Shown here: piece after piece, positions 1-40,090 of the stretch
Numbering within the stretch: position 1 is the first letter of the stretch
How the letters are laid out: the number at the start of each line of letters is the position of its first letter
Origin: Sorangium cellulosum
Lineage (GTDB): Bacteria; Myxococcota_A; Polyangia; Polyangiales; Polyangiaceae
NCBI GenBank assembly: GCA_020720045.1
Contig: DYPH01000046.1
Location: 1-40,090, forward strand
Direction of reading: 5' to 3'
Length of the DNA: 40,090 bases
Notes under the pieces: model-generated
Told to the model about the DNA's origin: nothing
Database searches by the model: none
What the model saw: the letters and a program-made list of their open reading frames with translations, nothing else
Translations under genes and position numbers: made by a program

Positions 1-218
1 ACATTGCTTTGATCACATCCCGTGTAAATTGCAATTCCGAGCAGCTACCTAGAAGGGGTGGTGGACGGCTGGCTCGACGGGGCGCGGCGAGACTTTCGCC
101 AGATCATACCGAGAGTTCCCAATGTAATTCCGCTCTTGGCCTTTCGGTTGACGGCGGCCCCGCCAGCGACCGCCCGCGCCTTCCGACGCCCGCTCGGGGA
201 CGTTTTGCGCGACGGCCT

Positions 219-3200
219 CTAGCGAAGCGACGGGATCGGGAGGAAGGCGTCCAGGAAGCGTTCCGGGCGGGCGATGCGCTGGGCAGACACCGCAAGCTCG
301 GCGCGCTCGACGCCGGCCCAGTCGCCGGAACGCCATGCGATCGCGCGTTCGATGGCGAAGCGGTAGCTTCCGAGCTTCGCCTCATCGAGCGTTCCGAGGA
401 TCTGTTCCGCGAAGGAATTCTCACTCCCGTCATTTCGCCCCACGGCACGTGCGTACGCGAAGGCCGCCGCAAGGCCGGTCGCCCAGGGGACATTCTCGCC
501 GCGGAGAGCGGCGATCGCGGCGAGAACGGTCGCGTCGTCGCCAACAGCAAGGCCGACCCGACCGCGCGTTTCCGCAGCAAGAATGCGGTTCGGCCGAAGC
601 TTATCAAGGCCGGACCCTTCGTAGCGGGCATCGGTCTCGCGGAGGAGCGCCTGCGCACTTGAAACGTCCCCCTCGTAGAGGAAGGAGATGCAGCGACTCC
701 ATGCACTCTGCAAGTGTTGGAGGTGGAATCCGTCGAGGGCCCACGAAGCGGTCGCTTCTTCGGCGTCGCGACGGGCACCGACCGGGTCGTCCCGGAAAAG
801 GTGGACGAGGTTCGGCACCCCGACGCGGAGTGCGGTCTCGGCGAACTTGTCACCGATGGCGCGCGCGGCCAAACGCGCACGCTCAACTGCATCTTCCAAG
901 CGAGCGAATTCGCCGAAATATCCGAAGGCCCAAAGCTCATTCTGGCGAACGGTACCGATCTCCCAGTGGGTGCCGACGTTGTGCTTCTCGAGTTCGAGGA
1001 GCGCCGGCACGGCACGCAGTGCGACCTGATCCCAGTGGCCGCGGACCGCCTGCGACATGCATCGAGCGGTGCTGATCCACGCCGCCGAGTAGGCGTCACC
1101 GTGTTGGGCGACGAGGCGATCGGCCTCGTCAAGGAGCCCGTCGCCGTCGCGTTCGCCTTCTTCGCCCCGCGTGGAGAGGAAGATCGCTTCCATGCCGAGG
1201 GCGCGGATCAGGCGCTTCGGTTCGCCGGCATCGAGCGAGAGCCGAAGATTCTCTGCATGATACACAAATCCGCGAAGTTGATCGGACATCAGGAAACCGC
1301 ACGCCGCGGCCCAGGCGGTATCGATCCGCTCAAGGGCACCGAGTTCAATCGCTTCTTCCGTGCGCAGTCGATACGCCCGCCCACGCAGCGCGAGGCGGCC
1401 GCGGGAGAAGAGAAACATCGGCACCTTGAGAAAGGGGCGCACAAGCGGAAGACCGACGTCGTCGAGGGCCCCATTGAGCTGGCGCTCCCCGTCATCAATG
1501 TATCCTGCACGCAAAAGCGTTTCTGCGGCGCGGCGCCGGAGAACACGCCCACGACGGCCTCCATGCACGGTGGCGGCGCGGAGGAAGAGGTCGGCCGCTT
1601 CGCGAGCGCGGCCGCCGTTTGCAAGCGCAGTGGCGAGAGAGACAAGCAATTCCGCCGTGGAACGCCCTTCGGCCTCCGCACGCCGCAGCAGGTATCGATA
1701 GGCGTTCGCGGCGCGGTCGAAGGCGAGCGCACGCTCGGCCCCCTCCGCGAGCCGAATCGCGAGCGGCCGGGCCCGCGCGTGATCCTCGGCGCCGGCGAAA
1801 TGGAAAAAAAGCGCATCGTCGTCGACCGGTTCGCGGCTTGCGAACGCTTCGCCGAAGCGACGGTGGAGGCGTCGGCGGGCTTCGTCGTCAAGGCGACTCC
1901 GCACCGCCTCGCGAACTTTGCCGTGGTAGGGCTCGACGGGGTCGGTCGCGCGAAGACCATCGAGCTTCACCAGACGCCCGAGTTTCATGCGCTTTACGTG
2001 CTTGAAGGCAATCGACGGATCGACGCCAGCCACCTGGGCGATGAGCGGTTGCGGGAGCGGCTTAATCGCCAGGGAAAGCGCTTCAAGCATGCGGCGCGCA
2101 TCGTCTTCGAGAGAGTCGACGCGGGCGAGCAAGGCTTCGACGAGGCGGTGCTCGCCGGAGGTTCCGGCGGTGGCGAGGCGCGACGAACGGAGGAGTTCGT
2201 CCAGCAAAAACGGGTGTCCGGAGGAAGCCTCGACGATGGCGTCGACGTCGGCGTCGGGATGGGCGCCCCGCGCGACTGCCGCCTCGACGAAGGCCAAGCA
2301 TTCGGCGCGTGGGAGCGGGCCCACGACGACGACCTCGGGAGATACATCTGCAAAAACGCGAGAATCTGGGCGCTCACGTGCAGACACGACGACGAAGAGG
2401 CCGATCGGAGTTGGTCGGCGGAGCAGGGCAGCGAGGAGGCCGCGGCTGTCGTCGTCGGCCCATTGGAAGTCATCAAAAGCGAGCACGACGGGCACTTCAC
2501 GGGCGATCCGGGCGAAGAGCTCTCGGGCCTGGGCAAACGCCTCACGACGGCGTTCGATAGGGTCGACGGGCCTCGTCGGTTCTTCGAGATCGATGCGTTC
2601 CAAGAGCGGAACAAGCACCGGAAAGCTCTCGGCGAGCGTCCAGGCAGAGCCGGTCAAAAAGCGCGCGACGTCTTCGGCGACGAACCGGTCGAGCCATTGT
2701 GCGATCTGCGCAAAGATCCGATCAAAGGCATTGAAGGGGACCGCTTCATCGGGATGACAGCGACCTGCGAGAACGAGTGGTGCCGGGCGACGCGCCGAAA
2801 GCTGGTCGCGAAACATATTGAGAATATGGGACTTTCCGATCCCTGACTCCCCCTCAAGCAGCACGATCGGCGTCGGCTGGCGCTCGCCGCGTTCACTACG
2901 CGGCGGTGGCGATGAGGGGCGGTGAGAATCGGCATCGAGCTCGCTTGTCGACGTCGCTGCCGGTGGAAGCACATTCCGAAGAATGCGCTCGCGCTCCGCG
3001 CGCACCGCGCCGAAAGCTGTGTAGAGCACATCCATCTCCCGCTGGCGACCGACGAAGATCTCCTCATCGCTCGGCGCGATGGGGGCGCTCCCTAGCGATG
3101 GCGGGAACAGACTGAGCCCCGCCTCGAGAACGGTGAGGATCGATTCGGCATCGGGCCGGGCCTCCGGCGTCGGCGAAAGCAGAGCCATCGCGAGATCGAT

Positions 3201-4118
3201 AAGGTCGTCGGGGGCGTCGGCGGCGAACTCGACCCGTAGGCGGGGCTTGCCTCGACGCTTGGCGGCGAGGACGTCTTGAAGCGTCCCCTCGAAGGGGTCG
3301 CGCCCAGCAAGGACTTGGTAGAGCAAGATCCCGACGGCGTAGAAATCGGACGCGGCCGTGGCGCGACGCCCGGCGGCGTGCTCGGGGGCGATCGTGAGCG
3401 GAGTGCCAGCCATCCGCCCTTGGCGGCGGGCGGGGTCGCTGTCAACAGCAATGCCGAAGTCGATCAGGACGAGGCGATCGCGGTCGGTTACGAGCACATT
3501 GCTCGATTTGACGTCCCGATGGATCTTCCCGGCGTCGTGGAGATACCGAAGCGCTCGAACCAATTGAATGAGGAGGCGGCGCAGGCGCTTCGGGTCGCAA
3601 CGTTCGGCGAAAGGTACCGGGTGAAAAAGTTCGACGGGGCTCGGCCGCCCGTGCTCGTCTGCGCGACTAAGGGGCGGAAGGGCGAGCGTTTGACTGCCAC
3701 AAATGAGATTTGAAAAAGAGTCGGGGCGAGTGGGAGTGTTTCGCCCCGACTGAAAGCGATCTTCCGGCGGCGAGGTGCGGGCGATCGCCTGCAAGAACTC
3801 TTCGCCACGGACGAGCTCCATGGTGAAGTACCAAAGGTCATTTTCGACGAAAAGCTCTCCGAGAGAAACGAGATTTTCGTGGGCCAGGTCCTGGCAACGC
3901 CTAAATTCGCGTTTGAATTCCTCGAGAGCTCCCGCACTACGACCTGCGAGGGTCTTTAGTGCGACCGCCCCGCCAGTCTCGGCGTCATGGGCTTCGTAGA
4001 CAGTCCCCATGCCCCCGGCGCCGAGGCGACGGAGAATGCGGAACCGCCCGAGCGTCCGTGGCGAGGAAGAATCGGCTCCGAAGAACCGCGGATCGAACTC
4101 GGATGACTCCATGTTCAT
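219..4118 (-). CDS. Ser/Thr protein kinase fused to a STAND/AAA_16 NTPase and a TPR-like C-terminal region (PknK-like), about 1300 aa
   Basis: ORF 219..4262 on the minus strand. Hanks kinase motifs are present (GAGGMGTVYEA, HRDVKSSNVLV, DFGIA, APE). Downstream lies a Walker A (GESGIGKS) and a Walker B-like hhhhDDFQWADD. A long Ala/Leu/Arg-rich helical repeat region follows. The first in-frame ATG that leaves about 27 aa before the kinase core is at 4118 (MNMESSEF). The ORF stays open upstream to 4262. Confidence 0.85.
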   Translation of the reverse strand: MNMESSEFDPRFFGADSSSPRTLGRFRILRRLGAGGMGTVYEAHDAETGGAVALKTLAGRSAGALEEFKREFRRCQDLAHENLVSLGELFVENDLWYFTMELVRGEEFLQAIARTSPPEDRFQSGRNTPTRPDSFSNLICGSQTLALPPLSRADEHGRPSPVELFHPVPFAERCDPKRLRRLLIQLVRALRYLHDAGKIHRDVKSSNVLVTDRDRLVLIDFGIAVDSDPARRQGRMAGTPLTIAPEHAAGRRATAASDFYAVGILLYQVLAGRDPFEGTLQDVLAAKRRGKPRLRVEFAADAPDDLIDLAMALLSPTPEARPDAESILTVLEAGLSLFPPSLGSAPIAPSDEEIFVGRQREMDVLYTAFGAVRAERERILRNVLPPAATSTSELDADSHRPSSPPPRSERGERQPTPIVLLEGESGIGKSHILNMFRDQLSARRPAPLVLAGRCHPDEAVPFNAFDRIFAQIAQWLDRFVAEDVARFLTGSAWTLAESFPVLVPLLERIDLEEPTRPVDPIERRREAFAQARELFARIAREVPVVLAFDDFQWADDDSRGLLAALLRRPTPIGLFVVVSARERPDSRVFADVSPEVVVVGPLPRAECLAFVEAAVARGAHPDADVDAIVEASSGHPFLLDELLRSSRLATAGTSGEHRLVEALLARVDSLEDDARRMLEALSLAIKPLPQPLIAQVAGVDPSIAFKHVKRMKLGRLVKLDGLRATDPVEPYHGKVREAVRSRLDDEARRRLHRRFGEAFASREPVDDDALFFHFAGAEDHARARPLAIRLAEGAERALAFDRAANAYRYLLRRAEAEGRSTAELLVSLATALANGGRAREAADLFLRAATVHGGRRGRVLRRRAAETLLRAGYIDDGERQLNGALDDVGLPLVRPFLKVPMFLFSRGRLALRGRAYRLRTEEAIELGALERIDTAWAAACGFLMSDQLRGFVYHAENLRLSLDAGEPKRLIRALGMEAIFLSTRGEEGERDGDGLLDEADRLVAQHGDAYSAAWISTARCMSQAVRGHWDQVALRAVPALLELEKHNVGTHWEIGTVRQNELWAFGYFGEFARLEDAVERARLAARAIGDKFAETALRVGVPNLVHLFRDDPVGARRDAEEATASWALDGFHLQHLQSAWSRCISFLYEGDVSSAQALLRETDARYEGSGLDKLRPNRILAAETRGRVGLAVGDDATVLAAIAALRGENVPWATGLAAAFAYARAVGRNDGSENSFAEQILGTLDEAKLGSYRFAIERAIAWRSGDWAGVERAELAVSAQRIARPERFLDAFLPIPSLR

Positions 4119-4153
4119 GGGCGTTCCGATGACTCCATGTTCATGAGCATTCC
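4102..4153. repeat. 26-bp tandem direct duplication (24/26 identical) spanning the kinase start codon region
   Basis: gatgactccatgttcatgggcgttcc (4102-4127) is followed directly by gatgactccatgttcatgagcattcc (4128-4153). This is read directly from the sequence. Confidence 0.85.
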
Positions 4154-4277
4154 TAGGTCGGTCGACGTCATCGGGAGAGCTTGGCGCGCCCCCCCCTCGG
4201 CATCGACCGCAAAGCACCAAGATGTTCGGCTGACTTGCCCAAGGGCGTGGCGACAGCGCCACGATTCAACCGGAAGG

Positions 4278-4967
4278 GTGAGTTTACACCAAAAATATTT
4301 TGCGATAGCTGAAATAAACGGACCGCTCGCAGGACTCCCCTGTGAAGCCGATGAATTCCCCCTCACTGCTGCTCCTTCCAGCGCGTGCCACCGCCCCGCC
4401 GTCGGCCGAGCCAACCGCGGTAGCCCCCATGGCGTTGGCGAATCGGTACACGCGGTAGTCGCCCTCCGTCCACTGCTTCGCGCAGTCGTCGCAAAGACCC
4501 TCGGCCGCCCGCTCGCCGATTCCTTCGTCGACGAAGCGTTGCAAGAGGCGATGACGGAAGTCCTCGCTGCCCTCCCCTCGCGCCGCGGCGGCGACGATGA
4601 CAGCCGTGCGCTGCGGAGTTTCGTCGTCGCTATCGCCGCGAATTGCTCCCGAAACGCCATCCGAGGCTTCCAGCGCCGCCGCGCCGAGAGCCCCCTCGAC
4701 GAGCCGAGCAGCGACCCTACTCTCGGTGCACTTGTCGGCCCCCCCTTGGGCGAGGCACTGGAAGCGCGCTCCGACCTGCGCGCAATCCAGGAACGGATCG
4801 CTCAGCTCCCCGAGGGGCAACGCAGAGCATTCATTGGTTTTTTTCTCGAAGAGAAGAGCTACGAAACGCTCGCAGCCGAGTTCGCCGTCCCCATTGGGAC
4901 GGTCGCCACCTGGATCTTTCGCGCAAAGAGCGCGGTCGCGTCCGTTGCGCCGAAGGACCATCGATGA
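4278..4967 (+). CDS. ECF (group IV) sigma-70 family RNA polymerase sigma factor; start uncertain
   Basis: Frame of ORF 4137..4967. A region 2-like segment (HAVVALRPLLRAVVAKTLGRPLADSFVDEALQEAMTEVLAAL ... ALRSFVVAIAANCSRNAIR) and a region 4 HTH (LPEGQRRAFIGFFLEEKSYETLAAEFAVPIGTVATWIFRAKSAV) are present. No canonical in-frame start lies within about 30 codons of region 2. GTG 4278 and ATG 4137 are the only upstream options. The stop overlaps the next ATG (ATGA). Confidence 0.7.
   Translation: MSLHQKYFAIAEINGPLAGLPCEADEFPLTAAPSSACHRPAVGRANRGSPHGVGESVHAVVALRPLLRAVVAKTLGRPLADSFVDEALQEAMTEVLAALPSRRGGDDDSRALRSFVVAIAANCSRNAIRGFQRRRAESPLDEPSSDPTLGALVGPPLGEALEARSDLRAIQERIAQLPEGQRRAFIGFFLEEKSYETLAAEFAVPIGTVATWIFRAKSAVASVAPKDHR
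4282..4320 (+). promoter_or_regulatory. AT-rich island in the kinase/ECF divergent intergenic region; candidate promoter for the ECF operon
   Basis: tttacaccaaaaatattttgcgatagctgaaataaacgg in a roughly 70% GC background. TTTACA is a 5/6 match to a -35 hexamer. No convincing -10 element was found. Confidence 0.3.
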
Positions 4968-5431
4968 AAGCGCCCCTGCCCCACCTGTTTTCCGGCGAAC
5001 ACCTTTCCGAGTTCGGCCTCTCCGTCGCTGCCGATGGCGAAGTCACCCACCTCAGCGCGGAAGCGCAGGAGCACCTCGCGCGCTGCCCGAGCTGCGAGCT
5101 TCAGGTCGCTACCAAAGCGCTCGAAGTGCTCGAATTACCTACAGACGTACTTGCGAACGCGGCGCTGCCACCCTTCCAACGATCCCCGTCGGCGCTGCGC
5201 GCGCTCGTCCGCCCGATCTTTGCCGCATTTGCCATCGGCGGCCTTGGACTCGCTTTGCGCGTTGCGACCCTCGACCGCGCCGCGCTCCGCGAGACGGCGC
5301 GAACCCTTCGCGCCTTTGCCCATGCGGCCCCGAGCGGTCAGCCGCTCTTGTCGCTCTTCGTCGCCGTTTGCGCCACGGCGCTCGCGATCGCCATCATTCG
5401 TCGTTTGCCCGCCCCCCAGGAGTCCCGATGA
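4964..5431 (+). CDS. Anti-sigma factor, zinc-finger (ZAS-like, HxxxCxxC) N-terminal domain with one TM helix, 155 aa
   Basis: ATG 4964 overlaps the sigma stop. Motif EHLARCPSCE is present. Hydrophobic stretches IFAAFAIGGLGLALRVA and LLSLFVAVCATALAIAIIRRL are present. Its position directly after the ECF sigma supports the call. Confidence 0.7.
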   Translation: MKAPLPHLFSGEHLSEFGLSVAADGEVTHLSAEAQEHLARCPSCELQVATKALEVLELPTDVLANAALPPFQRSPSALRALVRPIFAAFAIGGLGLALRVATLDRAALRETARTLRAFAHAAPSGQPLLSLFVAVCATALAIAIIRRLPAPQESR

Positions 5432-6639
5432 ACCGCTATTCTTTCGCAACTTTCGTCGGCTTGTCTGCACTCCTCATGATCGCTCGCCCGGCGCTTGCCG
5501 ACGGCGGACACACCTTCCAGACCGAAGGGCGCTGGGAGGACGACCGCCCCGTCACTCTCGAAATTGAAGCCAAAAGCCGCCACGAAGCCCTCGGTGCGCT
5601 GGCGGCGGCGACCGGTCTCCAGATTGTGGCCCCGGCCGAAGAGGCGCCCCATCCGATCAGTCTCCACGTGAAGGAAATCGCCCCGAAAGCGGCACTGGCC
5701 CTTCTGTTTTTAGAGGATGGCGCATTTGTTGCCACCCGCGACGGCGATCGAATCGCGGTCCGCCGGGAAGCAGCAAGCTCCGCCAAGATTGAGGCGCCTC
5801 CTCGCGAACAGAGCGGCGACAACGACGCGACTCTCTTTGGAATTACTCACCTCGCCAAAGGCGTTCACTACGACGATGTTTCCGTCGTTGGCGGCATCTC
5901 GCGCATTGAAGCGACCATCGACGGCGACTTGGAAGTAACCGGCGGCATTGTGACGCTCCTCCCCGGGTCGTCCGTGCATGGCGACATCCATGTGACCGGC
6001 GGCAAACTGGAAATCGAGGACGGGGTGCGCATCGACGGAGACGTCGACAACGTGGGGGGAATCGTCAACAAGCCGGACGATATACGTGTGCATTACACAA
6101 ATAACACCGGCGGCGTCGAAGGGGCTCGTCCGGGGCGGCTCCACCGCATCGCCGACGCGATTTCCTCGGCGGCGACGCGGTTTGCGGCGCTCTTCCTCGC
6201 CGGCGTCCTTGCCCTCGGCCTCGCGCGGCGCCGGGCTGATGGCATCCGGGTCGCGATCGCCACCCAGTTTGGCCGGTCGCTGGGGCTGGGGCTCGTTGCC
6301 GCCCTTGGAGCCGCGACGGCGATCGTCGTGCTCGCAGTGACCATCGTCGGAATTCCGCTGGCAGCGGCGGCATTTGGCGTCGCCATGGCGGCCGCTTACG
6401 TCGGGGCAGCCCTCACGCTCGCTACGGCCGGCGAGGCGCTGCTCGCGCACCGCATCCCCAGCCCGTGGAAGCGCCTCGCCGTTGTCTGCGCCGCCTTCGC
6501 GGTCCTCGGAATGATCCCGACGATCGGCGGGATTCTCGAAGCGGTTGTGTTTCTCGTCGGTTTCGGCGCCGTCGTAACCACGCGGGGGGGCGTCAGCAGC
6601 GCCGACGCGCCCATCCCGGCTAGCCCCTACCGCTCGTGA
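5428..6639 (+). CDS. Exported protein with an STN-like domain, a bactofilin-like beta-helix and a C-terminal 4-TM anchor, 403 aa
   Basis: ATG 5428 overlaps the anti-sigma stop (ATGA). Signal peptide MNRYSFATFVGLSALLMIARPALADG is present. The segment EALGALAAATGLQIVAPAE...ISLHVKEIAPKAALALLFLEDGAFVATRDGDRIAV resembles STN (secretin/TonB N-terminal) domains. Gly/Val-rich repeats (DLEVTGGIVTLLPGSSVHGDIHVTGGKLEIEDGVRIDGDVDNVGGIV) are bactofilin-like. Four hydrophobic helices lie at the C-terminus. Confidence 0.8.
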   Translation: MNRYSFATFVGLSALLMIARPALADGGHTFQTEGRWEDDRPVTLEIEAKSRHEALGALAAATGLQIVAPAEEAPHPISLHVKEIAPKAALALLFLEDGAFVATRDGDRIAVRREAASSAKIEAPPREQSGDNDATLFGITHLAKGVHYDDVSVVGGISRIEATIDGDLEVTGGIVTLLPGSSVHGDIHVTGGKLEIEDGVRIDGDVDNVGGIVNKPDDIRVHYTNNTGGVEGARPGRLHRIADAISSAATRFAALFLAGVLALGLARRRADGIRVAIATQFGRSLGLGLVAALGAATAIVVLAVTIVGIPLAAAAFGVAMAAAYVGAALTLATAGEALLAHRIPSPWKRLAVVCAAFAVLGMIPTIGGILEAVVFLVGFGAVVTTRGGVSSADAPIPASPYRS

Positions 6640-7528
6640 CCGTCACCGCGAGGTGAGGAATCGCGCGGCCACGTTCCGAAGTTTTCTCAAAGGGGACTCC
6701 TTGCGCAAGCAATAGGAGTTCCTTTTCTTTCTTGCGGACGTCGACGAGAAAACGGCCGGGGAGAAAGATCGGCTTCTTAAAGCGGGCATGAAGAGACAAA
6801 TCGCTGCTGGGGAGGTCGTCGATCGCCTCGCCAAGGGTCCGCGCAAGCGTCCAAAGTCCGTGGGCGATGGCTCGTTTGAACCCGAACGGTTTTGCCAAGA
6901 GAGCGTGCTGATGAATCGGGTTTCGATCGGAGGCAATCGCGCCATAACGTCGGCCGATGTTCTCGGGGACGGTAACGACCGCCGAGCGCAAAAGATCGCC
7001 AAAGGACGTGGTTTCGCCGTCGACGGTAGGTTCCTTGCCGGCGGTCTCGCGACCGGCGCTCTTGGAACCGCCAGCACCCGACCGGGCAAGAATCGTCGCC
7101 GTCCATGTGCCTTTGGGGACGCCAGCGACGGAGACGTCGGTGCGCAAATCAAAGAGCCACCCCTCGGAGGAATCCGGTCGCCACGGCCTGCAATTCCCAG
7201 CGGAGGCGGCAAGTTCAAGCACCGCCGACGCCGGGATCGGGGCGAGGAGCTCGACGCGATTTTCGATGTGAACGATGCCGAGCGCGCCGAAGGGGAACTG
7301 GCGGTCGGCAAAAAGATCGAGGTGGAGCTTGGCCGCCGCAATTTGGGGCACCAGGAGCGGGAGCGTCGAACCCGCCGGAAGGCCGCAGATCGCGGCATAG
7401 GCGGCGATGCGTTCTGCGTCCCAGCGGGCTTCGCCGGTTGCTGCCAGCTGCGGAAATTCCGCCGCCGCCCGCAGACCAGGACGCTTGGCAAAAAACAGGT
7501 CGAGATGCTTTTTCATTGCCGGATTCAT
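6620..7528 (-). CDS. MaoC-like (R)-specific enoyl-CoA hydratase/dehydratase, double hot-dog fold
   Basis: ORF 6620..7576. Start taken at M17 (MNPAMKKHLDLFF), which has a GGAGGT Shine-Dalgarno immediately upstream. The MaoC signature YGAIASDRNPIHQHALLAKPFGFKRAIAHGLWTLA is present. Its ATG overlaps the stop of the upstream gene. Confidence 0.85.
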   Translation of the reverse strand: MNPAMKKHLDLFFAKRPGLRAAAEFPQLAATGEARWDAERIAAYAAICGLPAGSTLPLLVPQIAAAKLHLDLFADRQFPFGALGIVHIENRVELLAPIPASAVLELAASAGNCRPWRPDSSEGWLFDLRTDVSVAGVPKGTWTATILARSGAGGSKSAGRETAGKEPTVDGETTSFGDLLRSAVVTVPENIGRRYGAIASDRNPIHQHALLAKPFGFKRAIAHGLWTLARTLGEAIDDLPSSDLSLHARFKKPIFLPGRFLVDVRKKEKELLLLAQGVPFEKTSERGRAIPHLAVTVTSGRG

Positions 7529-9324
7529 CGTACCTCCGCGCCCCAGAGCGCCTGCGTGCGTAGCTCTTCCGGCCATCGAGAGCCGCGATTCCCGGGAATT
7601 TCGCGGTCGTCTTCACTCACGACGAAGTTGCCAACATCTCCGAACGCGCGCTCCTGATTTCGTCGCGGGCCGAGGCTACGAAGGGGGGCATTCCTTCCAG
7701 ACTGACGAACAAAGATCACATCGTGGGGCCCGGGTCTCAAATCAACAAGTGCCCCCTTCCGTGCCGGGTTCAATAGCTGTTCTTCGTTGCCAATCGGGTC
7801 AGCGACGGTCTTCGCCTTGAGCGTCCATACAAGGAGGGAGGTCGGGTCGCGGTCGCCATAAAGCCCGGAAAGCAGGTCCCGCTTCTTAAAGAAGGTCTTG
7901 CCGATGTCGTTCTGGTTGACCGGGCCTGCCATCAGGCAGATCCCGGCAAGGAGATCACATCCCTCGGGAATTTCCGTGCAGCCGGCGATCTCGACGACGA
8001 GAGCGCTACGCGCAGCCGCCGCCCCGAAGGCACGAACGGCGTGGGGGAAGCGCTTCCCTTCCCGCTCAACTTCGCGCCGCGAGAGACCGCCCAGATAGAT
8101 CCGCTGCCCGGCGAGCGCGAAGGCCTTCTTGCCGCGCTGGGTGTTTCGGGAGAGCGCCTTGCCGGTCGCAAAATCGGCCCACTTCGGCAAATGTTTTACG
8201 ATCAGGTCGGTGATCTCTTCCAATTCATGGCGGACGCCACGGAGGCGCTCTTTCCCACCGGGTGTGAGCACGTCCATCCGCTCAAGAAGGAGGAGGTCCT
8301 TCGTCCGCTCCCGCGGGATGTTCAGAAAGTGAGCGAACGCATTGTAGGCGGCGCGCCCCGCCATCACCGTCAGCTCTTCGGGGACGTCCATCGCCTGGCG
8401 ATGCTTGTAGGGCGCAGGCGCTTGCTCTTCGGCGTTCACTCCCGGTTGGATGCGCTCGGAGCGCAACGAGCAGAGCATCGCTCCGAGCTTCCGCGCGGAA
8501 CTCTTCTCGAGGGGGAAAGCCTCTTCCGGCTTCGCGTAGCCGACCTGAGCCACGATTGCGATCGTGTAGCCGGCACGCCGATCCTCGGCGCGGAGCCCAA
8601 CCAGCGCTTCGAAGGCGGCGAGCGCTTCCGGGTCGGTCGGGCGATCGAAGGGTTCGAGGAACACTTGAGCCCGGCGGCGCCCCTCGGAGGCGACGACCGA
8701 CGCCCGCTCCAGAGCGTCGGCCAGCACGCCGATGTGGAGCTCCGTAAGGTAGGAGATCGTCGGAATGTCTGGCGTATGAAAGACCGCCTTTCGCAGCGCG
8801 CGAAGGGGGACTGTCCAGAGGTCCTTTCCGGGCTGATGTCCAATAAAGGTGAGGAGCTTCGTGAATGGCGTTACGTAGGGGCGCGCCAAAATCACATGTG
8901 TGTACGCGGCCCCGTCAAGGACGGGAGCTTCGCGACGCCCCATCTTTTTCAGGAGTTCTGAGGCCTTCGCCGAATCTTCCGGCCCGAGCACGATGCTGCG
9001 GTGGCCGCGAAAATTCGTCGACTGGCGCGCCGCGAGAATCCCAAGTGTCGATTCCTCAAAGAGTTCTTCTTCGCGGAGCACCGGACCGGGAACAAAGCCG
9101 GTAGGGCGCGGAAGCGAGAGCATTTCCATCGCCCGTTCGGCCTCCGCGCGCGTCAGGCTCGGGCGCGTGCGGAAACCGATCGGTGAACTCGAATCGAGCG
9201 CTTCCGGCAGGTGGTAACGACCGCGTTTCTCGCCGGGGGCGGCAAACGTCGCCGGTCGATGGACGCGCTCGGCGTTCGGCGGCGGCTCGATCGGGACGAA
9301 GCGGAGGGCTTTGCTTTCGCTCAT
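7525..9324 (-). CDS. Conserved hypothetical protein, about 600 aa, with no recognisable catalytic motif
   Basis: ORF 7525..9435. Start taken at MSESKALRFVPIEPP (ATG 9324). The composition is protein-like (Lys/Glu/Phe/Tyr/Ile present), unlike the Arg/Gly-rich opposite-strand ORF 8041..8961. It is transcribed divergently from argS. Its stop overlaps the MaoC ATG. Confidence 0.7.
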   Translation of the reverse strand: MSESKALRFVPIEPPPNAERVHRPATFAAPGEKRGRYHLPEALDSSSPIGFRTRPSLTRAEAERAMEMLSLPRPTGFVPGPVLREEELFEESTLGILAARQSTNFRGHRSIVLGPEDSAKASELLKKMGRREAPVLDGAAYTHVILARPYVTPFTKLLTFIGHQPGKDLWTVPLRALRKAVFHTPDIPTISYLTELHIGVLADALERASVVASEGRRRAQVFLEPFDRPTDPEALAAFEALVGLRAEDRRAGYTIAIVAQVGYAKPEEAFPLEKSSARKLGAMLCSLRSERIQPGVNAEEQAPAPYKHRQAMDVPEELTVMAGRAAYNAFAHFLNIPRERTKDLLLLERMDVLTPGGKERLRGVRHELEEITDLIVKHLPKWADFATGKALSRNTQRGKKAFALAGQRIYLGGLSRREVEREGKRFPHAVRAFGAAAARSALVVEIAGCTEIPEGCDLLAGICLMAGPVNQNDIGKTFFKKRDLLSGLYGDRDPTSLLVWTLKAKTVADPIGNEEQLLNPARKGALVDLRPGPHDVIFVRQSGRNAPLRSLGPRRNQERAFGDVGNFVVSEDDREIPGNRGSRWPEELRTQALWGAEVR

Positions 9325-9433
9325 TGACGGGACTGATTGCCGGAAGCGAATCGCGGATACAAGCGTGCGTTTGTTGGGGGCCTTCGAACGACACCCCATG
9401 ACGGCTGCGGCAAAACGCGGTAACCGCGGGCCC

Positions 9434-11164
9434 ATGCGACTCGAACACGCCGTGGAAGCCCTTGGAAAGACCGCCCTTCACGAAGCGCTCGGCCTCGACG
9501 CCCCGGCGGTGGTCCGTCGCTCCCAAGACGAAAAACACGGCGACTACCAGCTGAATGGCGTCCTCCCGCTCGCGAAGAAGCTCGGGAAGAACCCGCGCGA
9601 GCTCGCTGCGCTCGTCGCCGAGAAGCTGCAGAATCCATCTATCTTTGCAAAGATCGAGGTCGCAGGCCCCGGCTTCATCAACCTGAAGCTCACCGACAGC
9701 TGGCTCGCCGAACAGCTCGCACTTCTTGCGAACGACGCGAACGACGGCATCGAGCAGGTCGCCGCCGAAACGATTGTCGTCGACTTTTCCGGCCCAAACA
9801 TCGCGAAGCAGATGCACGTCGGCCACTTGCGCTCGACGATTCTTGGCGACTCGCTCGTCAAGATTTTGCGTGCGCAGGGCCATAAGGTCTTGGGCGATAA
9901 CCACCTCGGTGACTGGGGGACACAATTCGGGCTCCTGATCGTCGGCATGCGAACCTTCGGGGACGCAGAAGCGATGAAGAAGGACCCGATCGTCGAGTTG
10001 GAGCGGGTCTACAAGCTCGCGAGCGAAGCGAAAAAGGACGAAGTTTTTGCAAATGAAGTGCGCGCCGAACTCGCAAAACTTCAGGCGGGGGATCCGGAAA
10101 ATAAGAAGCTCTGGGAGCAGTTCGTCGCGGTCACTCGCGAGAGCCTCGATGTCGTCTATGCTGACCTTGCTGTAACCTTTGATTATTGGCTCGGCGAGAG
10201 CGCGTACAACGACGCCCTCCCCGGCGTCGTCGCGACGGTCAAAGCGGCCGGCATCGCCCGCGAAGACAACGGCGCATTGTGTGTATTCTTCAAGGAGCTG
10301 GAAGATGCTCCGAAGGATCTCGCCGCCAATGAGCAGCCCTTCATCGTCCAGAAGAGTGACGGCGCTTTCAATTACGCAACGACCGATATCGCGACGGTGT
10401 TTCACCGGTCGACGGTGTTCCAGGCAGATCGGAGCATCTATGTCGTCGACAACCGGCAGTCGCTCCACTTCAAGCAGCTCTTTGAGGTCGCGAAGCGCCT
10501 CGGAGACCGGCAGAAGCTGACCCACGTCGGCTTCGGTTCGGTCCTCGGGCCAGATGGCAAGCCGCTGAAGACGCGGGACGCGAGCGGCAAGGTGATCACG
10601 CTTAAGAACCTCCTCGATGAGGCGACGGAAACGGCAAAGAAGCGCCTCGTCGAAGAGGAACTGGATCTCCCCGCGGACGAGCTCGATGCTGTTGCAAAAG
10701 CGGTCGGCATCGGTGCCGTCAAATACGCGGATTTGCGCCAAAATCGCCTCAGCGACTACACCTTCGACTGGGACAAGATGATTGCGTTCCGCGGCAACGC
10801 GGGCCCCTATCTTCAATACGCATTCGCGCGGACTCAATCGATCTTCCGCAAAGCGGAGGTCACTCCGGCGGAGGCCCTCAAAGCACCTTTCGTCCTCGCC
10901 GAGCCCTCCGAGCGTGCCCTCGCGCTGGCCCTTCTCGCCTACCCGGATGCGGTCGCCGGTGCCGCCGAACACCTCGAGCCCCATCGGATTTGCGATCACC
11001 TCTATGGGCTCGCCCGTGCGGTGGCGAGCTTCTACGAGGAGTGCCCAGTTTTGAAGAGCGAAGGGGCGACCCGCGCGTCGCGTCTCGCGCTGGTAGCGAC
11101 GGCAGGAAAGCAGCTGGAAGCGGGATTGAAGCTCCTGGGAATTACTCCTATCGCCCGGATGTAA
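9434..11164 (+). CDS. argS: Arginine--tRNA ligase
   Basis: ORF 9311..11164. Start taken at MRLEHAVEAL, which places the conserved HGDYQLNGVLPLAKKLG about 31 aa from the N-terminus as in ArgS. HVGH class I motif is present (QMHVGHLRS). The C-terminus is ...ITPIARM. The KMSKS-equivalent region is present. Confidence 0.95.
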   Translation: MRLEHAVEALGKTALHEALGLDAPAVVRRSQDEKHGDYQLNGVLPLAKKLGKNPRELAALVAEKLQNPSIFAKIEVAGPGFINLKLTDSWLAEQLALLANDANDGIEQVAAETIVVDFSGPNIAKQMHVGHLRSTILGDSLVKILRAQGHKVLGDNHLGDWGTQFGLLIVGMRTFGDAEAMKKDPIVELERVYKLASEAKKDEVFANEVRAELAKLQAGDPENKKLWEQFVAVTRESLDVVYADLAVTFDYWLGESAYNDALPGVVATVKAAGIAREDNGALCVFFKELEDAPKDLAANEQPFIVQKSDGAFNYATTDIATVFHRSTVFQADRSIYVVDNRQSLHFKQLFEVAKRLGDRQKLTHVGFGSVLGPDGKPLKTRDASGKVITLKNLLDEATETAKKRLVEEELDLPADELDAVAKAVGIGAVKYADLRQNRLSDYTFDWDKMIAFRGNAGPYLQYAFARTQSIFRKAEVTPAEALKAPFVLAEPSERALALALLAYPDAVAGAAEHLEPHRICDHLYGLARAVASFYEECPVLKSEGATRASRLALVATAGKQLEAGLKLLGITPIARM

Positions 11165-11224
11165 CTGTTCGCAGGCGGACGCCGGAGGTTCCGAGGCGTT
11201 TCAAGGTCGGGTAGCAGGCCGGCC

Positions 11225-11485
11225 ATGAAGAAAGCGTGGTCCGCCATCCTCATCCCTGCCCTCGCCCTCGTCCTCGCGGGCGTCGGCTCGCCGGTGCTAA
11301 CCGGCTGTTCCGACAAGGTTTGCACGACGGAAGAAGAGGCTGCCTGCACGACGACGTACACCACGTGCGTCAACACGGCGGCGGCGGCCGGCGATGCCGA
11401 AGGGGGCAAGAAGTGCGGCGACAGCTACTGCAGCTGCTTCGACGCGTGCGGTTCGACCTGCGACCGCTCGAAACTCGTCCTCTGA
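11225..11485 (+). CDS. Small cysteine-rich lipoprotein (86 aa, 10 Cys in the mature 60 aa)
   Basis: Signal peptide plus lipobox (VLTGC). Motifs CTTEEEAAC, C..C.C..C...C are present. Third codon positions are strongly G/C as in real genes here. No Shine-Dalgarno was seen. Confidence 0.55.
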   Translation: MKKAWSAILIPALALVLAGVGSPVLTGCSDKVCTTEEEAACTTTYTTCVNTAAAAGDAEGGKKCGDSYCSCFDACGSTCDRSKLVL

Positions 11486-11491
11486 AGCGCG

Positions 11492-11893
11492 CTACTCGGC
11501 GCGCTTGCCGGTGCGGAAGCTTCGAACATGGGAGATGAGCCCGTCGACCACCTCCGGCGTATCGCCAAGGTCGCTACTCGCGGGCATCGTTACGCTCTTG
11601 CCGACGGCGCCACCGCCGCCGAGGATCGCCTTGCGGAGCTCAGCGTCGGTGACGGCCGCTTGGAAGGCCTCGTCGGTAAAGTCTTGGGGCTTTGGCGTCA
11701 GGCCGGCGAGGCCCTTTCCGTCGCCACCGTGGCACCCGGCGCAGCGGTTGGCGTAAGCTTCTGCAGCATTTCCGCCAACTTTTGTAAGAGGTTGTGCGAT
11801 CCGCTTGGGGTCCTGGTCGCAGCCGAAGAGCACGGCGAGCCCGAGCGCAATTGGCCAACGTACCGACCGCCAGTTGCGTGTGCAGGCGAGCAT
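11492..11893 (-). CDS. Mono-haem c-type cytochrome (class I), lipoprotein, 133 aa
   Basis: C-terminal part of ORF 11492..13000. Start at MLACTRNW (ATG 11893). Lipobox LFGC is present. Haem site CAGCHGG is present, with distal Met (VTMPASS). Confidence 0.75.
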   Translation of the reverse strand: MLACTRNWRSVRWPIALGLAVLFGCDQDPKRIAQPLTKVGGNAAEAYANRCAGCHGGDGKGLAGLTPKPQDFTDEAFQAAVTDAELRKAILGGGGAVGKSVTMPASSDLGDTPEVVDGLISHVRSFRTGKRAE

Positions 11894-12017
11894 GGCCGTG
11901 GCCCCTAGCGCTGAAGTCCCGAGACGACAAATATCCTTTCGTCGGCACCCGCTTCGTGAGGTAACGTTGCACACTTCCGGCTTGCGCGCTTTTTTCGCGC
12001 CGGAAAGGGAGCCACCA

Positions 12018-14066
12018 ATGCGCCTAACGTCCCGCTTCTTCCCCCTTGTCCTCGCCCTCCCCTTCGCCGCTATGGTCGGCTGTTCTTCCAGCCCGTCGAC
12101 GGGGACCGATATTCCCGATGGCGCCACGAGCGACGACGCGTCGACCGCCGGCGACGGACCGGCGCTCGACGGTGGTGGCGCCCAGGATGGTGGCGCCCTG
12201 AAGGACGGCGCAACGACCGGCGACAGCGCGGTCACGGACGGGGCAACCGCCGCCGATGGGGGCGGTGACGGCGGGACCGTCGATGCGAACGTGCCGTGCG
12301 GCGAGGCGGCGGGTGCAAAATGCGCCGATGGTCGTACCTGCGCGAAAGATGCAGACTGCACCTCTGACTGGTGCAACGCCGGTAACGTCTGCGAAGCGGT
12401 TGGCCCGGCGGCCCACGTGGACGGCAGACAAAACGCGGGCGAGACCGGCATCGACTGCGGTGGAACGGCGCTCCCAAAGCTCTGCGTTGGCGGGCAGGCG
12501 TGCGTCGATGACGGCGACTGCGAGGGGAGCTGTGTGCAAAATACATGCACCCCTGGCACACGGACCGACGGGAAACTGACAGCGTCGCTCGGCGAAACCG
12601 ACATCGATTGTGGCGGCGCGCTTGCGGACGTGAACGAGGTCGCTGCGGCCGCCTGCATCGCTGGCCAGAAGTGCCTCGCGGCGACCGACTGCCGCTCCGG
12701 CGAATGCGATGCGAACGGCCTTTGCACCGGATTCCTGCCTGGCGTGAAGGACGGCGATGAGACCGACGTGGACTGCGGTGGCGCCCTCGTCAACCCGGAC
12801 ACCGGGGCGGTTGCCCCGCGCTGCGACGACCAGAAGTCGTGCGCCGACGACGGCGATTGTAAGAGTGCACTCTGCAATCTTCGCACGATGAAGTGCACAG
12901 CCGGTGTATCCTGCAAGAATCGCGCAAACGGCGGGGAAACCTGCGGCGTTGGTGAGGACGGCGCCGAAGATTGCTGCGAGTCGCTTCCGCTTCCGGGCAC
13001 GCCGAACGTGCGTCTCGACCGCTACGAAGTCACCGCCGGCCGCGTACGAGCGTTCGTGAATGCCGTCGGACCGAACATTCGGGCGTGGGTCGCGGCTCAG
13101 ATCGCGGCAGACCCCGACGGTAAGCTCGCAAAGCAGCTCCCCCCGCGCCTTCGTACGCTGCTCCCGGCAACGGCGAGCGGCGAACTTGGCGCCAACATCC
13201 AGCTCGGCGCCCTGACGATGGACACCGATCGCCCCTCCGAACAAGGCTCCCTTCAGGGCTGCTACATCGGGAGCGGCGCCTACGGCCATTCGACCTACGG
13301 CTTCGATACGGCGACCTACAAGTCCCTGTATGGAGCGGGTAATTTTAGCGCGCGCATCAGCCAAAACGAAACCGACAAGAAGTCGATGAACTGCGCGCCC
13401 TACTGGATGGCGGCCGCCTTCTGCGCTTGGGACGGTGGCTTCCTGCCGACCTATGAAGAATACATCCAAGTGTGGGCCCGGAAGCCGAACAACTCGCTGC
13501 AGACGTTCCCGTGGGGGGCTGACGCCGTGGGGAAGGTCTTCGACTACCTCAACGCCAAGGGGATCCAGGCGGGGAACGCACCAATCTACAACTTCCCCAT
13601 CTTTAACTGGGCGAATGACCAAGCGGGACTGATCGCATCGCCGGGCCGCTTCCCCGACGACGCGACGACGATCACGAGCGCTGACGGGCGTGCCTGGTAC
13701 GATATCGGCGCAAATATGATGGAATATACCGCGATTGAACTCGACTACGCCCGCTACGGCGTCGCCGGGTGGCCGGCGGCCGGCTTTGACGTCGATGCGG
13801 CCAACGCGCCGCGCGCGTTCTGCGACGTCACCGCAGCAACTCCCCCGGTGGGAAGCCCGGATCGCTGCGCGGTCGTCTCCGGAAATACGACAACTTACGG
13901 GAAGATCCGCGGAGCGGGCGCCGGGACGCCGGAAGATCCCTACGGCATGTACCGCACGCGTTGGATGGGCGGCTCCTGGGAAGTGCATGCACCGAGCACG
14001 CGATGGATCGCCACCCAGACCCAGTACGGCAAGGCTGGCTGGCGTTGTGCACGCCCCGCAAACTGA
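12018..14066 (+). CDS. Lipoprotein with four 6-Cys repeats and a C-terminal FGE-sulfatase (SUMF1)-like domain, 682 aa
   Basis: Within ORF 11805..14066. ATG 12018 is preceded by aaagggag. Signal peptide plus lipobox (AAMVGC). A Gly/Asp/Ala/Thr-rich linker follows. Four repeats of the form ETxIDCGG...C..GQ.C..D.DC.S..C..N..C are present. FGE-like motifs RYEVTAGRVRAFV, AAAFCAWDGGFLPTYEEY, GGSW...GWRCARP are present. Confidence 0.85.
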   Translation: MRLTSRFFPLVLALPFAAMVGCSSSPSTGTDIPDGATSDDASTAGDGPALDGGGAQDGGALKDGATTGDSAVTDGATAADGGGDGGTVDANVPCGEAAGAKCADGRTCAKDADCTSDWCNAGNVCEAVGPAAHVDGRQNAGETGIDCGGTALPKLCVGGQACVDDGDCEGSCVQNTCTPGTRTDGKLTASLGETDIDCGGALADVNEVAAAACIAGQKCLAATDCRSGECDANGLCTGFLPGVKDGDETDVDCGGALVNPDTGAVAPRCDDQKSCADDGDCKSALCNLRTMKCTAGVSCKNRANGGETCGVGEDGAEDCCESLPLPGTPNVRLDRYEVTAGRVRAFVNAVGPNIRAWVAAQIAADPDGKLAKQLPPRLRTLLPATASGELGANIQLGALTMDTDRPSEQGSLQGCYIGSGAYGHSTYGFDTATYKSLYGAGNFSARISQNETDKKSMNCAPYWMAAAFCAWDGGFLPTYEEYIQVWARKPNNSLQTFPWGADAVGKVFDYLNAKGIQAGNAPIYNFPIFNWANDQAGLIASPGRFPDDATTITSADGRAWYDIGANMMEYTAIELDYARYGVAGWPAAGFDVDAANAPRAFCDVTAATPPVGSPDRCAVVSGNTTTYGKIRGAGAGTPEDPYGMYRTRWMGGSWEVHAPSTRWIATQTQYGKAGWRCARPAN

Positions 14067-14082
14067 GTTAAATCAATACGTG

Positions 14083-14119
14083 AAATGCCCCGGCTCTCTT
14101 CGAGAGCCGGGGCATTTTC
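14083..14119. terminator. Bidirectional intrinsic terminator between the convergent FGE-lipoprotein gene and lon
   Basis: Perfect inverted repeat aaatgccccggctctc / gagagccggggcattt with a 3-nt loop, followed by a T-run (attttcgtt). It is A/T-flanked on both sides. Confidence 0.7.
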
Positions 14120-14129
14120 GTTGTGCCGT

Positions 14130-16529
14130 TCAACCGGAGAAGGCGACCGCCAAGGAATCCGCGCTCCCGACCACCGTCGGGAACGGCTCGAGGGCCGCAT
14201 CGAGGACCTCCTGCATGTCGCTCACGAAGACGAAGCGGAGTTCGTTCCGGACGTTTTCGGGGACGTCGTCGAGGTCGCGCTCACAGCGCTTCGGGAGAAT
14301 TACCGTCTTCATTCCAGCCCGATGGGCGGCGAGGACCTTGGCCTTGATCCCGCCGACGGGGAGCACCCGTCCACGAAGCGTGCATTCTCCCGTCATTGCG
14401 ACGTCGGCCCGCACGGCGCGCCCGGTGAAAAGGCTCGTAAGCGCGGTGAAAATCGTCACGCCGGCCGAGGGGCCATCTTTCGGGATCGCCCCCTGAGGGA
14501 CGTGGATGTGGACGTCTTGGCCGTCGAGGTTTGCTGCCTCGATGCCGAGGGCGGCCGCGTGGCTCCGCACGTAGGTGAACGCAGCGCGGGCCGATTCACG
14601 CATCACGTCACCAAGCTGACCGGTGATCTCGACGCCACCGCGCCCCGGCATGCGAGAGGTTTCGACGAAGAGGATGCTCCCGCCGACTGGCGTCCAGGCA
14701 AGGCCGGTCGCAACACCGGGGATAGCTACCGCTTCACGGACTTCGTCTTCGAAGCGACTCTTTCCGAGGCGGGCGCGGAGCGCCGCTTCGCCGATTTCGA
14801 CCGGCTCGGCGCCCGTCCCCGCGCGAGCAAGTGCCAGCGCAACCCCTCGAAGAAGCTTCCCAATCTCGCGATCAAGCTGGCGAACGCCCGCTTCGCGCGT
14901 GTAGTCGCGGACGAGCGTCGTCAGCGTCTCGTCGACGACGGTGACCTTCGCCAAATCGATCCCAAGCTCGGCGGCTCGCTTCGGGAGGAGGTGCTTACGT
15001 GCAATATGCACTTTCTCCGCGACCGTGTAGCCGGCGAGTTCGACGACCTCGAGCCGATCGCGCAAAGGGCCACTGAGATTTTCGATTTGATTTGCGGTGC
15101 AGACGAAGAGAACCTCGGAAAGATCGAAGGGGAGATCGAGATAATGATCTGTGAAAGTCCGGTTCTGTTCCGGATCGAGGACTTCGAGGAGCGCCGCCTC
15201 CGGGGAGCCCATCCATCCCTTTTCAAGCTTGTCGATTTCGTCGAGGAGGACGACCGGGTTTCTCACCTTCGCCTTGCGGAGGGCGCCGAGGATACGCCCG
15301 GGGAGCGCACCGACGTAAGTGCGCCGGTGGCCGCGAATATCAGCCTCGTCACGCACGCCGCCGAGGGCAACACGGACGAACGGGCGGCCGGTTGCATCGG
15401 CGATCGACTGACCGAGGCTCGTCTTGCCGACGCCGGGAGGACCGACGAGGCAAAGGAGGGGCGCACGCGTCGCCGTCGCGCCGCGGAGTTGGAGAACCGC
15501 CATGTGCTCAAGGATGCGTTTTTTGACATAATCGAGCCCTTCATGATCGGCATTCAAACGAGCTTCTATATCATTCAGTGTGGTGGTCTCTGCCCCATTT
15601 GCGCGGGCGTTCCACGGGAGCTCCGCGACGAATTCGAGCCAGGTGCGGAGGACGTTCGCTTCGGGGCCCTGCGCACCGTCGCGCAGCTTTCCGAGCTCGC
15701 GATCGACGGACGTTCGGACGTCGGCGGGGAGGTCGAGTTCGGCGAGGCGCGCCTCGAGTTTGTCGCCAGCGTCGCCTTCTCCGTCCCCGAGTTCTTTGCG
15801 AATCGCCTTGAGCTGTTCGCGGAGGACCGCCTCGCGCTGGTGCTTGCCGAGCTCCTTGCGGACGTCGCGATCGATCTTGGTGCGCACCTCCTCGCGGGCC
15901 TTTGCACTGAGAATTCGCTCGGTAAGGGAGCCGAGACGCCGCTTCAACGACCGCTCTTGGAGGATGGCTACCGCGGCGCCGAATTCCGCCTCGCTCCCGC
16001 CGCGGTCGCTTCCAGACACGCCGAAAAGGGCCGATGCAACGAGATCGGCGAGTTCGTCGGGGGCACCGACAACCGCGTCAACAGCATTGAGAATCGGCGC
16101 CGGAAGCGCGGGCATCGCTTGGATGGCGGCATGGAGCCGTTGGGCCTCTTCCACGCTCGCCGTCGGCGGCTCGCTATCTTCAAAGCTCACAAGCTCGGCC
16201 TGCCAGGCCCCATTGGATGCATTTTGCAAGGACCCGACCGCAACACGGCGGAGCCCTTCGAGGACGAGCGCGTAGTCGGTGTCGGAACGCCGCTTGACCT
16301 CACGGACCCGGGCGAGCGTTCCAACCGCGTGCATTTCCTCGACTCCCGGGTCCTCGGCTTGAGGGTCTTTCTGGACGAGAGCGACGACGAGATCGCCGGG
16401 AAAGATGCTGCGAACGAGGGAGAGCGAGCGGGGGCGACCGACGGCAAACGAAGCGGTCACCCCGGGGAACAGGACGGTCGCGCGGAGGGGCAGCGCGGGG
16501 ACGGCACGCGTAGGGATCGAAATCGACAT
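14130..16529 (-). CDS. lon: ATP-dependent Lon protease (LonN, AAA+ and S16 protease domains), 799 aa
   Basis: N-terminus LPLRATVLFPGV is typical of Lon. Walker A GPPGVGKTS is present. Catalytic DGPSAGVT Ser and KVLAAHRAGMKTVILP are present. GGAGAGGAG Shine-Dalgarno lies upstream of ATG 16529. Confidence 0.95.
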   Translation of the reverse strand: MSISIPTRAVPALPLRATVLFPGVTASFAVGRPRSLSLVRSIFPGDLVVALVQKDPQAEDPGVEEMHAVGTLARVREVKRRSDTDYALVLEGLRRVAVGSLQNASNGAWQAELVSFEDSEPPTASVEEAQRLHAAIQAMPALPAPILNAVDAVVGAPDELADLVASALFGVSGSDRGGSEAEFGAAVAILQERSLKRRLGSLTERILSAKAREEVRTKIDRDVRKELGKHQREAVLREQLKAIRKELGDGEGDAGDKLEARLAELDLPADVRTSVDRELGKLRDGAQGPEANVLRTWLEFVAELPWNARANGAETTTLNDIEARLNADHEGLDYVKKRILEHMAVLQLRGATATRAPLLCLVGPPGVGKTSLGQSIADATGRPFVRVALGGVRDEADIRGHRRTYVGALPGRILGALRKAKVRNPVVLLDEIDKLEKGWMGSPEAALLEVLDPEQNRTFTDHYLDLPFDLSEVLFVCTANQIENLSGPLRDRLEVVELAGYTVAEKVHIARKHLLPKRAAELGIDLAKVTVVDETLTTLVRDYTREAGVRQLDREIGKLLRGVALALARAGTGAEPVEIGEAALRARLGKSRFEDEVREAVAIPGVATGLAWTPVGGSILFVETSRMPGRGGVEITGQLGDVMRESARAAFTYVRSHAAALGIEAANLDGQDVHIHVPQGAIPKDGPSAGVTIFTALTSLFTGRAVRADVAMTGECTLRGRVLPVGGIKAKVLAAHRAGMKTVILPKRCERDLDDVPENVRNELRFVFVSDMQEVLDAALEPFPTVVGSADSLAVAFSG

Positions 16530-16749
16530 GCGAGGACTCCTCTCCGACGGGCCCCAGGCTCATCGGCAGCGATGGATCGCCCCCCCGCCGCTGCAGCCCG
16601 GGTTCCGGGCTTACGACCGCGCCGAGAAGCGGCACGGCGTGCGGGGCAAGCGTCCTCGCAACATCGGTCGGCCGCCTCAATCGTCAACCCCCGGACAATC
16701 GAGTTCGTCATGCGCCCGATCGTCGCGCCAGGATTGCTGACGAATTTAC

Positions 16750-17964
16750 CTAGTCAACGCTCCGTACCGAGCTCCTCGCCTCCTCGCGGACGATGGCGCA
16801 GAAGAGCGCGATGCCGGTGTCGAGGACGCCGTCATGGAAATCGTAGGCGGGCGAGTGGAGCTTCGCCGTGTGGGCGTCGTCGGCCTGGCCGAGCCAGAGG
16901 TAGGCGCCAGGGACCGCTTGCGCGAGAAAGGAGAAATCTTCCGCCCCCATGCTCGGCGGGAGATCGGTCCGGACCTGAACGTCGGGGAGCCTCCGCGCGG
17001 CGCGCTCGGCAATCCCGGCGGGGCGCGGTGCATTGATCGTAGGAGGGTACCCCTCGTCGATCGTTACATGCACCTTGCATCCAAATGTTGCGGCGACGCC
17101 GGCCGCTTGCTCGCGGAGGCGCCGATGGAGGAGGGCACGCGTCGCCAGCGACAACGAGCGAACAGTCCCGCGAAGCAGCACGCTCCCTGGAATCACATTT
17201 GAGGCGCGTGTGCCGCGTGTTTCAATTTGAGTGAGGCTCACCACCGCCGCCTCCGCGGGGGCAACTTCTCGCGAAACCAGGGTTTGAGCGGCCACGACAA
17301 AGTGCGCCATCGCAACAACGGGATCGCACGCTTCATCAGGCATCGCGGCGTGCCCCCCGCGGCCTTCAAAGAGGATTTCGATCTCATCGGTGGCAGCCAT
17401 CATTGCGCCAACACGAACGGCGACCGTCCCCACCGGGAGCGCCGGCCAGTTGTGGAGCGCGTAGGCGGCACGGACCGGAAACCGCTCAAAGAGGCCGTCG
17501 CGGACCATCGCTTCGCCGCCACACCGGGGCGCGTCGACGGCGTCCGGGTCGAGGTTCCCGCGGCCGATTCCCTCTTCGGCCGGCTGAAACACAAAGACGA
17601 TCGTCCCCTCCCACTCCGTGCATGCTACAAGTTGTTCGGCAGCGCCGAGGAGCATGGCCGTGTGCCCGTCGTGGCCACATGCATGCATCTTACCTGCATA
17701 TTCGGAACGATGGTCGCGTCCTTTGATCTCATCGATCGGGAGCGCATCCATGTCGGCGCGGAGGGCGATCGCGGCGTCGGAATTCCCGCGACGAAGGACG
17801 CCAACGACGCCTGTTTTCCCGATGCCGCGATGCACCTCGACGCCCATTTCTGTGAGCGCTTTCGAGACCTTATCGGCCGTTCGCTCGACGGCGAACCCCA
17901 GCTCGGGATGGCGGTGAAGGTCTTGGCGGAAGGAGACCCAGTCGCTCGCATTCGGCGCGTTCAT
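16750..17964 (-). CDS. M20D family amidohydrolase (aminoacylase / hippurate hydrolase-like)
   Basis: ORF 16750..18330. Start taken at MNAPNASDWVSFRQDLHRHPELGF. The MHACGHDGH metal-binding motif is present. Confidence 0.85.
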   Translation of the reverse strand: MNAPNASDWVSFRQDLHRHPELGFAVERTADKVSKALTEMGVEVHRGIGKTGVVGVLRRGNSDAAIALRADMDALPIDEIKGRDHRSEYAGKMHACGHDGHTAMLLGAAEQLVACTEWEGTIVFVFQPAEEGIGRGNLDPDAVDAPRCGGEAMVRDGLFERFPVRAAYALHNWPALPVGTVAVRVGAMMAATDEIEILFEGRGGHAAMPDEACDPVVAMAHFVVAAQTLVSREVAPAEAAVVSLTQIETRGTRASNVIPGSVLLRGTVRSLSLATRALLHRRLREQAAGVAATFGCKVHVTIDEGYPPTINAPRPAGIAERAARRLPDVQVRTDLPPSMGAEDFSFLAQAVPGAYLWLGQADDAHTAKLHSPAYDFHDGVLDTGIALFCAIVREEARSSVRSVD

Positions 17965-18007
17965 CTCGGTGAGGCTACCCCACTTCAACAGGGTCGGGGC
18001 CGACCGG

Positions 18008-19063
18008 CTACCGCTTGGTGAACGTTGCAAGGGCAGCGGCTGCTTCGCGGCGGAGGCCGGCATCGAGGGCACTTCGGGACAGGCGCGCGAGGAGCGGAAT
18101 CGCCTCGAAGGAACCGTCGTCGGGGGATACGCCGTCGGCCGGTGTAAGTGCGGCGATCGCGCGGCGCCAGAGGCTCCGTGGGGCCGTCCCTGCTTCGAGG
18201 GCGGCGACGAGGGTCCGTCGCTCATCACCGAGGGGCGCCCCCTTTCGATAAGCGGCACTGGCGCGTCGAACCGCTTCGAGGGGCGCCAACGTCGCTTCGG
18301 CAGCGACCCAGGCGGCGTCTCGCTCGGCAAGACGCTTGGCCAAAATACGTTTTATTTCAGGACGTTCCTCGATTCCGCGCAAGGTACTCACAAAGACGGG
18401 GATCGTCGTTTTGTTGCGGTCGGCAACAAGGCGGTCGCCGGATCGGCGTAGTTCCCCCCACTCGAAACGTCGCGTCCCCAAGACGGTTGGCGCCTCGATG
18501 CCATCAGGGGCGATCATCGCTCCGCGCGGTCGGAGGGCGATGCCGAGGAGCCCGCCGAGAACGAGCCAACCGACGGTGATCCACGGATAGGGGCCGATGA
18601 AACGGTGGGGCGCGAAGGCTGAGGTGAGGAGGGATGTCTTTGGTGCAACATGCATGCAATACGCGATTGCTGCAGCGGCAAACGCCCCTACGGCGAGCGG
18701 CCCAATTCCGCGGAGGAACGCCTCTCGCGGCCTTGGGAACAACTCGACGATCTGGCGGGCGCCTTCGCGACGGAGGTAGAGCCTCCCCCGCTGGGAGCGC
18801 AGCACGAATACTCCGAGCGAAATCGCGAGCATAACCATCGTAGCGAGGAGGGCTTGCCCCCCGAGATGGTCGTAGGCCGCCATCGATTCCGACGAGGTTG
18901 CGCGCGTGCCTGAAAGCGTGCCTCCGAGGAGGGCAAGCTGAACTTCGTAGGCGCGCGCTGCGACAGTGCCAAGAAGAAGGGCAAGCCCGAAGGTCCCACG
19001 AAGCACCCAGCGGTCAAAGCGCCCACGCTCTTCCGAGAGCCAGGTCGCGTGCGCGTCGTCCAT
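18008..19063 (-). CDS. Membrane protein with TM helices and a bacterial PH-like (DUF304-type) domain
   Basis: Hydrophobic helices MVMLAISLGVFVL, IGPYPWITVGWLVLGGLLGIAL are present. RFEWGELRRSGDRLVADRNKTTIPVFVSTLRGIEE resembles bPH domains. The C-terminal part is Ala/Arg-rich and less certain. Confidence 0.45.
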   Translation of the reverse strand: MDDAHATWLSEERGRFDRWVLRGTFGLALLLGTVAARAYEVQLALLGGTLSGTRATSSESMAAYDHLGGQALLATMVMLAISLGVFVLRSQRGRLYLRREGARQIVELFPRPREAFLRGIGPLAVGAFAAAAIAYCMHVAPKTSLLTSAFAPHRFIGPYPWITVGWLVLGGLLGIALRPRGAMIAPDGIEAPTVLGTRRFEWGELRRSGDRLVADRNKTTIPVFVSTLRGIEERPEIKRILAKRLAERDAAWVAAEATLAPLEAVRRASAAYRKGAPLGDERRTLVAALEAGTAPRSLWRRAIAALTPADGVSPDDGSFEAIPLLARLSRSALDAGLRREAAAALATFTKR

Positions 19064-19094
19064 CGGCGGAGGGTTTCGGCGCGGCGGCCCCCTG

Positions 19095-20234
19095 TCAAGC
19101 GCGACCGCGGGTGTTTTCCGGCGTTTGGCGAAGCGCGGCGTTCAAGGTTTCGTCGCTCACCGTGCCATCGGCAATCTCCCTCAGCACCGTGGCGAGGCGG
19201 CGATCGAGGACAGCAGTGGCAGCTACGCGAACAGGGGCTTCGCCACCCTGCGCGCGAATGCGGAGCGCAGCACCGATCCGAAGGTCGTTAGGAACTCCAA
19301 GTCCGTGGAGCAGTTGCTCGTCTTCATTGGGACCGGCCGCGATGCGATAGTTCGTCGATGATTCGGCAACGCGAACGCGGAAAGCAGCGATAGATTCCGC
19401 GGCCTGAAGGCGAAGTCCGTGCAGCGCGAATCGCTCGCCATCAACCACCGCTTCTTCAATCTTTGCAAGAGCCGCGTCGACTTCGGCGAGGTCGTACTGG
19501 AAGCTCACAAACGAAACAGATCGTCCATTAAGAGTGAGCTTTCTACGTACACGATCGACGGAAACATTGCCCCATGCCGAGAATTCGCGGGAGAACGTTC
19601 CGCGTAGACGCACCCCATCCCTGCCAATTTCGAGGGTCGTCCGGCGCGTGACTCCCAGAAAGAAGAGGCAGGAGAAGGTCGTGAGGAAGGCGACCATCCA
19701 CGTATCCGACGCATGTGTAACGAGGCTCGCGAAGACGGTTGCGACAAACGCACCAACGAGCGTGAGTACGTAGCGGGCAAGCACCCAAACAACGCTTACG
19801 CTCCCAAGCGGGCGAGGCACGCCTCCGTCGGAAAGCCCGAAGGTCGGAAACATTCCGCGGGCGCCGGTCGCAACAATGCGCTCGCCGCCGGGAAGGAGAT
19901 AGACGTGCCCATCGGGGCGCGAATATTCACCGACCACCAACTTGGGGTGCCCGACGCGTTGGGCAGAGCCGATGAGCAGCGTCGGCGCGTAGTCGTTGGC
20001 GCCGCGCAGCACGGCGGAGGTGGCGAACCCTCGTTTCAAGAGGGAGGTGGCGATTGCCGCCGCCGGAAGAAAGAGCAAGGCAAAGCCATCCCAAGGAGTG
20101 TCACCGTGGCGTCGCCCGAAGAGGGAGAGGGCGATTAGAGGGAGCGTCGCAAAGACCGCGAGCCACCGGAGGGGCCTTGCCCAATGCCGTCGCTCGGTGC
20201 GCCATTGCACAGCGACCGGCGAGGAGGGGTTCAT
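19095..20234 (-). CDS. Membrane protein with a bacterial PH-like domain (paralogous architecture to the neighbouring gene)
   Basis: ORF 19095..20282. The first Met overlaps the cox terminator, so the start was taken at MNPSSPVAVQW (20234). TM helices are present. LEIGRDGVRLRGTFSREFSAWGNVSVDRVRRKLTLNGRSVSF is PH-like. Confidence 0.5.
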   Translation of the reverse strand: MNPSSPVAVQWRTERRHWARPLRWLAVFATLPLIALSLFGRRHGDTPWDGFALLFLPAAAIATSLLKRGFATSAVLRGANDYAPTLLIGSAQRVGHPKLVVGEYSRPDGHVYLLPGGERIVATGARGMFPTFGLSDGGVPRPLGSVSVVWVLARYVLTLVGAFVATVFASLVTHASDTWMVAFLTTFSCLFFLGVTRRTTLEIGRDGVRLRGTFSREFSAWGNVSVDRVRRKLTLNGRSVSFVSFQYDLAEVDAALAKIEEAVVDGERFALHGLRLQAAESIAAFRVRVAESSTNYRIAAGPNEDEQLLHGLGVPNDLRIGAALRIRAQGGEAPVRVAATAVLDRRLATVLREIADGTVSDETLNAALRQTPENTRGRA

Positions 20235-20277
20235 TGGAGGAAAGTATCGGGGATCGGGGTAATCCCCAAGGGCCGTC

Positions 20278-20316
20278 GACAAAAAAGAAGAGGCGAACCG
20301 TAGTGGTCCGCCTCTG
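20278..20316 (-). terminator. Intrinsic terminator closing the act-sco-cox operon
   Basis: The minus-strand transcript has hairpin gaggcggaccactacggttcgcctc followed by ttcttttttgt. It lies 25-60 nt downstream of the coxD stop. Confidence 0.6.
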
Positions 20317-20339
20317 CTCTCGAACGTTACTGAGTCTGC

Positions 20340-20798
20340 TCAGTGATGCTCGCTCTTCGTCGTTCCTTCGGGCTTTTCTTTCGCGCCTTCCACAATGCGC
20401 TTCGGAGGCTCAAACCCGCCCGGTGCATGCTTCTCGGACTCGCCAAGGTAGACATGATTGCCGGAAACATCATTGATCTCGTTCTCGCGGCGGGCAGTAT
20501 CGTTCGTCGTGTAGGCGAAAAACACGCCGATGAACATCAGTCCACAGATAAAGATGGTCGCGTTGAACTTGTTGTCATGCCGAAGATGCATGAAGAAGAC
20601 AACTACGAGTGTTGCCTTGACGCTCGCGATCAAAATCGCGATCGCGAGGTTCATCGCGCCGAGGTGGACGTAGCTGAGACCCACAGTGACGAGCGTGAAG
20701 AAAATCAGCCCGCTGAAGATCTTGAGGTAGTGGCTAACCGGCTCGACGTGGGAATGGATCATTCCGTCATCGGCAGCGGCGTGGTGCGAATCACTCAT
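20340..20798 (-). CDS. ctaF: Cytochrome c oxidase subunit IV (prokaryotic COX4_pro / CtaF-like)
   Basis: Three TM helices with YLKIFSGLIFFTLVTVGLSY and NLAIAILIASVKATLVVVFFMHL, typical of bacterial aa3/caa3 subunit IV. Its position follows subunit III. Confidence 0.8.
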   Translation of the reverse strand: MSDSHHAAADDGMIHSHVEPVSHYLKIFSGLIFFTLVTVGLSYVHLGAMNLAIAILIASVKATLVVVFFMHLRHDNKFNATIFICGLMFIGVFFAYTTNDTARRENEINDVSGNHVYLGESEKHAPGGFEPPKRIVEGAKEKPEGTTKSEHH

Positions 20799-20812
20799 GG
20801 TCGGCCTTCAGC

Positions 20813-21562
20813 TCAGTCGATCAGGTAGAGGAGCGGGAAAAGATAGATCCAGACGAGGTCGACGAGGTGCCAATAGAGGGCCGCGATGTCGACGCCTGCG
20901 TAGTATTCCTTGGAGAAGTCGCCGCGCTCATTGCGGCGCCAAATCCAGGTAAGGACACCGATCCCGACGAGGATATGGATCGCATGGATCCCCGTCGCCA
21001 TGAAGTAGATCGAGTAGAAGATATGTGCATTCTCCGGGAGCGCCGGAGATCCTTCAACGAGGTGATGAAGGTGCGGGTGGTAGAAGTGCCCGGGGAGCAG
21101 ACCCGCCTGGAACTTGTGGTTGTACTCGTAGCTCTTGACGCCCAAGAAGATGAGCGCGCACAAGATCGTCAAGAGCAGGTACCGGCTCGTTCCCGCCTTG
21201 CGACCGAGCTGCGCTTCGCGAACAGCAAGTGCCGCGGTGAGGCTTGAGACGAGAAGGACGATCGTATTTCCGGCACCAATGGGGCGGTCGAGTTGGTGCG
21301 CGGCCGCGGAGAACATCTCCGGATACCAGCTGCGGAAGATCCCGTACGCGACGAAGATGCCGCTAAAGAACAGGAGCTCCTGCACGAGGAACGCCCACAT
21401 GCCCACCTTAGCCGCATCAAACTGCTGCTGGGGCGTATCGAAATGGTGCGCCAGGTAGGAGGGATGGGCGTGGTCGTTGTGACCGTGCTCGTCGTGGCCG
21501 TGGTCGTCGTGACCTTCGGGCACTTCCGTGGTGGCGTCGGCGGTTGCCGCTTCGCTGCTCAT
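20813..21562 (-). CDS. ctaE: Cytochrome c oxidase subunit III
   Basis: AHHFDTPQQQFDAAKVGMWAFLVQELLFFSGIFVAY and the following TM pattern are typical of CoxC. The ORF-track start at 21637 is a TTG. The first ATG is 21562 with GGAG upstream. Confidence 0.9.
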   Translation of the reverse strand: MSSEAATADATTEVPEGHDDHGHDEHGHNDHAHPSYLAHHFDTPQQQFDAAKVGMWAFLVQELLFFSGIFVAYGIFRSWYPEMFSAAAHQLDRPIGAGNTIVLLVSSLTAALAVREAQLGRKAGTSRYLLLTILCALIFLGVKSYEYNHKFQAGLLPGHFYHPHLHHLVEGSPALPENAHIFYSIYFMATGIHAIHILVGIGVLTWIWRRNERGDFSKEYYAGVDIAALYWHLVDLVWIYLFPLLYLID

Positions 21563-21728
21563 CGTAGAGACTCCAGGGATTTCTCGGTTCAGAGCCGACT
21601 CCCGGTACTTTGACGCCCGCCGAGTAGACTCGGTCAAGGGCGGCGGGGCGTCTTGTCACGCCATACCTGGGTTCGGAAAAAGAAGGAAGGGGCTGTGGTC
21701 AGCGATGCCGGCCACAGCCTCGGGCCAT

Positions 21729-23417
21729 TCAGTCGTCGGCATCGGCGGGGCGTTCGCCCGGCGCGTACCCTTCGTCGAGTTCCGCCTCAGTCGCGAGGTG
21801 GTAGTCGTAGGGGCCACGGGTGATGACCGGCTGGTCGACGAAGTTGTGGAAGGGAATCGGCGTCGGCGTCTGCCACTCGAGAGCGGCGGAACCCCAAGGA
21901 TTGCGCGGCGCATCCTTCCCCTGCTGGAGGGACTGAACGAACATCACGAGCATCACGAGAAAGCCGAGACCGAGAATCCAGGAGCCAATCGTGGAGACTT
22001 GGTGGAGCGACTGGAACTCGGGAAGGTAGTCGTAATAGCGGCGCGGCATGCCACGCGAGCCGAGAACGAACTGGGAGAGGAAGGTGACGTTGAAGCCGAT
22101 GAAGACGAGCGCAAAAGCGACGCGCGCCATGCCTTCGTTGTACATCTTGCCGGTGAACTTCGGCCACCAGTAGTGGAGCCCGCCGACGAACGCGATGACG
22201 GTACCGCCGACCATGACGTAGTGGAAGTGCGCGACGACGAAGTAGGTGTCGTGGAGGTGCACGTCGACGGCGAGCATCGCGAGGAAGAGCCCCGTGAGAC
22301 CGCCAATCGTGAACAAGAAGATGAAGCCGAGCGCGTAGAGCATCGGAGACTTCAACGAGATCGAGCCCTTGTAGAGCGTCGTGACCCAGTTGAAGACCTT
22401 CACGCCCGACGGGATACCGACGAGGAAGGTGAGGGCCGAGAAGACCATCGTCGAGTACTCGCTCATGCCAGCGACGAACATGTGGTGACCCCACACGAGG
22501 AAGCCGAGGAGCGCGAGACCGAGGGACGACATCGCGATGAAGAAGTATCCGAACGGAGCGCGACGGCTAAACGTGCAGATAATCTCGGAGATGACGCCCA
22601 TGCCCGGGACAATCATGATGTAAACGGCCGGGTGGCTGTAAAACCAGAAGAAGTGCTGGAACAGGACCGGGTCGCCGCCCATCGAAGGGTCGAAGATCCC
22701 GAGGCCGAAGGCGCGCTCAAAGATGAGCAGGAAGAGCGTGATCGCGAGGACCGGGGTCGCGAGGACCTGAATGATCGACGTCGCGTAGAGCGCCCAGATG
22801 AAGAGCGGTAGGCGCTTCCAGCTCATGCCCGGCGCACGCATGGTGTGCACGGTGGCGATGAAGTTGACGCCGGTGAGGATCGAGCTGAACCCGAGGATGA
22901 AGGCCGCCGTGAGCATCGGGATGACGCTCGTGTTGGTGAACTTCGAGGAATACGGAGTGTAGAACGTCCACCCGGTGTCCACGCCGCCGTGGATCATCGT
23001 GTAGAGGCCGAAGACGGCACCGAGCAACCAAACGTAGAAGCTCGTGAGGTTCAGTCGCGGGAACGCGACATCTTTCGTACCGAGCTGAATCGGCAAAAAG
23101 ATATTCCCAAGCGCGCCGGGCACGGCCGGAATGATGAACAAGAAGACCATCACGATGCCGTGCATCGAGAAGACCTTGTTGTACTGCTCCGCCGTCATGA
23201 TGGTACGGCCGGCAGTGAAGAGTTCGAGGCGAACCAACAGCGCGAGGATGCCGCCAAGAAGGAACGCAGCGAGTACCCCGATGAGGTACATGATGCCGAT
23301 CCGCTTGTGATCAAGCGTGAAGAGCCAGGACTTCAGGCCCTTCTCCGCGAGATAACTCTCGTGCGGGTCGTGCGCCTCGGTTTTTCCGCCGAGGCCTGGC
23401 GTTGCTACCGTTGCCAT
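21729..23417 (-). CDS. ctaD: Cytochrome c oxidase subunit I (haem-copper oxidase catalytic subunit)
   Basis: Motifs [18 protein letters not shown]-like [27 protein letters not shown] are present. 562 aa with 12 or more TM helices. Confidence 0.95.
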
Positions 23418-23442
23418 GAGGTGGTTTCCCTGTCTCTTTCCG

Positions 23443-24447
23443 TCACTTCGTCGTCTTTAGGTAAGCAATGATCGCGTCGACCTGCTTTTCCGTAAAGACG
23501 AACGGGGGCATGTTGCCGTTTTCAAAGGTTTTTACGATCTTCGCTTGCGGGCGAAGGATCGATTCGCGCACGTAGTTCTCGTCCACTTTGACCTGCTCGC
23601 CAGTGGTGAGCGTTTCAGTCCGTCCCCAAACCCCTTTAAAGGTCGGTCCGGTTGCCGCGCTTCCATCAACGCTGTGGCACGTGGTGCACCCCTTGCCCTT
23701 GTAGAGCTGCTCGCCCCAAAGCGCCGTGCCGTTCTCTTTGTCTTTGAGTTCGGCGGGGATGTCCTTGATTTTCTTGAGGTGCGCCTCGTATTCGGCCTCA
23801 GTCACGATCTTGATCTTCGAAAGCATCGAGAAGTGACCACCGGCCGTCGGGCCAGCGCCCGCGCCGCAGTACTCGGCGCAGAACACCTGGGCCTCACCAA
23901 GCCGGTTCGGCGTAAAGGCGAGTTGCGAGTACATACCGGGAACGACGTCCTTCTTCAGGCGGAAGGCCGGAACGAAATAGTCGTGAAGAACGTCGCTCGA
24001 CGACATGACCATCTTCACCGGCTTGTTGACCGGCAGATAGAGAGCGTCGCCGGACTCCGGCGTCCCATCTGGGTACTGGTAGCTCCAGTTCCAGCGGGCA
24101 CCACGCACGCGGATTTCGAGGGCATTATCGGCGGCCACCGCATTGCGGATGTACGCCGAATAGCTCACGTGGAACATCCAGACGATGAGGAGCACCGGCG
24201 GGACCGTCCAAGAGAGCTCGAGGGCCGTATTCTCCTGGGTGGGTGCCGCGGATACGCCCTTACGACGCCGGTATTTCCAGACAAAGTAGAGCGTCGCCGC
24301 GGTGATACCGACGGTGAATACGACGCTAAACCAGTAGATAAAATAATAGAGCCAGTCGATGGCGTCCGCCCCGGTGGACATGGCCACCGGGAGCTGGAGC
24401 GTCGAAGAGGCGGGCTCGTTTGCGTCGAGAAGCGGCTGCTGGAACAT
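23443..24447 (-). CDS. ctaC: Cytochrome c oxidase subunit II with fused C-terminal cytochrome c domain (caa3-type)
   Basis: Two N-terminal TM helices. The CuA site is FCAEYCG...GHFSM. The C-terminal CTTCHS haem c site has distal Met (NGNMPPF). M23 (ATG 24381) is an alternative start. Confidence 0.9.
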
Positions 24448-24468
24448 GGGACCTACGTGGGGTACCGG

Positions 24469-25368
24469 TCAGGCGGAGGGGCCGGAGTCTTCGGCCGGCG
24501 AGAGGGGGGTCGGGCTGAGAAGGCCGCCGGTTTTCCGACGCCGCTCCCGTAGCCAGAACAGGGCAAGAGTGCCACCAAGAAGTAACGCGGTGATGACACC
24601 GCCCAGCTTCATGACGTTTTTTGCGACGAGGACGTACTTGGATTGCTTCCCGTCGTACATGAAGCAGTAGAGAATGACCTGATCGATCGTGGAGATGTGG
24701 TTCCCCTTGGAGGCCTCGATAAGGCCGATCTTCAGGTCGTTCGGTGAGTATTCGAGCCCATAAAGGTAGCGGGCGAACTCACCGTTGGGGGCCACCAGCA
24801 TGATGGTGGCCGGGTGACCATACTGGGACGACGCTGCGTCGTACTGGTATTCGAGGCCGGCAGCATCGGCGGCGCGGTCGATGGAGACCTTGTCGCCGAT
24901 GAGAAAGTGCATTCCGGACGCAGGGCCGTCCCCACGACCGTATTTACTGAGAATTTCGTTCCGCTTTCGATTGGTGCGGCCGAGCTCTTCCTTCGGATCG
25001 ATCGAGAGCACGATGACGTCGTACTCTTTGCCGACCGTCCAATCGATCCCCTTGAGCCCCTTCACCGTCGCGTCGAGCACCATGCTGCATAGCATCGGGC
25101 AGGAGTGGTAGGCGAAAACGAGGACCGCCGGTTTCTTGCCGGAAAAGTAAGTGCCTAGCGTGACCGAAGCGCCCGTCTCATCGCGAAAGTTCGCGTCTTT
25201 CGGGAGGATTCCACCGAGGTGTTCTTTGACCCCGACATGCTCCAGCTTCGGACCCTCGGCCACCGGAGTTCCCGGATCCCGCGTGCGGTCGGTGTACTGG
25301 GCGCGCGCAAGAGCGGGCACGAGCAGTAGTGCGAGTGCAGCGAGGAGGGGGAAAATCCGGCGTAGCAT
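24469..25368 (-). CDS. SCO1/SenC family copper chaperone (thioredoxin fold, CxxxC)
   Basis: ORF 24469..25509. Start taken at MLRRIFPLLAALALLLVPALARA (signal/TM). FAYHSCPMLCS copper-binding CxxxC is present. The conserved H is downstream. Its position lies between ACIII and cox genes. Confidence 0.85.
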   Translation of the reverse strand: MLRRIFPLLAALALLLVPALARAQYTDRTRDPGTPVAEGPKLEHVGVKEHLGGILPKDANFRDETGASVTLGTYFSGKKPAVLVFAYHSCPMLCSMVLDATVKGLKGIDWTVGKEYDVIVLSIDPKEELGRTNRKRNEILSKYGRGDGPASGMHFLIGDKVSIDRAADAAGLEYQYDAASSQYGHPATIMLVAPNGEFARYLYGLEYSPNDLKIGLIEASKGNHISTIDQVILYCFMYDGKQSKYVLVAKNVMKLGGVITALLLGGTLALFWLRERRRKTGGLLSPTPLSPAEDSGPSA

Positions 25369-25375
25369 AGGGCGT

Positions 25376-25858
25376 TCAGTGACCGGGGGCGCCGGCGTCT
25401 GCGGTCGGGGGCTTAGAGCCGCCGTCTGCAGTCGGCGAGAGGGTGGTCGATCCATCGACGCCCGCGTCGCTCGTGGTCGGTACAACCGGGGCAGCGGGCG
25501 GCGCGGCAACGACCGGGGTGGCCGTGTCGAAAGTCTTCGGGAGCTGCGCCCAACCCTTCATCGCCCCGAGGTCGTCGGACGGTTGCGGAGCGATCACAAC
25601 GCCCGCTCCTTCGCGGCCGGCAGCGACGCGAGACATCGCCTGGTCGATGGGGATAGGTGCGTTATCAAGCGCCTTCTTCTCTTCTTCACGGAGCCGGATA
25701 AGCGCCTCGGGAGAAGCGAGCTTCTCCTGGGCAGACGCCTCCGCCATTGAGATGAAGTAGGAGTCGAAGACGAACTTGAGTGCGCCCAGGCTGATGACCG
25801 TGCCGAAAGCGACGATCAAGATGACGCGATTGCGGGTTCCGGATTTGTCGAAAGCCAT
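25376..25858 (-). CDS. Hypothetical single-pass membrane protein with Pro/Ala/Thr-rich C-terminal tail (160 aa)
   Basis: N-terminal TM VILIVAFGTVISLGALKFVF is present. It sits in the same orientation tightly between actF and sco. No recognisable motif. Confidence 0.55.
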   Translation of the reverse strand: MAFDKSGTRNRVILIVAFGTVISLGALKFVFDSYFISMAEASAQEKLASPEALIRLREEEKKALDNAPIPIDQAMSRVAAGREGAGVVIAPQPSDDLGAMKGWAQLPKTFDTATPVVAAPPAAPVVPTTSDAGVDGSTTLSPTADGGSKPPTADAGAPGH

Positions 25859-25867
25859 GATCGTGCC

Positions 25868-27298
25868 TCAGGCGTTGTGGAAGTGAATCGCACGCTGAAT
25901 GCGCGGATCCCCGACCGGGATAAGTGCGTGCTTGGTCATCCGGAAGAAGACGTAGGCGAAGTAGATGCCACCAACCGCCATCGGACAGGCGATATCAAGC
26001 CAGTGAAACTCAAACGAGTAGTGTTTGAAGTTCGGCATGACGAACCAGTACCAGTCGACAGCGTGCATCACGAGAAGCCAGGCGGCGCCAAGCTTGAGGC
26101 TCGGGAGTTTGCGCTTCACATTGCGTGAAAGGAGCAAGAAGAAGGGGACAACGAAGTGGAAGACCAGAAGGATGAGGCTAACGCCTGCCCAGGGACCGGC
26201 GCCAGCACCGGGCTCAGCGCTCGCATCCCAACGATAGTGGTAGTAGGTCGTCTCTTCCGGGAGACCGGCGTACCAGATCAAGAGGAACTGGCTGAAGCCG
26301 ATGTAGGCCCAGAAGACGTTGAAGCCGAACATCAACTTCCCGAGATCGTGGAAGTGCTCCACGTTCACGACGCTCTTGAGGTAGCCCGCGTCACGCAGGC
26401 TCATCGTGATGAGGATGATGACCGCGAGGCTGGCGACGGCAGCCGTCGAGAAGACGTATACGCCGAAAATCGTTGAAAACCAGGAGGGGTCGAGCGCCAT
26501 GACCCAGTCGAAGGCGCTGAACGTCAGGCTGAGCGCAAACGCCATCATCGCAAGCGGCGAGGCGGCCTGGGCCCGAAGGGTCAATCCGACTTCCTTCGAC
26601 TTGTCCTGGCGAACGGAGAGGTTGAAGAACATCGTGCCGAGGATGACCCAGGCGAGGATGTAGAAGACGGCACGGCCGTAGAAGAAGTTGAGGTTAAACC
26701 ACCCCTTCTTCTTGTCGAGGGTCTCGACGTGGGCGACGTGATTCGGGTCGTGCCCTTCGTGACCAGCGTGCTCGGCGGTTGCGCCATGCTCAGCTGCGAC
26801 GGCGTGCTCGGGAGCCGCACCGTGCTCTTTGGCAGCCTCTTTGGCTTCCGGCTTCGCTTCGCCGGCGGGGGCCGTGTGCTCTTCCGCGTAGGCCTGCGTC
26901 TCCACGAGGGAGGCGTGGCCGCCCGGGGTGCCAGCAACGGTCTCGTACCAGTCGAAATGCTTGATGTTGATGAGGATCGGGAGCGCGAGTACGGCCATCA
27001 CCGGGAGGCCGCTGGCGAGGAACTCGGCAACGCGACGGACGGTAACACTCCAGCCAGCCGACGTTAGGCGCTGGATGAGCACAAAGAAGAGTGCCCCCAG
27101 CGCGATCGTCAGAATGGTGAAGTAGCCGAAAATGTAGGAGTAAACGAACCGATGAGCGTTCTCCGCCGTCATCGCGCCGGCGACCGCCGTGAGGGCTCCG
27201 ACCGCGCCGATGAAGGCGGCAACTTTCCAGGCAGAACTCCAAGGGCCGCCTTCGCGGATCATGAAGTTCTTTTCGCTAATTTCGACGTTGGAAGCCAT
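25868..27298 (-). CDS. actF: Alternative complex III subunit ActF (NrfD/PsrC-like polytopic membrane protein)
   Basis: 476 aa. Multiple TM helices. The NrfD-like fold is paralogous to the ActC gene at 28653..30107. Gene order follows A-B-C-D-E-F. Confidence 0.85.
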   Translation of the reverse strand: MASNVEISEKNFMIREGGPWSSAWKVAAFIGAVGALTAVAGAMTAENAHRFVYSYIFGYFTILTIALGALFFVLIQRLTSAGWSVTVRRVAEFLASGLPVMAVLALPILINIKHFDWYETVAGTPGGHASLVETQAYAEEHTAPAGEAKPEAKEAAKEHGAAPEHAVAAEHGATAEHAGHEGHDPNHVAHVETLDKKKGWFNLNFFYGRAVFYILAWVILGTMFFNLSVRQDKSKEVGLTLRAQAASPLAMMAFALSLTFSAFDWVMALDPSWFSTIFGVYVFSTAAVASLAVIILITMSLRDAGYLKSVVNVEHFHDLGKLMFGFNVFWAYIGFSQFLLIWYAGLPEETTYYHYRWDASAEPGAGAGPWAGVSLILLVFHFVVPFFLLLSRNVKRKLPSLKLGAAWLLVMHAVDWYWFVMPNFKHYSFEFHWLDIACPMAVGGIYFAYVFFRMTKHALIPVGDPRIQRAIHFHNA

Positions 27299-27312
27299 GT
27301 CGTGGTCCCGGA

Positions 27313-28086
27313 TCAGTGGGCGGAGGCCGCCGGTTTCGGCGCCGAGGCGGCCGGGGCAGCGGAAGGGGCAGACCCGCTCGGTGCGGGGGCCGAAGTCGAT
27401 GCGGACGGCGCCGCGGAAGCCGTTGCCGGGACTGCAGCTGCGGTCGGCGCGGGGGCCGGAGCGGTCGGGTCATCGGGCTTTTCGTCGCCGAGACGCGGGT
27501 TGGCGAGCTGAAGCGCACGGACGTACGCGACAATAGCCCAACGATCGTGAACGCTTAGCATCTGCCCGTAGGGGGGCATGTTGCTCTTGCCATTCTCGAC
27601 GGTCGCGTAGAGCTGTCCGTCCGGCATGTGACGGAGGCGGTCCTGGTGGAAGGTCGGGGGAAGGAAGGCTGCTGCGCCACCGGCCTGGGCGCGTGCGGTG
27701 ACGGCCCCTTTTCCGTTGCCGGTGCCGTCGTGGCAGGGGGTGCAGAAGATGCCGTAGCGTTCTTTGCCACGCTTCAGCATCGGATCCATACCGCCAAAGC
27801 TCGCAACGGATTCTTGTGGAATCGTGAGCACGTAGCCGGAGTTGTCTTCGAGCCGCCCCTTCAGAAGGCGCGGGTCGGTCTCCATTTCGCGAGAGACAGC
27901 ACCTTCAACCGCGGGGCGCATCGTGCGCTTGTCGGCGAAGAACGTGCTCTCGGACTGGATGTCGTAGCGGGGCTGGTCGTACATGTTCCGGATGCCGACG
28001 ATCGGCGAGTCCTTCGACGTTTGACCACGGCACGCGGCGAGGGCCGACGAGGTGAGAATAAGCGCAAAAACGAGTTTGGATCTCAC
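27313..28086 (-). CDS. actE: Alternative complex III subunit ActE (mono-haem cytochrome c lipoprotein)
   Basis: Lipobox LAAC. CTPCH haem motif. Distal Met (NMPPYGQM). An Ala/Pro/Ser-rich C-terminal tail of about 50 aa is present. Its ATG overlaps the actD stop. Confidence 0.85.
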   Translation of the reverse strand: MRSKLVFALILTSSALAACRGQTSKDSPIVGIRNMYDQPRYDIQSESTFFADKRTMRPAVEGAVSREMETDPRLLKGRLEDNSGYVLTIPQESVASFGGMDPMLKRGKERYGIFCTPCHDGTGNGKGAVTARAQAGGAAAFLPPTFHQDRLRHMPDGQLYATVENGKSNMPPYGQMLSVHDRWAIVAYVRALQLANPRLGDEKPDDPTAPAPAPTAAAVPATASAAPSASTSAPAPSGSAPSAAPAASAPKPAASAH

Positions 28087-28649
28087 GGCGCGTCCTCCGA
28101 GACTTCGTCGTCTTTGTCGGCCACGAGTTCGATGTTCGTCGGATGGGTCGCCTCGAGGAGCTTCTTGGTCTTCTCGAGGTTGAACTTCGGGTCGCTGCTC
28201 TCCACGGAGATGAAGAACTTATCGTCCGTCGCCGACGCGAACCGGTCCGAGTTGAAGATCGGGTGGTGGTGACGGGGGAGCTGATTGAGACCAAACATCC
28301 CGAAGACTGCCGTCAGCGCGCTGAAAAGGATGGTGAGTTCGAAGAGAATCGGCACCATCGAAGGGATCGAAAACGCCGGCTTCCCGCCGATGATGAGCGG
28401 GTAGTCGACCCCGTTCATCCACCAAATCATCAGAAACCCGAGCGAAACCCCAGTGATACCGGCGGGGAGAACCAACCAACCGAGGCGGCTGTCAGGAAGT
28501 CCCATCGCTTGATCCATGCCGTGGACCGGGAACGGAGTGTGGGCGTCGAAAGCGGCGTACCCGGCGTCGCGGAGCTTTTCCGCGGCGTGAACACAGGCGC
28601 CGGCCGACTCGTATTCGGCAAGATAGAGCGTCAAAGTCTTATCGGACAT
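28083..28649 (-). CDS. actD: Alternative complex III subunit ActD
   Basis: 188 aa. A soluble N-domain is followed by TM helices (GWLVLPAGITGVSLGFLMIWWM, VPILFELTILFSALTAVFGMFGL). It lies between actC and actE. Confidence 0.8.
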   Translation of the reverse strand: MSDKTLTLYLAEYESAGACVHAAEKLRDAGYAAFDAHTPFPVHGMDQAMGLPDSRLGWLVLPAGITGVSLGFLMIWWMNGVDYPLIIGGKPAFSIPSMVPILFELTILFSALTAVFGMFGLNQLPRHHHPIFNSDRFASATDDKFFISVESSDPKFNLEKTKKLLEATHPTNIELVADKDDEVSEDAP

Positions 28650-28652
28650 AGG

Positions 28653-30107
28653 TCACTCCGCAGGTTGTGCGGCCGGCTCCTCATGGGCGTCTTCGTCGTG
28701 GCCATGGGCGTCGTCGTGAGACGCATGGCTGGGATCCCAGTGGGGATCTGCTTCCGGGAGAGTCGCCTTCACTTCCGCGATTGCAATCATCGGAATCCAC
28801 CGAATGAAGAGCAGGAACAGCGTGAAGAAGAGGCCGAGCGTACCGAAGTAGATGAAGATGTCGATGAGCGTCGGGCGGAAGTAGCCCCAGCTCGACGGAA
28901 GGAAGTCGTGGAAGAGGGACGTCACAATGATGACGAAACGCTCAAACCACATTCCGATGTTGACGAGGATCGACACCACGAAGCTGACGGCGATGTTGTT
29001 GCGGAGCTTCTTCGACCAATAAAGCTGCGGGCTGATGACGTTGCAGCTAACCATGATCCAGTAGGCCCACGCGAACGGCCCGCTTGCACGGTTGTGGATG
29101 AAGACGTGCCGCTCGAAATCGTTGCCCGAGTAGTAGGCGATGAAGAATTCCATCGCGTAGGCGTACCCGACGAGTGATCCGGTCAAGAGGATGATTTTAT
29201 TCATCAACTCGAGATGCTTCTGGGTCACGAGGCTCTTCATGCCGTACACCGCGCGGGTGATGAGCATGAGCGTCATGACCATCGCGAAGCCGGAGAAGAT
29301 GGCGCCAGCGACGAAGTACGGGGGGAAGATCGTCGTGTGCCAGCCCGGGATGACGGAGGTCGCGAAGTCGAAGGAAACGACCGAGTGCACCGAAAGCACG
29401 AGCGGAGTCGAGAGGCCTGCGAGGAGCAGGTAGGCACGCTCGTAGTGCTGCCAGTGCCGGTTTGAAGAGCGCCAACCGAGGGCGAGGGCTCCGTAGACAA
29501 GGCGGCGGACTTTCGTCTTCGCCCGGTCGCGGAAGGTGGCGAGGTCAGGGATGAGCCCGACGTACCAGAACAGGAGCGACACGGTGAAGTAGGTCGAAAC
29601 TGCGAAGACGTCCCAAAGGAGCGGGCTCTTGAAGTTCGGCCAGAGCGCCATCGAGTTCGGGAGCGGCGGCATATAGTAGGCGTACCAAATGCGCCCAACG
29701 TGAATGCCGGGGAAGATCAGTGCGCAGATAACCGCAAAGATCGTCATCGCTTCCGCGAATCGATTGATGGCCGTTCGCCACTTCTGACGGAAGAGGAAGA
29801 GGACGGCCGAGATCAGCGTTCCTGCGTGGCCGATGCCGATCCACCAAACGAAGTTGGTGATATCCCAGGCCCAATAAACGGGGGAATTGTTTCCCCAAAC
29901 GCCGATACCCGTCCAGATCAGGTAGCCGATGGCGGCGCCGAGGATTCCGGTAAAGTTGACGGCGATCAGGAAGCCGATCCACCAGCCACGCGGAGCCTTC
30001 GTTTCGGTGACGACCGCGACCGTTTCGGTGATCGACTTGAAGGTCGTCCCCTCGGCAACGAGCGAAACTTCGCCGAGTTCCTTAATAGGGAGGTTGTGCG
30101 AACTCAT
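28653..30107 (-). CDS. actC: Alternative complex III subunit ActC (NrfD/PsrC-like quinol-interacting membrane subunit)
   Basis: 484 aa polytopic membrane protein. NrfD family pattern. Its ATG shares 1 nt with the actB stop (TGATG). Confidence 0.9.
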
Positions 30108-33100
30108 CAGCCCATCTCCGGATTGAGATTACGGATTTTGCCGAGGTGAGAGGTACGCGGATGCGTGCCAATCTCCGCGAGAAGGCGGTAGGCGCGGTCG
30201 TTTCCGCGGAGGCGAGCGACGCGGCTCGTCGGATCGTTGAGGTCGCCAAAAGCGATCGCTTCCGTCGGGCACGCTTGCATGCAGGCCGACTTGATGTCGC
30301 CGTCCTTGAGGGTGCGCCCTTCGCGTTTCGCGGAGATCTTCCCCTCTTGAATGCGCTGCACGCAGTAAGAACACTTCTCCATGACGCCGCGCATGCGGAC
30401 GGTCACGTTCGGGTTCTTCTGCATGCGCTCAACTTCGGGGATCTCCCCGTCGACGCCGTTGTAGTTCAAGTAATTGAACCGGCGGACCTTGTAGGGGCAG
30501 TTGTTCGCACAGTAGCGGGTGCCGATACAGCGGTTGTACGCGATATCATTGAGACCTTCCGGCGAGTGCTCCGTCGCGTTGACCGGACACACGTTTTCGC
30601 AGGGGGCCTCTTCGCACTGGACGCACGCGACCGGCTGGAAGACGAGCTTCGGATCGTTTTCGTCGATGCCGATGAAGTAGCGGTCGATGCGGAGCCAGGC
30701 CATTTCGCGGCCACGCATGACTTGCTCCTTGCCGACGGCGGGGATGTTGTTCTCCGCTTGGCAGGCGACGACGCAGGCATTGCAACCGGTGCAGGCGTTC
30801 ATGTCGATCGCCATGCCCCACTTGAAGCCGGACGGGTTCGTCGGGGAGCCCTTCGAATAATCGACCGGCTTCCAGAGCGGGAGCACCTTCGGATCCGGGG
30901 TACCGGGTCGCGAGTGCTTCTCGTCCTTTTTGTCTTCGTAAGGGAACTGGGGAAACTTCGGGTTCGCCTTGTACTCGGCGAGCGTCGCGTCGATAGCGAT
31001 CGCGCGCCCTTCCATCGAGGCGTGCTCCTGGGTCTGGACGAAGCGGTAGCGCTTGGTGTCGACGTCGAAGGGGCCGACGGGACCGGTCCGACCGACAAGC
31101 GGCCCCGCCTCGCTCGCCTTGCCGAGATCGGCAAAACGATTGGCGATTCCGGCGATTTCGCCCGGTCCGAGCTTCTGAACCTTGACGCCCGTGGCGAAGC
31201 CGAAGGCGTCGGTTGTGCGGAGCGGCTCAACGAGGAACCCGTGGCGGTCGCCGTAACGACCGATCTCTTGGTAGCCCCAGCCGAGGGTCAACGCGATCGT
31301 GTTGTCCCCCTGCCCTGGCAAGATCCAGACGGCGACATCGATCGGCTGGGCTCCGTCCTTCGTAAACCGGAGGACGTCTCCGCTCTCAACGCCGATCGCT
31401 TTCGCGGTGGTCGGCGAGACGAACGCGGCGTTATCCCAGGAGATTTTGGAAACCGGGCACGGGAGCTCGAGCATCCAGGGGTTGTTCGCGTTGCGCCCGT
31501 CGAAGAGGCGCGAGTCGGGTGCGAACGTCACTTCGAGGCTCTGGGCGCTCGGAGCGTCGGCGCGCTTCGCCTTCTGAAGTTCTGCAGCGATTTCTGCGCT
31601 CTTCGGAGCGGCGGCGATCGCCTTGGTAACGACCGTCGAGAGGACGCCCTTCTTGAGCGCCTCGGCCCACGCCTTGTCGAGGGTTCCGAGGAACCCGCCC
31701 GACTTGACGAGCGTCGCGCGGACGAGCTCGTAGCCCTTGGCCGTCTCGTTCGCGAGGGCGGCAAGGATTTCGATTTCGCTCTTCGCGCCGTGGAGCGGCG
31801 CAATGAGCGGCTGCTGAATCGCGAGGACGCCGGTCTGGCTGCGGAGGTCGCCCCAGGTCTCCAGTTCAAGCGCGAGCGGCACGTGCCAGGTCGAGGCCTT
31901 GGCGGTCTCGTTCTGGTGGGTGGTGACGGCGATGACCGTCTTCGCTTTTTTAAGCGCTTCTGCGAACTTGAGGTCGCTCGGAGCCTGGCGAACCGGGTCA
32001 CCACCGAGGATGATGAGCTGCTCAACCTTGCCTGCCTCGAGGTCCTTTGTGAGGGCCTTGAGGTCGGAAACCTGATCGTCGGCCTGATCCTTGTCGGCGA
32101 CCGGGTAGTAGCTGACCGTCGAACCGTCGTTCAGGAGCGCCTTGTTGATGGCGTGAACGAGGGCGTGAACGCGCGCCGGCTGGCGAGCGCCGGCGACGAC
32201 TACGCTCTTCCCCTTGTTCGCTGCAAGATCCTTGGCGACGGCGGCGATCCAGGTCGCCGGAACGTCGACCTTGGCATCGAGGGAGCCGAGCGGACCGAGG
32301 TCGATCGCGTGCTTGGAGGCGAGCTCCTTCGCGAGCGCGATGGCGTAGGCTTCGACCTGGGAGGACGGGAGGCGGAGGCGGTGATCCGCGGTCGAACCGG
32401 TGACCGTGAGCGACGGCTCGACGACGTAGAGCCGGTTCATCGGGTCGTTCGGCGACTCGCAGCGGCGGCGCTTTGCGAACTGCTTCGCCGCGCGGACCGC
32501 GCCCGCTTCCGTGTCGAAGACGTCGGCGTCGAGGGTGAGAACGATCGCAGCCTGGTCGTAAGCGTAGACCGGGTTGGCCGCTTCGCCGAAGGCGAGCTTC
32601 GTCCCCTGGCGGACGTTCGACTCATTCACCGAAGCGAACGTGTGGAACTGGGCGCCGGAGAGCCGCGCCTTGACGGCATCGCGGAGGCGAAGGAACGTCG
32701 GTGAGATCGACGGCGCAGCGAGGATGCGGAGCTTGGCGCCGTTGCTCGCCGGGAGGCTTGCAACGAATGCCTTGAACTCCTTCTCGAAGGCTTCCCAGGT
32801 GATCTCTTTGCCGGCCGCCGTCGGTGTCGTCGAGCGATCGGGATCGTAGAGGTTCCAGACGAGCGCCTGGGCCATCGCGTCGGTCGCGCCGAGGCTCGTC
32901 GGGTGATCTGGATTCCCCTCGACCTTCGTCGGACGCCCTTCGTGGGCTTCCACAAGGAGACCGAGTGCTTCGCCGCGCAGTTCGCGAACGGTCGCGAAAT
33001 GGTAGGAAAGACCCGGAAGTGCGTACTCCGGCGCCTTCGCGTAGGGGAGGATCTTCTCGATGGGGCGGCGAGCGCACGCAGCGAGCGTGGCCGAGGCGCC

Positions 33101-33328
33101 GGCAAAGAGGAAGAACTCGCGGCGACCGACGCGGGTCACGTCGGTCGGGTCGTTTGCGTTCGCCTTTTTCGGCGGCGTAACGACGTCGACGTCGGACAGC
33201 GATTCTTCAAATTCACGAACCGCGCGGTCCTGAACGGAAGAGGGGTCGTTCTTTTCCCCGAGAGTGCGCCAAGCGATCGGCGCGCCTTCGGAGGCGCTCG
33301 TAATTTCGTAGGGTTTGCGGCGGCTCAT
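30107..33328 (-). CDS. actB: Alternative complex III subunit ActB (fused molybdopterin-oxidoreductase-like B1 domain plus 4Fe-4S ferredoxin B2 domain), TAT-exported
   Basis: ORF 30107..33532. Start taken at MSRRKPYEI (ATG 33328), which overlaps the actA stop. Twin-arginine signal [18 protein letters not shown] is present. Four Cys clusters are present ([44 protein letters not shown]...CMQACP). Confidence 0.9.
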
Positions 33329-33951
33329 CGGTGGCACCCAGAGCAGTGCTGCGGGGGGTGAACTTCGGGGGGCGTCCAGTTTTTCGCCATTTCGGGGCGC
33401 CACTCCATGTTGGTGACCTGATCCTTCGGCCGAAGATTCGGCTTCGGGTCGCGGTGGCACTCGAGGCACCACCCCATGCTCAGCGGCTTGTCCTGGCGCA
33501 CAACCTCCATCTGATCGATGCGGCCGTGGCAAGAAACACAGCCAACTCCGGCAGATACGTGCGCGGAGTGGTTAAAGTAGGCGTGGTCCGGCAACTTGTG
33601 GACCTTGACCCATTCCAGCGGCTCGCCAGAGGCCCACGACTCACGGACCGGCGTAAGACGCCCGCTTTCCGTTTTTACCAGCGAGTGACAGCCCATACAG
33701 GTCTGCGTCGGTGGAATCATCGCGTGCGCCGATTTCTCGACGTTGGCGTGGCAATAGCGGCAGTCCATACCCATCTGGCCTGCGTGCAGCTTGTGGCTGT
33801 ACGGGACCGGTTGAGTTGGCGCGTAGCCGACTTGGAAGTTCTTCGGCGTCACGTAGTACCAGACGCCTCCGACCACGGCCGGACCGAGGAGGCCCAGCAC
33901 AGCGGCGGCGACCAGCGGGAGCTTGTTCAGCGAGCGAGGGAAGAGCTGCAT
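33325..33951 (-). CDS. actA: Alternative complex III subunit ActA (penta-haem cytochrome c)
   Basis: Five CxxCH motifs (CRYCH, CMGCH, CVSCH, CLECH, CSGCH). N-terminal TM anchor. Start at MQLFPRSL (ATG 33951). Confidence 0.9.
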   Translation of the reverse strand: MQLFPRSLNKLPLVAAAVLGLLGPAVVGGVWYYVTPKNFQVGYAPTQPVPYSHKLHAGQMGMDCRYCHANVEKSAHAMIPPTQTCMGCHSLVKTESGRLTPVRESWASGEPLEWVKVHKLPDHAYFNHSAHVSAGVGCVSCHGRIDQMEVVRQDKPLSMGWCLECHRDPKPNLRPKDQVTNMEWRPEMAKNWTPPEVHPPQHCSGCHR

Positions 33952-34090
33952 CGTTGTGTGCGGCGGGTGATGGGGCTGTACCAAGACGCGGTGCGGCCCT
34001 TTGTCGCGGCGCCCTTATAGAGGAGGCGAACACCGAGATACAACCCTGCGACGTGCCTTTCTCGCGGATTCCGACGCGATGCAGCAGTTA

Positions 34091-34138
34091 CGCGCAACCG
34101 TTGCGCAAACGAGACATAAATACCCTTACGTAAGGGTA
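34091..34138. promoter_or_regulatory. Two perfect palindromes about 150-200 nt upstream of actA: gcgcaac-c-gttgcgc (34091-34105) and atacccttacgtaagggtat (34119-34138)
   Basis: Read directly from the sequence. A 20-bp perfect palindrome with a TTACGTAA core is rare by chance. Its location in the only sizeable intergenic gap upstream of the 13.7-kb respiratory operon suggests an operator. Confidence 0.4.
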
Positions 34139-34232
34139 TGACTTTGGCAGCTTCGGCCTGGAAAGGGGCCGGTTTCGTCCACCCCATGCGCAACGCGCCC
34201 CCCCTTTTGGAGGGGGCGCGTCCCCAAATCGG

Positions 34233-36260
34233 TCAGCCGACTTTCTCGGCGACGCACCTACGCTCGGTCCCTTGCGCGAGGGCGCCCCCCTCGCCGCGCG
34301 CTTCGGGCATCGGTTTCGTCCCGAGGGCGCGGAACAACTCCCCACGAAGCGCTTCCGCTTCCGCCGATCGGGGGGCCCGCGCCTCCGCTTCCCCGCCCAT
34401 CAGCTTATCGCCGAGGGTCATGGCGAGGAGGCTATCGAGGAGTCCGCCGGTGCCGTTCGTCCCAACGACCATCTTCGGGACGACGTCGATCTTCGTCTTT
34501 TCGACCGCCTCGGCGAATTGTTTCATCACTTCGCGAGTTACCTGGAAGCGAGGCCCGCCATAGGCACGGACCTGCTCTTCGATCGCAAGCGCCTCCGCCA
34601 GCCCAAGACACGCGGTCCGTTCGGCCTCGGCTTCGGCGAGCTTACGAATACGAAGCGCCTCCTGAATGCTCTTCTCATAGGCGGCTTTGCCGGCATTCGA
34701 CTCGATTTGAATCGACAATTCCGAGGCGGTGAGGCTCGCCTGGGTGCGTGCGCGTGCCTCGGCTTCGCGGAGTTCGCGCTCCTTCACCGATGCCTTCTCT
34801 TGACGAGCGTACGTCTCGATCTGCTCAGCAGCGATTTGACGAGAGCGAAGTTGTTCGAGGACTTGCTCGATGTGGGTATCCCCTGCACCGGAGGCCGGAG
34901 TCCCGATCAAGACCTCCTCGAGCTCCAGGTTGTAGCGACCAAATCGCACGCGCATTTCTCCCGTTGCATCGCTCTGGATGGCACTCCGATCTTGAATGAG
35001 CTCGATCAGTGTCCTCGTTTGACCGACGTTCTTAAAATAGGCGGCAATCATCGGATCGAGCATTTGTTCAACGAGCTTCTTCACGTCGCCAAAGCGCTGA
35101 ACGACGAGCGGCGCCTGCCGGTAGTCAATATGCACCACCACCGAGAGCGGAAGGTTCGGCTCGAAGGCATCCTTGGTGATCAGACTAATTTCACTGAGGT
35201 TTTCGTCGAGCTTGTGGGCACCAATCTGGGCACGATTCCACTTCAGAATGAAGTTGGTCGTCGGCACGAGGATGACCTTCCCCGCGAAGGTGTTGAACGC
35301 GTATTTCCCCGGCAAGAGCGGCTCCGCGAGGACGCCGCGATGGCCGGCGGCGACGAGTTCCCCGTGGCTGTATTCGTTCCCGGAGACGTCGAGCCCGCGC
35401 TTGCCGACGTAGCTGACGACGACCCCCACGTAGCCGACGTCGACCACTGTCTTTGCGATAGGCTCCACCGTCGCAAAGAGTCGATTGATAAAGTAGGTCC
35501 CTTCTACGAGGACTTGCAGTTGACGTCCTCGGTGACCGCCGGCGGAAAGGAAGGCCTCGGGGTCTTGAAAGTTGTTGTGAAAGGAGCTTGCCTGGTTCTC
35601 GTCGCCGACGACAGGCGCGATAATCTCCCCCTGCGGCAGCGAAGGCCCGTCGTGGACGATCACGACGCCGAGAAGGTCATCTCCCCCTTTGATGACGATG
35701 GGGTCGAATCCCTGACGATCGAAGATCGTTTGCGACATATTGCGAAAGGTTCGCTCATCGTCGGAATTGAGAGGAATGAAGAAGCTCTGCGCCTCGGTGA
35801 GAACGACAAACTGAGCCAAGTTGATGGCGTAGGTGCCTGAACGCAGCACAAGGCGTTGAGGCCCTTTCTGCCCGCCGACGCGAAGGAATTCGCGAGCGTT
35901 CTGAAAGTCTTGCGCATCTCGGTTCGACGCGAGCGTCTGCATCGGCCCGAGGGGGGCGCCGTCGCGGGCGAAGACATAGCCAATTTTCCCTTGGGGAATC
36001 GTCACCAAGGGGGCCTTGATGACACGATACTGGAGCGGAAATCGAAAGTGGATGCCGCCGCGCAGGACCTCGGGAAGAAACCCTGCTTCTCCCGCGAGGG
36101 CGAGAAATCCGCCTTCAACGGAACCGCGTGAACTCCAGCGCTTTTCGACGACGCCGATTCGGTCGTTCGGAATGACGTGAATCCCGGATATCAGCAGTGA
36201 AATTAGAACGGCGGCGACCACGACGAGCGTGACCGCCTGCGGGGAGAGCTGGGCGAGCAT
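34233..36260 (-). CDS. Flotillin-like SPFH/band-7 domain membrane protein (YqiK/FloT-like)
   Basis: ORF 34233..36386. Start taken at MLAQLSPQAVTLVVVAAVLISLLISGIHVIPNDRIGVVEKRW, which is the N-terminal TM plus the start of the SPFH domain. A long coiled-coil Ala/Glu-rich region (EAEARARTQASLTASELSIQIESNAGKAAYEK...AEAEAER) is present. Confidence 0.85.
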   Translation of the reverse strand: MLAQLSPQAVTLVVVAAVLISLLISGIHVIPNDRIGVVEKRWSSRGSVEGGFLALAGEAGFLPEVLRGGIHFRFPLQYRVIKAPLVTIPQGKIGYVFARDGAPLGPMQTLASNRDAQDFQNAREFLRVGGQKGPQRLVLRSGTYAINLAQFVVLTEAQSFFIPLNSDDERTFRNMSQTIFDRQGFDPIVIKGGDDLLGVVIVHDGPSLPQGEIIAPVVGDENQASSFHNNFQDPEAFLSAGGHRGRQLQVLVEGTYFINRLFATVEPIAKTVVDVGYVGVVVSYVGKRGLDVSGNEYSHGELVAAGHRGVLAEPLLPGKYAFNTFAGKVILVPTTNFILKWNRAQIGAHKLDENLSEISLITKDAFEPNLPLSVVVHIDYRQAPLVVQRFGDVKKLVEQMLDPMIAAYFKNVGQTRTLIELIQDRSAIQSDATGEMRVRFGRYNLELEEVLIGTPASGAGDTHIEQVLEQLRSRQIAAEQIETYARQEKASVKERELREAEARARTQASLTASELSIQIESNAGKAAYEKSIQEALRIRKLAEAEAERTACLGLAEALAIEEQVRAYGGPRFQVTREVMKQFAEAVEKTKIDVVPKMVVGTNGTGGLLDSLLAMTLGDKLMGGEAEARAPRSAEAEALRGELFRALGTKPMPEARGEGGALAQGTERRCVAEKVG

Positions 36261-36464
36261 TCCGATTTTTCCTTCTGGCTCGCGCTTCGCGCATCGTCCG
36301 ATAGACGGGGTAAAAAAAGCGCCCCAGCGTCGAGCCGCCGACCATCGTGGCAATGAAGCGGAAACGCTCAAGAGCAAATCGGACAAATCGGTCGACGGCC
36401 GCCACCTTCAAATGGCACGACTTTCGCGTTGCCAACGGCGGAGCGGCGCGCGACTGTGCCAGCG

Positions 36465-37313
36465 ATGGCACGCATCCTCCTCGCGCTCGCAACGACGGAT
36501 TTTGACCCGACCGAAGCAGCGATTCCGTGGCGCATCCTCACGCAAGCGGGGCACGAAGTGCTCCTGGCGACAGCGGGCGGCGTACGGGCGACTCCGGATT
36601 CGTTGATGCTTACCGGGGAAGGGCTCGACCTGTGGGGAGCAATACCCGGTTTGAAAAAGGCGACAATTGTCGGCGCCGTACTGCGCGCAAATGCCGAGGC
36701 TCGAGCGGCCTTTTCCGCCATGGCGGCATGCCAGAGTTATCAAACGCCAATCCCGTTCGCAGACCTCGCCGCCGATGCATGGGATGGGCTCATCCTGCCG
36801 GGTGGGCATCGGTCGGCGGGAATCCGCCCCTACCTCGAAGACAAAGCACTTCGAGCGTTTGTCTTAGGAATGTTCACCGCCGAGAAGCCAGTCGGCGCGA
36901 TCTGCCACGGGGTGGTCGTCGCCGCGCGAGCGCGACGCGCCGATGGCCGGTCGGTGCTGTACGGTCGCAAGACCACCGGACTGACCTGGCGGCAAGAGAA
37001 CCTTGCGAATCAAATCGCGAACATTACGCGATTCTGGGACAGAAACTATTACCGAACCTACATCGAGGAGGCTGGCGAGCCTCCGGGGTTTCGGAGCGTT
37101 GAGTCGGAAGTCCGGCGCGCGCTCGCCTCCCCCAACGATTTTCTGGACGTCGCACGCGACGACGGCGACTTCCGTCGCAAAACCGATGGAATGCATCGAG
37201 ATAGCGACGATGACAACCGGCCCGCCTTCGTCGTCCGCGATGGGAACTACGTCTCGGCACGATGGCCCGGCGACGCATTTACGTTTGCGAAGGCGTTCGC
37301 GAGTCTCCTTTGA
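36465..37313 (+). CDS. DJ-1/PfpI family protein (class I glutamine amidotransferase-like fold)
   Basis: ORF 36429..37313 (TTG). First ATG 36465 (MARILLALATTDFDPTE). The nucleophile elbow AICHG is present. Confidence 0.8.
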   Translation: MARILLALATTDFDPTEAAIPWRILTQAGHEVLLATAGGVRATPDSLMLTGEGLDLWGAIPGLKKATIVGAVLRANAEARAAFSAMAACQSYQTPIPFADLAADAWDGLILPGGHRSAGIRPYLEDKALRAFVLGMFTAEKPVGAICHGVVVAARARRADGRSVLYGRKTTGLTWRQENLANQIANITRFWDRNYYRTYIEEAGEPPGFRSVESEVRRALASPNDFLDVARDDGDFRRKTDGMHRDSDDDNRPAFVVRDGNYVSARWPGDAFTFAKAFASLL

Positions 37314-37315
37314 CG

Positions 37316-37846
37316 TCAGGGTGACGGGAGAGGATAGCGATACACGTCAGCCGTACTGCCGAAGAGCTCGATCGTCTTCTCAAAGCAAGCACCGAGCGCC
37401 GTGGCGACCCGAATCGAGGCGCTATTGTCGCGCCGAATGAAGCTTGCGAGCCCAGTTTTCTGGGTGTGAAGACGCGTGGCGAGCTGGCGATTCCCGTGGG
37501 CAAGTACGGCACGCGCCCCTTCGGAAGCGTAGCCATGACCGCGAGCGGCGGTAGTCAAAGCGTAGGAAATTTCGGGACATTCCCAGCCTTCCGGCTCCCA
37601 GAGCCCCATCCTGCCGAGGAAGACGCCGGACGCCCGGTCCTCCACGGCCCAAAGGCCGAAACCGCGAATTTCCCAATGGCCTATCATGGCCGCGACGGCC
37701 CGCCACGCGATGGCGCGCGTTTGTGGAGTCCCGTCGCCAAGAAAGCGCATCGTTTCCGGATCACGCTGCATAGCGATCATCGGCTCTACGTGCTGGGCAG
37801 CGAGCGGAACGAGACGAAGGCGCGCCGTGTCTAGTGTCGGCTTCAA
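37316..37846 (-). CDS. GNAT family N-acetyltransferase (RimJ/RimL-like)
   Basis: C-terminal 176 aa of ORF 37316..38203. The upstream part of that ORF is an Arg/Pro-rich non-protein-like stretch with no in-frame ATG. A TTG preceded by GGAAGGA overlaps the stop of the upstream gene (TTGA). GNAT motifs (LRLVPL..., FLGRMGL, ARGHGYASEGARAVLAH) are present. Confidence 0.65.
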   Translation of the reverse strand: MKPTLDTARLRLVPLAAQHVEPMIAMQRDPETMRFLGDGTPQTRAIAWRAVAAMIGHWEIRGFGLWAVEDRASGVFLGRMGLWEPEGWECPEISYALTTAARGHGYASEGARAVLAHGNRQLATRLHTQKTGLASFIRRDNSASIRVATALGACFEKTIELFGSTADVYRYPLPSP

Positions 37847-38103
37847 TCGTCCTTCCCCTTCTTTCCGAACCAGCGCGCGACGGAGAAAAGGACGACCGCA
37901 CCGAAGACGCTCCCGATCCACCCGGCGGTCCCGCCGTGGGCGGAGGTGCCACGGAGGAGGTCCCCAACGAAGCCGCCTACGAACGACCCACCGATGCCGA
38001 GCAGGCTCGTTTTCACGAACCCCATCTTCTGATCGCCGGGGAGGAGGGCGCGGGCGATGAGGCCGACGAAGAACCCGAAGACGACGAAGCCGATGAGGTG
38101 CAT
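37843..38103 (-). CDS. GlsB/YeaQ/YmgE family small membrane protein (transglycosylase-associated protein), 86 aa
   Basis: Start at MHLIGFVVFGFFVGLIARALLPG with AGGGGAAAGG Shine-Dalgarno upstream. The Gly-rich TM pattern GIGGSFVGGFVGDLL is present. Confidence 0.75.
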   Translation of the reverse strand: MHLIGFVVFGFFVGLIARALLPGDQKMGFVKTSLLGIGGSFVGGFVGDLLRGTSAHGGTAGWIGSVFGAVVLFSVARWFGKKGKDD

Positions 38104-38274
38104 GGGCCTTTCCCCTAAGACGCGATTGGCGAAACGGAAGCGCCCTTGCGCCGATTCTTGGCTGAGTCGCATTGAGCCATAATGAGCCATGACGAGCCGT
38201 CAAGTCTCAAGAACACGCGGGATCCTCACATTTAAAAGAGAATTCGATGGCACGCGGCTCGCTAAGCACCTCGT

Positions 38275-38928
38275 ATGCGATTCACCGCCCTCCTCGCCGC
38301 CCTCGCCTTCGCCCCCCTCCTCGCCTGCGCCGACGACGCCACGACGACGGCCTCCCCCACGCCTTCCCCGACCGGCTCATCGACCACCACGCCGGAAACG
38401 CCGCCCGCGAAACCGAAACTCTCGGACGCCGATCGCGCCCTTGCCAAAGAGCAGCTCTCGGCGAAGTGGCTGGGCACCTTTGTGGGGACGCGCACGATGC
38501 CGGGGACCGACGGGGGCAACGTCGAAGTGCCGGTCGAACTCGTCGTCGAAATCGATAAAGATCTTCCTGTGATCCGGTGCGGAAATACCAACTCCGACCT
38601 TCGATGCATCGATGTCGCGACCGCGGTGCTTCCCCTCCGCGCGACGCTCAGTTACCCGAACCAGGATCGCGGCTCGGAAGTGCTCTTCGGTCGCGCCGCA
38701 TTGCTCTTTGCCCTTATCGGCGGTGGAAGCTCCAACACGGACGGCGTGCCGAGCTTTCGAGACGGGGGCTACACGAGTGGAAGTGTGATGAGCGAAGAAG
38801 CGGGATTCACCATTGATGGAGTCGAGTGGCCTGCGACCGCCACCGCCTCCGGAACCGGCGTCGAAACCGTCGTCAAGAACCCGGATAACGCGAGCTTCAA
38901 GTTGGTCCTCCGTCGCTCCGCGAAGTGA
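38275..38928 (+). CDS. Hypothetical lipoprotein (217 aa)
   Basis: Signal peptide plus lipobox (PLLAC). Thr/Pro-rich linker. No identifiable domain. Confidence 0.6.
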   Translation: MRFTALLAALAFAPLLACADDATTTASPTPSPTGSSTTTPETPPAKPKLSDADRALAKEQLSAKWLGTFVGTRTMPGTDGGNVEVPVELVVEIDKDLPVIRCGNTNSDLRCIDVATAVLPLRATLSYPNQDRGSEVLFGRAALLFALIGGGSSNTDGVPSFRDGGYTSGSVMSEEAGFTIDGVEWPATATASGTGVETVVKNPDNASFKLVLRRSAK

Positions 38929-38966
38929 GCGTGTGCGGCGTCGGCGTTCCAGGCTAAGGTGGCGGC

Positions 38967-40031
38967 ATGGCCCGATCGCCTTCCCGACACCAGCGCCCAC
39001 GTCTCCTCCTGCTCGCCGCCTTCGTCAGCGGTCAAGCGCTGGTCGGTTGCCCCTGCGTCCGAAACTCGGTGAACGACAGCGAAGAGACGCGCTGGTACCT
39101 CTTCTCGAGGGTTGCCGTCCAGCATATCTGCCCGGAACTCTTGAATACCGGCGCGCCTCTCGCCGTCCCGGTGGCCGGCCCGAGCAGCGTCGGGCGCTTC
39201 TTCCCGAGTCAGTGCAATGTGCACGTCGATGAGGGGAACAAGGTCATTGTGGTGAACCTCGCAGGGACCGGCTACGCGTCACTCCCCGCGGTTCGGCGCG
39301 TCGGGTTCTACGCCAGTATGTCGGTCGAGTATCGCCCGGACTTCCACCTCTTCAGCGACTCGATCTACGTCTGGGGGCGCTTCTCCCGGAACGTCTCCCC
39401 GCCAAATATCCAGCTCCTCGGGACCGAGAACGCTGCCGTCGGTATCGCCTACCAGACCCCCTTTGGCTCGGTCGCAGACCTGATCGGGAACGGGATTTTT
39501 CAATCCTCTATCGGGCGCGGCTTCACGGTGGTCCGGCAAGGGGATGGCGACGACTTCGCTCTCGACATTCTGAATCCTCCGGCAAAACCAGTACGGCAGT
39601 TCAATCCAGGAGATGGCGCGAAGTTGCTCGCCTCCGATCGCACGGAAGTTCCGCCGGCCGCGCGTCAATATTTGGGGCCTTACACGGTACCGGGGAATGG
39701 TCAGAGGCTTACCTTTCAATACCGTCTCGAAGGGGCTCCTCTTTCTTGGTACCTCGTCGATCGTGAGAACGGGAATGACTGGGTTCAGAACTACGAGTCC
39801 GGTCGCGCCCTGAGTGGCCCTCGGGGGCCAATTCTCGCTTCGGGGCAGCTCGCCGTCGGGCCTGGGGCGCTGCCGATTCCGGTCCCCCGCGGTTCCTACA
39901 TGCTCGTCGTCGAAAATTCGGCGGCTGCGCCCCTCCTCCCGATGTCGGTACCGCTGCCGCTGCCATTGCCGGGGGTTGCCGGCAGCACGAGCGCCACGTT
40001 GAGCTACACAACCGCCGTGGCCGATCGCTGA
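38967..40031 (+). CDS. Hypothetical lipoprotein (354 aa)
   Basis: AAGGTGG Shine-Dalgarno 6 nt upstream of the ATG. Signal peptide plus lipobox (ALVGC). No identifiable domain. Confidence 0.65.
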   Translation: MARSPSRHQRPRLLLLAAFVSGQALVGCPCVRNSVNDSEETRWYLFSRVAVQHICPELLNTGAPLAVPVAGPSSVGRFFPSQCNVHVDEGNKVIVVNLAGTGYASLPAVRRVGFYASMSVEYRPDFHLFSDSIYVWGRFSRNVSPPNIQLLGTENAAVGIAYQTPFGSVADLIGNGIFQSSIGRGFTVVRQGDGDDFALDILNPPAKPVRQFNPGDGAKLLASDRTEVPPAARQYLGPYTVPGNGQRLTFQYRLEGAPLSWYLVDRENGNDWVQNYESGRALSGPRGPILASGQLAVGPGALPIPVPRGSYMLVVENSAAAPLLPMSVPLPLPLPGVAGSTSATLSYTTAVADR

Positions 40032-40060
40032 AGAACGCTAGACCGCCCGTGGGTTGCATC

Positions 40061-40084
40061 GATCCGCCGCGTTGACGGCGGATC
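40061..40084 (+). terminator. GC-rich hairpin after the last lipoprotein gene (9-bp stem gatccgccg/cggcggatc, 6-nt loop); possible terminator
   Basis: Read directly from the sequence. There is no clear U-tract (followed by caactt), so confidence is low. Confidence 0.35.
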
Positions 40085-40090
40085 CAACTT

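Follow-up and report, generated by a model that had tools for sequence, protein, structure and literature searches.

The gene for a Ser/Thr protein kinase of Sorangium cellulosum begins in the second of two tandem 26-bp copies of the sequence around its own start codon, and the first copy opens a nine-codon upstream open reading frame (uORF) that ends on the kinase start. The duplication is real and old, and it has been kept in every related genome found. We favour, at a probability of about one half, the explanation that the duplicated initiation region couples kinase translation to that of the uORF and that the upstream copy has been under selection. The kinase uORF is a fresh example of a known arrangement, with an unusual origin and no new mechanism, and it leaves the current understanding of translational control unaltered.

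An old tandem duplication at the kinase start

In the window (the whole stretch of DNA analysed, 40,090 nt), the kinase gene occupies positions 219..4118 of the minus strand and encodes a protein of 1299 aa. Matches to PF00069 (138.7 bits) and PF13191 (69.3 bits), both above the Pfam cut-offs, identify the product by domain criteria as a Hanks-type Ser/Thr kinase with an AAA_16 (STAND-like) region; a long C-terminal region is also present. The N-terminus reads MNMESSEFDP, all orthologues start MNMES[S/T/P]EF and all gene calls agree; the kinase start is ATG 4118, in line with the preliminary description of this DNA, which had the protein beginning MNMESSEF.

The start codon lies within the highest-scoring array that Tandem Repeats Finder reports in the window (4102-4153; period 26, 2.0 copies, 92% matches, score 90). 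The same pair of copies was recovered by a separate repeat search, and the two are identical at 24 of 26 positions, whereas only ~1e-7 tandem matches of at least 24/26 at this period are expected in the window. The 18-mer CATGAACATGGAGTCATC occurs exactly twice in the 40 kb and in none of 100 shuffles. Together, these results confirm the 26-bp duplication at the kinase 5′ end that had been proposed from inspection of the sequence; a dispersed repeat or mobile element is ruled out by the confinement of the 18-mer core to the two copies. The downstream copy (GGAACGCCCATGAACATGGAGTCATC; 4102..4127, minus strand) bears the true kinase start, and the upstream copy (GGAATGCTCATGAACATGGAGTCATC; GGAACGCTC... 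in relatives; 4128..4153, minus strand) is present in all related loci. Each copy has a single variable column out of 26 among four lineages, which in the downstream copy falls in kinase codon 6 (TCC/ACC/CCC). The motif catgttcatg, previously described as a palindromic core, has catgaacatg as its reverse complement, and only each CATG within it is palindromic.

Comparison of orthologous loci revealed exactly two copies in 11 out of 11 cases (the window, L029, L003, L015, L021, L022, L023, L016-L018, and L019). The assemblies behind these loci (NCBI MAGs, JGI, ENA SPAdes, and Logan) were made from different samples and include at least 10 independent ones. The loci represent four DNA lineages, which share ~86-93% identity in the first 990 nt of the kinase gene. 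No single-copy or intermediate relative was found in the protein database, the genome scan, or the metagenome scan: the database contained nothing between ~37% and ~90% identity to the kinase, a further query with the first 160 aa of the protein brought up distant kinase domains only, and the two scans added only close relatives. The copies are distinguished by a T/C difference that is fixed in all lineages, and kinase codon 6 varies between S, T, and P while the upstream copy keeps TCG; concerted evolution is therefore rejected as the cause of copy similarity for the differing sites. In common with phase-variable tandem-repeat loci, the array has a period that is not a multiple of three and is located at a gene start. 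Unlike such loci, it consists of just two copies and showed no copy-number polymorphism in the 11 loci compared, and each copy brings its own start codon, so that a change in copy number would not switch the kinase off.

The uORF and its predicted coupling to the kinase

The uORF (4115..4144, minus strand) reads ATG(4144) AAC ATG GAG TCA TCG GAA CGC CCA TGA(4117-4115) and encodes MNMESSERP out of frame with the kinase. Its stop codon overlaps the kinase ATG (4118-4116) as ATGA, an overlap kept in 11/11 loci. The minus-strand reading thus bears out the earlier account of a nine-codon uORF that repeats the kinase N-terminus and is TGA/ATG-linked to it. With the layout AGGAA-N5-ATG(4144)...TGA in the upstream copy, the uORF displays the structural hallmarks of ATGA-coupled uORFs, namely, a short ORF on the same strand, a start codon, a Shine-Dalgarno (SD)-like element, and a stop/start overlap. 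The AGGAA element pointed out in the same account is indeed present (4150..4154, minus strand; AGGAAC in relatives), 5-6 nt upstream of the uORF ATG, but it is weak, with 4 bp and -4.2 kcal/mol computed against a generic anti-SD. The duplicated GGAA ahead of the kinase ATG (4124..4127, minus strand) is one base weaker (CGGAA vs AGGAA); both elements are weak, at -3.5 to -4.2 kcal/mol. An additional in-frame ATG, A4150-T-G, exists only in the window.

In the folding model, opening costs 6.3 kcal/mol at the uORF initiation region vs 11.3 kcal/mol at that of the kinase, and the upstream site is accordingly predicted to be the more accessible one. The leader as a whole (4080-4250, minus strand) has a predicted fold no more stable than that of shuffles (z = -0.40), and this score, together with the lack of any Rfam match at E <= 1 in 3900-4600, gives no indication of a known structured RNA leader such as a riboswitch or an attenuator RNA. 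The hairpin in the minimum-energy structure of the leader was rejected, given that lineage C breaks one stem pair and improves one, with no covariation support. A -1 slip at C_CCA_UGA that would join the uORF to the kinase was also considered, with nothing in its favour.

The anatomy of the repeat and of the uORF supports the view that the latter is a by-product of a duplicated kinase initiation region. An old 26-bp tandem duplication copied the start codon together with the SD-like GGAA, the 5-nt spacer between them, and the first 5 2/3 codons. With a period of 26 nt, which three does not divide, and a start that reads ATGA, the uORF is out of frame and stops automatically at the TGA on the kinase ATG; the protein sequence of the kinase is unaltered. 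More generally, tandem duplications spanning both the SD and the start codon are self-healing, given that the last copy remains in frame. On its plus strand, the repeat contains mirror mini-ORFs which are likewise ATGA-linked (ATG4103...TGA4132 overlapping ATG4129), and the ATGA overlap alone is thus no evidence of function.

We infer, as the most likely mechanism, that the uORF is on the kinase mRNA, is translated, and has the kinase coupled to it. The upstream copy has retained the better SD (AGGA vs GGA) and the greater modelled accessibility. Most ribosomes would begin at the uORF, whose initiation site is 26 nt away from that of the kinase and cannot be occupied together with it; they would read nine codons, terminate on the ATGA, and reinitiate on the kinase ATG by classical termination-reinitiation coupling, probably alongside some direct initiation. 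Selection would since then have preserved the upstream copy, and we read the uORF as a putative constitutive setter of the kinase translation rate rather than a sensor.

Experiments have established translational coupling as the mode of action of ATGA-overlapping uORFs in S. meliloti (uORFs 1, 14, and 16 and the 4-aa glnK uORF; PMC13285730) and of the leader ORF of E. coli iraD (PMC5574718). The kinase uORF has in common with these a short ORF located in the 5′ leader and having an ATG and SD of its own, the SD being weak here, a stop that overlaps the main start as ATGA, and start codons that are close together (26 nt in this case). By analogy, it would be expected to work through termination-reinitiation, and its start site would compete with the main one or occlude it. 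It differs from them in that it copies the initiation region of the main gene, with peptide and kinase sharing their first seven residues, in that no regulator such as CsrA was identified, and in that its translation and coupling are predictions. If the coupling is true, the locus represents a clean natural case of the birth of a bacterial uORF in one mutational step, with an ATGA start and a period of 3n+2 at once yielding a stop/start-overlapping leader ORF, and a simple model for the share of signalling-kinase output that is set by reinitiation.

Constraint on the upstream copy and competing explanations

None of the 30 uORF positions varies among the four lineages, whose adjacent coding DNA shows 86-93% identity, and the stretch from -30 to +14 relative to the kinase start (45 nt) is the longest invariant run of the 1115-nt alignment, the next being 23 nt. 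By comparison, 171 of 324 third-codon positions of the kinase (53%) are variable (25/14/171 variable sites at the three codon positions), which argues that the upstream copy is under constraint and not decaying. The remaining intergenic region is itself variable at only 14 of 88 positions (16%), and against this background the upstream copy appears only marginally more conserved, with P ~0.06 for at most 1/26 variable columns and 0.0055 for 0/30, both calculated post hoc. The comparison covers four lineages, all of them two-copy, with no natural before/after pair. Since invariance extends to every position of the uORF, synonymous or not, conservation does not separate constraint on the peptide from that on RNA or DNA.

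The latter point bears on an explanation which we regard as distinctly less probable, yet a serious contender: the upstream copy could be a silent relic of the old duplication or a DNA-level element, for example, an operator or promoter element, with no start site of its own, conserved within a dense sigma-kinase control region. The low variability of the whole intergenic region relative to synonymous sites, the failure of the upstream copy to stand clearly above that background, the equal invariance of synonymous and non-synonymous uORF positions, and the weakness of both SDs would all be consistent with such an element. In its promoter form, both copies would present GGAAY-N15-GTC in the direction of the kinase, loosely resembling an ECF -35/-10 pair, and a nearly leaderless mRNA would start just before ATG 4118; the uORF may lie outside the kinase mRNA altogether. 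The two repeat copies are the only matches in 4090-4360 to a loose ECF-like pattern, GGAAY-N14-18-(CGT/GTC/GTT). However, the window as a whole has ~0.5 matches to this pattern per kb and strand, the C of the -35 element is replaced by T in the window, and the 15-nt spacer from AAC to GTC is short, typical ECF promoters having spacers ~1-2 nt longer. Moreover, a sigma-70-type promoter scan of 3900-4700 yielded no site, and the 26-bp spacing of the direct repeats does not match the helical phase expected of a dimeric binder. The SD, the ATG, the open frame, and the ATGA stop are intact in all lineages, which also speaks against this explanation.

Less plausible still is an arrest or attenuating leader peptide, in which the Glu-Arg-Pro-UGA end would slow the release of peptidyl-tRNA(Pro) at UGA and the paused ribosome, covering the kinase ATG and SD, would throttle the kinase, possibly depending on conditions. 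In TnaC the ending is R23-P24-UGA, and arrest peptides often have a proline at the end (PMC8450073); nearby upstream and main ribosome-binding sites can lower expression of the main ORF by occlusion (PMC13285730). The uORF also shares with TnaC a terminating ribosome that would cover a downstream control site, and its interior is invariant in the four lineages, not just its start and stop, although the invariance of synonymous sites fits constraint on the nucleic acid equally well. Unlike the 24-residue TnaC, the structured part of which comprises residues 11-21 (PMC8450073), MNMESSERP has only nine residues, none of the sensor residues of TnaC and no counterpart of its Trp/Asp sensor, and no Rho-dependent attenuator is evident. 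The R-P-UGA ending, furthermore, is an automatic outcome of the duplication, namely, the spacer ACGCCC-ATGA read one base out of frame. An elaboration in which the duplication-born uORF was recruited as a translational throttle is similarly doubtful; here, a pause at Arg-Pro-UGA on the kinase start would let the efficiency of termination and reinitiation, possibly with release-factor-2, prolyl-tRNA status, or stress, set kinase output and tune a kinase paired with an ECF sigma factor.

Initiation of the kinase further upstream, at GTG 4262 or at an in-frame start around -78 to -99, would turn the duplicated ATGs into internal codons. In the window, no stop interrupts the kinase frame as far upstream as -150, every lineage has some in-frame ATG/GTG/TTG at -78 to -102, and of the five substitutions found from -75 to -1, three affect third positions in this frame. 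Nevertheless, we consider this reading highly improbable. The preliminary description had raised orthologues starting near 4262, but lineages C and D have stops in this frame at -117 and -108, as well as 1-2 nt indels in the G-run, and these exclude GTG 4262. The other candidates lack an SD and vary between lineages in position and codon, whereas ATG 4118 is used by every gene call; from this start, the N-terminal arm before the glycine loop is already 32 aa long, against a family median of 21 aa, and a 26-nt duplication within a coding region would amount to a frameshift. Finally, a recent duplication or a spurious expansion of one copy by assembly or sequencing, also suggested in that description, is refuted. 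No evidence for such an artefact was found, and against it stand the occurrence of two copies in all 11 loci, which derive from several assemblers and at least 10 independent samples and belong to lineages ~14% divergent, the base identity of the independent JGI contig L029 to the window here, homopolymers included, and the length of the array (52 bp), short enough for single short reads to span.

The divergent ECF sigma gene

The kinase is separated from a divergently oriented ECF sigma factor gene by an intergenic, presumptively regulatory region (4119..4350), delimited from sequence and alignment, which holds an AT-rich island (~4285-4320), an invariant 20-nt block (4203-4222), and an inverted repeat (4247-4262). 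As delimited by the gene starts of relatives, the sigma gene spans 4351..4967 of the plus strand and encodes 205 aa. The 205-aa protein of a relative matches TIGR02937 with 49.7 bits (cut-off 42.9) and Sigma70_r4_2 with 49.1 bits, and these matches place it among the ECF (group 4) sigma-70 factors, region 2 being only sub-threshold.

The window differs from its relatives at two homopolymers, and its sigma gene is interrupted by a C-run at 4424-4428 that is 1 nt shorter than theirs. The plus-strand ORF 4137-4967 that the repeat ATGs had been said to open does exist, and its 276-aa sigma reading opens at ATG 4137 inside the repeat; in relatives, however, the sigma gene begins 214 nt beyond this point, at the position matching ATG 4351, and the longer reading results from the 1-nt indel. 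The idea that the repeat functionally opens the sigma gene has no support. Two lessons for annotation follow from the locus, namely, that the kinase start is in the second repeat copy and not at the first ATG, and that a 276-aa sigma call reaching into the repeat is the effect of a 1-nt indel. ATGA overlaps also join the sigma gene, a 155-aa gene, and a DUF8173 gene in the same genome.

Duplication of the kinase start and its age

Positions 4102-4153 form a tandem array. Tandem Repeats Finder gives it (period 26, 2.0 copies, 92% matches) a score of 90, the top value for any tandem repeat in the 40-kb window. The pair was also recovered by a separate repeat search and reads, on the kinase (minus) strand, as an upstream unit, GGAATGCTCATGAACATGGAGTCATC (4153-4128), and a downstream unit, GGAACGCCCATGAACATGGAGTCATC (4127-4102), with 24 matching positions out of 26. 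Apart from the two repeat copies, the window has no further occurrence of the 18-nt core, and 100 shuffles never produced it; tandem matches of this quality are expected ~1e-7 times by chance. The upstream unit opens a nine-codon reading frame (uORF) on the minus strand, AGGAA(4154-4150)-TGCTC-ATG(4144) AAC ATG GAG TCA TCG GAA CGC CCA TGA(4117-4115), encoding MNMESSERP, and its TGA overlaps the ATG (4118-4116) that begins the kinase, MNMESSEFDP. The 26-bp duplication, the uORF, the AGGAA element, the TGA/ATG overlap and the kinase N-terminus had all been described correctly from the sequence, as rereading and the repeat searches confirmed. Elsewhere in the window, a second, imperfect tandem repeat containing CATG lies at 28682-28728 (period 21, 2.2 copies, 81% matches).

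The arrangement can be derived from a single-copy ancestor, ...CCTAGGAACGCCC-ATG-AAC-ATG-GAG-TCA-TCC-GAG..., in which the 26 nt GGAACGCCCATGAACATGGAGTCATC would have been duplicated. From the first ATG, a ribosome would then read the CC-ATG-A of the second copy as CCA-TGA, given a period of 3n+2 and an A directly after the start codon. The Arg-Pro-stop ending and the ATGA overlap are thus automatic consequences of duplicating these 26 nt rather than features designed independently, and the duplication heals itself, since the last copy is always in frame with the kinase. We infer this scheme as a whole from the sequence; the proposed birth of the uORF by duplication is supported. The opposite strand displays the same effect: two mini-ORFs, MTPCSWAFR and MTPCS (4103-4146, plus strand), mirror the uORF, with ATG4103...TGA4132 overlapping ATG4129 in an ATGA arrangement. 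The repeat by itself produces these mini-ORFs as mere by-products, so the overlap alone proves nothing.

The preliminary description had left room for a recent duplication or an assembly artefact. Both are refuted by comparison with ten further loci encoding the orthologous kinase, all of which carry two copies with an identical junction: the Myxococcales MAG JAAFHJ01 (L003), five different JGI metagenomes (L015, L016, L018, L019, L029), Logan assemblies of two SRA runs (L017, L021) and two ENA SPAdes assemblies (L022, L023). DNA identity across the first 990 kinase nucleotides separates four lineages: A (the window and L029), B (L003, L015, L021, L022, L023; ~93% identical to A), C (L016-L018; ~86%) and D (L019; ~86%). 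L029 is base-identical to the window over the whole region, homopolymers included. Substitutions specific to lineages occur within 7-20 nt of the repeat on both sides, so the two-copy state is inherited and has not been exchanged recently. By this sequence comparison, the duplication is older than the split of lineages A-D.

The kinase gene and its initiation codon

The kinase (1299 aa; ATG 4118 to 219, minus strand) matches Pkinase (138.7 bits) and AAA_16 (69.3 bits), and a public gene call (GCA_974332095.1, CDCMHI010000097.1) starts it precisely at ATG 4118. The N-terminus reads MNMES[S/T/P]EFDPRFFGA in all orthologues; residue 6 (4101-4103) is Ser, Thr or Pro by lineage (TCC/ACC/CCC), the changes all being at the first position of this single codon, with invariant neighbours. 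Variation downstream of the ATG has a strong codon periodicity, with 25 variable columns at first, 14 at second and 171 at third positions (324 columns each). Upstream, a homopolymer of the leader (4189-4196; C8 on the plus strand, G8 on the kinase strand) changes length between lineages by indels of 1-2 nt (A, G8; B, G7; C and D, TG6), which shows the stretch to be non-coding; the kinase frame is moreover interrupted by stops at -117 and -108 relative to the ATG in lineages C and D. Together, the indels and stops exclude the mechanical kinase start at GTG 4262, and with it the refuting case in which orthologues would initiate at about 4262. Initiation at in-frame codons between -78 and -102 is a residual possibility; these codons are not conserved, and nothing supports them as starts. 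The glycine loop begins at residue 32 with the 4118 start (median of 126 homologues, 21).

In a more divergent relative (L020, 1914-4076; Logan SRR16768027), only 720 C-terminal residues of the kinase are encoded, and the neighbours are FUR-family and GATase genes instead of the sigma gene; the copy has been truncated or rearranged, or else the contig is chimeric.

Conservation and possible function of the extra copy

Aligning the four lineages from -125 to +990 shows no variable position among the 30 of the uORF, and the longest invariant run, 45 nt, spans -30 to +14 (next longest, 23 nt). Only one of 26 columns of the upstream copy varies: the window lineage has changed C to T at 4149, gaining a further in-frame ATG (4150) that lacks usable Shine-Dalgarno (SD) spacing. 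Variable columns make up 53% of third-codon positions in the kinase and 16% of the other intergenic columns. Measured by synonymous sites, the upstream copy clearly shows no decay (P ~1e-10); relative to an intergenic background that is itself conserved, the excess is modest (P = 0.0055 for 0/30 and ~0.06 for <=1/26, the regions having been chosen post hoc). No gene conversion keeping the copies alike was detectable: every lineage is fixed for the T/C difference between them (-28 versus -2), and the upstream copy stays TCG where kinase codon 6 has turned into ACC (Thr) or CCC (Pro), each in one lineage.

Most likely, and as the simplest reading we can infer, ribosomes would enter mainly at the uORF, terminate at the ATGA and reinitiate on the kinase ATG. 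The two initiation sites share the same geometry, the upstream SD being one base longer (AGGA versus GGA), and both SDs are weak (-4.2 upstream, ~-3.5 kcal/mol for the kinase); a GGAG within the upstream copy, 14 nt before the kinase ATG, reaches -5.9 kcal/mol at a long spacing. With starts 26 nt apart, less than a ribosome footprint, the sites compete. A thermodynamic model (-130 to +80, transcript ends arbitrary) predicts an opening cost of 6.3 kcal/mol for the uORF initiation region and 11.3 for that of the kinase. Such overlaps occur in nearly 10% of the uORFs predicted in S. meliloti, and ATGA-overlapping uORFs of this species were experimentally shown to work by termination-reinitiation (PMC13285730); the E. 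coli iraD leader ORF acts in the same mode (PMC5574718), and ATGA junctions are also used by the adjacent sigma operon. A coupled leader ORF is plausible, and the conservation fits. Mechanistically, it would be an ordinary ATGA-coupled uORF, unusual solely in having arisen as a copy of the start of the gene it precedes.

Alternatively, the upstream copy might be untranslated and kept as DNA, as an operator or promoter of the divergent control region. Synonymous and non-synonymous uORF positions are alike invariant, so constraint on peptide, RNA and DNA is indistinguishable in these data. In the kinase direction, each copy bears a loose resemblance to GGAAY-N15-GTC, but with a short spacer, and this pattern is common in a window so rich in G+C. 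Less probably, slow termination atop the kinase start, throttling the kinase, might result from the Arg-Pro-UGA ending that the uORF has in common with TnaC (PMC8450073); MNMESSERP, however, is far too short for a TnaC-like sensor. No structured RNA was detected, the leader having no Rfam match and a fold z-score of -0.40.

The divergent sigma operon and intergenic region

The divergent gene (4351-4967, plus strand) encodes an ECF-type sigma factor (Sigma70_r4_2; TIGR02937 above cut-off on the 205-aa form) and forms an operon with a 155-aa gene and a 403-aa gene (DUF8173 by precomputed Pfam hits), both junctions being ATGA overlaps (4964-4967 and 5428-5431, plus strand). The 155-aa product, without a family match, could be an anti-sigma factor. 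The repeat had been credited with the ATGs that open the long sigma frame. Such a 276-aa plus-strand ORF from ATG 4137 does exist and is the public gene call for lineage A; in lineages B and C, however, sigma is called at 205 aa from MNSPSLLLLPARATAPPSAEPTAVAPHGVGESVH, equivalent to window ATG 4351. The difference lies in a C-run (4424-4428), C5 in the window and C6 in B and C, which places the first 26 sigma codons (MNSPSLLLL...) of the window out of frame with regions 2-4; the C5 state is probably real, as it recurs in the independent JGI contig L029. The only in-frame starts before region 2 in the window are ATG 4137, ATG 4143 and GTG 4278, and the window-lineage sigma may be a pseudogene, start at one of these codons or depend on frameshifting. 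The extension of its frame into the repeat is thus a by-product of the indel, not a shared feature of the locus.

Between the divergent genes, a 20-nt block (CTTGGTGCTTTGCGGTCGA..., 4203-4222) is invariant in the four lineages, and an AT-rich island (~4285-4320) falls locally to ~52% G+C; both are likely promoter or operator positions, but no sigma-70 consensus was found. An inverted repeat, GTGGCG-CTGT-CGCCAC on the kinase strand (4247-4262), is only partially conserved in lineage C and could be an operator or a hairpin.

Follow-up and report, generated by a model that had tools for sequence, protein, structure and literature searches.

A putative three-component ECF sigma factor operon in Sorangium cellulosum containing an exported STN, beta-helix and DUF8173 membrane protein

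The 40,090-nucleotide stretch of Sorangium cellulosum DNA analyzed here, referred to as the window, carries a three-gene ECF stress-signalling operon in which a sigma factor gene is followed by genes for a membrane-bound inhibitor and an exported membrane protein. Recurrence of this cassette across many phyla suggests that the third protein (gene 3) is an unrecognized partner of an ECF signalling class, and on balance we favor the reading that, within a three-component ECF operon, it serves in the periplasm as sensor or co-regulator for an anti-sigma factor that has no sensor of its own. Direct reading of the + strand gives three co-directional ORFs joined by ATGA overlaps at 4964 and 5428, exactly as a preliminary description of this DNA had proposed. 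At the sigma/anti-sigma junction, the ATG at 4964-4966 overlaps the TGA at 4965-4967 (ATGA 4964-4967), and at the anti-sigma/gene 3 junction the ATG at 5428-5430 overlaps the TGA at 5429-5431 (ATGA 5428-5431). Shine-Dalgarno-like sequences lie 5′ of both starts (AAGGA before 4964 and AGGAG before 5428), and the same 4-nt overlaps occur in the relatives L006, L089, L090, L091, and L093. The first gene (4351..4967, + strand) was assigned as an ECF sigma factor by its domain scores and by comparison with relatives. Sigma70_r4_2 (cut-off 25.7) reaches 48 bits in the Pfam scan and TIGR02937 (sigma70-ECF; cut-off 42.9) reaches 47.5, which supports the sigma assignment made in that description. Region 2 is divergent (Sigma70_r2 at 16.9 bits, cut-off 24), yet it aligns with region 2 of related sigma factors (alignment A2).

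Gene 2 (4964..5431, + strand; 155 aa) is best read as a small class-I, ZAS-type anti-sigma factor from its translation, its H-x3-C-x2-C motif, and its position after the sigma gene, with sigma inhibition and zinc binding both putative. The cytoplasmic N-terminal domain contains H37-LAR-C41-PS-C44 (HLARCPSC; nt 5072-5095) with H13 located 24 residues upstream, and thus displays the ZAS ligand pattern of H-x3-C-x2-C preceded by a His or Cys about 24-26 residues before. This motif is kept in L006 (with H13 and H29), L009, and L007 and is also found in L010; across the family, sequence divergence prevents an alignment of the anti-sigma proteins. The ZAS-type assignment had been made in the preliminary description as well; motif and position favor it, but the zf-HC2 (PF13490) score of gene 2 is 13.7 bits, under the Pfam cut-off of 22.2. 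Genes in the same position do exceed that cut-off in L029 (26.3) and L037 (26.4), as does a fusion protein in L057 (31.1). Two membrane helices are predicted at about residues 78-103 and 127-148 with a loop of about 22 residues between them, and gene 2 has no periplasmic sensor domain. Since this short inter-helix loop is the only extracytoplasmic part of the protein, gene 2 should not be able to sense the periplasm itself.

The product of gene 3 begins with a predicted signal peptide (residues 1-24, 5428..5499, + strand) that ends in a cleavage-type motif, ALA before D, and is recognized from the sequence, the AF2 model (a helix at 4-18 and then a linker of low confidence), and alignment A6, in which the N-terminal hydrophobic segment is conserved; the peptide is presumably cleaved. 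On the same strand follow an STN or secretin-N0-like domain of beta-alpha-beta-beta-alpha-beta-beta order (residues 30-113, 5515..5766), a bactofilin-like beta-helix predicted to be periplasmic and membrane-adjacent (residues 133-214, 5824..6069), and the DUF8173 membrane domain (residues 237-386, 6136..6585). The last has five transmembrane helices oriented N-out/C-in and a hallmark T-x-x-G-I-P turn, and the protein closes with a cytoplasmic tail that extends to 6636, ends in PYRS, and is followed by the stop codon at 6637-6639. The STN-like and bactofilin-like folds, which had been proposed from the letters alone together with the membrane anchor, are supported by the structure model (pLDDT 85.5) and by family profiles. 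The window protein by itself gave no STN match (PF07660 / SM00965) at E ≤ 1 in the Pfam scan, and phmmer with its STN domain against PDB sequences returned no STN or secretin N0 domain and a sole chance-level match to CarD (E 0.76). The A6 family profile, on the other hand, matches PilQ N0 (4ar0) with E 1.1e-11 and PupA (2a02) with E 3e-3, 17 of 35 family members match PF07660 (best E 5.2e-10), and the window domain scores 70.4 bits against a profile built without its own lineage. Its fold superposes on the signalling domains of PupA, PupB, FpvA, FoxA, and FecA and on the FecR-like anti-sigma 4m0h. The best profile match and the shared fold tie this domain to the secretin N0 domains of PilQ, GspD, and InvG, although gene 3 lacks a secretin pore domain and is predicted to be an inner-membrane rather than an outer-membrane protein. 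For Bactofilin (PF04519), gene 3 scores 17.1 bits, under the 27.9 cut-off that its relatives in L057 (43.8) and L021 (58.5) pass, and its model shows the compact right-handed beta-helix of that family. Bactofilins such as BacA of Caulobacter and the Thermus bactofilin are cytoplasmic, polymer-forming cytoskeletal proteins, whereas the beta-helix of gene 3 is flanked by the STN and membrane domains. With the signal peptide before it and the first membrane helix after it, this beta-helix is predicted to lie in the periplasm, a location that speaks against the role of a classical bactofilin.

The DUF8173 assignment comes from a precomputed PF26514 match for the exact gene 3 protein; PF26514 was never among the models returned when we scanned the window protein and its relatives against Pfam-A. 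A membrane-domain HMM built with the lineage left out scores 118.8 bits on gene 3. The family alignment contains no invariant catalytic-type residues in this domain, which fits a scaffold or interaction role. DUF4097, which the preliminary description had listed as a domain to look for, was not found in the cassette proteins. DUF8173 is unmentioned in the literature searched, and all family members are named "hypothetical protein" in their sources.

Conservation of the gene order extends far beyond the Myxococcota and is central to our reading of gene 3. Among 70 informative bacterial genome loci, 67 have an ECF sigma gene on the same strand and 0.5-1.8 kb upstream of the DUF8173 homologue, and these gene neighborhoods show the order of sigma factor, small membrane protein, and DUF8173 protein to be more than chance. 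Myxococcota, Methylomirabilota/Rokubacteria, Acidobacteriota, Gemmatimonadota, WOR-3, Zixibacteria, a Bifidobacteriaceae MAG, and a Syntrophomonadaceae MAG all carry it. Elsewhere the genes on either side of the cassette are unrelated, and two metagenome loci (L002 and L003) keep the order amid otherwise unrelated surroundings. The middle gene in these loci typically encodes 130-200 aa with 2-3 membrane segments. In L057, a single ORF that overlaps the sigma stop codon combines zf-HC2, membrane helices, the Bactofilin domain, and DUF8173, and in-frame fusions of anti-sigma and DUF8173 of about 615 aa occur in at least 12 Acidobacteriota loci. The topology of these fusions (N-in, a two-helix hairpin, then the former signal peptide) agrees with that of the split genes. 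Synteny and fusion together indicate functional linkage and leave the direction of control aside. The STN domain is present in just 28 of 80 genome loci, so the conserved core consists of the beta-helix and the membrane domain, and the occurrence of five archaeal homologues without any sigma factor indicates that this core is not intrinsically a sigma regulator. The DUF8173 family itself comprises 16,835 representative clusters at E ≤ 1e-3. HMM support for the gene 3 domains, through family profiles and structure prediction, and a conserved gene order, the two results on which the earlier interpretation had been staked, were therefore both obtained. That interpretation holds for the sigma factor, the motif-bearing gene 2, the domains of gene 3, and the order of the genes; its kinase input, DUF4097, the novelty claimed for the STN domain, and an intact sigma gene starting at 4137 fall away.

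We propose that the anti-sigma factor would hold the sigma factor (start at 4351) at the inner membrane and that exported gene 3 would provide the sensor missing from it. The five-helix DUF8173 domain could pack against the anti-sigma hairpin within the membrane, and the rigid bactofilin-like beta-helix would act as a stalk that projects the STN/N0-type interaction domain into the periplasm. Events on that side of the membrane, at the STN/beta-helix module, might then act on the complex of DUF8173 and anti-sigma factor, whose conformation would shift or whose anti-sigma subunit would become accessible to proteolysis; in either case the sigma factor would be released. In sigma signalling, the STN domain is an established module for contacts between proteins (PMC11637429). 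This proposal draws on the domain identities, the consistent topology, the 4-nt overlaps that couple translation, the conserved gene order, and the natural occurrence of fusions between anti-sigma factor and DUF8173. We infer from them a contact between gene 3 and the anti-sigma factor, as well as a direction of control (gene 3 as co-inhibitor or activator) and a signal. Trans-envelope signalling by the cassette would be speculation; neither the cassette nor the 40-kb window around it codes for an outer-membrane partner. To our knowledge, few bacterial signalling devices are as abundant as ECF sigma factors, and only in a minority of their groups have the signal and the sensing component been identified. 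A very large uncharacterized family that is tied to ECF sigma/anti-sigma pairs by gene order across phyla and by natural fusions offers a concrete candidate for the missing sensor of anti-sigma factors without a periplasmic domain, and places the STN interaction domain, familiar from secretins, TonB transducers, and FecR-type regulators, on an inner-membrane scaffold of a new kind.

Known systems provide partial parallels. In SigM-YhdL-YhdK of Bacillus subtilis, an extra multi-pass membrane protein is needed for proper sigma control. The operon order of sigma, anti-sigma, and additional multi-pass membrane protein is alike, a likeness by description in which homology is not expected, but YhdK is small and has no extracytoplasmic domains, and YhdL has an extracytoplasmic region of its own. 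CnrH-CnrY-CnrX of Cupriavidus metallidurans (ECF291) is an ECF system of three components whose periplasmic sensor is a separate protein anchored in the membrane. It shares with our cassette an ECF sigma factor, a small anti-sigma factor nearly without a periplasmic part, and a distinct membrane-anchored sensor (a role putative for gene 3) in the same operon, so that sensing is separated from sigma binding. The two have no sequence or fold kinship, however; CnrX senses metal and is a helical protein with a single membrane pass, gene 3 combines STN, beta-helix, and five membrane helices, and the gene order is cnrYXH rather than sigma, anti-sigma, gene 3. CnrY-like anti-sigma factors are mentioned in a published account (PMC7826278). 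Anti-sigma factors of the FecR/PupR/FoxR type (structures 6OVK and 6OVM) have a membrane-proximal periplasmic beta-solenoid and a distal STN domain, and the STN domains of FoxR and PupR bind the transducer STN (PMC11637429). Sigma signalling thus already has precedents for an STN domain that is not part of a TonB receptor, which removes the novelty suggested for it at this locus. Gene 3 resembles these proteins in having a membrane-proximal beta-solenoid and a distal STN-like domain with a putative tie to anti-sigma function. It differs in that the module sits on a separate polypeptide, runs in reverse N-to-C order, and ends in the C-terminal five-helix DUF8173 anchor, and in that the beta-helix is bactofilin-like with no TonB-dependent transducer nearby. 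Neither gene 2 nor gene 3 has a Pfam match to FecR (PF04773) or DUF4974, and no TonB-dependent receptor or secretin was found among the large ORFs scanned in the 40-kb window. The cassette was rejected as a FecI-FecR-FecA system for want of a FecR-type anti-sigma factor and an adjacent STN-bearing TonB-dependent transducer.

Other readings of gene 3 must be weighed against the sensor or co-regulator role. It could be an output of the pathway, either an effector of envelope stress or a structural protein of the envelope, co-transcribed with the sigma/anti-sigma pair as the first regulon member; its beta-helix/STN module would then act on the cell wall or an outer-membrane complex. Archaeal and a few bacterial homologues without a sigma factor (L021, L027, L041, L067, L088, L032, and L073), the variable N-terminal domain of the family, and a family size consistent with a general envelope role all point this way. 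Covalent fusion of the anti-sigma factor to the beta-helix/DUF8173 module in L057 and the Acidobacteriota loci would be surprising, though, if gene 3 were no more than a member of the regulon. The lack of a sensor domain in the anti-sigma factor, the tight overlap, and the fixed place of gene 3 directly after it also speak against an output role, which we judge unlikely. Somewhat less likely still is a disguised FecIRA-type trans-envelope system, in which genes 2 and 3 form a split FecR and the gene 3 STN docks on that of a TonB-dependent transducer or secretin encoded elsewhere. The membrane, beta-solenoid, and STN geometry of FoxR and PupR (PMC11637429) and the structural match to transducer domains and 4m0h speak for it. 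Against it, FecR, DUF4974, and TonB-receptor domains were found neither in the cassette nor among the large ORFs scanned in the window, the STN is closer in sequence to secretin N0 than to transducer domains, most family members have no STN, and the beta-helix is bactofilin-like, not FecR-like. A broader idea, which we regard as doubtful, is that DUF8173 proteins might constitute a large unrecognized ECF co-regulator class, a detachable periplasmic half of the anti-sigma factor, with the STN subfamily as a split, permuted FecR whose stalk-borne STN would dock by STN-STN beta-sheet pairing on a secretin or TonB-dependent transducer elsewhere. If true, an outer-membrane machine would be coupled to an ECF sigma factor without a FecR-family protein.

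Whether the cassette is functional in this particular genome depends on the sigma gene. Six relatives (L006, L009, L089, L090, L091, and L093) start their sigma factor at the equivalent of ATG 4351 (MNSPS...), and 4137 was rejected as the sigma start for this reason. The protein has 205 aa in five relatives of at least 90% identity and 213 aa in L006, where the upstream ORF ends after 47 codons. In the window, the frame of ATG 4351 (MNSPSLLLL...) is not that of the sigma body and terminates at TAG 4456-4458, leaving no intact ORF from the conserved start; the sigma body, which runs from about 4429 to its stop codon at 4965-4967, is read in the same frame as the annotated ORF of 276 aa. At 4424-4428 the window has a run of five C, where five relatives have six (blastn against L009; run counts in L009 and L089-L093), and adding one C restores a 205-aa protein colinear with that of L009 and identical at its N-terminus. 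A second homopolymer difference, C8 in the window versus C7 at 4188-4195, is the only reason that the ORF from ATG 4137 is open in the sigma frame. The short C-run and the out-of-frame ATG therefore mark the sigma gene as frameshifted and the 276-aa ORF from 4137 as a gene-caller artefact, which overturns the preliminary view of an intact sigma gene and a cassette beginning at 4137, with the three ORFs and their overlaps retained. By this comparison, the window sigma gene carries an apparent 1-nt deletion, either a frameshift or a sequencing error, and the module may be inactive here or the base mis-sequenced. The C5/C8 sequence recurs in L008 (JGI sample), so it is not a random assembler error, but it may be a read-level homopolymer error. 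The cassette could then be a decaying remnant, with a sigma pseudogene and with anti-sigma and gene 3 no longer a signalling unit. The shortened run, its recurrence in the JGI sample, and the lack of a canonical in-frame start between 4351 and the sigma-2 region favor this view (ATG 4137/4143 and GTG 4278 lie in conserved non-coding DNA). Yet a single homopolymer-length change is a typical sequencing or assembly error, a second one lies close by, the remaining operon is intact at about 93% DNA identity to L009 with no further lesion, and the window, L001, and L008 may share the same reads. Decay is thus a possibility to be taken seriously, if not one that we favor; either way, the annotation needs correction at the sigma start and for the homopolymer frameshift.

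The divergent neighbor of the operon, outside the module, encodes a 1299-aa Ser/Thr kinase-STAND (AAA_16) protein (219..4118, − strand; Pkinase E 3.4e-40, AAA_16 E 7.5e-19). A second input through this kinase-STAND-TPR protein had been suggested previously; the kinase would phosphorylate the sigma factor, the anti-sigma factor, or gene 3, as in ECF43. The adjacency of the two genes, the highly conserved intergenic DNA that they share in the window, L006, L009, and L089-L093, and the existence of kinase-linked ECF groups (PMC7826278) favor this reading. Such groups typically have no co-encoded anti-sigma factor (PMC7826278), whereas this operon has one. By tblastn, the kinase lies beside the cassette only in the close relatives L006, L008, L009, L089-L091, and probably L093, and it is absent from all other loci, including those of the other Myxococcota (L010, L012-L014, L016, L019, L022, L058, and L063). 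The ECF43 combination of a conserved kinase neighbor and no anti-sigma factor is accordingly not seen, and we consider a kinase input very unlikely. The divergent intergenic/regulatory region between kinase and sigma operon (4119..4350, 232 nt), delimited by alignments with L006 and L009, contains the C8 run and has no sigma-70 consensus match and no Rfam match. Its length equals the kinase-to-sigma spacing in L006 and L089-L093, and its sequence is near-identical to that of L006 and L009, more so than the sigma N-terminal coding region at about 4420-4460. An AT-rich box at about 4279-4320, TGAGTTTACACCAAAAATATTTTGCGATAGCTGAAATAAAC, is strongly conserved.

Three co-directional open reading frames lie on the forward strand of the window and encode an ECF sigma factor (gene 1), its putative anti-sigma factor (gene 2), and a predicted exported membrane protein with STN-like, bactofilin-like, and DUF8173 domains (gene 3). 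The preliminary description had joined them by ATGA overlaps at 4964 and 5428, and both overlaps are present in the sequence: ATG 4964-4966 overlaps TGA 4965-4967 at the gene 1/gene 2 junction, and ATG 5428-5430 overlaps TGA 5429-5431 at the gene 2/gene 3 junction. The start codon of gene 2 is preceded at 7-11 nt by AAGGA, and that of gene 3 at 6-10 nt by AGGAG. Together, the overlaps and these Shine-Dalgarno-like sequences make translational coupling of genes 2 and 3 plausible. Identical 4-nt overlaps are found at both junctions in five of the loci collected from relatives and homologues (L006, L089, L090, L091, and L093). Among more distant cassettes, the overlap between the sigma gene and the middle gene is kept only in L002, and the second junction of L002 and both junctions of L003 are short gaps of 28-60 nt. 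Within the species collection, a Myxococcales MAG (L009) comes closest, with 95% amino acid identity in gene 3. The last 20 nt of gene 3 (6620-6639) are also shared, tail to tail, with a convergent MaoC-dehydratase gene (6620-7528, reverse strand), an arrangement called likewise in L006 and L089-L093.

The gene order extends far beyond close relatives. The order sigma factor, small membrane protein, and DUF8173 protein was found in four metagenome neighborhoods with unrelated contexts, and a genome scan with A4, a gene 3 family alignment dominated by one clade, returned 80 loci with one genome taken per species. Open reading frames were called in these loci, and an iterated ECF HMM and three domain HMMs were built for scoring. 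The synteny predicted in the preliminary description was borne out, with a same-strand ECF sigma factor upstream in 67 of the 70 bacterial loci that had enough upstream DNA, ending 0.5-1.8 kb before the first recognized gene 3 domain; the bacterial exceptions are L032, L056, and L073. The taxa covered include Myxococcota, Methylomirabilota/Rokubacteria, Acidobacteriota, Gemmatimonadota, WOR-3, and Zixibacteria, along with one Bifidobacteriaceae MAG and one Syntrophomonadaceae MAG. Five archaeal loci from Halobacteria and Methanosarcinaceae (L021 at 4644-5876, L027, L041, L067 at 1956-3032, and L088) have the bactofilin-like beta-helix and DUF8173 module and no sigma factor. As to the archaeal neighbors, an Lrp/AsnC regulator is upstream in L021, and an amine oxidase and Maf are beside the module in L067. 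The STN-type N-terminal domain was recognized in only 28 of the 80 loci.

In some genomes the second and third genes are a single reading frame. In L057, one ORF (3828-5456) that overlaps the sigma stop codon contains zf-HC2 (31.1 bits), membrane helices, Bactofilin (43.8 bits), and the DUF8173 membrane domain. In Acidobacteriota, at least 12 loci lack a separate middle ORF and instead have the two parts fused in frame, at a length of about 615 aa. Such single ORFs directly follow the ECF sigma gene in L057, L036 (4206-6053), L044, L055, L061, L066, L069, L071, L074, L075, and L079-L081. They join an anti-sigma-like N-terminus and membrane helices to the beta-helix/DUF8173 module. The fusion topology is that of the two split proteins end to end.

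Gene 1 required a correction. The ORF that begins at 4137 is recognizable as an ECF sigma factor by Sigma70_r4_2 (48 bits, cutoff 25.7) and TIGR02937 (47.5, cutoff 42.9), with sigma region 2 at 16.9 bits against a cutoff of 24. The preliminary description took 4137 as the start; relatives instead start at the equivalent of 4351. In L006, whose sigma factor and gene 3 are 72% and 75% identical to those of the window, the sigma factor begins MNSPS 232 nt from the kinase start, and the counterpart of the 4137 ORF is closed after 47 codons. The corresponding ATG at 4351 in the window is out of frame with the sigma body and is stopped by TAG 4456-4458. Comparison with L009 by blastn (93% DNA identity) revealed a one-base difference, CCCCC in the window at 4424-4428 versus CCCCCC in L009. 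L089, L090, L091, and L093, four contigs that come from other samples, likewise have the six-C run and a called 205-aa sigma factor. The window shares its five-C run with L001, which is its own NCBI copy, and with L008, a JGI contig. Adding one C to the window gives a 205-aa protein colinear with the L009 sigma factor and with an identical N-terminus.

The five-C run may be a genuine frameshift specific to this strain, or it may be a homopolymer error in the reads. A second C-run in the intergenic region (4188-4195) has eight residues in the window, L001, and L008 and seven in L009 and L089-L093, and this second length difference in the frameshift lineage hints at read-level homopolymer errors. 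The eight-C run also places ATG 4137 in the sigma frame and so generates an artefactual 276-aa ORF. The ATG itself is spurious, created by a 26-nt tandem duplication (4102-4153, two copies, 92% match, unit GATGACTCCATGTTCATGAGCATTCC) that spans the start codon of the divergent kinase gene (ATG 4118, reverse strand) and is present in L006 and L009 too. A real long sigma isoform with an N-terminal extension was considered and rejected, since the extension crosses conserved noncoding DNA and is closed in L006 and since five close relatives use the 205-aa form. The annotated start of the sigma gene in this genome is in need of correction.

The gene 2 product (155 aa) contains H13, H29, and H37-LAR-C41-PS-C44, a ZAS-type layout in which 24 residues separate H13 from H37. 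Its score against Pfam zf-HC2 is 13.7 bits, below the 22.2 cutoff. L006, L007, and L009 conserve the motif, and it occurs in L010 as well; the corresponding genes of the distant cassettes L002 and L003 lack it. In L029 (26.3 bits) and L037 (26.4 bits), the middle gene is clearly zf-HC2. A jackhmmer search with the anti-sigma factor reached only close relatives and a weak L010 match, and homology across the family is therefore not demonstrable by sequence, for which these proteins are too divergent. Two hydrophobic helices (about 78-103 and 127-148) are connected by a loop of about 22 residues, and the protein would therefore have essentially no periplasmic domain.

Scanned directly against Pfam and NCBIfam, none of the three window proteins matched STN or DUF4097, the latter a candidate raised in the preliminary description, and gene 3 scored 17.1 bits against Bactofilin, under the 27.9 cutoff. 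With these results and the subthreshold zf-HC2 score, family-level evidence was needed. Gene 3 has a precomputed database match to PF26514 (DUF8173), and when 1.84 billion representatives were searched with a profile, 16,835 matched at E<=1e-3 and 1,344 at E<=1e-30. Many of these matches span the beta-helix and membrane parts only. Among 35 diverse full-length members (alignment A6), STN was detected in 17 (best E 5.2e-10), Bactofilin in 22 (best E 3.5e-7), and DotD in 7. Against solved structures, the A6 profile matched the PilQ N0 domain (4ar0, E 1.1e-11), other PilQ entries (1e-9 to 5e-7), and the PupA signaling domain (E 3e-3). HMMs built without the window lineage scored gene 3 at 70.4 bits for the N-terminal domain, 66.5 for the beta-helix, and 118.8 for the membrane domain.

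A first AlphaFold2 model from A4 had a pLDDT of 30-50 in the N-terminal domain and an uninformative Foldseek search, and it was replaced by a model from A6 with a mean pLDDT of 85.5. The latter predicts a signal-peptide helix (residues 4-18), a beta-alpha-beta-beta-alpha-beta-beta domain (30-113), a disordered linker (117-129), a beta-helix (133-214), and helices spanning residues 237-386. Family profiles and predicted structure thus uphold the domain reading proposed earlier for a protein that is, on its own, below the STN and Bactofilin cutoffs. By the positive-inside rule, the STN domain and beta-helix would be periplasmic and the C-terminus cytoplasmic. The invariant residues of the membrane domain in A6 are G, P, T, and R only, including a T-x-x-G-I-P turn, which argues against an enzymatic role. 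A cytoplasmic C-terminal (G/S)P(Y/F)R motif (window 6625-6636, residues 400-403) is conserved in roughly half of the 35 members and absent from the 392-aa Methylomirabilota clade. L063 (3972-5897) apparently has two tandem STN-like domains (HMM, residues 79-166 and 180-258) ahead of the beta-helix.

Sigma factor, anti-sigma factor, and gene 3 are linked, and the best-supported reading makes the cassette an ECF module of three components, where gene 3 would supply periplasmic sensing or co-regulation to a sensor-less anti-sigma factor. Gene 3 may act through contact of its membrane domain with the anti-sigma hairpin; we infer this contact, as well as the signal and the direction in which control would run. 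The closest functional analogues of the cassette are CnrYXH and SigM-YhdL-YhdK. Contrary to what the preliminary description implied, there is precedent for STN domains outside TonB receptors: the periplasmic parts of FoxR and PupR already combine a beta-solenoid and STN in a membrane/beta-solenoid/STN arrangement (PMC11637429). Gene 3 shares this geometry; unlike FoxR/PupR, however, the cassette has no FecR homology, the chain order of gene 3 is reversed, and there is no transducer in the vicinity. Among the large ORFs scanned across the 40-kb window, none encodes a TonB-dependent receptor or secretin. Literature searches returned nothing relevant on DUF8173, ECF/anti-sigma pairs with bactofilin, bactofilin with a sigma factor, or this cassette; the main text of the ECF reclassification paper mentions neither bactofilin nor STN, and source annotations of the family members all read "hypothetical protein".

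The divergent kinase-STAND protein (Pkinase and AAA_16) had been proposed as a second input. That role is not supported, as tblastn places the kinase next to the cassette only in close relatives. ECF groups with a linked kinase are usually without an anti-sigma factor (PMC7826278). Between the two transcription units, an AT-rich box (4279-4320, TGAGTTTACACCAAAAATATTTTGCGATAGCTGAAATAAAC) stands out in a 64% GC genome and is almost identical in L006 and L009, though the flanking coding DNA has diverged; it is probably a promoter or operator for the sigma operon, the kinase gene, or both. A sigma-70 promoter scan of the intergenic region had no match, inspection by eye of regions upstream of sigma in other Myxococcota found no shared ECF-type motif, and scans for Rfam families and tRNAs returned nothing. 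Genes elsewhere in the window encode ArgS, Lon, an M20 peptidase, cytochrome oxidase subunits, SCO1, NrfD and Fer4 proteins, and SPFH, DJ-1, and GNAT proteins. A respiratory cluster (20800-33500, reverse strand), unconnected with the cassette, comprises COX3, COX1, a COX2-cytochrome c fusion, SCO1, a cytochrome c, NrfD, and a large Fer4 protein (alternative-complex-III-like).

Follow-up and report, generated by a model that had tools for sequence, protein, structure and literature searches.

A DUF8173 protein with a secretin N0-type domain and a bactofilin-like beta-helix, encoded in an ECF sigma/anti-sigma operon of a myxobacterium, as a candidate periplasmic partner of a split anti-sigma factor

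The open reading frame at 5428–6639 of the myxobacterial DNA analysed here (the window, 40,090 nucleotides; all features given below are on the + strand) is translationally coupled as the third gene of an ECF sigma/anti-sigma operon, and the main finding of this study is that the three genes represent a widespread, uncharacterised sigma/anti-sigma/sensor module. The product of the third gene, a protein of 403 aa, is composed of a signal peptide, an N0/STN domain, a beta-helix and a DUF8173 membrane domain. We cautiously propose that the transmembrane anti-sigma factor controlling the adjacent ECF sigma factor is split, and that this protein probably serves as its membrane partner and periplasmic sensing half (co-anti-sigma). 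This proposal is based on the ATGA coupling of the genes, the conservation of their order, the occurrence of gene fusions, an anti-sigma factor that is devoid of a sensor, the membership of the N-terminal domain in the N0/STN class and a topology that is consistent throughout. No group of alternative sigma factors is larger than the ECF sigma factors, and in most of their subgroups the input signal and the mechanism by which it is sensed are unknown.

The reading frame extends from an ATG at 5428 to a TGA at 6637–6639 (403 codons), and a sequence-only reading of the same DNA had placed it correctly, including the Gly/Val repeat that it quoted, which corresponds to residues 167–213. The gene can be considered real, because its product matches a catalogued protein (P0001, from a 40,265-base NCBI contig) with 100% identity and has homologs in 1,724 clusters defined at 50% identity. 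What the sequence-only reading overlooked was the ECF sigma/anti-sigma operon immediately upstream. The first gene of this operon (4278–4967, start uncertain) encodes an ECF sigma-70 family factor in which both the sigma2 and the sigma4 regions were found, with matches to Sigma70_r4_2 (E 4.4e-13) and TIGR02937 (E 5.7e-13, above the cut-off of that model) and a weak match to Sigma70_r2 (E 3e-3). The second gene (4964–5431) encodes a protein of 155 aa that looks like a zinc-type anti-sigma factor with a cytoplasmic N-terminal domain: an HxxxCxxC motif (HLARCPSC) at its N terminus is followed by two TM helices (residues ~80–103 and ~125–149), it can be aligned with the anti-sigma portion at the N terminus of fusion proteins found in the family, and its match to Pfam zf-HC2 is weak (E 0.07). 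Because the loop between the two TM helices is only ~25 residues long, this anti-sigma factor lacks a sensory domain of its own. ATGA overlaps join the sigma stop codon to the anti-sigma start codon (4964–4967) and the anti-sigma stop codon to the start codon of the DUF8173 gene.

Searched exhaustively with HMMER, 1.84 billion cluster representatives yielded the 1,724 homologous clusters at E<=1e-3, 71 of them at E<=1e-30. The sequence-only reading had described the domain architecture as unfamiliar; the combination was confirmed, and it is not a one-off, since 117 of 168 sampled relatives share the arrangement of N0 domain, beta-helix and TM region, while ~39 lack the N0 domain, some of these being fragments. 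A single-protein scan of genome contigs returned only one close relative, from a Myxococcales metagenome-assembled genome (MAG), so that the taxonomic spread of the family rests on metagenome proteins. The order of sigma gene, gene for a small protein with two TM helices and DUF8173 gene was kept in every informative locus of the N0-containing relatives (L001 at 26% identity, L002–L004, the P0020 contig and L009), that is, down to 26–30% identity, the stop and start codons overlapping in most cases, and partial ORFs for a protein with two TM helices lie upstream of the homolog in L008 and L010. No conserved partner gene was found beside the operon, the flanks being different in every homologous locus; its neighbors in the window encode a Ser/Thr kinase with an AAA_16 domain, a MaoC-like dehydratase, ArgS, an M20 peptidase and products without Pfam matches. 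It counts against the co-anti-sigma reading that no candidate partner of the N0 domain, such as a secretin or a TonB-dependent transducer, adjoins the operon.

At least 17 clusters (~530–690 aa) consist of fusions in which an anti-sigma domain and two TM helices lie N-terminal to the periplasmic/DUF8173 module. The HxxxCxxC motif is present in 12 of them, P0171 and P0174 carry PF13490, and among the fusions as a whole the N0 domain is present in some and absent from others. Three fusion genes were located (L006, L007 and L013); each lies immediately after an ECF sigma gene, with which it overlaps, and thus occupies the position of the anti-sigma gene. In the fused proteins the former signal peptide has become a third TM segment, as is consistent with the predicted topology, and in nearly all of them a canonical small-x-small cleavage motif is located exactly at the junction. 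These Rosetta-stone fusions are an argument for the anti-sigma factor and the DUF8173 protein acting as one unit.

Fusion and gene order also bear on the alternative that the DUF8173 protein might be an envelope-stress effector within the regulon of the sigma factor, similar to LiaG or YvlB, and co-transcribed with its regulators without taking part in signaling, a reading that we regard as unlikely. Autoregulated ECF operons often carry effector genes, and co-transcription with a sigma/anti-sigma pair, being typical also of mere regulon targets, weighs against the co-anti-sigma reading. Core members of the family exist without a sigma gene as well: P0006 and P0172 (Niveispirillum) lack the N0 domain, possess their own signal peptides and have no sigma gene nearby, which is a further point against the co-anti-sigma reading and implies that the core formed by the beta-helix and DUF8173 has a function independent of any sigma factor. 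This core is therefore older than its linkage to sigma factors and not strictly dependent on it. However, a passive effector leaves it hard to explain why fusions to the anti-sigma domain should have arisen repeatedly, remained stable in evolution and taken the place of the anti-sigma gene downstream of the sigma gene, and why the anti-sigma factor should be without any sensor domain of its own. In addition, the toastrack, DUF4097, DUF2154 and DUF2807 families had no match in 50 family members, so that the resemblance to LiaF/LiaG-type modules suggested by the sequence-only reading holds as an analogy only. Like the Lia/Psp modules (LiaF, LiaG, YvlB), the system described here ties a membrane-anchored, single-stranded beta-helix to envelope signaling; unlike them, it is partnered with an ECF sigma/anti-sigma pair instead of a two-component system or PspA, and no sequence relationship to them was detected.

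The co-anti-sigma reading would place the N0 domain and the beta-helix in the periplasm. A Sec signal peptide (5428–5499, residues 1–24) was recognized from hydropathy and motif, with an n-region (MNR), a hydrophobic core and a predicted cleavage site between ALA and DG, and one of the same kind is present in 45 of the 46 aligned family members that include the N terminus, in most cases ending in a small-x-small motif directly ahead of the conserved domain. The cleavable signal peptide of the sequence-only reading is thus well supported. In the C-terminal region, the family mean of K+R residues is 3.6 after the first TM helix, 1.7 between the two helical hairpins and 3.4 in the C-terminal tail, compared with 0.0 in both hairpin turns. 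Based on the signal peptide, this positive-inside pattern and the consistent topology of the anti-sigma fusions, the N0 domain and the beta-helix are predicted to be periplasmic and the C terminus cytoplasmic, in the split as in the fused forms. The periplasmic location that had been suggested for the repeat segment agrees with this prediction, and a cytoplasmic placement was not obtained.

The first domain of the mature protein is of the secretin N0/STN type (5509–5772, residues 28–115). Its AlphaFold2 (AF2) model has the N0 fold (beta-alpha-beta-beta-alpha-beta-beta, at residues 30–113 of the full-length model) and, when the domain was modelled separately, a pLDDT of 92.9. A profile built from 33 relatives showed its strongest sequence similarity to the N0 domain of Neisseria PilQ (4ar0, E 5.8e-14), followed by other PilQ proteins, including that of Myxococcus (3jc8), at E 1e-6 to 1e-12, and by HofQ (E 2e-3) and the signaling domain of PupA (E 7e-3). 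Pfam STN (PF07660) was matched by 16 of 50 family members (best E 7.6e-10); the target protein alone gave no match to it at E<=1. Structural matches of the domain model included the N0 domains of PilQ and GspD/InvG, DotD, the FecR-type anti-sigma domain of Parabacteroides (4m0h) and PupR/PupB, and its neighbors within the N0/STN class include 2a02, 4m0h, 6ovm and 9cuv. This class contains the signaling domains of TonB-dependent transducers along with the C-terminal domains of FecR/PupR-type anti-sigma factors. An STN-like domain, as the sequence-only reading had suspected, is thus borne out at the level of the family, and no different fold was found for this region. The domain is joined to the beta-helix by a flexible linker (5773–5817, residues 116–130; pLDDT <50 at 118–128), a variable-length insert in the family alignment that is longer and rich in Pro and Ala in many relatives. 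In the target it measures ~15 residues, which makes it doubtful that the N0 domain can reach the outer membrane, and which counts to this extent against the co-anti-sigma reading.

The similarity to PilQ raises the possibility, which we consider quite improbable, that the protein assists or monitors a secretin machine, either of a type IV pilus or of type II secretion. Its N0 domain would then insert into, or compete for, the contacts of the secretin N0 ring with inner-membrane partners of the PilP/GspC type, and the sigma factor would report on secretin assembly. The host is a Myxococcales bacterium; secretins are numerous in myxobacteria, and when mislocalised they are a classic signal of envelope stress. 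Against this, no pilus or secretion genes are conserved beside the operon in any locus examined, and the N0 fold is generic, a module that mediates periplasmic protein-protein contacts elsewhere. While the domain shares its fold, its periplasmic location and a significant profile similarity to PilQ with the N0 domains of secretins (PilQ, GspD, InvG; PF07660), it is not followed by N1–N3 or secretin domains, and it belongs to an inner-membrane protein instead of an outer-membrane channel. Secretin monitoring is in any case a special case of the co-anti-sigma reading and not a true alternative to it.

The second periplasmic element is a right-handed, bactofilin-like beta-helix (5818–6105, residues 131–226) of ~5 windings, with GG pairs spaced by 17–19 residues. 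The right-handed helix with windings of ~18 residues that is typical of bactofilins is present in the model, where it spans residues 133–225, and a bactofilin is its closest compact structural match. At the level of sequence, Pfam Bactofilin (PF04519) matched the target at E 0.007 and 17.1 bits, below its gathering cut-off of 27.9, and gave weak matches in 17 of 50 family members (best E 1.4e-5). A profile of the beta-helix only, searched against the PDB, yielded BacA at E 0.18 and TtBac at E 1.3, and its score for BacA was no better than that for unrelated left-handed hexapeptide-repeat helices and enzymes. The term bactofilin-like, which the sequence-only reading had applied to the repeat, is thus confirmed as a description of the fold and does not extend to membership in the sequence family. 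A genuine periplasmic bactofilin, with the beta-helix polymerising end-to-end into a membrane-anchored scaffold of structural and not signaling function, is highly improbable in spite of the structural match and the weak Pfam matches, as the sequence similarity lies below the family threshold and is shared with unrelated helices, both ends of the beta-helix are continuous with neighboring domains, an obstacle to the end-to-end contacts of a bactofilin filament, and the linkage to sigma and anti-sigma genes would be left unexplained. Bactofilins (BacA, TtBac) differ from the target, moreover, in that its beta-helix is predicted to be periplasmic and not cytoplasmic.

The membrane domain (6136–6579, residues 237–384) is of the DUF8173 type, as Pfam DUF8173 (PF26514) is annotated on P0001 and on most homologs, and in L013 the domain order zf-HC2, Bactofilin, DUF8173 likewise places it C-terminal to the beta-helix. 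In the full-length AF2 model, built on a family alignment of 50 sequences (mean pLDDT 87.9, pTM 0.55), the signal peptide forms a helix at residues 3–18 and the C-terminal region contains five membrane helices, i.e. one TM helix (237–265) followed by two helical hairpins (281–304 with 308–339, and 346–360 with 364–384), with a short, basic cytoplasmic helix (267–279) after the first of them; the four-TM anchor of the sequence-only reading must be corrected accordingly. Owing to the pTM of 0.55, the placement of the domains relative to each other is unreliable. The hairpin turns carry residues that are invariant in the family alignment (G308-I309-P310 and P364). When the full model was compared with the PDB by Foldseek, the membrane domain had no significant match, and it has no solved relative; weak hits to SV2A were dismissed at a probability of 0.21, and a weak similarity to YccF around the GIP turn (E ~0.03) did not recur among 50 members at E<=0.01 and was not relied on. 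The predicted cytoplasmic tail (6580–6636) is rich in K and R and carries a conserved (G/S)P[YF]R motif, present in 75 of 160 relatives and represented in the target by PYR at residues 400–402.

The mechanism that we propose starts from what was demonstrated here, namely the identities of the domains, their predicted topology, the conservation of the operon and the recurrent anti-sigma fusion; physical contact between the two membrane proteins, the sign of regulation, a ligand and a proteolytic step are what we infer. The zinc-motif anti-sigma factor of 155 aa would hold the sigma factor at the inner membrane, to which it is anchored by a two-helix hairpin without a sensory domain. After cleavage of its signal peptide, the 403-aa protein would sit beside the anti-sigma factor by way of its five-helix DUF8173 domain. 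The rigid, bactofilin-like beta-helix would then form a periplasmic stalk at the membrane surface, and the N0/STN domain, on its flexible linker, may dock to a periplasmic or outer-membrane partner, such that binding or loss of this partner, or damage to the stalk, could constitute the signal. This signal would pass through the membrane domain to the hairpin of the anti-sigma factor, the most plausible route being exposure of the hairpin to intramembrane proteolysis and the consequent release of the sigma factor.

A broader and more speculative form of this model, which we consider rather doubtful, is that DUF8173 proteins constitute an undescribed class of trans-envelope ECF signaling systems, in which the five-helix domain would guard the hairpin of a zinc anti-sigma factor within the membrane and the beta-helix stalk would present the N0 domain to an envelope partner. 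Signal peptidase might, in such a class, interconvert the fused and split forms, with its cleavage serving as the site-1 step. Cleavage by signal peptidase as a site-1 step is known for RsiV in Bacillus.

In its working, the system described here is most like cell-surface signaling of the FecR/PupR type, yet it does not belong to that family. In both, an inner-membrane anti-sigma system controls an ECF sigma factor, and the periplasmic part ends in a domain of the STN/N0 fold carried on a beta-rich stalk; 4m0h, 6ovm and 2a02 are among the structural neighbors. In contrast to FecR/PupR-type systems, no FecR domain (PF04773) was matched in the target, the anti-sigma factor or 50 relatives, and no TonB-dependent receptor was present among the neighboring ORFs scanned, which cover part of the window. 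Furthermore, the domain order is inverted, with the STN domain at the N terminus of a separate protein that bears a signal peptide; the stalk is a bactofilin-like beta-helix; the anchor is a C-terminal five-helix domain in place of a single N-terminal TM helix; and the anti-sigma domain resides on another polypeptide or, in the fusions, is connected by three additional TM segments. ECF systems with accessory proteins, such as RseA-RseB and SigM-YhdL-YhdK, in which the accessory protein modulates the stability of the anti-sigma factor, resemble the present operon in logic only, as three-gene arrangements of sigma factor, anti-sigma factor and accessory membrane or periplasmic protein. Their proteins are unrelated to those described here, where the target accounts for the entire periplasmic mass and in some cases forms a fusion with the anti-sigma factor.

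Through operons and fusions, a large and unstudied family (Pfam DUF8173) is now linked to ECF sigma/anti-sigma pairs, and a testable anatomy can be assigned to it, in which an N0 domain for docking and a rigid beta-helix in the periplasm are combined with a membrane domain of five helices. A literature search on DUF8173 and on this architecture, which included the ECF reclassification paper, found nothing specific. If the co-sensor model is true, the family represents a new design for passing envelope information across the inner membrane and an instance of a bactofilin-type fold being used outside the cytoplasm. The logic of sigma and anti-sigma factor remains conventional, and no established idea is overturned.

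The start of the sigma gene deserves a separate comment. In L005, a relative with 95% identity from a Myxococcales MAG, this gene starts at the equivalent of ATG 4351, which in the window is out of frame through a 1-nt deletion near 4424, at a run of C, and GTG 4278 is the sole in-frame start codon upstream. The sigma gene thus has an apparent N-terminal frameshift in this assembly relative to L005, a point that tells against the co-anti-sigma reading. Upstream of the sigma genes, an ECF-type promoter (AAC...CGT) was present in one of six loci (L002).

The third transmembrane segment, which resembles a signal peptide, is kept in nearly all proteins in which an anti-sigma part is fused in front of a module like that of the 403-residue target (P0064, P0137, P0149, P0161, P0165, P0166, P0169 and P0171, among others). 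It ends, before the mature domain, in a canonical small-x-small motif (e.g. ARA, AHA, AQA or ASA), whose position is the exact point of cleavage in the split proteins. Because the motif is kept at this point, signal peptidase might also cut the fusions, converting them to the two-protein form. At one locus, that of the fused homologue P0174 (L013), a Peptidase_M48 gene (1898–3355) lies directly upstream of the sigma gene and in the same direction; on this single observation, its product could be a candidate for cleaving the anti-sigma factor. Close to their C-terminus, 75 of 160 relatives, some of them lacking the N0 domain, carry a short motif, (G/S)P[YF]R, in the tail that is predicted to be cytoplasmic; in the target it occupies residues 400–402 (6625–6633 of the window). 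This motif could serve in docking or mark the protein for degradation.

The start of the sigma gene is affected by a run of C residues near 4424, which is one base shorter in the window than in the 95%-identical locus from a Myxococcales MAG (region 4351–4460). The missing base places the ATG at 4351 out of frame with the remainder of the gene, such that a stop is reached after 35 codons. The only in-frame start upstream is a GTG at 4278, within an AT-rich, promoter-like stretch. The loss represents either an assembly error or a genuine frameshift.

Downstream, the target ORF converges with that of a MaoC-like dehydratase (6620–7576, minus strand), and because their 3′ ends share about 20 bases (6620–6639), there is no space for a separate terminator. 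Several long ORFs near the locus gave no Pfam match at E≤1e-5 (7525–9435 and 18008–20282 on the minus strand; 11805–14066 and 14085–17036 on the plus strand), and some of these may represent the wrong strand or frame, the sequence being 65% GC. On the other side of the operon, the divergent neighbour (219–4262, minus strand) encodes a Ser/Thr protein kinase of 1,300 residues, which combines an AAA_16 ATPase domain with a long stretch of helix towards its C-terminus. This gene is not conserved beside the operon in other loci, and its start is likely an internal Met codon near 4121 rather than the GTG at 4262.

Follow-up and report, generated by a model that had tools for sequence, protein, structure and literature searches.

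Four membrane subunits encoded by an ACIII-caa3 gene cluster of Sorangium cellulosum (ActC, ActF, CoxC and CoxD) carry tails or loops rich in histidine and acidic residues, which raises the question of whether the recurrent pattern reflects one shared function. We analyzed a stretch of 40,090 nucleotides (the window) that contains the cluster and assigned its genes (Table 1) with Pfam and PDB sequence searches. ActC matched the Pfam family NrfD (E=5e-24) and two solved chains (6f0k_C, E=3e-204; 6btm_C, E=2.5e-172), and its neighbours on the same strand are an ActB-like ORF, ActD, ActE and ActF. Homology and gene-cluster context both identify it as the NrfD-like subunit of ACIII, with 10 transmembrane helices (TMH). 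ActF aligned with the solved chain 6f0k_F (E=1.4e-71) in two stretches, with an insert between them, and its AlphaFold model is all-helical. CoxC has the Pfam COX3 domain (E=1.7e-17), and its best PDB matches (6adq_G, 7q21_E, 9ufb_C, 6kob_C and 1fft_C) are 5-TMH chains that align from TM1 to the C-terminus. It is a heme-copper oxidase subunit III of the 5-TMH type (CtaE/CyoC-like) without the canonical helices 1–2, in agreement with hydropathy. We placed its start at M26 of the long ORF (window position 21562), which yields a protein of 249 amino acids, because near-identical public CoxC sequences have this length. CoxD matched COX4_pro (PF03626, E=4.4e-14, residues 26–93) and has about three TMH by hydropathy; a sequence search of CoxD against the PDB matched no solved chain. 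The cluster is a standard ACIII-caa3 operon of an uncultured Polyangia-type myxobacterium, and its sole clade-specific variant is the ActF insert.

Table 1. Genes of the ACIII-caa3 cluster and their His-rich segments, with window coordinates.
Feature	Position	Strand	Basis or properties
actB (ActB-like ORF)	30107-33532	-	ORF call; upstream of actC
actC	28653-30107	-	ORF; Pfam NrfD; PDB homology
actD	28083-28649	-	ORF; PF11821, E=5e-67
actE	27313-28086	-	ORF; cytochrome c
actF	25868-27298	-	ORF; PDB homology
actG-like ORF	25376-25858	-	ORF
sco1	24469-25509 (longest ORF)	-	ORF, Pfam
coxB with cytochrome c domain	23443-24447	-	ORF, Pfam
coxA	21729-23417	-	ORF, Pfam
coxC	20813-21562	-	ORF; Pfam COX3; PDB homology
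coxD	20340-20798	-	ORF; Pfam COX4_pro PF03626
ActC C-terminal cytoplasmic tail, residues 448-484	28656..28766	-	37 aa, 6 His, 11 Asp/Glu, no Lys/Arg
ActF periplasmic TM3-TM4 loop, residues 112-198	26705..26965	-	87 aa, 11 His
ActF predicted-disordered insert, residues 125-180	26759-26926	-	AlphaFold
CoxC cytoplasmic N-terminus, residues 1-41, MSSEAATADATTEVPEGHDDHGHDEHGHNDHAHPSYLAHHF	21440..21562	-	9 His; ends in conserved HPxYLAHHF motif
CoxC periplasmic TM3-TM4 loop, residues 143-180, KSYEYNHKFQAGLLPGHFYHPHLHHLVEGSPALPENAH	21023..21136	-	7 His
CoxD (COX4_pro subunit IV) cytoplasmic N-terminus, residues 1-23, MSDSHHAAADDGMIHSHVEPVSH	20730..20798	-	5 His

The original prediction had described His-rich segments on four subunits, and all of them were present as quoted, on the minus strand, with 5–9 His per 25 residues. 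We counted six in ActC (residues 454–478), six in ActF (residues 171–195, HGATAEHAGHEGHDPNHVAHVETLD, inside the longer TM3-TM4 loop), nine in CoxC (HDDHGHDEHGHNDHAHPSYLAHHFD, 36% His) and five in CoxD (residues 3–27). The peak values for the remaining proteins were 3 (ActB), 3 (ActD), 2 (ActE), 1 (ActG), 2 (SCO1), 2 (CoxB) and 4 (CoxA). We also identified a fifth segment, absent from the original prediction, in the TM3-TM4 loop of CoxC. The segments are locally 24–36% His in the window and 15–20% His across orthologues, while the core of these proteins has about 2%. This enrichment is far beyond chance, and the appropriate null is a family trait. All five are short surface segments in which His and Asp/Glu abound and Lys/Arg are mostly scarce; they are probably disordered, with the disorder prediction itself confined to the ActF insert.

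The ActC tail begins three residues past Glu445, which aligns to Glu450C of R. marinus, a residue listed in the cytoplasmic proton half-channel (PMC5928083). The termini of ActC and ActF are all cytoplasmic (PMC5928083). Solved ACIII complexes (R. marinus 6F0K, F. johnsoniae 6BTM, Chloroflexota 8K9E, 6LOD) have the same operon order, and their ActC tails start with the same conserved PEADPH motif as the window tail and likewise contain His at their ends (...HFYETHGDGHS, ...AGHGAHGHGHE and ...NKDSHH). The window tail is longer and more acidic than its solved counterparts. AlphaFold returned pLDDT <50 at residues 463–484, in an ActC model that is poor throughout. We compared 77 loci that represent at least 8 phyla. 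Their tails have a median length of 23 aa with a median of 4 His; 84% contain three or more His, and 45 contain the ADPH motif. At these loci His makes up 15.3% of the C-tail versus 2.0% of the core and 1.8% of the N-tail, and low-GC taxa (35–49% GC) still have 3–4 His in the tail. In the 120 closest ActC homologues the tail follows the pattern PEADPHH...AAEAE, with 6 His as the median and almost no Lys/Arg. Furthermore, ActC and ActD are fused in frame through the tail at two loci (L006 and L009), as fits a cytoplasmic tail beside ActD.

The N-termini of CoxC and CoxD recur in their families as well. Every one of the 120 closest CoxC homologues has a His-rich N-terminus. Of 150 listed representatives at 50% identity, 110 had a locatable TM1; before it they have a median of 7 His, and 84% have five or more. 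The His-rich CoxC tail is dispensable, since some orthologues (L063, L040 and L018) do not have one. CoxD orthologues have 20% His in the N-tail versus 3% in the C-tail. The same trait is present in the bo3 oxidase of E. coli. For example, CyoC, a subunit III of the same 5-TMH type as CoxC, has seven His in its first 20 residues. CyoD, which we take to belong to COX4_pro, the family of CoxD, has three in its first 12 (N-terminus MSHSTDHSGASHGS / MSHSTDHSGASHG). In some cryo-EM PDB entries the CyoC and CyoD chain sequences begin only past these stretches. At about 41 aa, the CoxC tail is longer than that of CyoC and contains three GHDxH units in tandem, and the window oxidase, unlike bo3, is a caa3-type cytochrome c oxidase tied to ACIII. 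The closest solved chain to CoxC, CtaE of M. smegmatis, aligns with it from the first transmembrane helix onward only. We assigned the CoxC N-terminus to the cytoplasm and the TM3-TM4 loop to the periplasm because of the positive-inside pattern and the cytochrome c domains that homologues carry in this loop. In the CoxC family this loop is generally a hot spot for insertions: it exceeds 60 aa in 98 of 104 family representatives, and the inserts contain additional TM helices, stretches rich in His and acidic residues, or a cytochrome c domain.

The ActF segment lies on the side of the membrane opposite to the three tails. We place its TM3-TM4 loop in the periplasm because the ActF N-terminus is cytoplasmic and His88, Arg100 and Glu103 of R. 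marinus ActF are in the cytoplasmic TM2-TM3 loop. The insert is His/Ala/Glu-rich, with repeated (A/P)xEH(G/A)A units, and is followed by the conserved loop end HEGHDPNHVAHVETLDKKK. It has pLDDT <50 and no secondary structure in a model that is otherwise good (mean 83.9). All 120 of the closest (Polyangia-type) homologues have an expanded loop (71–164 aa, median 13 His), whereas it spans 22–28 aa in Rhodothermales and most sampled loci and 22–23 aa in most other phyla. ActF is peripheral in the complex and its TM3-TM4 loop departs from the ActC/PsrC fold (PMC5928083). The insert is a clade-specific addition to a degenerate, peripheral 'quinol-site' loop, and it marks a permissive, periplasm-exposed site on ACIII.

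These comparisons divide the original interpretation, in which the four segments were unlikely to be a chance feature and served a shared function in metal capture, proton collection or inter-complex contacts. The first part stands: the segments keep their His and Asp/Glu composition from phylum to phylum even as the sequence itself changes, and the composition is position-specific (ActC C- versus N-tail, CoxD N- versus C-tail). The single role does not, since both outcomes that the original prediction had named as refuting it are largely what we observed. By sequence comparison, the ActC, CoxC and CoxD segments are ordinary family features, found across many phyla and in CyoC and CyoD. Nor do the four share a membrane face, the ActF segment being periplasmic and the other three cytoplasmic (topology from PMC5928083, positive-inside pattern and CoxC cytochrome c inserts). 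A role common to all four is unlikely because three are ordinary family traits and the fourth is on the opposite side of the membrane. Indeed, the five segments are not one operon-specific device.

Inter-complex contacts fare worst among the proposed functions. ACIII and oxidase do form supercomplexes, with F. johnsoniae making the contact through the 5-TMH subunit III (PMC8361435), and subunit I/III of R. marinus docks beside ActC. However, the ActC tail has the same median of 4 His at loci with and without adjacent oxidase genes (p=0.52), and E. coli bo3 has His-rich CyoC and CyoD N-termini with no ACIII partner. His counts across genomes are also uncorrelated for most subunit pairs (ActC versus CoxC, rho -0.08), ActF is far from the docked oxidase, and segments that are all acidic would repel each other. 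We consider it highly improbable that the segments mediate ACIII-caa3 contacts.

The repeats within the segments bring in another explanation, that they have no specific function and are low-complexity sequence generated by DNA slippage and tolerated at permissive exposed termini and loops, as is common in myxobacteria. Two segments contain in-frame tandem DNA repeats (15 nt x 3.1 in CoxC, 21469-21514; 21 nt x 2.2 in ActC, 28682-28728), and in the reading that we favour below, short duplications of this kind have modestly lengthened both segments here. Low-complexity regions are exceptionally prevalent in myxobacteria (PMC6821194). The segments change quickly in length and sequence, with extreme expansions in relatives such as L024, whose ActC tail reaches 97 aa and includes (HDHDHGD)n; the ActF loop is at a peripheral, degenerate site, and some orthologues lack the CoxC N-tail. 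Against this explanation, the His enrichment persists in low-GC genomes and in 8 or more phyla, and it favours one end of ActC and of CoxD. Other linkers of the operon, such as the C-tail of ActE, are rich in Ala/Pro/Ser and not in His, and His positions are nearly unchanged inside 90%-identity clusters. Because the enrichment depends on position and not on GC content, the His/acid composition appears to be under selection. An absence of specific function is, in our judgement, quite improbable.

His-rich regions bind metals in HypB, SlyD and the ZnuA loop, among other proteins. Metal binding is the main rival to the explanation that we favour: the segments would be sites for divalent metals (Zn, Ni, Co, CuII) that buffer or sense them in the cytoplasm and capture Cu or Zn in the periplasm near the oxidase and SCO1, which is encoded in the same cluster. 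The CoxC run reaches 36% His, and the repeated units of the ActF insert come with the high His counts of its clade. However, CuA and CuB receive their copper from the periplasmic side, whereas three of the five segments face the cytoplasm, and none of the five has the Cys or Met expected for CuI. His together with Asp/Glu, with no Lys/Arg, is a classic metal-coordinating composition, and prokaryotic His/Asp-rich low-complexity regions are statistically linked to metal binding (PMC6821194). The His-rich metal-binding regions of cobalamin-biosynthesis and TonB-dependent receptor proteins are likewise His/Asp/Glu-rich, disordered and fast-evolving (PMC6821194). The window segments differ from them in His density (15–20% across orthologues versus about 53% in cobalamin-linked regions; PMC6821194) and in their hosts, which are respiratory membrane subunits without a known metal-trafficking role. 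Furthermore, the ACIII papers examined describe no metal site at these tails. We regard a metal-binding role as rather unlikely.

Our best guess is a role in proton uptake. We give about an even chance to an ordinary operon with three ancient cytoplasmic family traits and two periplasmic segments, in which the cytoplasmic ones are probable proton buffers or antennae. The ActC C-tail and the CoxC and CoxD N-tails face the cytoplasm and are ancient traits found throughout their families. Their most likely role, by inference, would be to buffer protons locally or to collect them as antennae, with carboxylates drawing protons and imidazoles (pKa near 6–7) retaining them. They would lie beside proton-uptake surfaces: the entrance of the cytoplasmic half-channel for ActC and the N-side oxidase face around subunits I, III and IV. 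The periplasmic segments could serve in proton-release buffering or divalent-metal binding. The composition of the tails provides a surface cluster of His and carboxylates, and the inferred topology puts three segments on the N side and two on the P side. A subunit III loop is near the D-pathway entry, and proton uptake has a shifted pH dependence once subunit III is removed (PMC8361435). In M. smegmatis, an antenna that collects protons at the D channel has been proposed to consist of protonatable groups in a QcrB loop (PMC11189923). The window tails share with these antennae (surface clusters at the D-pathway entrance of cytochrome c oxidase and the QcrB loop) the His and carboxylates, the lack of Lys/Arg and the N-side position, with the ActC tail adjoining a half-channel residue in sequence. 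Known antennae, however, are ordered clusters on the protein surface that kinetics and structure have defined, whereas the window segments are flexible tails, two of the five lying on the P side.

Several observations run against an antenna. The ActF insert and the CoxC loop have a similar His-rich composition on the periplasmic face, where it makes no sense for proton uptake. The His-rich stretches of CyoC and CyoD appear to be omitted from some cryo-EM chains, and the ActF insert is predicted to be disordered. His counts are mostly uncorrelated between subunits, and the CoxC tail is His-poor in some orthologues.

A wider proposal, which we think unlikely, is that disordered His/carboxylate appendages on the N side (the ActC tail and the N-termini of oxidase subunits I, III and IV) constitute a proton-uptake module that ACIII and heme-copper oxidases share in many phyla, conserved yet so far unremarked, and that the Polyangia-specific ActF insert is a distinct new periplasmic module, for example a Cu/Zn-binding or proton-release buffering loop grafted on the degenerate quinol-site loop.

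The tails are normal equipment of their protein families and of little consequence for this window. If they tune proton delivery, models of proton uptake would gain a flexible antenna, a role open to direct testing in E. coli bo3, F. johnsoniae ACIII and other tractable systems. Our literature search found no paper discussing conserved His enrichment at the termini of ActC or the oxidase subunits. Judging from the proteins compared, the enrichment is position-specific and the composition is conserved at the cytoplasmic termini of ActC, of oxidase subunits III and IV and, in part, of subunit I, from E. coli to Planctomycetes.

The minus-strand genes at 20340–33532 make up two successive operons of standard type, first one for alternative complex III (ACIII) and then one for a caa3 cytochrome oxidase, as identified from ORFs, Pfam domains and PDB homology. 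The proteins of the window are present identically in public data, with nearest named relatives in Labilithrix, Pendulispora and Polyangiaceae MAGs, which points to an uncultured myxobacterium of Polyangia type as the source. The cluster is a typical ACIII-caa3 representative rather than a new kind of system. Near-identical public CoxC sequences have 249 amino acids, which makes M26 the CoxC start within the long ORF. The closest solved relatives of CoxC in a PDB search are five-helix subunit III chains (actinobacterial CtaE, CyoC and QoxC); CoxD had no match in the PDB by sequence. The actG-like ORF and the longest sco1 ORF overlap by ~130 nt, and the true sco1 start is probably downstream of the longest-ORF start, near MLRRIFPLLAALALLL.

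Genes of the ACIII and caa3 operons, with the additional His-rich loop of CoxC
Feature	Position	Strand	Basis or remark
actB	30107–33532	-	ORF
actC	28653–30107	-	Pfam NrfD; R. marinus ActC 6f0k_C, E=3e-204
actD	28083–28649	-	PF11821
actE	27313–28086	-	cytochrome c
actF	25868–27298	-	6f0k_F, E=1.4e-71
actG-like small ORF	25376–25858	-	ORF; no Pfam match; C-terminal half Ala/Pro-rich
sco1	24469–25509 (longest ORF)	-	after actG-like ORF
coxB	23443–24447	-	C-terminal cytochrome c domain
coxA	21729–23417	-	ORF/homology
coxC	20813–21562	-	COX3
CoxC TM3–TM4 loop	21023–21136 (residues 143–180)	-	periplasmic, insertion hot spot
coxD	20340–20798	-	COX4_pro

All four His/Asp-rich segments of the original prediction are present, with 6 His in the best 25-residue stretch of ActC, 6 in ActF, 9 in CoxC and 5 in CoxD; the remaining cluster proteins reach a maximum of 4. 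An in-frame tandem DNA repeat (15 nt × 3.1, 21469–21514) codes for the GHDxH units of CoxC, and another (21 nt × 2.2, 28682–28728) lies inside the ActC tail. We also identified a fifth His-rich segment, beyond those predicted, in the TM3–TM4 loop of CoxC (KSYEYNHKFQAGLLPGHFYHPHLHHLVEGSPALPENAH, 7 His). At its C-terminus (~27313–27480), ActE has a low-complexity stretch rich in Ala, Pro and Ser (PAPAPTAAAVPATASAAPSASTSAPAPSGSAPSAAPAASAPKPAASAH), whose one His is terminal; thus, His-richness is not common to all linkers of the operon.

The segments are distributed over both faces of the membrane. Both termini of ActC and ActF are cytoplasmic (Sousa et al., 2018, PMC5928083), and R. marinus ActC Glu450, listed as part of the cytoplasmic proton half-channel (PMC5928083), aligns with Glu445 in the ActC of the window (IAEVK), 3 residues ahead of the tail. 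Asp191 and Asp197 of R. marinus ActC are also listed as half-channel residues (PMC5928083). This suggests that the ActC tail is cytoplasmic and adjoins the proposed proton entrance in sequence. In R. marinus ActF, His88, Arg100 and Glu103 of the TM2–TM3 loop are in the cytoplasmic half-channel (PMC5928083), which would make the following TM3–TM4 loop, with its His-rich insert, periplasmic. Lys/Arg-rich loops of CoxC (VREAQLGRKA, RRNERGDFSKE) alternate with Lys/Arg-poor ones, a sequence pattern that agrees with a cytoplasmic N-terminus and a periplasmic TM3–TM4 loop. Several members of the CoxC family (P0477, P0483, P0501) contain an entire cytochrome c domain (CxxCH) inside the TM3–TM4 loop; such an inserted domain has to be periplasmic, which independently supports the assignment of this loop. 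CoxD has three hydrophobic helices and a basic loop (MHLRHDNK) after TM2, suggesting a cytoplasmic N-terminus, the same as in the accepted topology of CyoD. Overall, we infer that three segments (the ActC, CoxC and CoxD tails) are on the cytoplasmic (N) side and two (the ActF insert and the CoxC loop) on the periplasmic (P) side.

The distribution of these segments was surveyed in 80 loci from one genome-collection scan with an ActC alignment, sampling Myxococcota, Acidobacteriota, Planctomycetota, Verrucomicrobiota, Ignavibacteriota/Kapaibacteriota, Rhodothermota/Balneolales, Bacteroidota and others. Orthologues were found with phmmer on stop-to-stop ORFs and then aligned. A control that counted His-rich stretches in the other long ORFs of the 80 loci was invalid because greedy picking took antisense shadow ORFs with a high His and Arg content; within-protein comparisons (tail versus core, N- versus C-tail) were used instead. 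GC-driven compositional bias was rejected, as GC content explains little (rho 0.23) and ActC tails of genomes with 35–49% GC keep 3–4 His.

His-richness of the three cytoplasmic tails is a family trait. After the IAEVK anchor, ActC tails (n=77) have a median of 23 residues and 4 His, with at least 3 His in 84%, and 45 of the 77 start with the motif ADPH. Their His content is 15.3%, versus 2.0% in the core and 1.8% in the N-terminal cytoplasmic tail. The closest 120 ActC homologues share the layout GVLPEADPHH-(H/D/E/G-rich)-HEPAAAEAE; their tails have 6 His at the median and practically no Lys or Arg. The solved ActC proteins of R. marinus, a Chloroflexota species and F. johnsoniae also have His-containing C-terminal tails. 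The AlphaFold model of ActC (mean pLDDT 61, from a shallow, low-diversity alignment) hints that the tail may be disordered. Extreme expansions occur in a Polyangiaceae MAG (L024), whose 97-residue tail has 17 His and 44 Asp/Glu as (HDHDHGD)n followed by poly-Asp/Ala, and Polyangium sp. 6x1 (L049), with 56 residues, 7 His and 23 Asp/Glu. Two MAGs, one of Vicinamibacteria and one labelled 'Acidimicrobiia' (loci L006 and L009, ActC ORF from ~9900 onward), encode an in-frame ActC-ActD fusion that runs through the ActC C-tail, an arrangement that agrees with an ActC C-terminus adjoining the ActD N-terminus in the cytoplasm.

The oxidase subunits have a similar signature. In 37 loci from all sampled phyla, the ~21 residues of CoxD that precede TM1 include 4 His at the median (20% His), compared with 3% His in the periplasmic C-tails of these CoxD proteins. 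The CoxD of the window has a ~55-residue periplasmic C-terminal extension (residues 97–152, 20343–20510) ending in ...KSEHH, and the C-tails of its orthologues are highly variable, low-complexity and, in Polyangiaceae, Ala/Pro/Ser-rich, several ending in 1–2 His. The closest 120 CoxC homologues are all His/Asp/Gly-rich upstream of a conserved HPxYLAHHF motif. Among the 42 CoxC matches in the survey loci, 26 are of the HHF...QQF type (median 5 His); the richest N-tails are found in Planctomycetota, Myxococcota, Acidobacteriota and one Rhodothermales genome, and a few are short (e.g., MSQAKLAHHF in L063). A TM1 anchor could be located in 110 of the best 150 representatives at 50% identity; these 110 have a median N-tail of 39 residues and 7 His, with at least 5 His in 84%.

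Among the periplasmic segments, the CoxC TM3–TM4 loop is a hot spot for insertions in its family (also in loci L031, L041, L058 and L080), exceeding 60 residues in 98 of 104 representatives (median 169) and accommodating additional pairs of TM helices, stretches rich in His and acidic residues, or cytochrome c domains. The ActF TM3–TM4 loop has 22–23 residues in most phyla (consensus LHDLFHWTHxxxVxxDxLLxxK, 2–4 His) and 71–164 residues (median 103; median His count 13) in every one of the 120 closest homologues. These long loops are composed of Ala (24%), His (12.5%), Gly (12.5%), Pro (9.6%) and Glu (7.2%), with frequent APADHAA or AxEHGA repeats and two semi-conserved blocks, HGSISLITPAYAQEHA and EHAxHEAHALIHxxxMAKKS. 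The AlphaFold2 model of ActF (72-sequence alignment) is confident overall (mean pLDDT 83.9) but has pLDDT <50 and no secondary structure at residues 125–180. The insert is thus clade-specific and periplasmic, and probably disordered. The ActF TM3–TM4 loop departs from the ActC/PsrC fold, lacks a quinol pocket there, and belongs to a peripheral subunit with minor contacts only (PMC5928083). The insert is a variant at clade level and occupies a permissive site. Divalent-metal binding by His-rich segments, the main rival to the proton-related role that we favor for the cytoplasmic tails, is most plausible for these two periplasmic segments. In prokaryotes, low-complexity regions rich in His and Asp are statistically tied to proteins that bind metals, and the abundance of low-complexity regions in myxobacteria is unusual (PMC6821194).

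The idea that the four segments share one function was largely not borne out, since the ActC, CoxC and CoxD tails are features of their families in many phyla and the ActF insert is assigned to the opposite membrane face. The proposed inter-complex contacts are disfavored as well. Contacts in the F. johnsoniae supercomplex were described by Sun et al. (2018), here as relayed by PMC8361435. Across genomes, His counts are mostly uncorrelated (ActC-CoxC rho -0.08, CoxC-CoxD 0.11, ActC-ActF 0.07), with ActC-CoxD as the sole exception (rho 0.50, p=0.002, uncorrected for phylogeny). Furthermore, ActC tails have a median of 4 His with or without oxidase genes after the ACIII genes (p=0.52). Both results speak against a supercomplex-contact role, which we reject. 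What survives of the original prediction is that the composition is not accidental. Within 90%-identity clusters, His positions are nearly constant (His-to-Tyr in one ActC and one CoxD member, His-to-Arg in one ActF), and the remaining differences are small indels and few non-His substitutions in low-complexity parts. A composition that is position-specific and conserved during sequence turnover argues for selection on composition and against pure slippage drift. Neutral low-complexity expansion accounts for lineage-specific lengthening, as seen in the tandem repeats and in outliers like L024 with its 97-residue tail, but leaves the conserved, position-specific His enrichment unaccounted for.

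With modest confidence, we favor a role for the cytoplasmic tails as flexible local proton buffers or antennae at N-side uptake surfaces. Their many carboxylates and imidazoles, without Lys or Arg, match the composition reportedly ascribed to proton-collecting antennae in work by Gutman and Nachliel and by Brzezinski and Ädelroth. In sequence, the ActC tail comes directly after an amino acid that has been attributed to the cytoplasmic half-channel. One loop of subunit III is located close to the entrance of the D pathway in cytochrome c oxidase, and removal of this subunit changes how proton uptake depends on pH (PMC8361435). Protonatable groups in a QcrB loop of the M. smegmatis supercomplex were proposed as a proton-collecting antenna (PMC11189923). 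The buffer or antenna role is favored by these two precedents together with the antenna-like composition and the position of the ActC tail next in sequence to a half-channel residue.

A literature search for His-rich ACIII tails or His-rich tails of oxidase subunits III/IV found nothing relevant; thus, the cross-family pattern may be unremarked. E. coli bo3 also has His-rich starts on CyoC and CyoD, the latter beginning MSHSTDHSGASHGS, as confirmed in the PDB. The chains listed in some bo3 cryo-EM entries start at A21 (CyoC) and G13 or S14 (CyoD), which suggests that the His-rich parts were left unmodelled. CoxA N-termini are moderately His-enriched across loci (9.3% His), including those of L001 (SESHGAEDHGHGHDDHHQE), L019, L021 and L023; the N-terminus in the window (23328–23417) has AHDPHE only.
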